A DNA stretch of 45,058 nt from an uncultured bacterium (GTDB lineage: Bacteria > Verrucomicrobiota > Kiritimatiellia > RFP12 > UBA3636): contig CADBEF010000002.1 in assembly GCA_902793555.1 (NCBI GenBank), positions 1-45,058 on the forward strand, in the 5' to 3' direction. Made by a program: the position numbers and the translations under genes. The notes beneath the pieces were generated by a model. The model had not been told where the DNA came from. It ran no database searches and saw nothing but the letters and a program-made list of their open reading frames with translations. Positions within the stretch are counted from its first letter, which is position 1, and every line of letters starts with the position of its first letter. Shown piece by piece: positions 1-45,058 of this stretch.

Positions 1-2269
1 GCCGCCCGCTCCCGCGGCCTCCGCGGCGCCGCCCCCTCCCGCGCCCGCGCCAGCCGCTCCCGCCGCGCCGCCGTCCGCCAGCGAAGCCGGTCCCGTGTCC
101 GGAACTTCCGTTCCGGGTTCCGGCGACGACGACGAGCCGCCGGCCGAGCCGGGGCCCTTTGCGCCGGCGTCCGGCGGCCCGATGGCGCGCGTGATGGACG
201 ACAACTTCCTGCAGTTCGCCTCCTACGCGATCTGCGACCGCGCGATCCCGACCGTCGAGGACGGCCTCAAGCCCGTCCAGCGCCGCATCCTGCACACGCT
301 CTCCGAGATGGACGACGGCCGCTTCGTGAAGGTCGCCACCGTCGTCGGGCGCACGATGTTCTACCACCCGCACGGCGACCAGTCAATCTACGGCGCGCTC
401 GTGAACCTCGCGAACAAGCGCTACCTCATTGAGGGCCAGGGCAACTTCGGCAACATCTACACGGGCGACCAGGCGGCCGCGCCGCGCTACATCGAGTGCC
501 GCCTCACGGACCTTGCGCGCGAGGAGATCTTCAACAAGAAGACGACCGAGTACATCCCGAGCTACGACGGCCGCAACCAGGAGCCCGTGCTGCTGCCGAG
601 CAAGCTACCGCTGCTGCTCATGCTCGGTGCGAACGGCATCGCCGTCGGAATGGCGACGCTCATCCTCCCGCACAACTTCATCGAGCTTCTCGAGGCGGAG
701 ATCGAGATCATCCGCAACCCGAAGGCGAAGCCCGCACTCGTGCCGGACTTCCCGACGGGCGGCCTCGTCGACTGCTCCGGCTACGAGGACGGCAACGGCA
801 AGATCCGCTGCCGCGCCGTGTTCGAGACGCGCGAGGAGCGCGGGCAGAAGCAGATCGTCGTCACGGAGCTGCCCTACGGGCAGACGACCGAGACGCTCAT
901 CAACTCGATCGAGAACGCCGCGCGCCTGCACAAGGTGCCCGTCAAGTCCATCCACGACGGCACGAGCGACCACGCGGAGATCATCCTCACGCTCCTCCCC
1001 GGCACCGACCCGGCCAAGGCGATCAAGCAGCTCTACGCGGCGACGAACTGCGAGTGCTCGATCACCGCGAACATGACGGTGCTCGAGAACAACCGCCCGG
1101 TCGTCACCACGGTGTTGCACGTCCTCAAGTCCAACGTGGAACAGCTCCTCGCGCTCAACAAGCGGGAGCTCGAGATCCGCGAGGGCGAGCTGCTGGAGGA
1201 GCAGCACCGCAAGACGCTCGTGCAGATCTTCGTCGAGGAGCGCATCTACAAGCGCATCGAGAAGTGCACCACGGGCGAAGCGGTCAAGGCCGAAATCTAC
1301 AAGGGTTTCAAGCCGTTCGCCGACCGGCTCGTGCGCCCGATCACGGACGCGGACGTCGAGATGCTGCTCGGCGTGCCGATCCGGCGCATCTCGCTTTTCG
1401 ACATCAACAAGAACCGCGAGGAGATCGAGGGCATCCTCAAGGAGCTCGACGAGGTGCGCAAGAACCTCGGTTCGCTCAAGCGCTACACGATCCGCTACCT
1501 CGAGAACCTCATCAAGAAGTACCGCTACCACGACGTCCAGGTCGAGGTGACGCCGGAGCCGAAGCCCGAGGCGAAGGGCAAGAAGGGCAAGGCGGCCGCG
1601 GCCAAGCCCGCGAAGGCGCCGAAGAAGAAGTTCAAGACCGTCACGGTCGAGCGCTTCCCGCGCCTCACGAAGGCGGAGACCTTCGACGCGATCGACGTGC
1701 GCGCGGTGACCGCCACGAAGATCTCGCTCTGCTACGACCGCGAGGCCGGGTTCCTCGGCAACGCGCTGCGCGGCGTGGAGCCGCTCTTCGAGTGCTCGTC
1801 GCTGGACAAGATCCTGCTCGTGTGGCCGGACGGCCGGTACAAGGTCATCCCCGCGCCGGAGCGCGAGAAGGCGTTCGTGGACAAGGACGCGATGCTCGTC
1901 GAGGTCTTCGACCGCGAGAAGCTCTACACGTGCGTCTACACGGAGAAGGAGGTGCCGTTCAGCTGCATCAAGCGCTTCGCGTTCGGCGGCACGATCCTCA
2001 ACAAGGAGTACTCGCTGCTGCCCGAGCCCGGGACGGTCCGCCTGCTGCAGGCGGGCACGCCCGCGTTCGTGTGGATGAAGTTCCGCCCGGCCAAGGGCCA
2101 GCGCATCCTGCAGAAGAAGTTCAAGACCGAGGACGAGGTCGCCGTGAAGGGCGTCCGCGCCCGCGGCAAGCAGATCACCACGAAGCCCATCAGCGCCATC
2201 GCGGGCGACGACAAGCCGCCGCGCTTCTGGGACGAGGCGCTCGAAACCGACAAGGCGAGCCTGTTCTAG
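1..2269 (+). CDS. parC: DNA topoisomerase IV subunit A (ParC-type GyrA/ParC family); 5' end probably outside the window or at GTG 95/ATG 182
   Basis: Motifs [22 protein letters not shown] and AAAPRY (catalytic Tyr). No GyrA box seen in the C-terminal domain. Frame is open from position 2 as a Pro/Ala-rich run. Confidence 0.85.
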
Positions 2270-3138
2270 CCCTGCTCCGCGAGCTGGAGCAGGTAGCGGC
2301 CGTAGTCGTTCTTCGACATGGAGCGGCCGATTTCCACGAGGCGTTCGCGGGAGAGCCAGCCGTAGTTGAACGCGATTTCCTCGAGGCAGGCGATCTTGAG
2401 CCCCTGGCGGTTCTGGATCGTCGCGACGAAATTCGACGCCTCGAGCAGCGAGCCGTAGGTGCCGGTGTCGAGCCACGCGATGCCGCGGCCGAGGAGCGCG
2501 ACCTTGAGCCGCCCCTCGCGCATGTAGGCGAGGTTCAGGTCCGTGATCTCGAGCTCGCCGCGCGGGCTCGGCTTGATCGACTTCGCCTTTTCGACGACGT
2601 CGGCCCCGTAGAAGTACAACCCCGGCACGGCCCAGTTGGACTTGGGCTCCGCCGGCTTCTCCTCGAGCCCCACGACGTTGCGGTCCGCGTCGAACTCCAC
2701 GACGCCGTAGCGTTCCGGATCGCTCACCTGGTAGCCGAAGACGTGCGCTCCGTCTTCGGCCGCGGCGGCCGCGGCGCGGACGGTCCGCTGCAGCCCTTCG
2801 CCGAAGAAGATGTTGTCGCCGAGCACGAGCGCGCATGGCTCGCCCGCGATGAACGTTTCGCCGATCAGGAACGCCTGCGCGAGTCCTTCGGGGCGGGGCT
2901 GCTCCGCGTAGGAGAGGCGCAGGCCGAAGTCCGAGCCGTCGCCGAGGAGCCGCCGGAACGACGGCAGGTCGTCCGGCGTGCTGATGACCAGGATGTCGCG
3001 GATGCCCGCGAACATCAGCACCGAGATCGGGTAGTAGACCATCGGCTTGTCGTAGACGGGGAGCAGCTGCTTGCTCGCCGCGCGCGTGATGGGGTAGAGA
3101 CGGGTGCCGGAGCCGCCGGCGAGAACGATGCCTTTCAT
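2266..3138 (-). CDS. rfbA: Glucose-1-phosphate thymidylyltransferase (RmlA)
   Basis: [46 protein letters not shown]. Start reassigned to ATG 3138. Confidence 0.97.
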
Positions 3139-3167
3139 GGTCGGATGTTCCAGATGGTCGGATGGGG

Positions 3168-3419
3168 CTAGAAGTTGCGTTCGTACTCGCCTTTTCCCAG
3201 ACGCGTGAGTTTGGAGAAGCCGGCGGCCTTGGCGCGGTCGTCCAGGCCCGACTGGCTGAAGCCGATCGCGGGCGGCGACGGCACGCGGACAACGGGCGCG
3301 CCGCACCACGGGCAGGTCTCCAGCGCCGGATCGGAGAGGGACTGCCGAAGATCGAAGCCGTCCTTGCACTTTTCGCAGGACGTGGCGGGATCCGGGGCCT
3401 GGTACGCGTAGATCGGCAT
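3168..3419 (-). CDS. FmdB-family zinc-ribbon protein
   Basis: MPIYAY...CEKC...F...Q.....CPWCG pattern; 83 aa; packed between the ABC ATPase gene and rfbA. Confidence 0.8.
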
Positions 3420-3423
3420 GGCG

Positions 3424-4443
3424 CTACTCCGAAAGGGGGACGACGTCGGACGGGGCGACCCAGGCCTCGGCTGGGCGCGATTCGTCGCGCGCGAGGACTT
3501 CGGGATTGAGCTCGAAGACCTTGAGCTCCGGGACGCCGGGGACGCCCGCGTCGAGCAGGTGCTCCGCGGTTTCGCCGAGGTAGACGGTTCCGTGGACGGT
3601 CCCGCGGAAGCGCAGCGCCGGGACGCCGGCGGGCGGCGCGCCGAGGCGGACCGTCTCGGGGCGGACCGACAGCGCGGCCGCGCCCGGGAAGGACGCCTGC
3701 GCGCCGAAGAAGTCCGGCGGGAGGAAGTTCGTCTCCCCGATGAACGACGCCACGAAGCGGTTCTTCGGCCTGCGGTAGACCTCGAGCGGCGCGCCGACCT
3801 GTTCGAGACGGCCGGCCTGCATGACGGCGAGGCGGTCGGCGATCGAGAGCGCCTCCTTCTGGTCGTGCGTCACGTAGACGGCCGTGAGACCGGCTTCCTT
3901 GCAGATGCGGCGGATCTCGAGGCGCATCTCGAGCCGGAGCTTCGCGTCGAGGTTGGAAAGCGGTTCGTCGAGGAGCAGGCAGCGGGGCTGCACGACGAGC
4001 GCGCGGGCGAGCGCGACGCGCTGCTGCTGGCCGCCGGAGAGCTGGTTCGGCTTGCGCGAGGCCTTGTCTTCCATCTTCACGGCGGCGAGCGCGGCGCGGA
4101 CGCGTTCCGCGGCCTCGGCCTTCGGGACCTTGCGCATCTGCAGGCCGAAGGCGACGTTCTCGGCGATGGTCATGTGCGGCCAGAGCGCGTAGCTCTGGAA
4201 TACCATGCCCGTGTCGCGCTTGTGCGGCGGCAGGCGCGTGACGTCCTCGCCGCCGATGAGGACCGACCCCCCGTCCGGTTCGTAGAAGCCGGCGACGTGG
4301 CGCAGGAGCGTGGTCTTGCCGCAACCCGAAGGGCCGAGAAGGAAGAACAGCTCGCCGGGTTCGATCTGCAGGTCGACATGGTCGAGCGCGGTCGTCGCGC
4401 CGAAGCGCTTGACGAGCCCGCGGATCTGGATGGAAACGGCCAT
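3424..4443 (-). CDS. ABC transporter ATP-binding protein (PotA/FbpC/MalK-like)
   Basis: Walker A GPSGCGKTT, signature LSGGQQQR, Walker B LLLDEP, H-loop YVTHDQ. AAAGGA SD lies upstream of ATG 4443. Confidence 0.93.
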   Translation of the reverse strand: MAVSIQIRGLVKRFGATTALDHVDLQIEPGELFFLLGPSGCGKTTLLRHVAGFYEPDGGSVLIGGEDVTRLPPHKRDTGMVFQSYALWPHMTIAENVAFGLQMRKVPKAEAAERVRAALAAVKMEDKASRKPNQLSGGQQQRVALARALVVQPRCLLLDEPLSNLDAKLRLEMRLEIRRICKEAGLTAVYVTHDQKEALSIADRLAVMQAGRLEQVGAPLEVYRRPKNRFVASFIGETNFLPPDFFGAQASFPGAAALSVRPETVRLGAPPAGVPALRFRGTVHGTVYLGETAEHLLDAGVPGVPELKVFELNPEVLARDESRPAEAWVAPSDVVPLSE

Positions 4444-4527
4444 GGATGTTGTCCTTTCGATGGCGGCCATTATACACGCGCGCCGACCGCGCTTCCAGCG
4501 AAAAAGAAACCGGTGCGGGGCGGAGCG

Positions 4528-5031
4528 TCAGGCGGGCCGGGGGAGGTGGTTGCGGACGAGGCGCTCGAGGCCCTCCGTGTAGCTCGCGAGGCCGAGGCCG
4601 GCCACCTGGTCGACGCACGCCGGGCGGATCACGGAGACGCGGCGGAAGGGCTCGCGCTTGCGGATGTCCGAGATGTGGACCTCGACGGCGGGCAGGCCGC
4701 AGAGCTCGAGCGCGTCGAGGATCGCGTAGCTGTAGTGCGTGTAGGCGCCGGCGTTGATGACGATGCCGGCGGCCCAGTCCATCGCGTCGTGGATCGCGTG
4801 GCAGATTTCGCCCTCGCAGCCGCTCTGGAAGAAGCGGGCCTCCACGCCGAGCTCGCGCGCTTTCGCGGCGAACGCCTTCTCGACGTCCGCGAGCGTGAAC
4901 GTCCCGTAGTGCTTCGGGTCGCGCCGGCCCAGCATGTCGAGATTCGGGCCGTTCACGAGCAGGACGGCGGGCTTCTTGCGGCGGGCGGGCTTGCGGACGC
5001 GCGCGGCGGAGGGCGGTGCTGGCTTCTTCAT
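4528..5031 (-). CDS. aroQ: Type II 3-dehydroquinate dehydratase
   Basis: NGPNLDMLGRRDPKHYG, INAGAYTHYS, EVHISDI..RE.FR. Basic N-terminal extension. Confidence 0.95.
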   Translation of the reverse strand: MKKPAPPSAARVRKPARRKKPAVLLVNGPNLDMLGRRDPKHYGTFTLADVEKAFAAKARELGVEARFFQSGCEGEICHAIHDAMDWAAGIVINAGAYTHYSYAILDALELCGLPAVEVHISDIRKREPFRRVSVIRPACVDQVAGLGLASYTEGLERLVRNHLPRPA

Positions 5032-5035
5032 GGGA

Positions 5036-5111
5036 TGGTGGGACAAGCGGGGATCGAACCCGCGACCCACGCATTAAAAGTGCGTTGCTCTACCGACTGA
5101 GCTATTGTCCC
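5036..5111 (-). tRNA. tRNA-Lys (anticodon UUU), 76 nt with encoded CCA
   Basis: Reverse complement GGGACAATAGCTCAGTCGGTAGAGCAACGCACTTTTAATGCGTGGGTCGCGGGTTCGATCCCCGCTTGTCCCACCA. Acceptor stem, D arm, anticodon stem ACGCA/TGCGT with loop CTTTTAA and GTTCGA T-loop are all present. Confidence 0.97.
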
Positions 5112-5135
5112 GTTCCGGGGGTGCGGACGCGGGGG

Positions 5136-5164
5136 AAGCTAGCATTTCGGGGGCGCGAAGTCAA
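5136..5164 (-). promoter_or_regulatory. Sigma70-type promoter for tRNA-Lys/aroQ
   Basis: TTGACT-17 nt-TAGCTT with extended TGn on the minus strand. Confidence 0.75.
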
Positions 5165-5170
5165 GACGGG

Positions 5171-6652
5171 CTAGATCCCGGCGGCGCGCCGCTTGGCGGC
5201 GAGCCAACGCGGGAACGCGTCGTCCCACGCGAACGGGTCGGCGGGCGTCCAGCGCGTCATTTCGATCGAGTCGCGGACGAGCGCGCGGCCCTGTTCGAAG
5301 TCCGCCAGCGCGCCGAGTCCGACGAGCTGCGCGACCGCGTTGCCCATCGAGGCGCCCTCGACGGGACCGCACGCGATGTCCGCGTTGAGCGCGTCCGCCG
5401 TCATGCGGCAGTGCATGCCGTCGCGCGTCGCGCCGCCGATCATGTGCAGCACGGAACGCGGGCGGCCCGTGAGGCGCGCCAGCTCGTTCCACACCTCGCG
5501 GTAGCGCATGACGATGCCCTCCATCGCGGCGCGGTAGAACTGCCCGCGCGTCTCGGGGATCGGCTGGCCGGTGAGGCGGCAGAATTCGACGATCTTCTCC
5601 GGCATGCGGCCCGGCATCGCGAATTGCGGGTAGTCCGGGTCGAGCAGCGAGCGGAACGGCTGCGCGGCCTCGGCTTCGTGCATGAGGTCGTCCCACGCGG
5701 GCTTCGAGCCGTCCGGCGCGGTCCACGCCTCGCGCAGCTGCTGGACCATCCACATGCCCGTGCAGTTCTTGAGGAAGCGGAACTTTCCGTTCACGGCGCC
5801 TTCGTGCGTGTAGGCCAGCTCGTAGGTCTCGTCGTTCACGAGGGCCTTCTCGTTCTCGACGCCGAGCAGCGCCCACGTGCCCGTCGCCAGGTAGCCCCAG
5901 CTCGTGGCGGGGTCCGCGGGGACGGACGCGACGGCGCTCGCGGTGTCGTGCGAACCGACTGCGACGAGCGGGACGCCCTCGAGGCCGGGCACGCCGCGCA
6001 CGGTCCCGAGGACGGTGCCGGGGCGGACGGGCTCCGAGAAGAGCGTGCGCGCGACGCCGATCTTGTCGAGCAGCGGGCCGCTCCAGGAGCGCGTCTCCAG
6101 GTCGATCAGGCCGGAGGTCGAGGCGATCGTCGCCTCGTTCGCCTTTTCGCCGCAGAGCGCGTAGTTCACGAGGTCGGGCATGAAGAGCAGCCGGTCCGCC
6201 AGGTCCAGCAGCGACGCGGGCTCCATGCGCTCGGCGTGCAGCTGGAAGATCGTGTTGAAGTCCATGAACTGCGTGCCGGTCGTGTTGTAGAGCGACTGCT
6301 TGCCGACGAGGTCGAACACCTCGCGCGTGTTCACGGGCGTGTTGCGGCCGTCCCGGTAGATGTAGGGCAGGCCGAGGAGGCGGCCCGTCTTGTCCAGCAG
6401 GCCGTAGTCGACGCCCCACGTGTCCACGCCCACGGAGGCGATCTTCCCGTACTTGGCGGCTCCCGCGCGGAGTCCTGCGCGGATGTCGGCGAGCAGGCCG
6501 GGGAGGTTCCAGAAGAGGTGGCCGCCGAACTCGACCGGCACGTTGTCGAACCGGTTGACGACCTCCATGGAGAGTTTGGAACCGTCGAAGACGGCGGCGA
6601 TGACGCGGCCGCTGCCGGCGCCGAGGTCGATTGCGAGATGGATGCTGCTCAT
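5171..6652 (-). CDS. rhaB: Rhamnulokinase (FGGY family)
   Basis: LAIDLGAGSGR, GVDTWGVDY, YRD, SHDTASAV, GTWALLG, LKNCTGMW. Start reassigned to ATG 6652. Confidence 0.88.
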   Translation of the reverse strand: MSSIHLAIDLGAGSGRVIAAVFDGSKLSMEVVNRFDNVPVEFGGHLFWNLPGLLADIRAGLRAGAAKYGKIASVGVDTWGVDYGLLDKTGRLLGLPYIYRDGRNTPVNTREVFDLVGKQSLYNTTGTQFMDFNTIFQLHAERMEPASLLDLADRLLFMPDLVNYALCGEKANEATIASTSGLIDLETRSWSGPLLDKIGVARTLFSEPVRPGTVLGTVRGVPGLEGVPLVAVGSHDTASAVASVPADPATSWGYLATGTWALLGVENEKALVNDETYELAYTHEGAVNGKFRFLKNCTGMWMVQQLREAWTAPDGSKPAWDDLMHEAEAAQPFRSLLDPDYPQFAMPGRMPEKIVEFCRLTGQPIPETRGQFYRAAMEGIVMRYREVWNELARLTGRPRSVLHMIGGATRDGMHCRMTADALNADIACGPVEGASMGNAVAQLVGLGALADFEQGRALVRDSIEMTRWTPADPFAWDDAFPRWLAAKRRAAGI

Positions 6653-6692
6653 GGTCGAAGGGTCTGGTGGTCTGGTGGTCGGAGGGTCGGGC
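6653..6692. repeat. Degenerate 8-bp tandem array (GGTCNGNN x5) abutting the rhaB start codon
   Basis: GGTCGAAG GGTCTGGT GGTCTGGT GGTCGGAG GGTCGGGC. Confidence 0.85.
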
Positions 6693-6716
6693 GGCCCGGC
6701 CGTGTTCGGGGTGGGC

Positions 6717-6745
6717 ATACTACCACAGCGGAGGGCGCCGGACAA
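6717..6745 (-). promoter_or_regulatory. Sigma70-type promoter for rhaB
   Basis: TTGTCC-17 nt-TAGTAT with extended TGg. Confidence 0.65.
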
Positions 6746-6752
6746 GCCCGGA

Positions 6753-8789
6753 TCAGCCGCGGGAGCGGGCGGCGGCCGCGCGGCGGCGGCCGCGGGGCGG
6801 CTTCGCCGGGGCGGGGGCGGCGCCGCCGGCGCGGAGCTTCGCGATCTGGTCGCGCAACCAGGCGGCGCGCTCGAACTCGAGCGCGTTCGAGGCCTCGAGC
6901 ATCTCCGCCTTGAGCCGCTCGATCGCGGCGGCGGCGTCCGTCGGGAACGCGGCCGCCTCGATCGCGGCGTCCGGGTCGCCGGCGACGGAGCGCACGGCGC
7001 TGTCTTCCGAGAGCGTGCGCTTCACGGAGCGCGGGACGATGCCGTGCTCCGCGTTGAACGCCTGCTGGATCCCGCGGCGGCGCTCGGTCACGCGGATCAT
7101 CTCCTTCATGGAGTCCGTGAGCTGGTCGGCGTAGAGGATCACGCGGCCGCGCTCGTGCCGCGCGGTGCGGCCGGCGGTCTGTACGAGCGACGTCGTGGAG
7201 CGCAGGAAGCCCTCCTTGTCGGCGTCCAGCACGGCGACGAGCGCGACCTCCGGGAGGTCCAGGCCCTCGCGCAGCAGGTTGATGCCGACGAGGGCGTCGA
7301 ACTCGCCCTTGCGCAGGCGCGTGAGGATCGCGATGCGCTCGAGCGCGTCGACGTCCGAGTGGAGGTATTCCACGCGGAGGCCGGATTCGCGCAGGTAGGT
7401 GGAGAGGTCCTCGGCGGTGCGCTTGGTGAGCGTGGTGACGAGCACCCGGTCCTTGCGCTCCGCGGCGGCGCGGATCTCCTCCATGACGTCGTCGATCTGC
7501 CCCGCGAGCGGGCGGACCTCGACGGGCGGGTCCAGGAGGCCCGTCGGTCGCACGACCTGCTCGACGATCGCCGCGGCGTGCTCGCGCTCGTAGGGGCCGG
7601 GCGTGGCGGAGGCGAAGAGCACCTGCCCGATCTTGCCCTCGAACTCCTCGAACGAGAGCGGGCGGTTGTCGCGCGCGGAGGGGAGCCGGAAGCCGTTGTC
7701 GACGAGGATCGTCTTGCGCGCGCGGTCGCCGTGGTACATCGCCTGCAGCTGCGGGATCGTGGCGTGCGACTCGTCGATGATCGTGAGGAACGGCTGGGGG
7801 AAGTAGTCCACGAGGCATTCGCCCGGCGTGCCGAGCGGGCGGCCGGAGAGCGGGCCGGAGTAGTTCTCGATGCCGGAACAGTAGCCGACTTCGCGGATCA
7901 TCGCCAGGTCGTATTCCGTGCGCTGTTGCAGGCGTTGCGCCTCGAGCGGCTTGCCGTTCGCCTCGAACCACGCGACCCGCTCCTTGAGCTCGGCGCGGAT
8001 GCGGTCCATCCCGGCGTCGACCTTCTCCTGCGGGAGCACGTAGTTGCGCGCGGGGGCGACGATCGTCCGGTCGAGCCGGCGCAACGTGCGGCCGGAGGCC
8101 GGGTCGAACTCGGAGAGCGAGTCCACCTCGTCGCCGAAGAGCCCGATGCGGTAGGCGACCTTCGCGTTCCAGGCGGGGAAGACGTCGACCGTGTCGCCGC
8201 GGACGCGGAACGTGCCGGGCGCGGGCTCGTAGTCGTTGCGTTCGTAGCGGATCTCGACGAGCCGCGCGAGCATCGCGTCGCGGTCGATCTCCTGGCCGAC
8301 GGCGAGGTGGAGCGTCATGCCCGCGTAGTCGTCCGACGAGCCGATGCCGTAGATGCACGAGACGGACGCGACGACGACGACATCCTTGCGCTGCACGAGC
8401 GCGTTCGCGGCGGAGAGCCGGAAGCGCTCGATCTCGTCGTTGATCGCGGAGTCCTTCGCGATGTAGGTGTCGGTCTGCGGGATGTAGGCCTCGGGCTGGT
8501 AGTAGTCGTAGTAGCTGACGAAGTACTCGACCGCGTTGTCGGGGAAGAACGCCTTGAGCTCGCCGTAGAGCTGCGCGGCGAGCGTCTTGTTGTGCGAAAT
8601 GACGAGCGTCGGCATCCCGAGGTCGCGGATGACGTTCGCCATCGTGAACGTCTTGCCCGAGCCCGTGACGCCCTCCAGCACCTGCGCCTTCGCGCCGGCG
8701 CGGAAACCGTCGACGAGCCGTGCGATCGCGGCCGGCTGGTCGCCGGCGGGCGCGTAGGGGGAAACGAGGCGGAAGGGGGATCCGGTCAT
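6753..8789 (-). CDS. uvrB: Excinuclease ABC subunit B
   Basis: PAGDQP, GVTGSGKTFT, HNKTLAAQL, YYDYYQPEAY, DESH, GINLLREGLD and a C-terminal UVR domain. ATG 8789 overlaps the upstream stop (ATGA). Confidence 0.97.
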   Translation of the reverse strand: MTGSPFRLVSPYAPAGDQPAAIARLVDGFRAGAKAQVLEGVTGSGKTFTMANVIRDLGMPTLVISHNKTLAAQLYGELKAFFPDNAVEYFVSYYDYYQPEAYIPQTDTYIAKDSAINDEIERFRLSAANALVQRKDVVVVASVSCIYGIGSSDDYAGMTLHLAVGQEIDRDAMLARLVEIRYERNDYEPAPGTFRVRGDTVDVFPAWNAKVAYRIGLFGDEVDSLSEFDPASGRTLRRLDRTIVAPARNYVLPQEKVDAGMDRIRAELKERVAWFEANGKPLEAQRLQQRTEYDLAMIREVGYCSGIENYSGPLSGRPLGTPGECLVDYFPQPFLTIIDESHATIPQLQAMYHGDRARKTILVDNGFRLPSARDNRPLSFEEFEGKIGQVLFASATPGPYEREHAAAIVEQVVRPTGLLDPPVEVRPLAGQIDDVMEEIRAAAERKDRVLVTTLTKRTAEDLSTYLRESGLRVEYLHSDVDALERIAILTRLRKGEFDALVGINLLREGLDLPEVALVAVLDADKEGFLRSTTSLVQTAGRTARHERGRVILYADQLTDSMKEMIRVTERRRGIQQAFNAEHGIVPRSVKRTLSEDSAVRSVAGDPDAAIEAAAFPTDAAAAIERLKAEMLEASNALEFERAAWLRDQIAKLRAGGAAPAPAKPPRGRRRAAAARSRG

Positions 8790-10144
8790 TCCGTTTCGCC
8801 GTCCTCCGCGGCGGCGGCGAGAAGGGCGCGGGCCTCGCGGAGGAGCGGGATTGCGACGCCGAGGGACGGGTTCGGTTTGGCCGCCTCGTCGAAGAACGCC
8901 GCAAAGCGGTCGCACGCGGCGCGGAAGGCGTCGCCGCGGCCGAAGGCGCGGCGCAGGACGTCTGCCTTGAGCGCGCGCGCGGCGGCGGGGGCCCATTCGC
9001 GGGCGTCGGGCTCGAGGAGGCTCTCGAGAGGCATCGGAGGATCCGAAACCTCGCCGGGGACTCCGTCGCGACCGGGAAAGACCTGCATCGCGGCGGACGT
9101 GCGTTCGACGAGCGAACCGGTGGTGTCGCCGGGGGAAAGGATGCGGGAGGCGCGGCGGTCCATCCAGGCGGAGAAATCGGCGTCGGCCGCGAACGCGTCG
9201 GCCTTTCGGAGGCTCGTGGCGAGGAAGAGTTCCGGAGTCCACGGGCGGCCGTCCGCGAGCGCGCGGCAGAGCTCGCCGAAGCGCCGGGGCGCGTCGGGAA
9301 AGGAGAGCCAGAATTCGACAAGCTGCACGGCGAGGGCGGGATCGGCGGAGGTCGCGGGCGCGTCCGCGGCGAGAATGGCGGGCAGCGGCGGGACCCGGCC
9401 GGCGAACAGGGCGTCGCGCACGCGGTCGAAGTCCTCCTGGCGCGTGGCGGGGTCGAGCGAGCGGGCGAGGCCGGCTGCGAACCACGCGGGGAAGGGCGTC
9501 GGTCCGGGGGCGGCCGGGCGGCCGGCGTCGACGGCGGCCCAGGCGGGCGTGAGGACCTTCAGGTCGATCCAGCCTCGGACGATCCGCTCGGCCAGGACGT
9601 GGGGGTCGAGGCCGTTCGCCGGGTTCGTGACCGTCACGACGAGCGGAATCTGCCAGCTGCGGTCCTGCCGGTGCGGGTCGAGATCCGCCACGACCCGCGC
9701 GGGGGCGTTCGTGCCCGCCTCGTCGGCGACGCAGCGGATCATGAGGCGGCAGTCGTCCGTCCGGAAAGAGGCGTGGCGCGCCTCGTCCGGCGTCGCGCCG
9801 CGGACGCCGAGCTTCGCTTCGAGCGCGTCGCGCAGGTCGGTCGCGAAATCGAGCAGCACGGCGCGGTCCGCGGGTCCGAGGTCCGGCGCGAAGATCCGGA
9901 CGCCTCCGTCGGCCGAGCGCTGGATGACGTTCGTCCCGATGCCCATGGCGAGACGGGCGACCCGCTCGAGCTCTTCCGGGTCGACGGCCGCGGATGCGCC
10001 GACTTCGCCGGACGGCGGGGGCGGGACGCGGACGCCGTCCACTTCGATGTACGGTTCCCGCGCGGGCGCCGCTTCTTCCTGCGCGCCGGCGGCGAGCGCG
10101 GCGCACGCGAGCAGTGCGGCGAGCGGGGCGGCGCGGCGCGTCAT
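8786..10144 (-). CDS. Hypothetical exported protein (452 aa)
   Basis: Signal peptide MTRRAAPLAALLACAALAAGA. ATGA-coupled to the TetR gene and to uvrB. Confidence 0.75.
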   Translation of the reverse strand: MTRRAAPLAALLACAALAAGAQEEAAPAREPYIEVDGVRVPPPPSGEVGASAAVDPEELERVARLAMGIGTNVIQRSADGGVRIFAPDLGPADRAVLLDFATDLRDALEAKLGVRGATPDEARHASFRTDDCRLMIRCVADEAGTNAPARVVADLDPHRQDRSWQIPLVVTVTNPANGLDPHVLAERIVRGWIDLKVLTPAWAAVDAGRPAAPGPTPFPAWFAAGLARSLDPATRQEDFDRVRDALFAGRVPPLPAILAADAPATSADPALAVQLVEFWLSFPDAPRRFGELCRALADGRPWTPELFLATSLRKADAFAADADFSAWMDRRASRILSPGDTTGSLVERTSAAMQVFPGRDGVPGEVSDPPMPLESLLEPDAREWAPAAARALKADVLRRAFGRGDAFRAACDRFAAFFDEAAKPNPSLGVAIPLLREARALLAAAAEDGETE

Positions 10145-10848
10145 TTCGCCGGTCCTCCGGCGCCCTTGGCGGCGAGGGCCGGCGGCAACGGGCGGATGGC
10201 GCGGATGCCGCCGATGACGAAGGCGCAGATTTCGCGGGCGAACTGCTCCGCCTCGCGCGGGCTCGGGCGGTCCGTCCCGAAGAGCGCCTTGCGCGTGGGG
10301 TGGCTGATCGCGAGCGCGGTGAACTGCGCGTGGATGGCGAAGAGGCAGCAGCCGATCTGGTAGTCGGTGACCCCGGGGCCGACCATGCGGCGCAGACGCG
10401 CCTCCAGCTCCGCGCGGCGCGGGGCGACGTGGGTGGAGAGGAGCTCGGCGGAGATCGGAGACGGATCCGCGAGCTCGCACGCCATGAGGCGGCTCAGCGT
10501 GCCGGACGAGCCCGTGTCGAACACGGACAGCACGCAGGCGTGGACGTATTTGTAGAGCCACGTCCGGTCGGGATCGGAGGACAGGCGCCCGCTCCCGGAC
10601 TCTTCGCGGACGGCGCGTTCCAGCGCCCAGTCCCAGACGGCGCGGTAGAGCTCCTTCTTGCCGCCGAAGTGGTAGTTCACGGCCGCGATGTTCGCGTGGG
10701 CGAGGCGGCAGACGTCCTGCGTCCGCGTCTCGCGGTATCCGTGCGCGGCGAACAGCGCGCCGGCCGCGCGGAGCAACAGCTCGCGCGTGTCGCCGCGGGG
10801 CCTCTTGCGCTCCGGGGCGCGGCGGTTCGCCGGACGGACGGTTTTCAT
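10141..10848 (-). CDS. TetR-family regulator (CecR/YbiH-like)
   Basis: TRELLLRAAGALFAAHGY...VNYHFGGKKELY HTH. Start put at 10848 because TAGAAT lies 7 nt upstream; the ORF track gives 10857. Confidence 0.9.
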   Translation of the reverse strand: MKTVRPANRRAPERKRPRGDTRELLLRAAGALFAAHGYRETRTQDVCRLAHANIAAVNYHFGGKKELYRAVWDWALERAVREESGSGRLSSDPDRTWLYKYVHACVLSVFDTGSSGTLSRLMACELADPSPISAELLSTHVAPRRAELEARLRRMVGPGVTDYQIGCCLFAIHAQFTALAISHPTRKALFGTDRPSPREAEQFAREICAFVIGGIRAIRPLPPALAAKGAGGPAK

Positions 10849-10855
10849 GCGCTCC

Positions 10856-10864
10856 ATTCTAGCA
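10856..10864 (-). promoter_or_regulatory. Extended -10 (TGcTAGAAT) 7 nt before the TetR ATG, putative leaderless promoter
   Basis: Minus strand gtgcTAGAATggagcgcATG. Confidence 0.7.
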
Positions 10865-10895
10865 CAGCCCCCCGGAAAAGGGAACGCCGTTTTCG

Positions 10896-11003
10896 CTAGC
10901 CGGGGAACGCGCGGACCGCGTCGATTTCTTCCGCGCCGCAGAGCGGCATGCAGGGGCGGTCCACGCCGAGCGCGACGCCGCCGGCCGGGCCGTGGATCGC
11001 GGG
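10896..11003 (-). pseudogene. Displaced, decayed copy of the epmA 3' end (left direct repeat of the island)
   Basis: 101/108 nt identical to 17134-17241. Encodes PAIHGPAGGVALGVDRPCMPLCGAEEIDAVRAFPG* versus PAIPGPAGGAALGVDRLCMLLCGAEEIDAVRAFPG* in epmA. Confidence 0.92.
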
Positions 11004-11005
11004 GT

Positions 11006-11629
11006 TCATGGCTTGCGGGATTCCTGCCGGGCGGGATGGTCGGCCGTTTCGGCGAGCGTCGTCGCGAGGGCGCGGAGGCGTTTCGAGACGCGGTGGCGGA
11101 TCTGGTCGACGGCGTTGCGCTCGATGCCGTAGTCCGCGGCGACGGCCGCGGGCTTCTCGCCGCCGATCGCGACGCGCAGGAAGACCTGCTTGGTGCGTTC
11201 GTCCGTGGCGGGGTCCGCGAGAAACTGCGAAAGGGCGACCTCGCAGGCCGCGTGGCGCCATTCGCGGAGCTCGTCCTCGGTCATGTCCCCCGACGCCGGT
11301 TCGAGCTCTGCGGCGTCCGCGAGGGCGTTCGCCTCGCGCAGGCGCCGCCGGATCGCGCCTGCCGCGTGCAGGCGCAGGATGCCGGCGAGGTAGTTGCGGA
11401 AATGCCCCTTCTCGTCCGGGGCGTGGACGTAGCCGGGCAGGCGTCTTGCGAGCGTGAGGAACGTCTCCTGCAGGAGGTCCTCCGACTCGGAGGCGAGCGA
11501 GGGGAAGCGCGACGCGAGGAAGCCTTCGAGCGCCGGGCGGTAGCGCGCGACGAGCTCGCTCCAACGGGGCGATTGCGCGTCCGCGCCGAGGTCGCGCAGG
11601 AGGGTGGTCGAGGTGGTGGGAGGGAGCAT
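11006..11629 (-). CDS. ECF (sigma-70 group 4) RNA polymerase sigma factor, 207 aa
   Basis: TTSTTLLRDL N-terminus, W.ELV.RY, SEDLLQETF (region 2), GHFRNYL, and region 4 HTH VAADYGIERNAVDQIRHRV. It is the 3' end of the 11006..13717 track ORF. Confidence 0.88.
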   Translation of the reverse strand: MLPPTTSTTLLRDLGADAQSPRWSELVARYRPALEGFLASRFPSLASESEDLLQETFLTLARRLPGYVHAPDEKGHFRNYLAGILRLHAAGAIRRRLREANALADAAELEPASGDMTEDELREWRHAACEVALSQFLADPATDERTKQVFLRVAIGGEKPAAVAADYGIERNAVDQIRHRVSKRLRALATTLAETADHPARQESRKP

Positions 11630-11632
11630 GTC

Positions 11633-11667
11633 AGTGACGAGTGACGAGTGGCGAGTGGCGAGTGACG
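11633..11667. repeat. 7-bp tandem array AGTGRCG x5 between the kinase stop and the sigma start
   Basis: AGTGACG AGTGACG AGTGGCG AGTGGCG AGTGACG. Confidence 0.92.
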
Positions 11668-11685
11668 AATCGGACGGGCCGGACG

Positions 11686-13572
11686 TCATTCCGGGACGAG
11701 GCGAAATCGGAGCCCGACGTTGTGGCCGGGCGGGGCCCAGAGGTCGGAGCGGAAGCGGTAAACGATGTCTTGCGGCCCCGGATAGGGCTTGTTCGAAACG
11801 CTGCAGACGTCTCCTCCCGGGCGTCCCCCTTCCTGGTCGGAATCGATGAGGAGGCCGTGGGAGAGTTGTTCGAAGGCGCCTCCGCGGCCGCCGTGGAGCG
11901 CCTTCCCGGCGAAGTAGGGCAGGTATTCGACAGTGAACGGCGGCAGGTTGTCGGCCCGGATGCGGCACCAGGACTGGCCGATGCCGCCCGGAACGTGGAA
12001 GATCAACGACCCGTCGTTCGCCTCGGCGAGCCGCACGGGAATCGCCGAGCCCGTGGTCCAGACGACATTCGTCCAGCCCGTCGCCTCCCCGATCCAAGGC
12101 GCGGGGATCTCGCGCTCCTCCGCATCGCGCGCGGCCGCCTCCGCGAGGCATTCGCGTTCCAGGGCCATCTGCCCGCCGAGCGACGTCTCGGCGGTCGAGA
12201 AGCGCAGTGCGCGGTCGCCGGGCGTCGGGTGTTCCGGGTCCGGCTCGTCGTAGGTCTCGGCGAAGTCCTCCGGAAAGACGGCGAGCACCTTCGGCAGCGA
12301 GACGAACGCCCCCGGTCCGAGCCGGAAGCGCGGGCTGCGCGCCGGGTCGGAATCCTCCGTCGTGTCGATCACCGCGGCGTTCCTTACCGTGACGAGCGTC
12401 TCCGGCGTGCCCGTGATCGTTGCGTCGAGGCGCCCCGGTCCGACGATCTCGACCGTCTGCGGCGCGGCAAGGTCCAGCGGGCGCCCGAGCGCGACGTGCC
12501 GGCCATCGAGCCGCACGCGCACGAGCGGCCGCCCATCGTAGACCGAGTACTCCGACACCTCCCGCCACGCCGGCTCCGCTTCCGCCTCCAGCCGCGCCAC
12601 GAGCTCCCGCGCGGCGGAGAGTTCCCGGGGTTCCGGCGATGCTGGCGGCTCCGGAAGCGGCGGATCCTTCGGTCTCGAAGTCCCGAAGCTCGCGACCGCT
12701 ACGGCGGCGATCGCCGCAAGAGCGGCGATCGCGGCGGCAGCCGCCGCCGGCGCGTGGCGGCGGCGGACCATCCGTGCGAACGCCTCCGCTGTTTGCGGCC
12801 GTTCGGCGGGGATCGCGCTCGTCGCGCGGCGCAACGGCCCCCGCCAGGCGCGCGGCGTGCGGCCGCGGAAGCACGCCGCGGCGATGAGCCCGAGCGCGTA
12901 GACGTCGCTCGCGGGCGTCACCTCGCCGCCCGCGAACTGCTCCGGCGCCGCGTAGCCCGGCGTGCCGACGCCGACGGCCCGCCCGTCGACGATCGACAGG
13001 GTCGGCGCGGCGGACGGTCCGGCGGCTTCGGAGCCTTCGGGCGCCGTCCATCGCTTCACCAGCCCGAGGTCGATCAGTACCGGCGAGCCGTCGGCGCGGA
13101 AGAGGACGTTGGAGGGCTTGACGTCGCGGTGCACGACGCCGCGGGCGTGGAGGTGGGCGAGGCCGCCGCAGAGCGCGAGGACGAAGCGCGCGACGTCGCG
13201 GTCGCCGCGCGGCAGCTCCCGCCTCTCGAGCTCCTCCACCGCCATCCACGGGCGGCCGTCCGCCGTCTCGCCCGCGTCGAGGAGGCGCGGCAGCGCCGGA
13301 TGGTCCGCCCCGCGCAGGATTTCGACCTCCCGCCGGAACCGCTCCGCGGCCGTCGGATCGGTGCGGTGGAGGATGCGGAGCGCGGCGGGCGACGGCCCGT
13401 CCGCGTGGTAGACTTCGCAGCTTCCGCCGCGCCCCAGCGGCCCTCCGACGCGCCACGCGCCGATCCGCGCGCCGGGCGCGAGAAGCCACGCGCGGCGTTC
13501 GTCCCCGTCGGGCGGAGAGCCGCTTCGGGCGGCGAGCCAGTCGTCGAAGAATCCGGGAGGGGGTGGAGACAT
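11686..13572 (-). CDS. Membrane-anchored Hanks-type Ser/Thr protein kinase with an extracytoplasmic C-terminal domain
   Basis: LGRGGSCEVY, HRDVKPSN, DLG, GTPGYAAPEQ, SDVYALG, then TM segment AAAAAIAALAAIAAVAVASF. Confidence 0.92.
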   Translation of the reverse strand: MSPPPPGFFDDWLAARSGSPPDGDERRAWLLAPGARIGAWRVGGPLGRGGSCEVYHADGPSPAALRILHRTDPTAAERFRREVEILRGADHPALPRLLDAGETADGRPWMAVEELERRELPRGDRDVARFVLALCGGLAHLHARGVVHRDVKPSNVLFRADGSPVLIDLGLVKRWTAPEGSEAAGPSAAPTLSIVDGRAVGVGTPGYAAPEQFAGGEVTPASDVYALGLIAAACFRGRTPRAWRGPLRRATSAIPAERPQTAEAFARMVRRRHAPAAAAAAIAALAAIAAVAVASFGTSRPKDPPLPEPPASPEPRELSAARELVARLEAEAEPAWREVSEYSVYDGRPLVRVRLDGRHVALGRPLDLAAPQTVEIVGPGRLDATITGTPETLVTVRNAAVIDTTEDSDPARSPRFRLGPGAFVSLPKVLAVFPEDFAETYDEPDPEHPTPGDRALRFSTAETSLGGQMALERECLAEAAARDAEEREIPAPWIGEATGWTNVVWTTGSAIPVRLAEANDGSLIFHVPGGIGQSWCRIRADNLPPFTVEYLPYFAGKALHGGRGGAFEQLSHGLLIDSDQEGGRPGGDVCSVSNKPYPGPQDIVYRFRSDLWAPPGHNVGLRFRLVPE

Positions 13573-13715
13573 GGAGGGTCGATCGGACGGAACGGGAATC
13601 TACCAGAAACCGGGGTTCGGCGCGAGACAAAAAAAGATTTTTCCGCTCCGCGTAAGATTTGCCGGAAACCGGCAGGTAAAGAAAAAAGGCCGCCATCCCG
13701 CGGCCCCGAAACAAC

Positions 13716-16700
13716 ATGAATCCAACCGATGAATCCGCCTCGGACGAGGCCCTGGTTCCGGCCGCAGCGCCCGAACCCGTTCCCTATGTCGAACCCGATC
13801 TCGACCCCGATGTCGACGTTGAACCGCCCGTCGATCCGGACGCGCCGTGTCCGTTCTTCCCGGTTTTTGCGAACGGGATCTTGAACTGGTGCGGGCGCCG
13901 CGTCGCGAACGCGCGCCGGCGGGCGGACAAACTCCCCCCCGTGCTTGCGGCGCCGGTTCTCACGGTCCTCTCGTTCTTCGGCTTCTTCCTTGGAGCCGCC
14001 CTTCTCCACGCGGCGGCGGTTGTCGGCATCGTCCTGGCCGCGGTCTCCTCCCGGTTCGCGGACTACCTTCCCGGGCAGATGGGAATCCTCCTGTTCTTCG
14101 GCTTCGGCCTGGGCGGTGTCGCGCTTCAGGTCTTCCTGCTGATCCGCATCGCGCTGAAAGTCCGGAACGCCGCAGGCGAAGGACGCCTCCGGGTCTTCAA
14201 CTCGTATTTCGAACTCGCCGGGAACGCCCTCCTCGTCCTGTTCGTCACGTTCTTCGGCGTCGTCATGTTCCTTTACTGTTTCTTCGAGCCGTCGGCGGAG
14301 CGGTTGTCCAGCCTCGTGATGCTGTTCGCGTTCTTCGAAGGCGTTTCGGCCGTCGGCCTGGCGCTCCTCGTCCACTCCTGCTACGTGCGCAACAGGCATC
14401 TGGGCTGGAAGACGGCGTTCGCGGTCGTCATCGCCAAATACGTCGCCTCGTGGTTCAGCTACTTCTGCGTCATGCGGATCTGGACGGCGATCCAGCGGAT
14501 CCTGCATCCGGTCGGCAGTCTGGAGGCGGCGGAGAACCGCTGGCACGACCGCCACACGATGAACGAGAACGCGAAGCGCGGCCGCACGGAGGAGACGAAC
14601 GTCGTCGCGGAAGTCCTCATCGCGACCGCGATCACGGTGATTCTCAAGAAGACGATCGCCCCGCTCGTCACCGGCCGGCCCGAGGGCGAGCCCAACGGGT
14701 TCGCCGCCGCCATGCGCGACTTCCGGGCGTGGCGCGCCGGGCGCGGGGCGTTCCTCGCCGGAACGGTCGTCTCGTTCCTCCTGCTTTGCGTCGGGCTTGC
14801 CTACGCCGCCTTGTCCATGGAACGGCACGAAGCCGCGACGATCAAGGCCGAACAGAAAGAACAACAGCAGGCCTGGGCCGACAAGAGCAAGACGCAAAAC
14901 GCCCTGAAATGCCTCGGCGACGCCCTGCGCTCGCGGGTGCCGAACGACGCGATTCCGCCGGTCGGCGCCTTCTCGTCCGCCGACGACTACTTCAAGGCGC
15001 TCGCCCGGAAGGGACTTTTCAAGACGTTCCTCGCGGACGTCGTGGAGGCGTTCTGCCACGGCAACGAGTTCAATTCGGGGCGGGCGGACTGGCCGAAGCG
15101 TTACACGAAGGCGTTCGAGGAAAGCGGCCTCTTCTCGGCGGAGAACGGCGGTCTTCCGCCCGTTCTCCGCGTCTGGACCGTGCTGGCCGGCGAACCGGAC
15201 AACGTGGACGTCCCGTTCTTCTGGATGTCGAGTCTCGGGAATCCGCTTTCCGACCTGCAGGATCTCCGCACCCGCGACGGCGACGTGAAGAAGGCGAAAA
15301 TCGACGCCAAGATTCCGTTCGCCGTGATTGCGGACAGAATGGGCCAAAACGTCAACGCGACGGAAAACTACGGCCTGTTGCTCAACGACCATTTCTCGGC
15401 CGTCGGCCAAGGCGGCGAGTTCCAGCTGCTCGAACCGGAAAACGGATTCGACCGGGAAACCGTCCGCCGGTATCTCGACGCGGTCGCGGCGGCCGAAAAG
15501 GCGATCCGCGAAGGCGACGAACGGGCCGCGGCCGAAAAGAAGAGCGCGCGCGACAAGGAGGCCATGCGGTTTTTCGACGACGGGGAACCGGAGGCCGGGA
15601 GCGCGCAGGCGACGGAGCCGGAGGCGAAACCGGAACCCGCGCCGAAGACGAACCGGGAACCGGAACCGGCTCCCGAACCGGCGGCAGAGACCGAATCCGC
15701 TCCGGAGCCGAAGACTCCGGCTCCCGAACCGGCGGCAGAGACCGAATCCGCTCCGAAGCCGAAGACTCCGGCCGCCAAGCCGGAGGATTCAAAGCCGACC
15801 GCGGCGCCGGCGCCCGCGAAAACGGACAAGCTGGCCGAGGTCGCGGACCGGCAGGCTGCGGCCTACCAGGACGGAACGAAATCGGCCGGGCAGATTCTCA
15901 AGTGGCTCGACTCCCCGAAAGTCCACGAATCGAAACGGGAACGGCTCCGTGCGCTTTTGGTGGAGCGCGGCGTTCCGCTGGCCGATGCCGAACGCAAAGA
16001 GAAGGAAGAGGCGAAGCGCAAGGCGGACGAGGAGCGCAAGGCGGCCGAAGAATCGAAGCGCAAGGCGGCCGAGGAACGCAAGGCGGCCGAAGAAGCGAAG
16101 CGCAAGGCGGACGAGGAACGCAAGGCGGCCGAAGAAGCGAAGCGCAAGGCGGCCGAGGAACGCAGGGCGGCCGAATTCAAGAAACGGCAGGAAAAGGCCG
16201 AGGCCGAGCGTCTCAAGAGGCAGGAAGAAGCCCGGAAACGCCAGGAAGAAGCCGACCGCCAGGCCAAGGAGGAAGCTGATCGAGAGCGGAAACGAAAGGA
16301 CAAAGAGGAGCGGGATCGGCAGAAGGCGCTGGACGAATTCACCAAGAGCATGCAAAAAATGTCGGAGGCCTCCCTCTCAATGGGCGCACGCGGGGAAGAG
16401 GAGGAAGACGTCGACGAGCTGGAAGAGGCGAACGCCGACAATCCGTTTTTCCGGAACGGGACCTTCCAAGGGGAGGCCGGCGTCGACGAACGGCGGGCCG
16501 CGCCGGAGGAAGGCCGCCGCGCCGAAGAACGGCGGCGCCGCGCCGAAGAACAGCGGGTTGCGCGGGAGGAACAGCGCCGCCGCGCCGAAGAACAGAGGGC
16601 TGCGCGGGAGGAACAGCGCCGCCGCGTTGAGGAGGCGAATGCCCGGCGCGCGGCGGAACGGAAGCGGGCGGAGGAGCGCAACGCGGAGCGCGAGGCCGCG

Positions 16701-17015
16701 CAAGTCGATCCGTACGCGATCTCGCCCATTCCGGGAGACGGAACGATCGAGGACGATCCCCCGCCGGTCCTCCACCCGAAAACGCGTTCCGCGGAGCCGG
16801 CGTCGCGAAACAGGCCCGGCGCGACGCCTCCCGCCATGCCCGACGCCATGGTCGAGCAGTTGGCGACCGGCATCCGGATGTCCGTCCAAGGCGGGCAGAT
16901 GACGCCGGCCCAGGCGGCCTTCATGCTGGACAACGCGACGCTCTCGGACGCGCAGAAGGCGACGGTCCGGAAGAAACTCGCCGCGGAAGGCATCTCCCTC
17001 CCCCGCGGAAAGTGA
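13716..17015 (+). CDS. Large hypothetical membrane protein: multi-TM N-terminus, globular middle domain, Pro/Glu linker and TolA-like charged coiled coil
   Basis: Several hydrophobic segments in the first ~370 aa; PAPEPAAETESAPEPKT repeats; AKRKADEERKAAEE and RRRAEEQR repeats. Confidence 0.8.
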   Translation: MNPTDESASDEALVPAAAPEPVPYVEPDLDPDVDVEPPVDPDAPCPFFPVFANGILNWCGRRVANARRRADKLPPVLAAPVLTVLSFFGFFLGAALLHAAAVVGIVLAAVSSRFADYLPGQMGILLFFGFGLGGVALQVFLLIRIALKVRNAAGEGRLRVFNSYFELAGNALLVLFVTFFGVVMFLYCFFEPSAERLSSLVMLFAFFEGVSAVGLALLVHSCYVRNRHLGWKTAFAVVIAKYVASWFSYFCVMRIWTAIQRILHPVGSLEAAENRWHDRHTMNENAKRGRTEETNVVAEVLIATAITVILKKTIAPLVTGRPEGEPNGFAAAMRDFRAWRAGRGAFLAGTVVSFLLLCVGLAYAALSMERHEAATIKAEQKEQQQAWADKSKTQNALKCLGDALRSRVPNDAIPPVGAFSSADDYFKALARKGLFKTFLADVVEAFCHGNEFNSGRADWPKRYTKAFEESGLFSAENGGLPPVLRVWTVLAGEPDNVDVPFFWMSSLGNPLSDLQDLRTRDGDVKKAKIDAKIPFAVIADRMGQNVNATENYGLLLNDHFSAVGQGGEFQLLEPENGFDRETVRRYLDAVAAAEKAIREGDERAAAEKKSARDKEAMRFFDDGEPEAGSAQATEPEAKPEPAPKTNREPEPAPEPAAETESAPEPKTPAPEPAAETESAPKPKTPAAKPEDSKPTAAPAPAKTDKLAEVADRQAAAYQDGTKSAGQILKWLDSPKVHESKRERLRALLVERGVPLADAERKEKEEAKRKADEERKAAEESKRKAAEERKAAEEAKRKADEERKAAEEAKRKAAEERRAAEFKKRQEKAEAERLKRQEEARKRQEEADRQAKEEADRERKRKDKEERDRQKALDEFTKSMQKMSEASLSMGARGEEEEDVDELEEANADNPFFRNGTFQGEAGVDERRAAPEEGRRAEERRRRAEEQRVAREEQRRRAEEQRAAREEQRRRVEEANARRAAERKRAEERNAEREAAQVDPYAISPIPGDGTIEDDPPPVLHPKTRSAEPASRNRPGATPPAMPDAMVEQLATGIRMSVQGGQMTPAQAAFMLDNATLSDAQKATVRKKLAAEGISLPRGK
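15666..15767 (+). repeat. 51-bp tandem duplication (PAPEPAAETESAP[E/K]PKT x2)
   Basis: ccggctcccgaaccggcggcagagaccgaatccgctccg(g/a)agccgaagact repeated twice. Confidence 0.9.
16011..16175 (+). repeat. 42-bp tandem repeats encoding [A/S]KRKA[D/A]EERKAAEE (about 4 copies)
   Basis: Repeated gaagcgcaaggcgg(a/c)cgagga(g/a)cgcaaggcggccgaagaa units. Confidence 0.88.
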
Positions 17016-17133
17016 CCGGCCGGCGCGCCGGCGCAATTCCAAGGCTTCCGCAGTCGGGGCGGGCGGCCGTCCTCGGCCGCCGCGGCGTGCGGGGACGCGC
17101 GCGCTCCCCGGGTGCAGAATTCTTGGAACCGCT

Positions 17134-18036
17134 CTAGCCGGGGAACGCGCGGACGGCGTCGATTTCTTCCGCACCGCAGAGCAGCATGCAGAGCCGGTCC
17201 ACGCCGAGCGCGGCGCCGCCGGCCGGGCCGGGGATCGCGGGCAGCGCGGCGAGGAACTCCTCGTCGAGCGGCATCGGCGTCTCTCCGTTCGCGATCTTCT
17301 CCGCGCGCGCCGACTCGAAGCGGCGGCGCTGCTCGGCCGCGTCGAGCAGCTCCCCGAACGCGTTCGCGAGCTCCATCCCGCCGGCGTACGCCTCCCAGCG
17401 CTCCGCGACGCGCGGATCGGCGGGCGAAAGCCGCGCGAGCGACGCGGCCGGGGCGGGGTAGTCGATGAGGACGCACGCCCGGTCGCGCGGCAGCGCGGGC
17501 TCGATCGCGAGCGCCATGTCTTCGTCGAAGCGCGCGGCGTCCCACGATTCCACGGGGTCCCAGCCGGCCCAGCGGCGGTAGGCCTCGCGAACGGGGATGC
17601 GCTCCCACTCGCGCGCCAGGTCGACCTCGACGCCGCCGAAGGCGACTCGCCCGGACCCCGCCACGGCGCGCGCGGCGTCGCGCACGAGCGCCTCGAGGTC
17701 GGCGAGGATTTCCAGGTAGGTGCCGGGCGCGCGGTACCACTCGAGCATCGTGAACTCCGGCGCGTGGCGCGCGCCGCGCTCGCCCTCGCGGAAGCACGGG
17801 CCGATCTGGTAGGGGCGCGGCACGCCGGCGGCGAGCAGGCGCTTCATCTGCAGCTCGGGCGACGCGCGCAGGAAGCGGTCTCCGCTCGCGGGCGGGCGGA
17901 TGAACGGTTCGTTGGCGGGCGCGGGGATGCGGACGGGCGTCTCGACCTCGACGAACCCCGCCGCGTCGAGCGTCGCGCGAAGCGACCGCAGCAGGCGCGC
18001 GCGGCGGAGCAGATTGGCGGGAAGGGCTGGGTGCAT
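17134..18036 (-). CDS. epmA: EF-P lysine aminoacylase EpmA (GenX/PoxA)
   Basis: GFVEVETP, LRASPELQMKRLL, FREGE.G.RH.PEFTMLEWY, ELANAFGEL, ALGVDRL; catalytic domain of class II LysRS only. Confidence 0.93.
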   Translation of the reverse strand: MHPALPANLLRRARLLRSLRATLDAAGFVEVETPVRIPAPANEPFIRPPASGDRFLRASPELQMKRLLAAGVPRPYQIGPCFREGERGARHAPEFTMLEWYRAPGTYLEILADLEALVRDAARAVAGSGRVAFGGVEVDLAREWERIPVREAYRRWAGWDPVESWDAARFDEDMALAIEPALPRDRACVLIDYPAPAASLARLSPADPRVAERWEAYAGGMELANAFGELLDAAEQRRRFESARAEKIANGETPMPLDEEFLAALPAIPGPAGGAALGVDRLCMLLCGAEEIDAVRAFPG

Positions 18037-18060
18037 GTCCGACTCGTTTTATGGGAAAGA

Positions 18061-18089
18061 ACGCTACCAGAGTGAACCGGGCAAGTCAA
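18061..18089 (-). promoter_or_regulatory. Sigma70-type promoter for epmA
   Basis: TTGACT-17 nt-TAGCGT with extended TGg. Confidence 0.65.
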
Positions 18090-18138
18090 TCCGTATTTAC
18101 GATTTCCGTATTGCCGAATTTGCGCAACCGCGAAAGAC

Positions 18139-18167
18139 TTGCAAAGAGGTTGGGATTTTGCCAGAAT
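18139..18167 (+). promoter_or_regulatory. Promoter directly before ATG 18175
   Basis: TTGCAA-17 nt-CAGAAT (TGc extended), 7 nt before the ATG. Confidence 0.6.
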
Positions 18168-18174
18168 GCCCGAC

Positions 18175-20652
18175 ATGGGACGGAAACTGTTCGCCTTGCT
18201 CGTCCTCGTCGCCGCCGCCGCGAGCGGCGAGGTCTCCGTCGTGCGCGGAACGGCCCGCGCACGCGACAACGACGCCGCGAAGAGCCTCAGCGGCATCACC
18301 TACGCCGGCGGCGGCCTCTTCTACGCCGTGGCCGACGACTCCGGAACCGAAGGCGGCCTCTACACGTGCTCGATCGAGCTCGGTCCCGAGGGGACGAACA
18401 TCGTCTCGTTCTCGATCTGTTCCACGAACGAGCGCGTCAAGCTCGGCACGGCGTCGGACCTGGAGGGCGTCGCGCGAGACCCCGCCACGGGCCATGTCTG
18501 GGCGACCGACGAGGGCGGGCGCAGTATCCGCGAGTACGACCCCGCCACGGGCGAGAAGCTCCGGAGCCTCGAGATCCCCGCGATCCTTTCGAACTACCGC
18601 TACAACTTCGGCTTCGAGGCGCTCACGATCTCCGGCGACGGCCTCTCGCTCTGGACCGCCAACGAGGAGGCGCTCGCGTGCGACGGCGCGATCTCCTCGC
18701 ACGACGCCGGCACGACCGTCCGCCTCGCGAAGTTCACGCGCCGCAGCGTCCGCGACGTCTTCAGGCTCGAGGCGATGGTCGCCTACACGACCGATCCGTG
18801 GAAGAACGCCTACGACTACAAGGGAACGGCGCGCTGCGGCGTCGCCGGGCTCTGCGCGCTGCCGGACGGCTCGCTGCTCGTGCTCGAGCGCGAATTGAAC
18901 TTCAGCAGCACGGGCGGGCTGGCGCTCCTTTTCGGCAACTACCTGGGCTGGAAACTCTACCGCGTCGCGCGCCCCGATGCCGCGACGGACGTGAAGGACT
19001 GGCCGTCTCTCGCGGACGGCGGCTGGACGGGCGCGGAGAAGACGCTCCTCGCGAGCGACGGCGGCCTGCTCTACGCCACAGGCAACTTCGAGGGCGTCTG
19101 CCTCGGCCCGCTCCTCGCGAACGGCGCTCTCTCGGTCCTGCTCCTCTCCGACTCCGGCGACGGCTATTCGCGTCCGATGGTCTACCCGCTCGTCCTCTCC
19201 GGCCTCGACGTGCATACGCTCGACTTCCCGGCGCCGGACGCTTCGCTCGGCGCCGACGCGGCCGCGTCGCTCGTCGGCTCGAACTACCGGTTCCTCGCGG
19301 GCGCCCGCGTCGAGTCCTCGCTCTCCGGTTCCGCCGCGGCCGCCGCTCGCTACGCGGCGAACGGCTCGTCCGTCCCGCTCCCGCAATGGTCGCTCTCGAG
19401 CGGCGACGCGACCGGCGAGGGCGCTGTCGCGTCGTTCGAGGTCGCGGGCGACGACACGCTCCGCTGGACCGGCCTCTCCGCCGCGCAGCCCGTCGAGACG
19501 AAAGTCCTCGGATGCGACACGTTCGAGGACTACGCCGTGGGGGCGTCGGTGACCGGCGATCGCGCGGACGAGAGCGACCTCCCGGGATGGATCGGCTCGA
19601 TCTTCGTCGCCACTGGAAACATCTGCGCCGCCGTCGAGGAGGGCTCCCCCGATCCCGGGTGCGCGGGATTCCCGATGGCGAAGGCGCCGCACGAACGCGT
19701 TCTTTCCGTCCGGAACGTACGGCGGGAGTATGGGACGGCCTCCGGTCGCAACCAGAAGCTCGAGCTAATGGTGCGGGTCCCGGCGTACTTCAACGTGCTG
19801 ATCGGGGGCGACGATCCGCTTTGCGAGGACGAGAACCGATCCAGCTGGATCGCGATGCTCCACGTGGAGGACGAAGGCGGAAAACCGCTTCTTTACCACG
19901 GCGACGGGAACGGCGCATTCGTCGATTCGGCCCTCGACGCCGGGCCGTTCGCGCCCGGGGAATGGATCCGGCTCGGGTTTCTGCTGGACGTCACGACCGA
20001 CCCGGGCGGTCGCGCGTTCGTTGAGGTGAGCGTCGACGGCACTCCCGTCTCCTCGACGAACGGCCTCGTTTCGCCTTCGAACCCCGTGCTGGCGGACGGA
20101 GGAACCTGGCATCTGGCGGGACCGGACACGACGTTCTGGGGCGGAATCACCTATCTCGCGCTGACGGGGCCCGACGACGGGTTCGCCGTCGACGACGTCC
20201 TGCTCGCGGAAGCGGACTTCCCGACCGAATCGACGCCCGGCTACGTCCGCGCCGACGGCGTGCCGTCGGACTGGATCCGCGCGCGCGGCCTCGACCCCGT
20301 CTTCGCGGACCTCTCCGCCCCGACCGCGATCCGCGATGGCGACCGCGTCTACACGCTGGGCGACGCCTTTACCGCCGGCGTCGACCCGGACGGGACCGAC
20401 CCGTTGCGCGAGGCGGCGGTCGAGCTTCTTCCCGACGGCCGCGTCCGCATCGTCCTCAATGGCATCCGACCCGACAACGCGGCCGCCTACGCCGTCTACG
20501 GCGCGGCCGATCTCGCCGCGCTTTCGACCGACGATCCGTCGCGCCTCGTCCCCGGCGCGTTCCAACCGGACTCCGCGACGGGCCGGACCGTCTGGACCAG
20601 CGACGAGCCCGTCGGCGACGCCGCCTTCTTCCGGGTCAAGGCCTCGCGCTAG
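18175..20652 (+). CDS. Secreted protein with an N-terminal phytase-like esterase beta-propeller and PVC-type C-terminal modules
   Basis: Signal peptide; [43 protein letters not shown]; C-terminal DGVPSDW..GLDP / GVDP and FFRVK. Confidence 0.78.
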
Positions 20653-21716
20653 CGCCCGGCGTAGTTGCGCTCGAGCCAGGTGCGGTAGGCGCCGGTGCGG
20701 ACGGAGTCGACCCACGCGGGGTTGCCGAGGTACCAGCGCACGGTCTGCTCGAAGCCGTTCTCGGCCGTGTAGGCCTGCGTCCAGCCGAAGTCGCGCTCGA
20801 GCTTGCCGCAGTCGATCGCGTAGCGCTGGTCGTGGCCGAGGCGGTCCGTGACGTGGCGGACGAGGCTCTCGCGCGGCGCGCCGGAGGGCAGGGGCGGGGC
20901 GAGGCGGTCGACGAGGGCGCAGAGCGTCTTCACGACGTCGAGGTTCGTGCGCTCGTTGCGGCCGCCGACGCAGTAGGTCGAGCCGGACTCGGCGCGCGTC
21001 ATCACGGTCCAGATCGCGGCGCAGTGGTCTTCGACGTGGAGCCAGTCGCGCACGTTGAGGCCCGCGCCGTAGACCGGCAGCTCCTTGCCCTCGAGCGCGT
21101 TCAGGACCATGAGCGGGATCAGCTTCTCCGGGAACTGGTAGGGGCCGTAGTTGTTCGAGCAGTTCGTGATCGTGACCGGCAGTCCGTACGTGTCGTGGAA
21201 CGCGCGGACGAGGTGGTCCGAGGACGCCTTCGACGCCGAGTACGGGCTGTGCGGCGCGTAGGGCGTCGTCTCCGAGAAGAAGCCCGTCGGACCGAGCGAT
21301 CCGAACACCTCGTCGGTGGAGACGTGGTGGAAGAGCGACAGCGCGGCGCCGCGTTCGCGCGCGGCCTGCAGGAGGTTGAACGTGCCGACGATGTTCGTCT
21401 GCACGAAGTCGTCCGGCGCGACGATCGAGCGGTCGACGTGGCTCTCCGCGGCGAAGTGCACGATCGCGTCGATCTCGTACCGATCGAGCGCCTCGCGCAC
21501 GGCCGCCGCGTCGCGGATGTCGGCGTGGAGGAAGACGTAGCGGCCGCCGAACGTCGCGGCGACGTCCGCGAGGCTCTCCGCGTTGCCCGCGTAGGTGAGC
21601 GCATCGTAGTTGACGATGCGCCCGGCGAAGTCCGTCTTCTCGAAGACGTGGCGGATGAAGTTGGAGCCGATGAAGCCGGCGCCGCCGGTGACGAGGAGGT
21701 TCCGGAACGTCCGCAT
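20649..21716 (-). CDS. rfbB: dTDP-glucose 4,6-dehydratase (RmlB)
   Basis: [53 protein letters not shown]. Confidence 0.97.
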
Positions 21717-21718
21717 GG

Positions 21719-22393
21719 CTACGCGAAGTCGTAGACGCCGTCGAGCGAGTCGATCGCGCCGAAGTGCGCGGCGATGGCGGCGTCGTAGGCGGCGGTGTGC
21801 GCGAACGCCTTCTTCATGAGGCGGAAGCGCGTGGCGAGCGAGAGCTTGCCGCCGGTGGCGCGCAGCTCGTCGAGCAGCGCGGGGTAGTCCGCCGTGTCGG
21901 TGACGGAGGCGACGCGGATGTAGTTCTTCGCGGAGGCGCGGATCATGCAGGGCCCGCCGATGTCGATGTTCGAGCGGCAGTCCTCGGGCGAGACGCCCGG
22001 CTGCGCGGCGACCTTCTGGAAGGGGTAGAGGTTGCCGACGACCATGTCGATTTCGACCGCGCCCGTGCGCTTCAGGTCCGCCTGGTGGGCGTCGTTGTAG
22101 TGCTCGCCGAGGAGGCCGAGGTAGATCTTGAAGTCGAGCGTCTTGACGAGGCCGCCCTGCATCTCGGGCTGGCCGGTGTAGTCGGAGACCTGCACGAGGT
22201 GCTCCGCGGCGGCGTCGCCGAGCGCGGCGGCGAGGGCCTTGTAGGTGCCGCCGGTGCTGAAGAAGCGGACGCCGGGGCAGGTGGCGAGGAGCCCCTTGGC
22301 GAACTCCTCGATGCCGGCCTTGTCGAACAGGCTGACGAGGACGTTGCGGACGGGGACGAGGTTGTCGATCTTGGTGACGTGGTTGAAGGCCAT
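21719..22393 (-). CDS. Stand-alone IMP cyclohydrolase (MGS-like N-terminal half of PurH), 224 aa
   Basis: [61 protein letters not shown], then stop; no transformylase domain. Confidence 0.88.
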
Positions 22394-22518
22394 GGCGGGG
22401 TTCCTTGTGGGGTGGAGGGCCGTGATTCTACCACGTGGCGCGCCGGGAATCAACGGGCTCCGCCGGCGCGCGAATTTCGTCTTCCTTTCGCTTCCGATTT
22501 CCGCTATACTCCGGCTCC

Positions 22519-23475
22519 ATGAAACGATTGTCCGCCATCCTGCTCGCGATCGCCGCCGCGCCGCTTTTCGCGGAAACCCTCACGGTCGATTCGGCCGTCG
22601 CGTCCGTGAACGGCGATCCGGTGATGCTTTCCGACGTCCAGGCCGCGCTGCGGAACGGCCCGTTTCTCGAGGACGCGCGCCGCGCTCTCTCCCCGGACGC
22701 CCCGGAGGCGGACGTCGGCCGCGCCGCGTTCGCGGCCGCGCTCGCCGACCTGGAAAACCGGAAGCTGATCGTGCGGAAATACCGCGAAGGCGAGCTCCGG
22801 ATGCCGGATTACGCCGTCGACCGCGCCGCGACCGAGCGCATCGAGAAGCGCTACGGCGGCGACGTGCACGCGCTGCAGCTCGACCTGGCCCGCGAAGGCC
22901 TCACGTATTCGGAATGGAAGGACGGCATCGAGGAGAACCTGATCGTGACGATGATGCGCCAGACGTTCGTCGGCGCCAACGTCCACGTCTCGCCCGGCGA
23001 CGTCGTCCGCGCGTGGGAGACGAACCGCGCCGCCTACGTCGACGCGCCGCGCGTCCGCGTCGCGATGGCCGCGTTCCCGGCGGCCGACACGAACGCGCCG
23101 GCCGCGTTCCGGGCGCGCCTCGCCGCGGGGGAGCGTTTCGAGTTTCTCGTGTCGCAGGCGACCGCCGAACAGCGCCGCCTCGGCGCCGGCGACTACGGTT
23201 GGGTCGATCCCCGCGCGAAACTCGCGTCCGCGTTCGCGGACGCCGTGGCCGGGCTTCGGGACGGCGGCGTCGCCGAGGTCGTCCTCGGCGACGCGCGATA
23301 CCTGGTCGGCCGCCTGGAATCCGAAAAGCGAGCCGAGCCGACGCTCGAAGAAACCTGGGAGCGGATCGAGGACGACCTCTGGACGAAGGCGTCCGACGCC
23401 CTCTACGACGCGTGGATCGCGCAGCTTCGCGACGGCGCGGCGATCCGCGAGTTCGTTCCGGAGGAGCTCCGCTAG
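22519..23475 (+). CDS. SurA/PrsA-like periplasmic chaperone / parvulin PPIase
   Basis: Signal peptide, VASVNGDPVMLSDV (SurA_N), GDYGWV parvulin motif. TATACT lies 8 nt before the ATG. Confidence 0.8.
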   Translation: MKRLSAILLAIAAAPLFAETLTVDSAVASVNGDPVMLSDVQAALRNGPFLEDARRALSPDAPEADVGRAAFAAALADLENRKLIVRKYREGELRMPDYAVDRAATERIEKRYGGDVHALQLDLAREGLTYSEWKDGIEENLIVTMMRQTFVGANVHVSPGDVVRAWETNRAAYVDAPRVRVAMAAFPAADTNAPAAFRARLAAGERFEFLVSQATAEQRRLGAGDYGWVDPRAKLASAFADAVAGLRDGGVAEVVLGDARYLVGRLESEKRAEPTLEETWERIEDDLWTKASDALYDAWIAQLRDGAAIREFVPEELR

Positions 23476-23479
23476 CGCC

Positions 23480-24145
23480 ATGTTCACGGGTCTCGTCCAG
23501 CGGCGCGGTTCCCTGCTCGGCCTCGCGCGGAGCGGCGGCGGCGCCGTCGCGCGCGTCGCCTGCGCCCCCTGGGACGGCGATCCGCTCGAGCCCGGCGAAA
23601 GCGTCGCGGTGCAGGGATGCTGCCTCACCGTCGCGGCCGTGCGCGCGGACGGTTTCGACGCGGACGTGCTCGACGAGACGCTGCGCGCCACCGCGCTCGG
23701 CGGGCTGCGCGCCGGCGCCGCCGTGAACCTCGAGCGGGCGCTCCGCGCTTCCGACCGCCTCGGCGGACATCTCGTGCTGGGCCACGTCGACGCGACCGCG
23801 GCGCTCGAGTCCGTCGAGCGCGCCGGCCGCGACTGGCGCCTTCGCCTGCGTTGCGGGGACGCGGCCGCCGCGCGGTACGTCGTCTACAAGGGCTCCGTCG
23901 CGCTCGACGGCGTGAGCCTCACCGTGAGCGCCGTCCCCGCGCCCGGGCTCTTCGAGGTGAACGTCATCCCGACCACGTGGCGGGAAACGTCGCTCTCCGA
24001 GCGCCGCCCCGGCGACAGGGTCAACCTCGAAACCGACATTCTCGCCCGCTACGTCGAGGCGCTGCTCGCGCCGGCCGCCGGCGCGAAGCCCGTCACGATG
24101 GAGCTGTTGCGCGCGGCCGGTTTCGCTTCGAATGCCGAACGATGA
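23480..24145 (+). CDS. ribE: Riboflavin synthase (alpha chain)
   Basis: MFTGLV, GESVAVQGCCLTV, VNLERAL, RLGGHLVLGHVD, KGSVALDGVSLTV, VNLETDILARY. Confidence 0.95.
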   Translation: MFTGLVQRRGSLLGLARSGGGAVARVACAPWDGDPLEPGESVAVQGCCLTVAAVRADGFDADVLDETLRATALGGLRAGAAVNLERALRASDRLGGHLVLGHVDATAALESVERAGRDWRLRLRCGDAAAARYVVYKGSVALDGVSLTVSAVPAPGLFEVNVIPTTWRETSLSERRPGDRVNLETDILARYVEALLAPAAGAKPVTMELLRAAGFASNAER

Positions 24146-24185
24146 ATGCCGAAGGATGAGTTCCAGATCCGAAATCTGGAATTCG
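24130..24185. repeat. Degenerate 7-bp tandem array over the ribE stop, plus a small hairpin
   Basis: GAATGCC GAACGAT GAATGCC GAAGGAT GAGTTCC AGATCCG AAATCTG GAATTCG; TTCCAGAT/ATCTGGAA inverted repeat. Confidence 0.7.
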
Positions 24186-24203
24186 ATTGCGAAAGGTCTT
24201 GAG

Positions 24204-24947
24204 ATGAAGAAGTCCGCTCCAGCGAAGAAAGCCGCGCCGAAGAAGGCGCCCGCGAAGAAGTCGGCGCCTGCGAAGAAAGGCGCGACGAAGGCATCTGCAC
24301 CCGCGAAGAAGCCCGCCGCGCCCCGGGTCCACCGCGTCCGCGTCTCGTGCGCCGACGGGCCGTGGTGGGACGGCGAGGAGTGCGTGCGCTTCGTCGAGAT
24401 GTCCGAGTCGTCCAACCTCTACGACCTGCACGTCGCGATCCAGGCGGCCGTGGACTTCGACGAAGAGGGCCCGTTCTTCTTCTTCCTCGCCGAGGACTGC
24501 GACACCGAGGAGCGGGAAATGCTGCCCGCGTCCCTCCCGGTCGATCCGCAGAAGGCGGAGATCGACGACGACGTCTACGAGGAGATGAAGCTCCTCGACA
24601 ATCTCCCGCGCACGGGCCTGCGCCGCCTCTTCTACGCGTTCAAGTCCGAGGACGGCGACTGGTTCTTCGAGGTCCGGCACACGGGCGCCGTTTCGGACGC
24701 GAAGCCGGGCGAATACTATCCACTGCCCGTCGAGAGCCTCGCCGTCGGGCCGAACCCGACGCAGTACGGCCACGATTTCGACGATTTCGCCGAGGACCCC
24801 GACGCGTTCCGGCCGCCCGAACGGGGCGGCGCGCCGGACGACGACGAGGAGAATCCCTACGGCGACGACGACGGCTACGGCGACGGCGAAGACGAAGGAG
24901 ACGGCGACGGGGGTTTCGACGACGGCTCCGACGGCGACGACTGGTAG
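24204..24947 (+). CDS. Hypothetical protein: histone-H1-like basic N-tail, pRiA4b ORF3-like core, acidic C-tail
   Basis: [12 protein letters not shown] repeats; [14 protein letters not shown] and Y.F..GDW.FEV core motifs; D/G-rich end. Confidence 0.7.
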
Positions 24948-24964
24948 GGAAGGAGAGGATTCCG

Positions 24965-25534
24965 ATGAACGGAGAACGCGTGCAAGCTCTCGTCCGCGAG
25001 CTTCTGCTCGAAATCGGCGAAGACCCGGACCGCGACGGCCTGCGGAAAACGCCGGAGCGCGTCGCGAGGGCGATCGCGCACCTGACCCGCGGCTACTCGG
25101 AGAAGCCGCACGACGTCGTGAACGGCGCCGTGTTCGAGTCGGGCAGCGACAACATGGTCGTCGTGCGCGACATCGACGTCTACAGCCTCTGCGAACACCA
25201 CCTGCTGCCCTTCTTCGGCCACTGCCACGTGGGCTACATCTCGCGCGGCAAGGTGCTCGGCGTGAGCAAGATCGCCCGCATCGTCGACTGCCTCGCCGCG
25301 CGCCTCCAGATCCAGGAGCGGCTCACGAGCGAAATCGCCCGCGCCGTGCGCGACGAGACCGGCGCCGAAGGCGTCGGCGTCGTGATGGAGTGCCAGCATC
25401 TCTGCATGATGATGCGCGGCGTCGAGAAGCAGAACTCGATGATGGCCACGAGCAGCGTGCTCGGCTCGTTCCACGACGACCCCGCCACGCGCGCGGAGTT
25501 CCTCGCGGTGGTCGGCCGCAGCCACCACCGCTAG
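24965..25534 (+). CDS. folE: GTP cyclohydrolase I
   Basis: [55 protein letters not shown]. Confidence 0.97.
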
Positions 25535-25608
25535 ACCGGTTCGGGAAGACCATGGCCGGGAGGGCGCGCATCCCCGCGCGCTTCCGTCGCGGAATTGCCG
25601 GAACCGCT

Positions 25609-28600
25609 TCAGCCGAGCTGGCGGGCGACGCGGAGAAATTCGGTGGCGCTCCAGGCCTGCGCGTCGCAGCCGCGGCCGGCGTGCGGCGCGTCGCCGTCCA
25701 TGATCTCGGGGATCTGCCCGATGCAGCCCTCCTCGAGGAGCGGCAGCGCGGAGGCGAGCAGCGAGCGCGCGGCGGGGACCGCGGACTGGCCGTAGACCTT
25801 CACGAGCGCTTCGGCGTAGGCCGGGAACGGCCACGGCCAGGCGGTTCCGTTGTGGTAGGCGGGCTTGCGGCGCGTGTCCTCGTCGCCCTCGTAGCGCCCC
25901 CAGTAGGGCGCGTTCGGGTCGTTGAGGAGCGCGCCGTTCGCGCCGCGGACCGGCAGCGCGAACGCGGTGCGGCCCGGGGCGAGCGTGCGGATCGCGCCGG
26001 GGACGAGCAACCGCTCCGCGGACGCGACGACGGCGCGCGCGGCGGGGTGGTCCGCGTCGATCGCGCCGAGCGTGACGGCGAAGAGCTGGTTGCAGCGCAG
26101 ATGGTCGTCCGCGACGGCGTCCGCCGCGGGGCGGTAGCCGCCCGGCGCGTGCCGGCAGTCGGAGAGGAAGCCGCGTTCCGGCGCCCAGAAGAGGCGCGGC
26201 AGCGACGCGCGCGCGGTGTCGCGCAGACCCCGCCACGGGCCCTTCGGCTCGATCTTCGCGGCGAGCGAGAGCGCGGCGATCCAGAGCGCCTGGATCTCGA
26301 CCGGGTAGCCTTCGCGCGGCGTGCCGGCCGGCCAGTTCGTGTCCATCCACGTGAAGTGCGGCGGCGAGAAGACGAGCGCGGTGGCGGGGTCGACGCGGAT
26401 GCCGTTCGGCGTGCCGTCGAGATACCCGCGGAGGATCCGGAGGACGACCTTCGCGAGGTCGGGCGGCGGCTTGCCGCGCCCGGCCTCGCCCGCGACCACG
26501 CAGAACCACAGCGGGGCGTCGGAGGTGTCGCGGTTGGATGCGTCGGCGCCGCAGATCATGTTGGGCAGCGTGCCGCGGTCCTCGAAGTCGCCGAACTTGC
26601 GCAGGACCGCGAGCGCGACGTCGGAGAGGCCGTCCGCGAGCAGGCCGCGCAGCGCGATGAACGTGTCGCGCCCCCAGTCGAGGAACCACGGGTAGCCGGC
26701 GATCACGGTCGGCGCGTCCTCGCGGACGGCGAGGAAGGTGCGCGCCGAAGCGGCCAAGGCTGCTTCAAAGCCGCCTTTGGCGGCGTTCGCAGGTTCGCAG
26801 GTTTGCAGGTTCGCTGGTTGAACGTGCGAACTTGCGAACTTGCGAACTTGTGAACCGTCGTCCGGCACGCCTGCGTGCAGGACGACGGCGTCCCCGCCCG
26901 CGAGAGTCGCGGAGAACCAGCCGGGGCTGAAGAGGTCGGTGGAGCCGTCCTGGCCGCGCGCGGCCTCGTCCGGATGCGCGACCATGTAGTGCCATTCCGG
27001 TTCCGCGACGAAGCGGCCGCCGTCGAGCCGGACCGACAGCGGGACGCGGCCGGGGGGCGCGAACACGAAGCCGGCGGGCTCGGGTCGGACGGCGGCGGGG
27101 AATTCGCGCTCGGGGCCGGTGAAGGCCTTCGTCTTCCCGTGGAAGGAGCGCGATTCGACGTCGGGCCGGAGGATCAGCTCGACGGACTCGGCGTCGTCCG
27201 GGCGCGCGGGGTCTCCGCCGCCGGGCTCGCGCGAGAAGGAGAACGCGGCGCGGTTCTCGCCGGGGACGAGGCGCAGCTCGGCCGCGAGGGCGATCGTGCG
27301 GCCGGTGCCGACGGGCGCGTCGAAGGTCCAGCGCACGGCGTCGGGCCCGGCGCGGAACGAGCGCAGGCACGCGGCGTCGAGCGGCGTGGAGAAGCCGTGG
27401 TTCACGATCCACGCGCGGAGGCGCGGCAGCAACACGACGCGGTCGCACGGGACGGCGGGGTCGGGGTTGGCGGCGAGCAGCGCGTCGTATTGGCTGCGGA
27501 CTTCGCCGAAGCGGGCGCGGACGTGCGCCATCGCGCCGCGGCCGTTGACAAGGAGCGCCGTGAAGTCGCCGCGGCGGACCTCGGCGCCGGACTTCTCGAG
27601 GCGCGGGGCGCGGCAGCGCGCGGGCAGGACCTGCAGCGCGACCGTGCCGCGCAGCGGGCGGTCGGGCGCGGAGAGCTCGAGGCGGAGCGTGGCGGGGACG
27701 GGCTCGTCCGCGTCCGTGGCGGGGTGGTCGACGAACGCGGCGTGCGAGCCGTCCGCGAGCGCGAACGAGCCGGCGCTCTTGCGGAGCGAACGGCCGCCGG
27801 CCGCGTATTCGAGGTGCGCGCGGAACGGCGCGGCGGCTCGCACCAGGAGGAAGTTGCCGGCCGGGAGCGGGACGACGCGGCGCTCGTCCTCGGGGAAGCG
27901 GCAGGTCGTGACGGGCGGCATCGCGCCGTCCGGGAGGAAGCGGCGCACCGCGGCGAGCGGGTCGCCCGCGAGCTCGTCCGCGAGTGCGTCGACGTCCTCG
28001 TCCGGATCGAGCGGGCGGCCCCGCGTGAGCACGCGGCGCAGGCGCAGCGCGGCCATGCGAAGCTCCTGGCGGCGCACAGCCGCGGGCGGCTCGCGCGAGG
28101 GCGGTGCCGCGAGCGCGGCGTCGAGCGCGGCAAGATCGGAGGCCTGTTTCGACAGGCAGAGGACTTGGCCGGGAGCGAGAGTCGTGGTTGAAGAGGTCGA
28201 AAAGGTTGAAGGGGCTCCGGTTTCGGTCGTCGAGTCGAAGAGGACGGTCGCGCCGGCGGCGTCGAAGCCATGCCAGGAGACGGGTTGCTCGCGGTCCGGG
28301 TCGAGATTCGCGAGAACCAACAATTCAACCCTTTCAACCGCTTCCACTCCGCGCGCGCTGCGCAACAGCGCGAGCGAATTGCCGTCCCCGTGCTGGACCA
28401 TCTCGACGTGCGCGCCGGCGCCGAAGGCGGGATGGGTCGCGAGGAGTGCGTTGAGGCGGCGGAGGGCGGCGACCTGGTTGTCGGGCGCGCCCCAGCGCAG
28501 GGCGGAGGCGCCGTGGACGTCGACCTTCTCGTCCGCGAACCACTCGACGCCGTTCGTGATGCCGAAGCAACCCTGCTGCGAGGCGAGCGCCGCGAGGGCG

Positions 28601-29901
28601 GTGCGCATCCGGGCCCACGCGTGCGAACGCGCGGCGAGGCGGTTGTTGTCGTGCGTCTCGGCGTAGTGCGCGAGCGGGCCGGTCTCTTCGCCCATCGCGA
28701 TCGCGCCGGGCAGGTAGCGCTCGAACGCGGAGCGGTCGTCGGTCTGGAAGAGCTCCGAGTAGGCCCAGTCGAGACCCTGCTCGGAAATGAGGTCGCGCGT
28801 GACCGAGATCTTGCCGCCGAGCCCCTCGAGGAGGAAGACCGTGTCGGGGAACTGCTCGCGGACGCGCGCCACGATGTAGCGCCACGTGTCGGCGGGGACC
28901 ATGTAGCCGGCGTCGCAGCGGAAGCCGTCCACGCCCTGCTCGCACCAGTATTCGAAGACGCCCGCCATGAACTCGCGCAGGCCGGGCTTCGCGTAGTCCA
29001 GCTCCACGAGGTCCTCCCACGTGACGCCCCACGCGCCGGGCGAATGGAAGCGTCCGTCCGGCTCGCGGCGGAACCACTCCGGGTGGTGCGCCTGCAGGGT
29101 GGAAGCCCAGCCCGTGTGGTTGGCCGGCAGGTCGATGAAGAGGCGCGCGCCGCGGACGTGGACCGCGTCGACGAGCTCGCGGAACTGGTCGAGCGGCGTC
29201 GCGGCCGGGTCGAACTCCGCGAGCGCGGGGTTGACGGCGAGGAAGTCCGTCCCCGCGAACGGCGAGCCGAAGCGGCCCATGCGCGCGTAGGTCGTCGGGA
29301 TCGGGTGGATGGGCAGGAGCTGGACGACGCGGAAGCCCTCCTCCAGCACGATCGTGTCGAGGCGGCGCGCGAGCGCGCGGAACGTTCCCTCGGGCGGGAT
29401 GGCCGCGTAGCCGCGGGCGTCGAGCGCGAGCGCTTCGGCGGGCGCCGGGTCGCTGCGCCCCGCCTCGCACGCGGGGCCGAACTGGCGCGGGAAGGCGCAG
29501 TAGACGGACGCCCCCTGGACCGTCCACGCGGGCGAGACCTTGATCTCGACGTCGCCGCCGTCGGGCCAGCCCGGGCGCGTCGAGCCGGGCTCGAAGTAGC
29601 ACGCCTTGGCGCGGAAGAAGCCGATGTCGACGAGCGGCAGGCGGACCTGCCAGACCTCGGAAGCCCCCTCGCGGCGCGCGAGGCGCATCGGGACGTCGTT
29701 CCAGTCGAGCGCGAGGGCGGGGCGGTCCTCGTCGAAGCTCGCGACCGTCTCGCGGCGCTTGCGCTTCGCGCCGCCGAGCGAGGTGCGCAGGACGGCGCGG
29801 CCGCCGGCGGGCGCGCCGTCGACGCGCAGCTCGAAGGAGAACGTGTCGCCGGAATGGCGCAGGAAGCGCCCGCCGGGCGCGGGGGACTGGACGACCGTCA
29901 T
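25609..29901 (-). CDS. Fused glycogen debranching enzyme (GH13 domain + amylo-alpha-1,6-glucosidase)
   Basis: GH13 motifs NHTG, VDGFRCDAG, ETHDN; GDE C-terminal IAGYPWFLDWGRDTFI, TWMD, PREG..VEIQALW, YHNGTAWPW, AQAWS. Confidence 0.9.
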   Translation of the reverse strand: MTVVQSPAPGGRFLRHSGDTFSFELRVDGAPAGGRAVLRTSLGGAKRKRRETVASFDEDRPALALDWNDVPMRLARREGASEVWQVRLPLVDIGFFRAKACYFEPGSTRPGWPDGGDVEIKVSPAWTVQGASVYCAFPRQFGPACEAGRSDPAPAEALALDARGYAAIPPEGTFRALARRLDTIVLEEGFRVVQLLPIHPIPTTYARMGRFGSPFAGTDFLAVNPALAEFDPAATPLDQFRELVDAVHVRGARLFIDLPANHTGWASTLQAHHPEWFRREPDGRFHSPGAWGVTWEDLVELDYAKPGLREFMAGVFEYWCEQGVDGFRCDAGYMVPADTWRYIVARVREQFPDTVFLLEGLGGKISVTRDLISEQGLDWAYSELFQTDDRSAFERYLPGAIAMGEETGPLAHYAETHDNNRLAARSHAWARMRTALAALASQQGCFGITNGVEWFADEKVDVHGASALRWGAPDNQVAALRRLNALLATHPAFGAGAHVEMVQHGDGNSLALLRSARGVEAVERVELLVLANLDPDREQPVSWHGFDAAGATVLFDSTTETGAPSTFSTSSTTTLAPGQVLCLSKQASDLAALDAALAAPPSREPPAAVRRQELRMAALRLRRVLTRGRPLDPDEDVDALADELAGDPLAAVRRFLPDGAMPPVTTCRFPEDERRVVPLPAGNFLLVRAAAPFRAHLEYAAGGRSLRKSAGSFALADGSHAAFVDHPATDADEPVPATLRLELSAPDRPLRGTVALQVLPARCRAPRLEKSGAEVRRGDFTALLVNGRGAMAHVRARFGEVRSQYDALLAANPDPAVPCDRVVLLPRLRAWIVNHGFSTPLDAACLRSFRAGPDAVRWTFDAPVGTGRTIALAAELRLVPGENRAAFSFSREPGGGDPARPDDAESVELILRPDVESRSFHGKTKAFTGPEREFPAAVRPEPAGFVFAPPGRVPLSVRLDGGRFVAEPEWHYMVAHPDEAARGQDGSTDLFSPGWFSATLAGGDAVVLHAGVPDDGSQVRKFASSHVQPANLQTCEPANAAKGGFEAALAASARTFLAVREDAPTVIAGYPWFLDWGRDTFIALRGLLADGLSDVALAVLRKFGDFEDRGTLPNMICGADASNRDTSDAPLWFCVVAGEAGRGKPPPDLAKVVLRILRGYLDGTPNGIRVDPATALVFSPPHFTWMDTNWPAGTPREGYPVEIQALWIAALSLAAKIEPKGPWRGLRDTARASLPRLFWAPERGFLSDCRHAPGGYRPAADAVADDHLRCNQLFAVTLGAIDADHPAARAVVASAERLLVPGAIRTLAPGRTAFALPVRGANGALLNDPNAPYWGRYEGDEDTRRKPAYHNGTAWPWPFPAYAEALVKVYGQSAVPAARSLLASALPLLEEGCIGQIPEIMDGDAPHAGRGCDAQAWSATEFLRVARQLG
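26785..26856. repeat. Inverted pair of 8-bp tandem arrays, in frame within the debranching gene
   Basis: GTTCGCAG GTTCGCAG GTTTGCAG GTTCGCTG | GTTGAACG | TGCGAACT TGCGAACT TGCGAACT TGTGAACC. Confidence 0.92.
28186..28348. repeat. Inverted pair of 9-bp tandem arrays about 110 bp apart within the debranching gene
   Basis: GGTTGAAGA GGTCGAAAA GGTTGAAGG (28186-28212) and AATTCAACC CTTTCAACC GCTTCCACT (28322-28348). Confidence 0.75.
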
Positions 29902-29917
29902 GGCTGGCCTCGCTCGC

Positions 29918-30919
29918 CTAGACGTGGCAGAGGTCCGGGAAGAAGAACGGCGCGGTCGGCGCGCCGTCCGCGCGCGGACCGAAGAGGGCGCGGACGAACG
30001 CGGGGGAGGGCAGGGCGGGGTCGGGCAGCGCCGCGCCGGCCGGGAAGAGCGGCGCGTAGGCCTCGATCAGGCCGGCGTTGTCGAGCGAGCAGAGGCTGTG
30101 CGTCCCGAGGCCGATCCAGGCCGTGTAGGGGCGGAGCGCGTCCATGAGCGGCGCGTCGAGCGGGCCGACCGAGACGTTGAGCGTGTTGGCGGCCTTGACC
30201 GTCTCCGCGGCGATCTCGAGGATGCCGGCGGGCGCGCCCGCGTAGTCGACGAGCTTCTTGTGCTCGGCGGAGTAGACGGCCCAGGCGTCCGGCTCGGCGG
30301 CGCCGGCGGGCGTGGCGGCCCAGACCTCGCACTTGATGCGGCCGAGGCGCTTGCGCCACTGATCGAGCGTCTCCTCGACGAACGGATCGGTGCGGCGGCG
30401 CAGCTCCCACATCGCGGGCGTGACGGGCGCGGCCGCGCCCTCGCCGAGCTTGGCGACGGCGCGCGTGCGCGGGGCGCGGGCGAGCGAATGGCAATCGAAC
30501 CAGGGGGTCCAGAACCACCCCGCCGTCTCGAAGCCGAAGTGCGCGTAGCGGTCGTGGCGGCCGCCGAGCCAGACGAGCTGGACGCCCTCGCCCCGCAGGC
30601 GCTCGAGCTGCGCCTTCAGGAGCGCGCTCATGTAGCCCTTGCCGAGCGCCTCCTGCGCGGTCGACACCTGGCCGATGCCGGCGAAGCGGACGCGGCGGCC
30701 CGCGATGCGCAGGTCCATCGGGTAGGCGCCGACGCAGGAGACGATGCGGCCGCCCTCGCGGACGACGAGGTGTCGCCCCATCACGGCGTCCGTCGGCTCG
30801 AAGAGATCGTCGCAGAACGTCTCGAAGCGGGCGTGCTTGGGATTGCCGCGCGTGAAGACGGCGTAGAGGAAGTCGAGGAGTTCGGCGCGGTCGGCGCCCT
30901 TGGCGGGTTCGATTTGCAT
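29918..30919 (-). CDS. GNAT-family N-acetyltransferase (Eis-like N-terminus)
   Basis: GIGQVST...LGKGYMSALL, WLGG..RYAHFGFE. TAGAAT lies 7 nt before ATG 30919. Confidence 0.85.
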   Translation of the reverse strand: MQIEPAKGADRAELLDFLYAVFTRGNPKHARFETFCDDLFEPTDAVMGRHLVVREGGRIVSCVGAYPMDLRIAGRRVRFAGIGQVSTAQEALGKGYMSALLKAQLERLRGEGVQLVWLGGRHDRYAHFGFETAGWFWTPWFDCHSLARAPRTRAVAKLGEGAAAPVTPAMWELRRRTDPFVEETLDQWRKRLGRIKCEVWAATPAGAAEPDAWAVYSAEHKKLVDYAGAPAGILEIAAETVKAANTLNVSVGPLDAPLMDALRPYTAWIGLGTHSLCSLDNAGLIEAYAPLFPAGAALPDPALPSPAFVRALFGPRADGAPTAPFFFPDLCHV

Positions 30920-30943
30920 GGGCGGCATTCTAGCACAACGGAA

Positions 30944-30972
30944 TTGCGTTTTGAAGCCGAAAAGTGTAGACT
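30944..30972 (+). promoter_or_regulatory. Sigma70-type promoter for putP
   Basis: TTGCGT-17 nt-TAGACT. Confidence 0.65.
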
Positions 30973-31008
30973 GTGCGCCCATCCACAAACCAAACCAACG
31001 GGACCACC

Positions 31009-32571
31009 ATGCAAATCCTGGCCTTCTGCCTCTACTTCGCCGTCGTCCTCGCGATCGGCCTCTACTTCTTCGCCAAGTCCAAGGGCTCCGGCGAGAAGGA
31101 ATACTTCCTCGGCGGGCGCCAGATGGGCCCGTGGGTCTCCGCGATGTCCGCGCAGGCCTCCGACATGTCCGGCTGGCTCCTCATGGGCTTCCCCGGCTCC
31201 ATCCTCGCCTTCGGCATGGGCAAGGTCTGGATCGGCATCGGCCTGGCGCTCGGCACGATCCTGAACTGGATCTTCGTCGCGACCCGCCTGCGCCGCTTCT
31301 CGGCGGCCGCGAACGACTCGATCACCCTGCCGCAGTACCTCACGAACCGCTTCGCCTCCTCGAATCCCGCGCTCAAGGTCGCCTGCGCAATCGTGTTCCT
31401 CATCGCGTTCACGGTCTACGTCGCGAGCGGCTTCGTCGCCGGCACGAAGGTGTTCGTCAGCATCGTCCCCGCGCTCAAGGGCCGCGAGATGCTCGCGATG
31501 GAGATCTTCGCGGCGCTCATCCTCTGCTACACGTTCCTCGGCGGCTACAAGGCCGTGTGCTGGACCGACTTCTTCCAGGGCATCATGATGCTCTGCGCGC
31601 TCCTGCTCGTGCCGATCGCGATGTGCTCGACGGGGCACTTCGACGCGTCGTTCTCCGGCGCGTTCGCGGATGGCATCAAGCCGTTCGGGAGCAATCCGTT
31701 CGCGGCCTCGTGGAAGGACATCGTCTCCGGCCTCGGCTGGGGCCTGGGCTACTTCGGCATGCCGCACATCCTCGTGCGCTTCATGGGCATCAAGGACCCG
31801 AAGAGCGTGAAGAAGTCGGCGTGGATCGCCTGCGTCTGGGTCGTGCTCTCGCTCGGCGCGGCGGTGGCGATCGCCATCCTCGGCCGCACGTACCTGCTCT
31901 CCGGCGGCGATTCGCTCGCCGCGCAGCTGATCCCCGAGTCCGCGCAGCAGATGGTGTTCGTGACGGTCGTGAACGACCTCTTCCCGGGGTTCGTCGCGGG
32001 CGTCCTCCTGGCCGCGATCATCGCCGCGTCGATGAGCACGGCGGACTCGCAGCTCCTGGTCGCCTCGTCCGCGTTCTCGAGCGACTTCTACCAGCCCGTC
32101 GTCCGCAAGAACCAGGCGACCGACGCGGAGATGCTCTGGGTCGGGCGCTTCGTGGTGATGATCGTCGCGTTCGTGGCGTTCTACGTCGCCGCGAGCGGCC
32201 TGGAGAAGCCCGGTTCGTGGGCCTCGAGCATCATGGACATGGTGGAGAACGCGTGGGGCCTCTTCGGCGCGGCGTTCGGGCCGGTCGTGATCCTCTCGCT
32301 CTTCTGGCGCCGCTTCAACTACGCGGGCGCGCTCGCCGGCATCGTGACCGGCGCGGTGGTCGACCTGGCGTGGCTGCTCGTCCCCGTGATGGCGGTCGAG
32401 GGCGCGGACGGCGTCCAGTCGCTCGTCTCGCTGAGCAGCGGCCTTGGCGTCTACGAGATCGTCCCCGGCTTCGCCGCGGGCCTCGTGGCGGCCGTCCTCG
32501 CCTCGCTCCAGACGGAGAAGCCCGGCCCGGAGGTCGACGCGATCTTCGACAAGGCCGTCGCGAAGGCGTAG
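31009..32571 (+). CDS. putP: Sodium/proline symporter (SSS family)
   Basis: YFLGGR, SAQASDMSGWLLMGFPG, GLGYFGMPHILVRFM, AASMSTADSQLL, AWGLFGAAFGP. Confidence 0.9.
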   Translation: MQILAFCLYFAVVLAIGLYFFAKSKGSGEKEYFLGGRQMGPWVSAMSAQASDMSGWLLMGFPGSILAFGMGKVWIGIGLALGTILNWIFVATRLRRFSAAANDSITLPQYLTNRFASSNPALKVACAIVFLIAFTVYVASGFVAGTKVFVSIVPALKGREMLAMEIFAALILCYTFLGGYKAVCWTDFFQGIMMLCALLLVPIAMCSTGHFDASFSGAFADGIKPFGSNPFAASWKDIVSGLGWGLGYFGMPHILVRFMGIKDPKSVKKSAWIACVWVVLSLGAAVAIAILGRTYLLSGGDSLAAQLIPESAQQMVFVTVVNDLFPGFVAGVLLAAIIAASMSTADSQLLVASSAFSSDFYQPVVRKNQATDAEMLWVGRFVVMIVAFVAFYVAASGLEKPGSWASSIMDMVENAWGLFGAAFGPVVILSLFWRRFNYAGALAGIVTGAVVDLAWLLVPVMAVEGADGVQSLVSLSSGLGVYEIVPGFAAGLVAAVLASLQTEKPGPEVDAIFDKAVAKA

Positions 32572-32591
32572 CGCCGCTCCGGCGCGATTCC

Positions 32592-32626
32592 GCGGGGCGC
32601 GGGCGGCTCGGCCGCCCGCGCCCCGC
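32592..32626 (+). terminator. Perfect 16-bp-stem hairpin after putP, candidate terminator
   Basis: GCGGGGCGCGGGCGGC-TCG-GCCGCCCGCGCCCCGC followed by CCGTTT; weak U tract. Confidence 0.55.
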
Positions 32627-32700
32627 CCGTTTCCGCGTCCCGCCGGACCGGCCCTCCGCCGGACTTCCGCGGCGGACGGCGTTGTGGTAGAATGCCCGCC

Positions 32701-33651
32701 ATGTACATCGGACTCCTGTTCGCGGTTCTCACGGGCCTCACGTGGGTGATCACCGGCGCGATCGTCGGTCTGGCGGAGCGGCGCGGCTGCGGCGCGTTCC
32801 GCCAGCAGCTCGTGAGCACGCTCTATTCGATCGGGGCCGTGTCGCTGGCGCTCGTCGCGGGCGGGCGGCTCCTGCCGGACGCCCCGGCGTTCGCGTTCTC
32901 GGCGGCGGCCCGGCCGGCGCTGCTGATGGCGGCATGGGGGTTCCTCAACTTCTGGATGATCTTCTTCATGGGGCGCGCGATGGCGCGCGGTCCGAACGGG
33001 CTGGCCTGGACGGTCACGCAGTCCGGTCTCGTGTTTCCGTTCCTGATGGGCGTTCTGTCGGGTAATTCGCCCCTCACCTGGGCGCGTGCTGCGGGGTTCG
33101 CGCTCATCGTCGGAAACGTGGTCGTCTCGGGCGCCGCGAAGGGCGGATCTTCCAAAGGGGGTTCGACCCTGCGGTGGTTCCTGCCGGCGCTGGCGGCGTT
33201 CGTCCTGTGCGGCGCGAACCAGTGCGCGGTGAACCTCGTGTCCTACGACGGGGTCGTGCCCCCGCAGATGCGCCCGGCGAACCTGGAGCGCATGTTCTGG
33301 GGCGCCGCCGGGACGCTCGCCGCGTGGACCGTCTTCGTCGCCGGCAAGCGCCTGATGGAGGGACCGGCGCCCCGCGACCCGGACCTGCGCGGCAAGTACC
33401 TTTTCCTGCTCAAGGTCTGCGGGCTGGCGCTCGTCCCGGGATTCGTGGCGAGCTGTTGGTTCCACTTCAACGCGCTGGACCGCCTGCAGGCGGCCGGGGC
33501 GATCGCGGTCGCCTCGCCCATGGAGGTGAACGCCTGCCTTCTCGGCTTTTTCCTCTACGGGCGCCTGGCGCTGCGGGAGCGGACGACGGCGTTGCAGAAC
33601 GCCGCCTTCGCGCTGGGGCTGCTGGGCGTCGTCCTGATCGCGCTGGGGTAG
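32701..33651 (+). CDS. DMT/EamA-like 10-TM membrane protein
   Basis: About ten hydrophobic helices and a C-terminal LRERTT...GVVLIAL. TGgTAGAAT lies 7 nt before ATG 32701. Confidence 0.72.
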   Translation: MYIGLLFAVLTGLTWVITGAIVGLAERRGCGAFRQQLVSTLYSIGAVSLALVAGGRLLPDAPAFAFSAAARPALLMAAWGFLNFWMIFFMGRAMARGPNGLAWTVTQSGLVFPFLMGVLSGNSPLTWARAAGFALIVGNVVVSGAAKGGSSKGGSTLRWFLPALAAFVLCGANQCAVNLVSYDGVVPPQMRPANLERMFWGAAGTLAAWTVFVAGKRLMEGPAPRDPDLRGKYLFLLKVCGLALVPGFVASCWFHFNALDRLQAAGAIAVASPMEVNACLLGFFLYGRLALRERTTALQNAAFALGLLGVVLIALG

Positions 33652-33661
33652 CGCGGGGCCG

Positions 33662-34942
33662 CTACGCGAGGCGCTCGATCGCGCGGTGCGCGATGTCGGA
33701 GCGGTAGTAGGCGTCCGCGAACTTGATTTTGACGACGCCGCGGTAGGCGGCGGCGACGGCCTCCTTGATGCCGTCGCCGAGAGCGGTCACGCCGAGGACC
33801 CGGCCGCCGTCCGTGAGGGCCGCGCCGCCTTCGGCGGGCTTGGTTCCGGCATGGAAGACGACGACGTCCGGCTGGGCGGCCGCCTCGTCGAGCCCTTCGA
33901 TCAGGTCGCCCTTCTTGTAGGTTTCGGGATAGCCGCCCGCGACCATGACGACGCAGACGGCGGAACGCGGGTCGATTTCGAGCTTGACCTTGTCGAGCGT
34001 GCCGTCCATGCAGGCGCGGAGCGGCTCCAGGAGCGGGCTCGAGAGGCGAGCGAGGACCGCCTGCGTCTCGGGGTCCCCGAAGCGGCAGTTGAACTCCAGG
34101 ACCTTCGGTCCGTTGGCGGTGAGCATGAGGCCGGCGTAGAGGACGCCGCGGTAGACGATCCCGCGGGCCTTGAGCTCGCGGACGACCGGAAGGAAGACCT
34201 GGGATTCGACGACGGCGAGCATGTCGGGCGTCATCGCCGGGGCGGGCGAATAGGCGCCCATGCCGCCGGTGTTGGGGCCCTTGTCGCCGTCGAGCAGGCG
34301 CTTGTGGTCCTGGGCGGAAGGCAGAAGGGCGACGTGTTCGCCGTCCACGAACGCCAGAAGGGACGCTTCCTCGCCGTCGAGGTATTGCTCGACGAGGACC
34401 GAATCGGCCGCGGCGCCGAACTTGCGGGCGTCGAACATGTCGGCGATCGCGGCGTCGACGTCCTCCTTCGTCATGCAGACGCTCACGCCCTTGCCGGCGG
34501 CCAGGCCGTCGGCCTTGAGGACGACGGGGATGCCGAGCCGGGCGACGGCCTCGCGGGCCTCCCCGGCGGTGCGGACGACCTCCGCCTCGGCGGTGGGGAC
34601 CTGGGCGGCGCGCATGACGTCCTTTGCGAACTCCTTGCTGCCCTCCATGCGGGCGGCGGCGGCGCAGGGGCCGAAAATGGCGAACCCTTCGGCCTGGAAG
34701 GCGTCCACGACGCCGAGGCAGAGGGGAACTTCCGGGCCGACGACGGTGAAATCGGGGCGGTTCTCGCGGGCCCAGGCGACGAGGCCGGCCACGTCCTTGG
34801 CGGCGACCGGGACGTTCGTGGCGATCGCGGCCGTGCCGGCGTTGCCGGGGGCGCAGAAGAGCTCGGCGGACGGGTCGTCCTCGCGGAGCTTCCAGGCGAT
34901 GGCGTGTTCGCGGCCGCCGTTGCCGATGACGAGAATCTTCAT
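33662..34942 (-). CDS. purD: Phosphoribosylamine-glycine ligase
   Basis: MKILVIGNGGREHA, APGNAG, KADGLAAGKGV, QDHKR..DGDKGPNTGGMGAYSP, EFNCRFGDPETQ. Confidence 0.97.
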   Translation of the reverse strand: MKILVIGNGGREHAIAWKLREDDPSAELFCAPGNAGTAAIATNVPVAAKDVAGLVAWARENRPDFTVVGPEVPLCLGVVDAFQAEGFAIFGPCAAAARMEGSKEFAKDVMRAAQVPTAEAEVVRTAGEAREAVARLGIPVVLKADGLAAGKGVSVCMTKEDVDAAIADMFDARKFGAAADSVLVEQYLDGEEASLLAFVDGEHVALLPSAQDHKRLLDGDKGPNTGGMGAYSPAPAMTPDMLAVVESQVFLPVVRELKARGIVYRGVLYAGLMLTANGPKVLEFNCRFGDPETQAVLARLSSPLLEPLRACMDGTLDKVKLEIDPRSAVCVVMVAGGYPETYKKGDLIEGLDEAAAQPDVVVFHAGTKPAEGGAALTDGGRVLGVTALGDGIKEAVAAAYRGVVKIKFADAYYRSDIAHRAIERLA

Positions 34943-34975
34943 GGTAGGGGATCGGATTTCGTGAAAACGGGCGAG

Positions 34976-35004
34976 ATGCTACCAAATCCGGCCCCGCGGC
35001 GCAA
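34976..35004 (-). promoter_or_regulatory. Sigma70-type promoter for purD
   Basis: TTGCGC-17 nt-TAGCAT with extended TGg. Confidence 0.65.
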
Positions 35005-35035
35005 TCCCCCTTCCGGTCGCGGTCCGCGACGGCGC

Positions 35036-36523
35036 TCACGGCCGGCGGGCGAGTCGCCAGACGAGGTCCGCGGACGCCGCCGAACCGCCTTCGAGCGAGA
35101 CTTCGAGAGGGCCGTCCGACGGCAGTTCGGCGACATCGAAGAACGCGGCTCGCTTCACGCCGGGCGGCACGTCGCGCCGCGCGATTTCCGCCCCGCCGCA
35201 CCGCAGGACGGCGACCGGTCTCGCCCGGCCGCCGGCGCGGACGTCCCCGAACACGGCGCGGGCGGCGATGCGGTCGCCGGCGCGGGGCGGGCGGCTGGCC
35301 GGGGGCTCTTCGGCTCGGCCGAAGGCGGCGGCCGCGCGCGTGCCGGCGTCGAGGTATTTCGAGACGGATGCGTCGAGCCGGCAGGCGGGGAACTGCTCGA
35401 CCAGGACGTCCGGGATTCCGTGCGCCGTCGCGCCCTCGAGGAAGCCCGGGCTGAACCGCTGGAAAATGAGCGCGCGGACCCGGCCGACGCCTTTCGCGAA
35501 CGGGAACCTCACGTCTCCGTCCTTTCCGCGCCAGGAGGCAAGCGAAAAGCGCATGAACGAATCGTGCGCCAGCAGGACCGAGATTCCGCCTCCCTCGCGC
35601 TTCGTGGCCACGTTGCAGTAGGGGTAGCGCGCCGCGTTGTGGACGACGCCGTCGTCGTCCTGGACCTCGCCCGGGACCGAAACCTCGAGCCGGATCGACC
35701 GCCGCCAGCAGCCCGGCGCCTCGCCCGCGAGAACGGCGGGGGGCGGTTCGTCGTACCACGGCGGGGTTTCGCCGATCCGGTCCGGGAAGAGTTCCCGGAG
35801 CCGGCGGTTGATCCGGTCGTAGAGCAGCCACTCCCCGTAGGCGTTCGGGTGGTGGTCTCGGTCGAAAAACGTCTCGCGTCCGGCCGCGAAGGCGGCCGCG
35901 AAGTCGTCGTCGGCGAACAGGACGTCGTCGCGCGCCGGGGAATCCGCGAGCGCTTCCCGGACCTGCGCGGCGACGTTGTTCCCGCGGTGGCGCCGGATCG
36001 CGGGATACAGCTCCTGCCACCGGGCCTGGGCTTTCGTGACGGCGGGGACCTCCAGCACGGCGGCGCCGATCGCGCGGCCCCATTCGCGGCGCCCCTCGAA
36101 AAGGACGATCCAGTCCGCGAGTTCCGCCGGCGATAGCTCCTTGGCGCCGAGATAGTCGTCCAGCTCCGGCCAGTCGCCGCCGCGCCGGAAAACCCAGTTT
36201 CCGTGTCCGGGCACCTCGCGTCCGACCGGCGTCTTGAGCCGTCGGAACGACTGGTCGCGGTGGAAGAGCAGGAGCTCGGTTCGCCAGGGCAGGGCGTCTC
36301 CGTACCACGATTCCCACGCGCGGCCGAACTCCGCCGGCGCGACGCTCCGCGGGGTGCCTTTCCTCAACGTCGGGTACGGCGCGGAATTGCGCTTTTCGCC
36401 GGCCGAGTCGAACGCCGCCCACGAGACGGCCCCCGTGCGGCGCAGGACGATCCGCGCGACCTGGGGAAAAGCCAGGGCGGCGCTCCAGAACGCGAGGAAG
36501 GCGGCGGGCAGGATCCTGTTCAT
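35036..36523 (-). CDS. AlgJ/AlgX-like periplasmic O-acetyltransferase
   Basis: N-terminal anchor, EKR..APYP, D.LPWR, DHHPNAYG (DxH motif), HDSF. Directly downstream of an MBOAT gene; it is the 3' part of the 35036..39580 track ORF. Confidence 0.72.
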   Translation of the reverse strand: MNRILPAAFLAFWSAALAFPQVARIVLRRTGAVSWAAFDSAGEKRNSAPYPTLRKGTPRSVAPAEFGRAWESWYGDALPWRTELLLFHRDQSFRRLKTPVGREVPGHGNWVFRRGGDWPELDDYLGAKELSPAELADWIVLFEGRREWGRAIGAAVLEVPAVTKAQARWQELYPAIRRHRGNNVAAQVREALADSPARDDVLFADDDFAAAFAAGRETFFDRDHHPNAYGEWLLYDRINRRLRELFPDRIGETPPWYDEPPPAVLAGEAPGCWRRSIRLEVSVPGEVQDDDGVVHNAARYPYCNVATKREGGGISVLLAHDSFMRFSLASWRGKDGDVRFPFAKGVGRVRALIFQRFSPGFLEGATAHGIPDVLVEQFPACRLDASVSKYLDAGTRAAAAFGRAEEPPASRPPRAGDRIAARAVFGDVRAGGRARPVAVLRCGGAEIARRDVPPGVKRAAFFDVAELPSDGPLEVSLEGGSAASADLVWRLARRP

Positions 36524-36534
36524 CGCGGCGCCTT

Positions 36535-38016
36535 TCAGAACTGGAAGTAGAGGAAGGACCGCCGCGTGGAGGCGGCGAGGAACAGCAGGGCGAGCACGCC
36601 GAGCGCCGTCGCCGCGAGGCTTTCGAGCGTCCAGACGAACCACTCCGGGAGGACGCGCCGAGCGAGGCGCCGCAGCGCCGGGACGACGGGAAGCGAAAGG
36701 ACGGCGCCCGCGGCGAGGGCGACGGAGACGACCGGCGTGCAGTCGAGCCACAGCGTGCGGGCCTCCCGGGCGACGGGCTCCAGCCCCGCGAGCGAACGCA
36801 GCAGGGAGCCCGCGGCGGCGGGCGTGGCGGAGCGGAAGAGGATCCAGCCGAAGGCGACCGCGGCAAGCGTCCAGGCGTGCGCCGCGAGGAACCGCGGCGC
36901 GGCGATCCACGCGGGCCGGTCCGGGGGAGGCGCGCCTTTGCGGCGCTTCGGTCCGAACAGGCGTTCGGCGCAGACGAGCAGCCCGTGCCAAAGCCCCCAA
37001 AGCAGGAACGTCCACCCCGTGCCGTGCCAGACGCCGCACGCCGCGAAGACGGCCATCGAGTTGAGGCACGCCCGCGCCGCGCCGCACCGGCTGCCTCCGA
37101 GCGGGAAGTAGAGATAGTCGCGGAGCCACGAGGAGAGCGAGACGTGCCACCGGCGCCAGAATTCGCGGACCGAGGCCGAGCCGTAGGGCCAGAGGAAGTT
37201 CTCCTTGAAATCGAACCCGAGCGTCCGCCCCAAGCCGATCGCCATGTCGGAATAGCCCGAGAAGTCGAAGTAGAGCTGCAGCGAATACGCCGCCACGCCC
37301 AGCGCCGCCATGCCGGGCGACATTCCCCGCCCGGCGTCCGCGAGCTCCCAGACCGCGTCCGCGAACGGCGCGAGCTGGTTGGCGAGGAGGACCTTCTTGG
37401 CGAGACCGACGAGCAGCCGCCGGAAGCCGGACGCCGCGAGCGGCGCCGAGAAGGGGCGCGAGCGGAACGACTCCGCGACGTCCGCCCACCGGACGATCGG
37501 CCCCGAGACGAACACCGGGAACAGCGCCATCCAGCAGATCGTGTCGAGCGGGTTGCGCGGGGGCGGGCGGACGCCGCGCGCGGCGTCCCACACGCAGGAC
37601 ATCGACCGGAAGACCCAGAAGCTGATTCCCAGCGGAAACGCGATCGCGGGGGCGGGCACGAGCGGACAGCCCGCCGCCGCGTCGATCCACCGGGCGAGGA
37701 CGCCGCCGTATTTGAAAAAGCACAACAGCCCCAGGTCGGCCGCGAGCGCGAGGGCGAGCAGTGCCTTGCGAAGGCGCGGGCGCCGCGCCGCCGAGACCGC
37801 GCGGGCGAACAGGTCGGTCCCGGCCGCGCAGCCGAGGAACCACGGCAGCCCCGGCAGGTCCGAGAGGAAGCACGCCGCGAGCGACGCGGCGAGCAGCCAT
37901 GCGTTCGCGGCCGCCGTCGCGTGGCGCCACCGCCGCCCCGCCGCCTGCAGCGCCCAGTGCCCGAAGAGCACCGGAGGCAGGAACGCCGTGAGGAAGAAGA
38001 GACTTCCGAATGCCAT
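36535..38016 (-). CDS. MBOAT O-acyltransferase (AlgI/PatA-like)
   Basis: PLGISFWVF, SGPIVR, GLAKKVLLAN, QLYFDFSGYSDMAIG, EFWRRWHVSLSSWLRDYLY, GVWHG. Confidence 0.92.
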   Translation of the reverse strand: MAFGSLFFLTAFLPPVLFGHWALQAAGRRWRHATAAANAWLLAASLAACFLSDLPGLPWFLGCAAGTDLFARAVSAARRPRLRKALLALALAADLGLLCFFKYGGVLARWIDAAAGCPLVPAPAIAFPLGISFWVFRSMSCVWDAARGVRPPPRNPLDTICWMALFPVFVSGPIVRWADVAESFRSRPFSAPLAASGFRRLLVGLAKKVLLANQLAPFADAVWELADAGRGMSPGMAALGVAAYSLQLYFDFSGYSDMAIGLGRTLGFDFKENFLWPYGSASVREFWRRWHVSLSSWLRDYLYFPLGGSRCGAARACLNSMAVFAACGVWHGTGWTFLLWGLWHGLLVCAERLFGPKRRKGAPPPDRPAWIAAPRFLAAHAWTLAAVAFGWILFRSATPAAAGSLLRSLAGLEPVAREARTLWLDCTPVVSVALAAGAVLSLPVVPALRRLARRVLPEWFVWTLESLAATALGVLALLFLAASTRRSFLYFQF

Positions 38017-38040
38017 GCGGCGGAACGGAAAAAGCGGACG

Positions 38041-39627
38041 CTACTTGATCGTCTCGGCGCCGAGCGCCGTGGACTGGCGCACGAGCGTCGTCTTCTCGTA
38101 GCACGCGAACGCGCCCTCGACGAGGTCGCGGCGCGGCTTCGGCGTGAAGAGCGAGACGACCGGGACGATGACGAGGCCCGCGAGCATCGCGATCGCGCCG
38201 GAGTGGATCGGGGTCATCGCCGTGCCGGGCCAGAGCACGGGCTTCCAGCCGAACGCGTTCGCCGTCGTGAGGCAGACCGCGAAGACGAAGCACGCCCAGC
38301 ACGAGGCGGTCGTCACGCGTTTGCTGTACAGCGCGTAGAGGAACGGCGCGAGGAAGGAGCCGGCCATCGCGCCCCACGAGACGCCCATCATCTGCGCGAT
38401 GAAGGCGATCGGGCTCGTGCTGTTGTACTGCACGAGCGCGAGGGCCGCGCTGATCGCGATGAAGACGACGAGGAGGACGCGGATGCAGAGCACCTGCGAC
38501 TTCGGCTTCATGTCCTTCACGACCGTGCCGCGGATGAAGTCGATCGTGAGCGTCGAGCTCGACGTGATGACGAGCGAGGAGAGCGTCGACATCGACGCGG
38601 AGAGGACGAGCACCACCACCAGCGCCATCAGCAGGCCGTCCGTCGAGATCGCCGCCCGGAGCATCTCCGGGATGACCGAGTCGAAGCCCTGCGCGGGATT
38701 GCCGTTCGGGGCGAGGCCGATCTCGGCCGAGAAGAGGCGGCCGAATCCGCCGAGGAAGTAGCAGCCGCCGGCGATCGCGAACGCGAAGAGCGTCGAGATG
38801 AGCGTGCCCTTCTTGATCGAGCCCTCGTTCTTGATCGCATAGAACTTCTGCACCATCTGCGGCAGGCCCCACGTGCCGAGCGACGTGAGGACCACGACGA
38901 AGAGCAGGTTGAGCGGGTCGGGCCCGAGGAACGACGTGAAGATGCCCGGCGAGGGCCCGGCGCCCGGGACGATCTCCGGTCCGGGCACGCGCGCGAGGCC
39001 GTCCATCGCGGCCATCAGACCGCCCTTGCTCGCGAGCACGGCGAGGATGATCGCCGCGATGCCGAAGAGCATCACGACGCCCTGGATGAAGTCGTTGATG
39101 GCGGTCGCGAGGTAGCCGCCCGCGATCACGTAGACGGCGGTGAGGACGGCCATCACGACGATGCAGGCCGAGTAGGAGAAGCCCGGGAACGCCATCGAGA
39201 AGAGTCGCGAGAGGCCGTTGTAGAGCGAGGCCGTGTAGGGGATGAGGAAGACGAAGATGATCGCGGAGGCGGCGAGCTTGAGCGAGGGGGAGCCGAAGCG
39301 CTTGGCGAAAAAGTCGGGCATCGTCGCGGAATCGAGGTGCTGCGTCATGATGCGCGTGCGGCGGCCGAGGACGGCCCACGCGAGGAGCGAGCCGACGAGC
39401 GCGTTGCCGATGCCGGCCCAGGTCGCGCTGATGCCGTAGCGCCAGCCGAACTGGCCGGCGTAGCCGACGAACACGACGGCGGAGAAGTAGCTCGTGCCGT
39501 AGGCGAAGGCGGTGAGCCAGGGGCCGACGGTGCGGCCGCCGAGGACGAAGCCGTCGACGCTGGCGGCCTTGCGGCGGCACCAGAAGCCGATGGCGATCAG
39601 GTAGGCGAGGAGGAGCGCGATTTTCAT
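38041..39627 (-). CDS. Sodium:solute symporter family protein
   Basis: FVLGGR.VGPWLTAFAYGTSYFSAV, GTWGLPQMVQKFY, SASMSTLSS. Confidence 0.9.
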   Translation of the reverse strand: MKIALLLAYLIAIGFWCRRKAASVDGFVLGGRTVGPWLTAFAYGTSYFSAVVFVGYAGQFGWRYGISATWAGIGNALVGSLLAWAVLGRRTRIMTQHLDSATMPDFFAKRFGSPSLKLAASAIIFVFLIPYTASLYNGLSRLFSMAFPGFSYSACIVVMAVLTAVYVIAGGYLATAINDFIQGVVMLFGIAAIILAVLASKGGLMAAMDGLARVPGPEIVPGAGPSPGIFTSFLGPDPLNLLFVVVLTSLGTWGLPQMVQKFYAIKNEGSIKKGTLISTLFAFAIAGGCYFLGGFGRLFSAEIGLAPNGNPAQGFDSVIPEMLRAAISTDGLLMALVVVLVLSASMSTLSSLVITSSSTLTIDFIRGTVVKDMKPKSQVLCIRVLLVVFIAISAALALVQYNSTSPIAFIAQMMGVSWGAMAGSFLAPFLYALYSKRVTTASCWACFVFAVCLTTANAFGWKPVLWPGTAMTPIHSGAIAMLAGLVIVPVVSLFTPKPRRDLVEGAFACYEKTTLVRQSTALGAETIK

Positions 39628-39663
39628 GGTCGGAAGGTCGGCGAGTCGGAAGATCGGAAAGTC
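39628..39663. repeat. Degenerate 8-bp tandem array abutting the symporter start codon
   Basis: GGTCGGAA GGTCGGCG AGTCGGAA GATCGGAA AGTC. Confidence 0.85.
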
Positions 39664-39678
39664 AATTCGGCATGCGAA

Positions 39679-40137
39679 TCAGGCCTGCACGCCGGCGAGG
39701 AGGGGCTGGTTGTGGGCGTAGAGGGCGTCGTTCACGGCGAGCAGGTCGTGGACGCCGCGGTCGAGGAAGAAGCGGACGATGAGGTCGCCGACGTTCGCCC
39801 GCGAGAGCGAGTAGCCGGCCGAACCGAGAAGCGCCTCGGCCTGGACGCGGTCGAGGCCGAGGACGAACGCGAGCGCGACGGCGACTTCCTTTTTCGGGAC
39901 TTCGCCGCTGCGGATGCGGCTGAACGTGCTCTTGGAGATGCCGGCGCGGGAATAGACGTCCACGTCCGCAAGGCCGCTGCGGCGGATCGCGTCGAAAATC
40001 CGGTCGCGGAAACTGCGTTGCGCGCAGTCGTGCAGATAGGCCGCGAGCGCGGCCTCTTCCGGCGGCTCTTTCGAGCCTTCGCGCCGGAGGTACTCGTCGA
40101 GTTCCTCCCGGAGCCGGTCGGAGAGGGGGCGCGGCAT
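39679..40137 (-). CDS. Hypothetical XRE-like HTH protein
   Basis: DVDVYSRAGISKSTFSRIRSG..PKKE.AVALAF.LGL....LL.SAGYSLS pattern. Confidence 0.75.
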   Translation of the reverse strand: MPRPLSDRLREELDEYLRREGSKEPPEEAALAAYLHDCAQRSFRDRIFDAIRRSGLADVDVYSRAGISKSTFSRIRSGEVPKKEVAVALAFVLGLDRVQAEALLGSAGYSLSRANVGDLIVRFFLDRGVHDLLAVNDALYAHNQPLLAGVQA

Positions 40138-40143
40138 GGCCGG

Positions 40144-41166
40144 TTAGGCGTCCTTGTAGCCGTTCGGGTTCTTCGACTGCCAGTTCCAGGCGTCGCGGCA
40201 CATGTCGTCGGAGTCGCGCTTCGTCTTCCAGCCGAGGAGCTGCAGCGCCTTCGAGGCGTCCGCGTAGCAGGCCGCGGCGTCGCCGGGGCGGCGCGGACCG
40301 AACCGGTGCGGGAGCGGGCGGCCGATCGCCTTCTCGAACGAGGCGACGAGCTGCGCGACGGAGACGCCCGAGCCGGAGCCGAGGTTGATCGCGGTGCAGC
40401 CGGGGAGGTCCGAGACCTTTGCGAGCGCCGCGACGTGGCCCTCCGCCAGGTCGCACACGTGGATGTAGTCGCGGACGCCGGTGCCGTCGGGCGTCGGGTA
40501 GTCGTTCCCGAAGATCGTGAGCTCCTTGAGGCGGCCGACCGCGACCTGCGTGATGTAGGGCATCAGGTTGTTCGGGATGCCGGCGGGGTCCTCGCCCATC
40601 AGGCCGCTCTCGTGCGCGCCGACGGGGTTGAAGTAGCGCAGCAGCAGGAAGTGCCACGCCGGGTCGGCGGCGGCCATCGCGCGCATGATCTCCTCGAGCC
40701 AGAGCTTCGTCGCGCCGTAGGGATTGAGGGCGGAAAGGGGCGCGGTCTCCTTCAGCGGGAGATTCGCCGGGTCGGGGTTGCCGTAGACCGTCGCCGAGGA
40801 GGAGAAGATGAAGTTGCGGACCTCGTGCTTCCGGAGCTCGTCCAGGAGGACGAGCGTCCCGGCGACGTTGTTCTGGTAGTACTCCCAGGGCTTCGCGACG
40901 GACTCGCCGACGGCCTTGTAGCCGGCGAAGTGGATGACGGCGTCGAACTTCTCCGAGTCGAGGACGGAGCGGACGACGGAGCGGTCGCCGATGTCGCCCA
41001 CGACGAGGCGCGGGCGCTTCCCGCTGATCTTCTCGACGCGGTTCAGGGACTCGGGCGAGCTGTTCGACAGGTTGTCGAGGACCGTGATCGTGTGGCCCGC
41101 GGCATAGGCCGCGACGCAGGTGTGGCTGCCGATGTATCCGGCGCCGCCGGTGACGAGGATGTTCAT
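40144..41166 (-). CDS. galE: UDP-glucose 4-epimerase
   Basis: VTGGAGYIGSHT, FAGYKAVGESV, SSSATVYG, YGATK, RYFNPVGAH, DGTGVRDYIHV. Confidence 0.97.
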   Translation of the reverse strand: MNILVTGGAGYIGSHTCVAAYAAGHTITVLDNLSNSSPESLNRVEKISGKRPRLVVGDIGDRSVVRSVLDSEKFDAVIHFAGYKAVGESVAKPWEYYQNNVAGTLVLLDELRKHEVRNFIFSSSATVYGNPDPANLPLKETAPLSALNPYGATKLWLEEIMRAMAAADPAWHFLLLRYFNPVGAHESGLMGEDPAGIPNNLMPYITQVAVGRLKELTIFGNDYPTPDGTGVRDYIHVCDLAEGHVAALAKVSDLPGCTAINLGSGSGVSVAQLVASFEKAIGRPLPHRFGPRRPGDAAACYADASKALQLLGWKTKRDSDDMCRDAWNWQSKNPNGYKDA

Positions 41167-41284
41167 GGTTGGGGGCGCGGAATGGGTCCGCGGACGGCCG
41201 GAATGCTAGCACATCCGTTCCCGAATGTCACGCGCGGCGCGGCGCTTTGCTTTTCAGCCCGTTTCTGGTAGCATTCCCCCCGCC

Positions 41285-41977
41285 ATGAGCGCCGACCGGC
41301 TCCTCGATTTCCGCTTCGCGGTTTCCAACACCGAAATCCTCGTCCCGCCGTCCGGGACGCTGGAGACGTTCGGGAACACCATTCTCGGCTACGTGCTCGT
41401 GTGCGAGACGATGGACAACGTCGACCGCTGCCGGATCCGCACGGGGCGCATGAAACTCGCGCGCCCGCAGATCGTCACGCCCGCGGCGTACTCGGAAATG
41501 CTGCTGGAGGGCTTCGGCGAAGAGGCTCGCAAGTACGCGAAGTGGCTCGCCGAGAACGAGGATTCCGTCCGGATCCTGCGCTACGGCTACACGTTGCGGC
41601 GCGAGTCGTTCAGTGAGGAGACGGTGGGGCGCCCGCTTGCGGAGGTCGAGGCGGAGGCGAGGCGCGACGTCGAATCGCGCGCCGATCCCTACCTGGCTCT
41701 CGTCCGCGGCGTGGACGAGCCGTGGGACGTGTGCCTCGTGCGGCTCTTCTGGGAGGTCGTGTCGAAGTCGGCGCGGAAGAACGTCGCGGAAATGGCCGAG
41801 CGGCGGATGTTCGACCGCAAGGACGCCCTCGGGCCGGAGGTCCGCGGGGAGATCGAGCGGGCCTTCGCGGCCGCGGAGCGCGATCCGTCGCTCGTGAAGG
41901 AGCTCGGCGCGCTGCTGCAGCGGCGCGGCGCCTTCGAAGCGTACGAGGAACGGTTTTTCGCGTTGATCCGCCGGTAG
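41285..41977 (+). CDS. Conserved hypothetical protein
   Basis: Normal amino-acid composition and codon bias. Preceded by TTGCTT-16 nt-TAGCAT, 10 nt before the ATG. Confidence 0.75.
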   Translation: MSADRLLDFRFAVSNTEILVPPSGTLETFGNTILGYVLVCETMDNVDRCRIRTGRMKLARPQIVTPAAYSEMLLEGFGEEARKYAKWLAENEDSVRILRYGYTLRRESFSEETVGRPLAEVEAEARRDVESRADPYLALVRGVDEPWDVCLVRLFWEVVSKSARKNVAEMAERRMFDRKDALGPEVRGEIERAFAAAERDPSLVKELGALLQRRGAFEAYEERFFALIRR

Positions 41978-41990
41978 CGCGCCGCGGCCG

Positions 41991-42497
41991 TTACCGCTTC
42001 GTCCAGACGGTTACCGAAACGTTCTTGCGGCGGCCCCACTTGCGCGCTTCGCGTTCGGAGGGGAACCACAGGTCCAGCCGGTGGGGGCCCTTGATGTCGC
42101 CGCCGCGGTCCTCGACCGTCGCGTAGCCGTAGCCGGGGACGTGCAGGACCGTGCCGAACGGGTAGTAGTCCGTGTCGGCCGCCGCGGTGCCGTGCTTCGC
42201 GCGCGAGCCGCTCGCGGTGACGCCGACGGCCTTGGGCTTTCCCTTGTTCGGGCCGCTCGCGACCACCGGCTTTCCGTGCCGGTCGTACGTCCAGTTGCAG
42301 GACTTCTGGCCGGAGTCGTAGCCGGTGACTTCCATTTTCACCGTGCGTCCGGACATGCCGTCGCGCGAGGGGACGCCGTACACGCGGCATCCCTCCATCG
42401 CCGCGAACGAGACGAGGACCGCCGCGAGCGCGGCGACCGACAGCGCCCGCTGGGCGAGGGCGTTCACGGCGGAAATCGCGGAACCGGTGCTTCCCAT
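41991..42497 (-). CDS. 3D-domain (MltA/YocH-like) exported protein
   Basis: VTGYD..., GVTASG, AAADT..YPFGT.LHVPGYG...VEDRGGDIKG..RLDLWF; N-terminal hydrophobic segment. Confidence 0.88.
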   Translation of the reverse strand: MGSTGSAISAVNALAQRALSVAALAAVLVSFAAMEGCRVYGVPSRDGMSGRTVKMEVTGYDSGQKSCNWTYDRHGKPVVASGPNKGKPKAVGVTASGSRAKHGTAAADTDYYPFGTVLHVPGYGYATVEDRGGDIKGPHRLDLWFPSEREARKWGRRKNVSVTVWTKR

Positions 42498-42505
42498 GGC
42501 GGCGG

Positions 42506-42573
42506 ATGTTACCAAAACCGCTCTCGCGAATCAACCGGCGCCGGTTGATTCGGGGGCGGGGATTTGGTAGGAT
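42506..42573. promoter_or_regulatory. Mirror-symmetric divergent sigma70 promoters with a 26-bp perfect palindrome (42527-42552)
   Basis: Plus strand TTGATT-17-TAGGAT-8-ATG; minus strand TTGATT-17-TAACAT-8-ATG; CGAATCAACCGGCGCCGGTTGATTCG. Confidence 0.8.
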
Positions 42574-42581
42574 GGCGCGCC

Positions 42582-44009
42582 ATGAAACCACGCGCGCAGG
42601 GATTGCGGCAGATGTCGCTGCTGGACGGTGCCGCGGCGCCCGCCGGGGGCGGCGCCGAGCCGGCGTTCGACCCGTCGCAGCCGCTCGCGAGCCGCATGCG
42701 GCCGGAGTCGCTCGAGGAGGTCGTCGGGCAGCGGCAGCTGCTCGGCGAGGGCAAGGCGCTGCGGCGGATGATCGAGGAGGACCGCGTCCCGTCGATGATC
42801 CTCTGGGGGCCGCCGGGCGTCGGCAAGACGACGCTCGCCAACGTGATCGCGAGGAGCACCAAGGCCGAGTTCGTCCCCTACAGCGCCGTCACGAGCGGCA
42901 TCAAGGAGCTCAAGGACCTCATGGCCCGCGCCGAGCAGGCGCGGCGGCTCGGGATCCGCACGGTGCTGTTCGTGGACGAGATCCACCGCTTCAACAAGGC
43001 GCAGCAGGACGCGTTCCTGCCGTACGTCGAGCAGGGCAGCGTGACGCTGATCGGCGCGACGACCGAGAACCCGAGCTTCGAGGTCAATTCCGCGCTGCTT
43101 TCGCGCTGCAAGGTGTTCGTGCTGGAGTCGCTCTCGGAGGACGACGTGGCGGCGCTGCTGCGGCGCGCGCTGGAGAGCCCGAAGGGGTTCGGCGGCGTGC
43201 CGATCCGCGCGGACGACGCGACGCTGCGCCGCATCGCCGTGAACGCGAACGGCGACGCGCGCCTCTCGCTCAACACGCTCGAGGCGGCGGTCGCCAACGC
43301 GCGGGTCGACGACGAGGGCGTGCGCGTGGTGGACGAGGCGGTGCTGGCGGATCTCGTGGACCGCAAGGCGCTGCTCTACGACAAGGGCGGCGAGGAGCAC
43401 TACAACGTCATCTCGGCGCTGCACAAGTCGATGCGCAACTCCGACCCGGACGCGGCGCTCTACTGGCTCGCCCGGATGCTCGAGGCGGGCGAGGACCCGC
43501 TCTACGTGGCGCGGCGGTGCATCCGGTTCGCGAGCGAGGACGTGGGGCTCGCGGACCCGAACGCGCTGCTGCTCGCCAACGCCGCGTGGGAGGCATGCCA
43601 CAACATCGGCATGCCGGAGTGCAACTGCGCGCTCGCGCAGGTCGTCACGTACCTGTCGCTCGCGCCGAAGTCCAACGCGATGGAGGCGGCGTACCTGGCC
43701 GCCGCGCGGGACGCGCAGGAGCGCATGGCCGAGCCGGTGCCGCTGCAGATCCGCAACGCGCCGACGCGGCTCATGAAGGAGCTCGACTACGGCAAGGGCT
43801 ACACCTACGCGCACGACACGGACGAGAAGATCGCGCGCATGTCGTGCCTGCCGGACTCGCTCGCCGGGCGGCGCTACTACGAGCCGGCCGGGCTCGGCGC
43901 CGAGGCGCGCATGAAGGCGCGTCTCGAGGCGGTGCGCGATTGGCGCGAGGGCCGGACGGAGACGCCGCCGTTCTCGACGCCCGCTTTCGGCGCACCCCCG
44001 CGGCCGTAG
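42582..44009 (+). CDS. rarA: Replication-associated recombination protein A (MgsA/RarA AAA+ ATPase)
   Basis: PLASRMRP, WGPPGVGKTT, DEIHRFNKAQQD, GATTENPSF, SALHKSMRNSDPDA, ASEDVGLAD. Confidence 0.96.
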   Translation: MKPRAQGLRQMSLLDGAAAPAGGGAEPAFDPSQPLASRMRPESLEEVVGQRQLLGEGKALRRMIEEDRVPSMILWGPPGVGKTTLANVIARSTKAEFVPYSAVTSGIKELKDLMARAEQARRLGIRTVLFVDEIHRFNKAQQDAFLPYVEQGSVTLIGATTENPSFEVNSALLSRCKVFVLESLSEDDVAALLRRALESPKGFGGVPIRADDATLRRIAVNANGDARLSLNTLEAAVANARVDDEGVRVVDEAVLADLVDRKALLYDKGGEEHYNVISALHKSMRNSDPDAALYWLARMLEAGEDPLYVARRCIRFASEDVGLADPNALLLANAAWEACHNIGMPECNCALAQVVTYLSLAPKSNAMEAAYLAAARDAQERMAEPVPLQIRNAPTRLMKELDYGKGYTYAHDTDEKIARMSCLPDSLAGRRYYEPAGLGAEARMKARLEAVRDWREGRTETPPFSTPAFGAPPRP

Positions 44010-44027
44010 TGATTTCAGACATTTCCA

Positions 44028-45058
44028 TTGAAGAGTTTCATTGTCAGTCTCGTCTTTCTGTTCGCTGCGGCTTCCGCTTTCGCCGCCGCGGCGCCGGCGG
44101 ACTTCCCCACGAACGCGCCGCCGAACGCGGGGCTGTGGCAGACGCGGCTGGCGGGCGAATGGAACAAGACCAACCCGATCGCGACCACCGAGGCCGCCGG
44201 CGCGTGCCGCCTGCCCGGCCCGGCGATGGCGCATTTGCGCGAGGATCGGGACTTCCGCTGGGGCGGCCACGCCTTCCGCTGGAAGAACTTCGAGACCTGG
44301 GCCTACGCGGGCTACCTGTTCATGACCGGCGGCGTGCAGTACGTCTTCGGCAAGTACTTCGACGACAGCTGCCTGCTCCGCCTCGACGGCCGCACGGTGA
44401 TCGAGCACGATTTCTGGAACGAGTTCGCGACCGGCACGTTCGTCCCCGAGGAGACGGGCTGGCACGCGATCGAGATCCGCCTCGGCAACCGCGACGGAAA
44501 CGCCGGCCCCTACGGCGAATGGAACGGCGCGGGCTTCGGTCTCGCCTTCAACACGGCCGGCGTGAAGTCCCCGAGGCCGACCTCCGCCTGGACGCCCCTT
44601 CGCGACGACACGGGCGCGCTCCTGCGGACCGCCCCCGACGACTGGGTTCCGCCGCCGCTTCCTCCGCCGGATCCCGCCGCGCTCGCCGCGATGATCCCCG
44701 GCCAGCTTGCGCTCGGCGGCGACGACGTCTACCGCGTCGGCCGCGACATCGTGCACGTCTTCCGCACGGGCGGCGTCTTCCGCGCGCTCGTCCCGCTGGA
44801 GGCGCGCGTCCTCGCCGTGGGCGGCGGCGGCATGGGCGGTGCGGAGATCGGCGGCGGGGGCGGCGGCGGCGCGGTCGTCGAGCGAACCGTCGCGCTCCGG
44901 ACGAACGACCTCTACCGCGTCACCGTCGGCGCTGGCGCCCGGCGCAACCCGAAGGACGCCTGGGTGGTCTGCAGTGGCGGCGACACGCTCTTCGGCGGCG
45001 TCGTCGCGGCCGGCGGCGGCGGCGGCGGCAGCTGGCGCAACGGGGCCGGCGGCGCGGG
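44028..45058 (+). CDS. Secreted modular protein (PA14-like domain + glycine-rich domain), truncated by the window end; absent from the ORF track
   Basis: TTG start after an in-frame TGA at 44010. MKSFIVSLVFLFAAASAFA signal peptide; FDDSCLLRLDG..GWHAIEIR; VHVF..VLAVGGGGMGG..GGGGGG..VTVGAG. No stop found in the portion I translated. Confidence 0.8.
   Translation, partial: MKSFIVSLVFLFAAASAFAAAAPADFPTNAPPNAGLWQTRLAGEWNKTNPIATTEAAGACRLPGPAMAHLREDRDFRWGGHAFRWKNFETWAYAGYLFMTGGVQYVFGKYFDDSCLLRLDGRTVIEHDFWNEFATGTFVPEETGWHAIEIRLGNRDGNAGPYGEWNGAGFGLAFNTAGVKSPRPTSAWTPLRDDTGALLRTAPDDWVPPPLPPPDPAALAAMIPGQLALGGDDVYRVGRDIVHVFRTGGVFRALVPLEARVLAVGGGGMGGAEIGGGGGGGAVVERTVALRTNDLYRVTVGAGARRNPKDAWVVCSGGDTLFGGVVAAGGGGGGSWRNGAGGA

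Follow-up and report, generated by a model that had tools for sequence, protein, structure and literature searches.

A three-gene block between two copies of the epmA tail that looks like an old recombination scar in a ruminant-gut bacterium

Behind its EpmA-family gene, the genome described here carries a block of three genes, for a 1099-aa membrane protein, a Ser/Thr kinase and an ECF sigma factor, and this block lies between the intact tail of epmA and a displaced copy of that tail, much as a first-pass annotation of the sequence had proposed. The explanation that we favor, and to which we would assign a probability of roughly 0.6, is an old, integrase-free recombinational insertion behind epmA that was followed by homologous exchange between lineages; the block looks like an old recombination scar and not like a self-mobile element. 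The insertion predates the split between two carrier lineages, the present genome (G000) and a sister species (G003), since they have both the junction and derived changes of the orphan tail in common. The locus offers a clean, datable case in which genes were added beside a housekeeping-type gene without breaking it, and the displaced tail is a molecular fossil in two species; as it stands, it represents ordinary genome plasticity and opens no new question. The window analyzed is a stretch of 45,058 nt from a bacterium of the ruminant gut, and the features of interest within it are collected in Table 1.

Table 1. Features of the epmA-uvrB region of the window
Feature	Position	Strand	Remarks
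uvrB	6753..8789	-	PF17757, PF12344, PF02151
hypothetical protein, 452 aa	8786..10144	-	no Pfam/NCBIfam match; tetR partner in G002 too
TetR/CecR-family regulator	10141..10857	-	PF00440, PF09209
spacer orphan-tetR	10858..10895	-	most of TGTGCTAGAAT motif
orphan epmA tail, decaying pseudogene fragment	10896..11003	-	codon changes relative to the intact copy; comparison with G003
inner junction	11004..11050	-	final 47 nt of the ECF ORF, unmatched in its two closest orthologues
ECF-type sigma-70 factor, 207 aa	11006..11629	-	PF04542; TIGR02937
heptamer tandem TCGTCAC/TCGCCAC, 5 units	11633..11668	-	immediately 5' of the ECF start codon
Ser/Thr protein kinase, 628 aa	11686..13572	-	PF00069 at E 1e-24
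membrane-protein gene, 1099 aa	13716..17015	+	no known family (Pfam, NCBIfam, PADLOC: none)
spacer, convergent epmA and membrane-protein genes	17016..17133	.	long imperfect palindrome, terminator-like
functional repeat copy	17134..17241	-	last 35 codons and TAG of epmA (...AIPGPAGGAALGVDRLCMLLCGAEEIDAVRAFPG*)
EpmA-family gene, intact, 300 aa	17134..18036	-	PF00152, TIGR00462

A repeat search of the window returned positions 10896-11003 and 17134-17241 as a two-copy direct repeat of 108 nt (94% identical, 6238 nt from start to start), and base-by-base comparison confirmed the seven mismatches that had been counted in the first pass. On the minus strand the repeat comprises the last 35 codons and the stop codon of the EpmA-family gene, and similarity between the copies breaks off sharply at codon -36 on one side and just past the stop codon on the other. 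Chance does not account for the match: when all 3.38 Mb of the assembly were searched with the 108 nt, full-length matches were confined to the two copies (E 3.6e-51 and 1.6e-41), and four further matches among those listed span just 22-47 nt. The intact epmA ORF matches PF00152 at E 2.9e-45, well above the cut-off for that model, and its best NCBIfam match is the EpmA model TIGR00462, at 278.5 bits just below the cut-off of 286.9 bits. Members of the EpmA family are EF-P lysine aminoacylases with a class II aaRS-like fold, and orthologues are present in 59 of the 61 genomes searched, this genome counted. The GGAALGVDRL motif, found in all 28 orthologue C-termini listed, is kept in the intact tail. 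Both tail copies end in VRAFPG*, a C-terminus that is confined to this clade among the same 28 orthologues; in the next relative the EpmA C-terminus is VRMVED*, and 13 of the 28 end in PP(V/I)G.LW. Because both tails end alike, the lineage itself is the source of the duplicated tail, and the restored tail did not come from a distant element.

The genome consists of 325 binned contigs, and a repeat of this kind might be suspected to mark the place where two strains were joined at a common stretch during assembly, a doubt that the first-pass annotation had itself raised; the bin of the sister species is heterogeneous at the locus, and public contigs frequently break at the repeat. We nevertheless give this suspicion almost no credence. 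The copies differ at seven sites and each has unique flanks. Contigs from run X1, which may be the source of the data, bridge tetR, the orphan and the ECF gene (10300-11120) with 0 differences and also bridge the membrane-protein gene, the tail and epmA (16123-17900) with no mismatch, and the orphan and the ECF gene (10887-12279) are bridged by a contig of run X2, which comes from another study. G003, a separate assembly, has the same structure and identical letters at the junction, its orphan is mutated in a different way, and five of the G003 orphan variants occur together with a junction variant at 11020 on one contig of run X3. With the same structure in G003 and public contigs over both junctions, the arrangement is not an assembly artifact. 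Some loose contig ends at 10988-10991 that do not continue like the intact copy may belong to putative class II synthetase-like genes of other organisms.

The orphan copy is a decaying pseudogene fragment without function. Its codon differences from the intact copy are P>H, A>V, L>P twice and three that are synonymous, as had been read from the sequence beforehand, except that one synonymous difference (GGC/GGT) arose in the intact copy of this genome and not in the orphan. G000 and G003 are separated by 11 differences in the 108 nt of the orphan and by 2 in those of the intact copy, so that the decay proposed for the displaced tail is borne out both by its non-synonymous changes and by its greater divergence; the orphan changes fall on residues that are conserved among the 28 orthologue C-termini listed. 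The edges of the orphan are identical in the two genomes, which have two derived orphan changes in common (one synonymous, one L>P) followed by further changes private to each, 4 nt for G000 and 7 nt for G003. The orphan frame begins at an ATG (11009-11007) that is overlapped by the ECF stop codon TGA (11008-11006). This frame of 37 codons was considered as a real small gene, ATGA-coupled to the ECF gene; it was rejected, since most of the lineage-specific changes are non-synonymous, with prolines introduced into a conserved helix among them.

A second line of evidence, new here, is a step in the divergence between the two species. At 4-fold sites G000 and G003 differ by 0.045 in the ECF gene, 0.051 in the kinase gene, 0.038 in the membrane-protein gene and 0.059 in epmA, as against 0.091-0.284 (median 0.18) in the 17 other genes of the window; the island and epmA are 3-4 times less diverged than their flanks. 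The change point falls in the interval 10993-11189, at the orphan/island junction, and the tract of low divergence spans the island and the whole of epmA, beyond the repeat. The orphan and its spacer differ at 17 of 146 nt versus 10 of 261 nt for the intergenic DNA of the island (Fisher p 0.003), and the 10% divergence of the orphan, which falls between the level of the island and that of the flanks, fits neither simple timing well. In the G003 bin, two contigs with different continuations carry different gmd 3' ends (95% and 89% identical to G000 over 520 columns common to the three); given this heterogeneity, a chimeric contig or a mixture of strains could account for part of the step, and the low-divergence tract through epmA could likewise be produced by later homologous exchange or by a mixed bin. 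Should complete genomes bear the step out, epmA and a regulatory cassette would have moved jointly from one rumen species to another through recombination alone.

The ECF factor (TIGR02937 at 47.1 bits, cut-off 42.9) has its closest orthologues, at 90% and 87% aa identity, at other loci in the genomes G009 and G010, and the kinase/ECF pair is a member of a multi-copy family in the genus. When the ECF 3' ends are aligned, these orthologues end 12 nt past the loss of homology, and the abrupt start of the orphan after the 47-nt unmatched stretch marks a non-homologous junction at the end of the ECF gene. The kinase has just generic kinase-domain matches in NCBIfam and PADLOC, all of those in NCBIfam far below the cut-offs. 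A foreign origin of the pair was considered, with ECF 90% identical to its counterpart in G009 and EpmA 76%, and was rejected: uvrB is 87% identical to that of G009, so the ECF value fits ordinary conservation. The flanks of the copies in G009, G010, G001 and G002 map to other contigs or to contig ends of the present, fragmented assembly and gave no reconstruction of an original locus of the island. The N-terminal part of the 1099-aa protein is hydrophobic and probably multi-pass, to judge from its sequence, and is followed by P/E/A-rich and K/E/R-rich tandem repeats; the gene has internal repeats of 42 and 51 nt, which vary in length among strains. The N-terminal 561 aa are present in 3 of 31 family genomes, a patchy distribution, and tblastn detected no match to the protein among plasmids and phages and no copy of its gene in the assembly other than that on this contig.

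On the far side of the orphan, the TGTGCTAGAAT motif ends at 10855-10857, where the listed tetR ORF has its first ATG; the second ATG, at 10848, is likely the true start. This motif also occurs upstream of tetR in G002 and upstream of the gene that follows rluA in the present genome, and the spacer that holds most of it differs from that of G003 at 6 of 38 nt. The 452-aa hypothetical protein has a tblastn match adjoining tetR on contig C246 of G002, and uvrB is present in 12 of 12 genomes of the genus. The order of the genes around epmA, tetR and uvrB differs among all of the genus members examined, the 3' side of epmA being a synteny break across the whole genus. Since the neighbors of epmA and tetR differ nearly everywhere, the ancestral order is unreadable from the relatives.

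Among the integrative elements that enter a protein gene at its 3' end and restore it are phage 21 and the e14 element, which integrate in icd. Islands of the SGI1 type integrate at the 3' end of trmE (PMC8409611). The epmA locus resembles such elements in its gene-tail direct repeat, its intact gene and the displaced tail downstream. A site-specific island that targeted the 3' end of epmA and brought a replacement tail, its integrase having been lost or acting in trans, would account for flanking repeats whose similarity ends exactly at the stop codon (the pattern of tail-restoring elements), for a gene that is intact while its displaced tail decays, for a block that is far less diverged than its flanks with a step at the left junction, and for the lower G+C over the membrane-protein gene (0.63-0.69 vs. 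0.72-0.77 in the flanks). We regard such an island as quite improbable, however, because the mobility functions and the structural details that one would associate with it are not in evidence. Between the repeats there is no recombinase domain (Pfam, NCBIfam and PADLOC on the three island proteins), as had been noted earlier, and no integrase, excisionase, relaxase or replication gene was detected in or beside the block (Pfam and NCBIfam, with Pfam on 11 neighboring proteins). Searches for a recombinase, transposase, phage or plasmid signal were also negative (Pfam on seven region proteins and seven neighboring ORFs, NCBIfam on six and PADLOC on three), and the assembly has just three matches to the tyrosine recombinase family PF00589, all on other contigs. 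Both tails carry the same clade-specific C-terminus, with no tail of separate origin; at the inner junction the ECF frame continues into 47 nt of unmatched DNA, with no conserved att arm; the tract of low divergence includes the body of epmA past the repeat; and the cargo is a kinase/ECF pair of a multi-copy family together with a patchily distributed membrane protein. On these four counts, the site-specific integration suggested in the first-pass annotation is not supported.

Traces of an unoccupied or excised state were not found either. Sequence downstream of epmA is available in 10 of 11 other genomes of the genus; the island is there in one (G003) and tetR in none, and neither an empty epmA-tetR site nor other cargo at this site was seen in these 10, nor did an empty site emerge when the 5' side of tetR was compared across 10 genomes of the genus. 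The contigs of four runs, which drop rare forms, contain no 6238-nt skip or circle joint, and a metagenome scan for EpmA yielded 80 loci, the best of them 67% identical, with no close relative and too distant to help. No paper that connects attachment sites with epmA or yjeA was found in a literature search. When the assembly was compared with itself, 417 intra-contig repeats of at least 60 nt emerged, and none of 12 short, high-identity direct pairs picked by eye from these is another gene tail flanking an insertion; the 12 are non-coding repeats or paralogue domains, as for example the pair on contig C161 (2499-2616 and 3642-3759), which is the conserved C-terminus of two neighboring paralogues. 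Unlike tail-restoring integrative elements, then, the epmA locus has no mobility gene, has tails of the same type and an irregular inner junction, and has yielded no empty site or circle. We are similarly doubtful that the three genes form a cassette that is spreading among related ruminant-gut species and docks at the 3' end of epmA via the gene's own tail, joined by a recombinase in trans or by host recombination; if this were true, epmA would be a new attachment site and the block an integrase-less island with a regulatory-module cargo.

The locus might instead have been formed from resident DNA, by a segmental duplication that included the end of epmA and a subsequent deletion or translocation that placed resident genes between the copies. 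That both copies are the lineage's own tail would agree with this, as would the richness of the genome in paralogous blocks and tandem paralogues (the 417 repeats), the multi-copy kinase/ECF modules and the variable gene order around epmA, tetR and uvrB. Such a purely internal history is unlikely in our judgment, however, in that one anchored insertion would achieve what here takes two or three steps at the minimum, the 3-4 times lower divergence of the island and epmA is left unexplained, and the assembly has no second copy of the island genes, the membrane protein being found by tblastn on this contig only.

For the anchored insertion that we prefer, the ancestral order on the minus strand would have been epmA followed directly by the tetR-hypothetical block; with no empty epmA-tetR genome found, the position of the orphan is the sole guide to this order. 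A 6.1-kb segment with the membrane-protein, kinase and ECF genes would have entered by recombination with epmA as the homologous anchor, perhaps through homology at one end and an illegitimate join at resident codon -35 (homology-facilitated illegitimate recombination), or perhaps through a single crossover with a circular fragment bearing the last 108 bp of epmA. The product is a complete epmA with a tail of the lineage's own type, three new genes and a displaced 108-bp tail. Later, as the divergence step suggests, the island and epmA may have been exchanged between the two lineages by homologous recombination, which would account for a similarity well above that of the flanks. The first-pass annotation had named a relic, mobilization in trans and homologous recombination of a circle as possible origins; the relic and recombination are favored by the present results, and mobilization in trans is not. 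Further observations speak against the insertion that we prefer. The repeat homology stops exactly at the stop codon, and random recombination would do so only by coincidence; on its left side the low-divergence tract stops within ~200 nt of the island junction, as transfer of a unit predicts and random later exchange would not; and in G002, the next closest genome, tetR comes after an rluA-like gene.

Classic products of homology-facilitated illegitimate recombination usually lose recipient DNA at the illegitimate end, unlike the epmA locus, where 108 bp are duplicated and where we infer the mechanism. That process is characterized by one homologous anchor and one illegitimate end (PMC5361080, PMC3240628), and the likeness would consist in a process that needs no recombinase, in apparent homology on the epmA side with a non-homologous junction and unmatched letters on the other, and in foreign genes trapped beside the anchor. 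The Rhs, CDI and type VI effector-immunity loci show C-terminal displacement with orphan 3' fragments (PMC5361080), which is comparable in that an incoming piece gives a new 3' end and the old one is pushed downstream as an orphan. Those loci swap variable toxin tips with immunity genes under selection, whereas the new and old tails of epmA encode the same sequence, the enzyme is of a housekeeping type and the orphan is decaying.

Two of the spacers have features of their own. The palindrome between the convergent epmA and membrane-protein genes is an inverted repeat at 17037-17128, and the predicted RNA fold of this spacer, at -75.4 kcal/mol (z -4.27), was equalled by 0 of 200 shuffles. The heptamer tandem ahead of the ECF gene has many short matches in the genomes of the genus and eight arrays in this assembly, and it appears as a depth spike in the contigs of four runs.

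Two species of the genus share a tail-duplicating insertion at epmA, with a decaying orphan copy of the gene's tail and with mobility genes not found among the proteins searched. The window is the entire contig C2 of a metagenome bin (3.38 Mb, 325 contigs, 89% complete), and a repeat search detected in it a direct repeat of 108 nt in two copies, 10896-11003 and 17134-17241, that are 94% identical and lie 6238 nt apart. Base-by-base comparison counts 7 mismatches, as the first-pass annotation had reported, and reveals an abrupt loss of similarity at both edges. In the entire assembly the 108-nt query has full-length matches at these two places only (E 3.6e-51 and 1.6e-41), and the four remaining matches among those listed each span 22-47 nt. 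epmA ends with the copy at 17134-17241; no gene body precedes the other copy, which we refer to as the orphan. The codon differences between them (P>H, A>V, L>P twice and three synonymous) had been listed exactly in the first-pass annotation, but with the sister genome as reference the synonymous GGC/GGT difference turns out to have arisen in the intact copy. Elsewhere in the same genome (G000), a 118-nt stretch of 95% identity (...NPDYVLSGTPLVIPALP) is common to the ends of two adjoining ORFs (C161:2499-2616 and 3642-3759), which are probably tandem paralogues sharing a conserved C-terminal domain.

Apart from the membrane protein gene, which is convergent, the genes of the locus are all read from the minus strand. 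The product of the epmA ORF scores 278.5 bits against the EpmA model TIGR00462 (cut-off 286.9), and from these profile matches it is called an EpmA-family gene. The 1099-aa protein has, as read from its sequence, a hydrophobic N-terminal part followed by long charged tandem repeats. The TGA of the ECF sigma factor gene overlaps the ATG that opens the orphan frame.

Features of the epmA locus, with divergence between G000 and its sister species at 4-fold degenerate sites
Feature	Coordinates	Strand	Description	Basis	4-fold divergence
epmA	18036-17134	-	300-aa ORF	PF00152 (E 2.9e-45); TIGR00462 best NCBIfam match	0.059
Spacer	17133-17016		118 nt; long hairpin, -75.4 kcal/mol, z -4.27	RNA fold	
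Membrane protein gene	13716-17015		1099 aa; convergent to epmA	without family match	0.038
Ser/Thr kinase	13572-11686	-		PF00069	0.051
Heptamer tandem	11668-11633		between kinase and ECF genes	sequence	
ECF sigma factor	11629-11006	-		PF04542 + TIGR02937	0.045
Orphan epmA tail	11003-10896	-		base-by-base comparison	
Spacer	10895-10858		38 nt; between orphan and tetR	sequence	
tetR	10857-10141	-	TetR/CecR regulator	Pfam	0.216
Hypothetical gene	10144-8786	-	452 aa	predicted ORF	0.229
uvrB	8789-6753	-		Pfam	0.146
17 other window genes (including uvrB, hypothetical gene, tetR)					0.091-0.284, median 0.18

The heptamer tandem (TCGTCAC/TCGCCAC, 5 units) stands immediately upstream of the ECF start codon. 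Matches to its 36 nt occur on many contigs from other genomes of the genus, sometimes in longer arrays (e.g. G009:C242:3305-3403), and contig depth there is ~5-40x that of neighbouring positions in 4 runs; only 8 assembled arrays of at least 3 units exist in G000. The membrane protein gene contains in-frame tandem repeats of 51 and 42 nt (15666-15767, 15990-16199 and 16524-16607), whose copy number differs between strains: contigs from the public sequencing runs X3 and X5 skip 51 nt, those of X3 also 42 nt, and the sister species has gaps of 51, 24 and 42 nt there.

The first-pass annotation had raised the possibility of an assembly artefact, which the arrangement is not. In G003, a separately assembled sister species within the genus (EpmA 96% identical), the locus has the same structure: contig C523 is colinear with window 6781-12838 and contig C255 with 12949-18036 and then 20646-21153, and the edges and preceding letters of the G003 orphan match those in G000. 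Contigs from run X1, maybe the source sample, span 10300-11120 and 16123-17900 with zero mismatches, and one from a different study (X2) spans 10887-12279. A single X3 contig carries 5 of the G003 orphan variants together with the G003 variant at 11020.

Searches with Pfam, NCBIfam and PADLOC gave no recombinase, transposase, phage or plasmid function for the three island proteins, in agreement with the proposal that no recombinase lies between the repeats. Profile searches assigned no mobility function to the four proteins left of the island, nor was one found in seven more ORFs of the window; the first 561 aa of the membrane protein had no tblastn match in plasmid and phage collections, and PF00589 has three matches in the whole assembly, none on the window contig.

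To polarise the changes, the orphans were compared with intact epmA tails from G000, G003 and the next closest genome, G002. Two derived changes are common to both orphans, CGG>CGC and CTG>CCG (L>P); a further 4 belong to the G000 orphan (P>H, A>V, L>P and one synonymous) and a further 7 nt to that of G003 (L>P, C>G, E>A via two nt, and three synonymous). The changed residues fall in a stretch, GGAALGVDRL...M(L/V)L, that the 28 printed orthologue C-termini retain. The shared derived changes, together with lineage-specific ones at conserved residues, indicate that the fragment became an orphan before the G000 and G003 lineages split and that it evolves free of protein-sequence constraint. Its decay, as first proposed, is evident in that the two orphans differ at 11/108 nt, whereas the intact copies differ at 2/108.

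All four copies, orphan and intact, in both species end in VRAFPG before the stop codon, so the restored tail is of the lineage's own type or comes from a very close relative, unlike the diverged tail that a wide-ranging element would bring. EpmA of G002 (94% identical) ends in VRMVED, and 13 of 28 orthologues printed (loci L008-L054) have the C-terminus PP(V/I)G.LW (e.g. ...VRAFLPPVGALW); evidently, the epmA end has undergone remodelling on more than one occasion in the clade. The last 8-10 residues of EpmA seem to be dispensable and to have undergone at least two replacements, each alongside a changed downstream neighbour. At the inner junction, the closest ECF orthologues (G009, 90% aa; G010, 87% aa) occupy other loci with different downstream genes. 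Their similarity to the window gene ends 47 nt ahead of its stop codon and their ORFs terminate 12 nt further on, while from 11050 to 11004 the window ECF frame reads through to the orphan start without counterpart in them. This looks like an illegitimate join rather than a conserved attachment arm. In the ancestral order epmA would have run into tetR, and the insertion probably relied on homology to epmA at one end plus an illegitimate join at the other, or else on one crossover with a circular molecule.

At 4-fold degenerate sites (one gene with too few sites excluded), G000 and G003 differ less in the island and epmA than in the other window genes. This new observation, like any divergence comparison with G003, may be affected by a strain mix or second locus, seen as two alternative gmd 3' ends in that bin. 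The change point maps to 10993-11189, at the orphan/island junction, and the orphan plus spacer differ at 17/146 nt versus 10/261 in two intergenic stretches inside the island (Fisher p 0.003). Low divergence spans all of epmA apart from its first codons, where variable positions cluster. Nucleotide identity in the rest of the window is 87-92%, with gmd at 95%. The gmd versions (locus L082 on C255, 1-508; locus L182 on C414, ~2975-3782) are 87.5% identical to one another, with different downstream DNA; over the 520 columns common to all three sequences, C255 is 95% and C414 89% identical to G000 (97% for C255 against window 20646-21153 by BLAST). A strain mix or chimeric G003 contig could contribute to the divergence step. 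The island and epmA were probably later swapped between lineages through homologous recombination, an exchange to which the drop in sequence identity across the poorly conserved orphan and spacer may have set the limit. A targeted element inserting at the epmA 3' end, the reading we favour less, would suit the divergence step at the junction, the end of similarity exactly at the stop codon and the intermediate divergence of the orphan (10%); however, the proteins searched include no recombinase, and the tail is not of separate origin. The gene-tail-replacing island first proposed is supported in part, for the duplicated tail, the decaying orphan and the missing recombinase, but is not supported as a site-specific element, given the lineage's own tail and the irregular junction.

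Phage 21 and e14 insert at the 3' end of icd and restore the gene. Such insertion is well known, for example for SGI1 at trmE (PMC8409611). The repeat anatomy at epmA is like that of these elements, but two of their defining features, the recombinase and the separate-origin tail, were tested and not found here. The closest mechanistic parallels are homology-facilitated illegitimate recombination and the C-terminal displacement, with orphan 3' ends, of Rhs and type VI loci (PMC5361080). The literature searched, supplementary files excluded, gave no report of epmA or yjeA as an attachment site. With recombination preferred, the locus is an ordinary, though neat, scar of a kind already known.

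EpmA orthologues occur in 59 of 61 genomes searched (G000 counted), and a metagenome scan returned no close relative of the window EpmA. Sequence downstream of epmA is present in 10 of the 11 other genus genomes (the G010 copy is cut by a contig end). In these 10 the empty epmA-tetR junction suggested as a check was not found, tetR, the hypothetical gene and uvrB never follow epmA, and the island adjoins epmA in G003 only. The first downstream gene varies in every genome save one common to G008 and G006. Among tetR loci fetched from 10 genus genomes, only that of G003 has an adjoining epmA tail; in G002 tetR and the hypothetical gene come after an rluA-like gene, with uvrB and epmA on other contigs. 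The G000 rluA orthologue has a different next gene, whose start presumably resembles pheT, preceded by the same TGTGCTAGAAT motif. The membrane protein is present in 3 of 31 family genomes, and its G001 copy does not adjoin epmA. The genus has kinase/ECF modules in multiple copies: most of its genomes hold orthologues and paralogues, and G000 has more modules of the same gene order (C39:21564-23096, also C320, C23 and C143), 69-75% identical in nucleotides to that of the island. The TGTGCTAGAAT motif, resembling an extended -10 box, precedes the start codons of unrelated genes in the genus by a few bases (window 10855-10865; G000:C231, downstream of the rluA-like gene; G002:C246, ~3013-3023) and may be the usual promoter form of the group. 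Upstream of epmA, a phytase-like gene (PF13449, 18037-20645) is an indel: G003 lacks it, so that epmA abuts gmd, and 19501-20608 is missing in G002.
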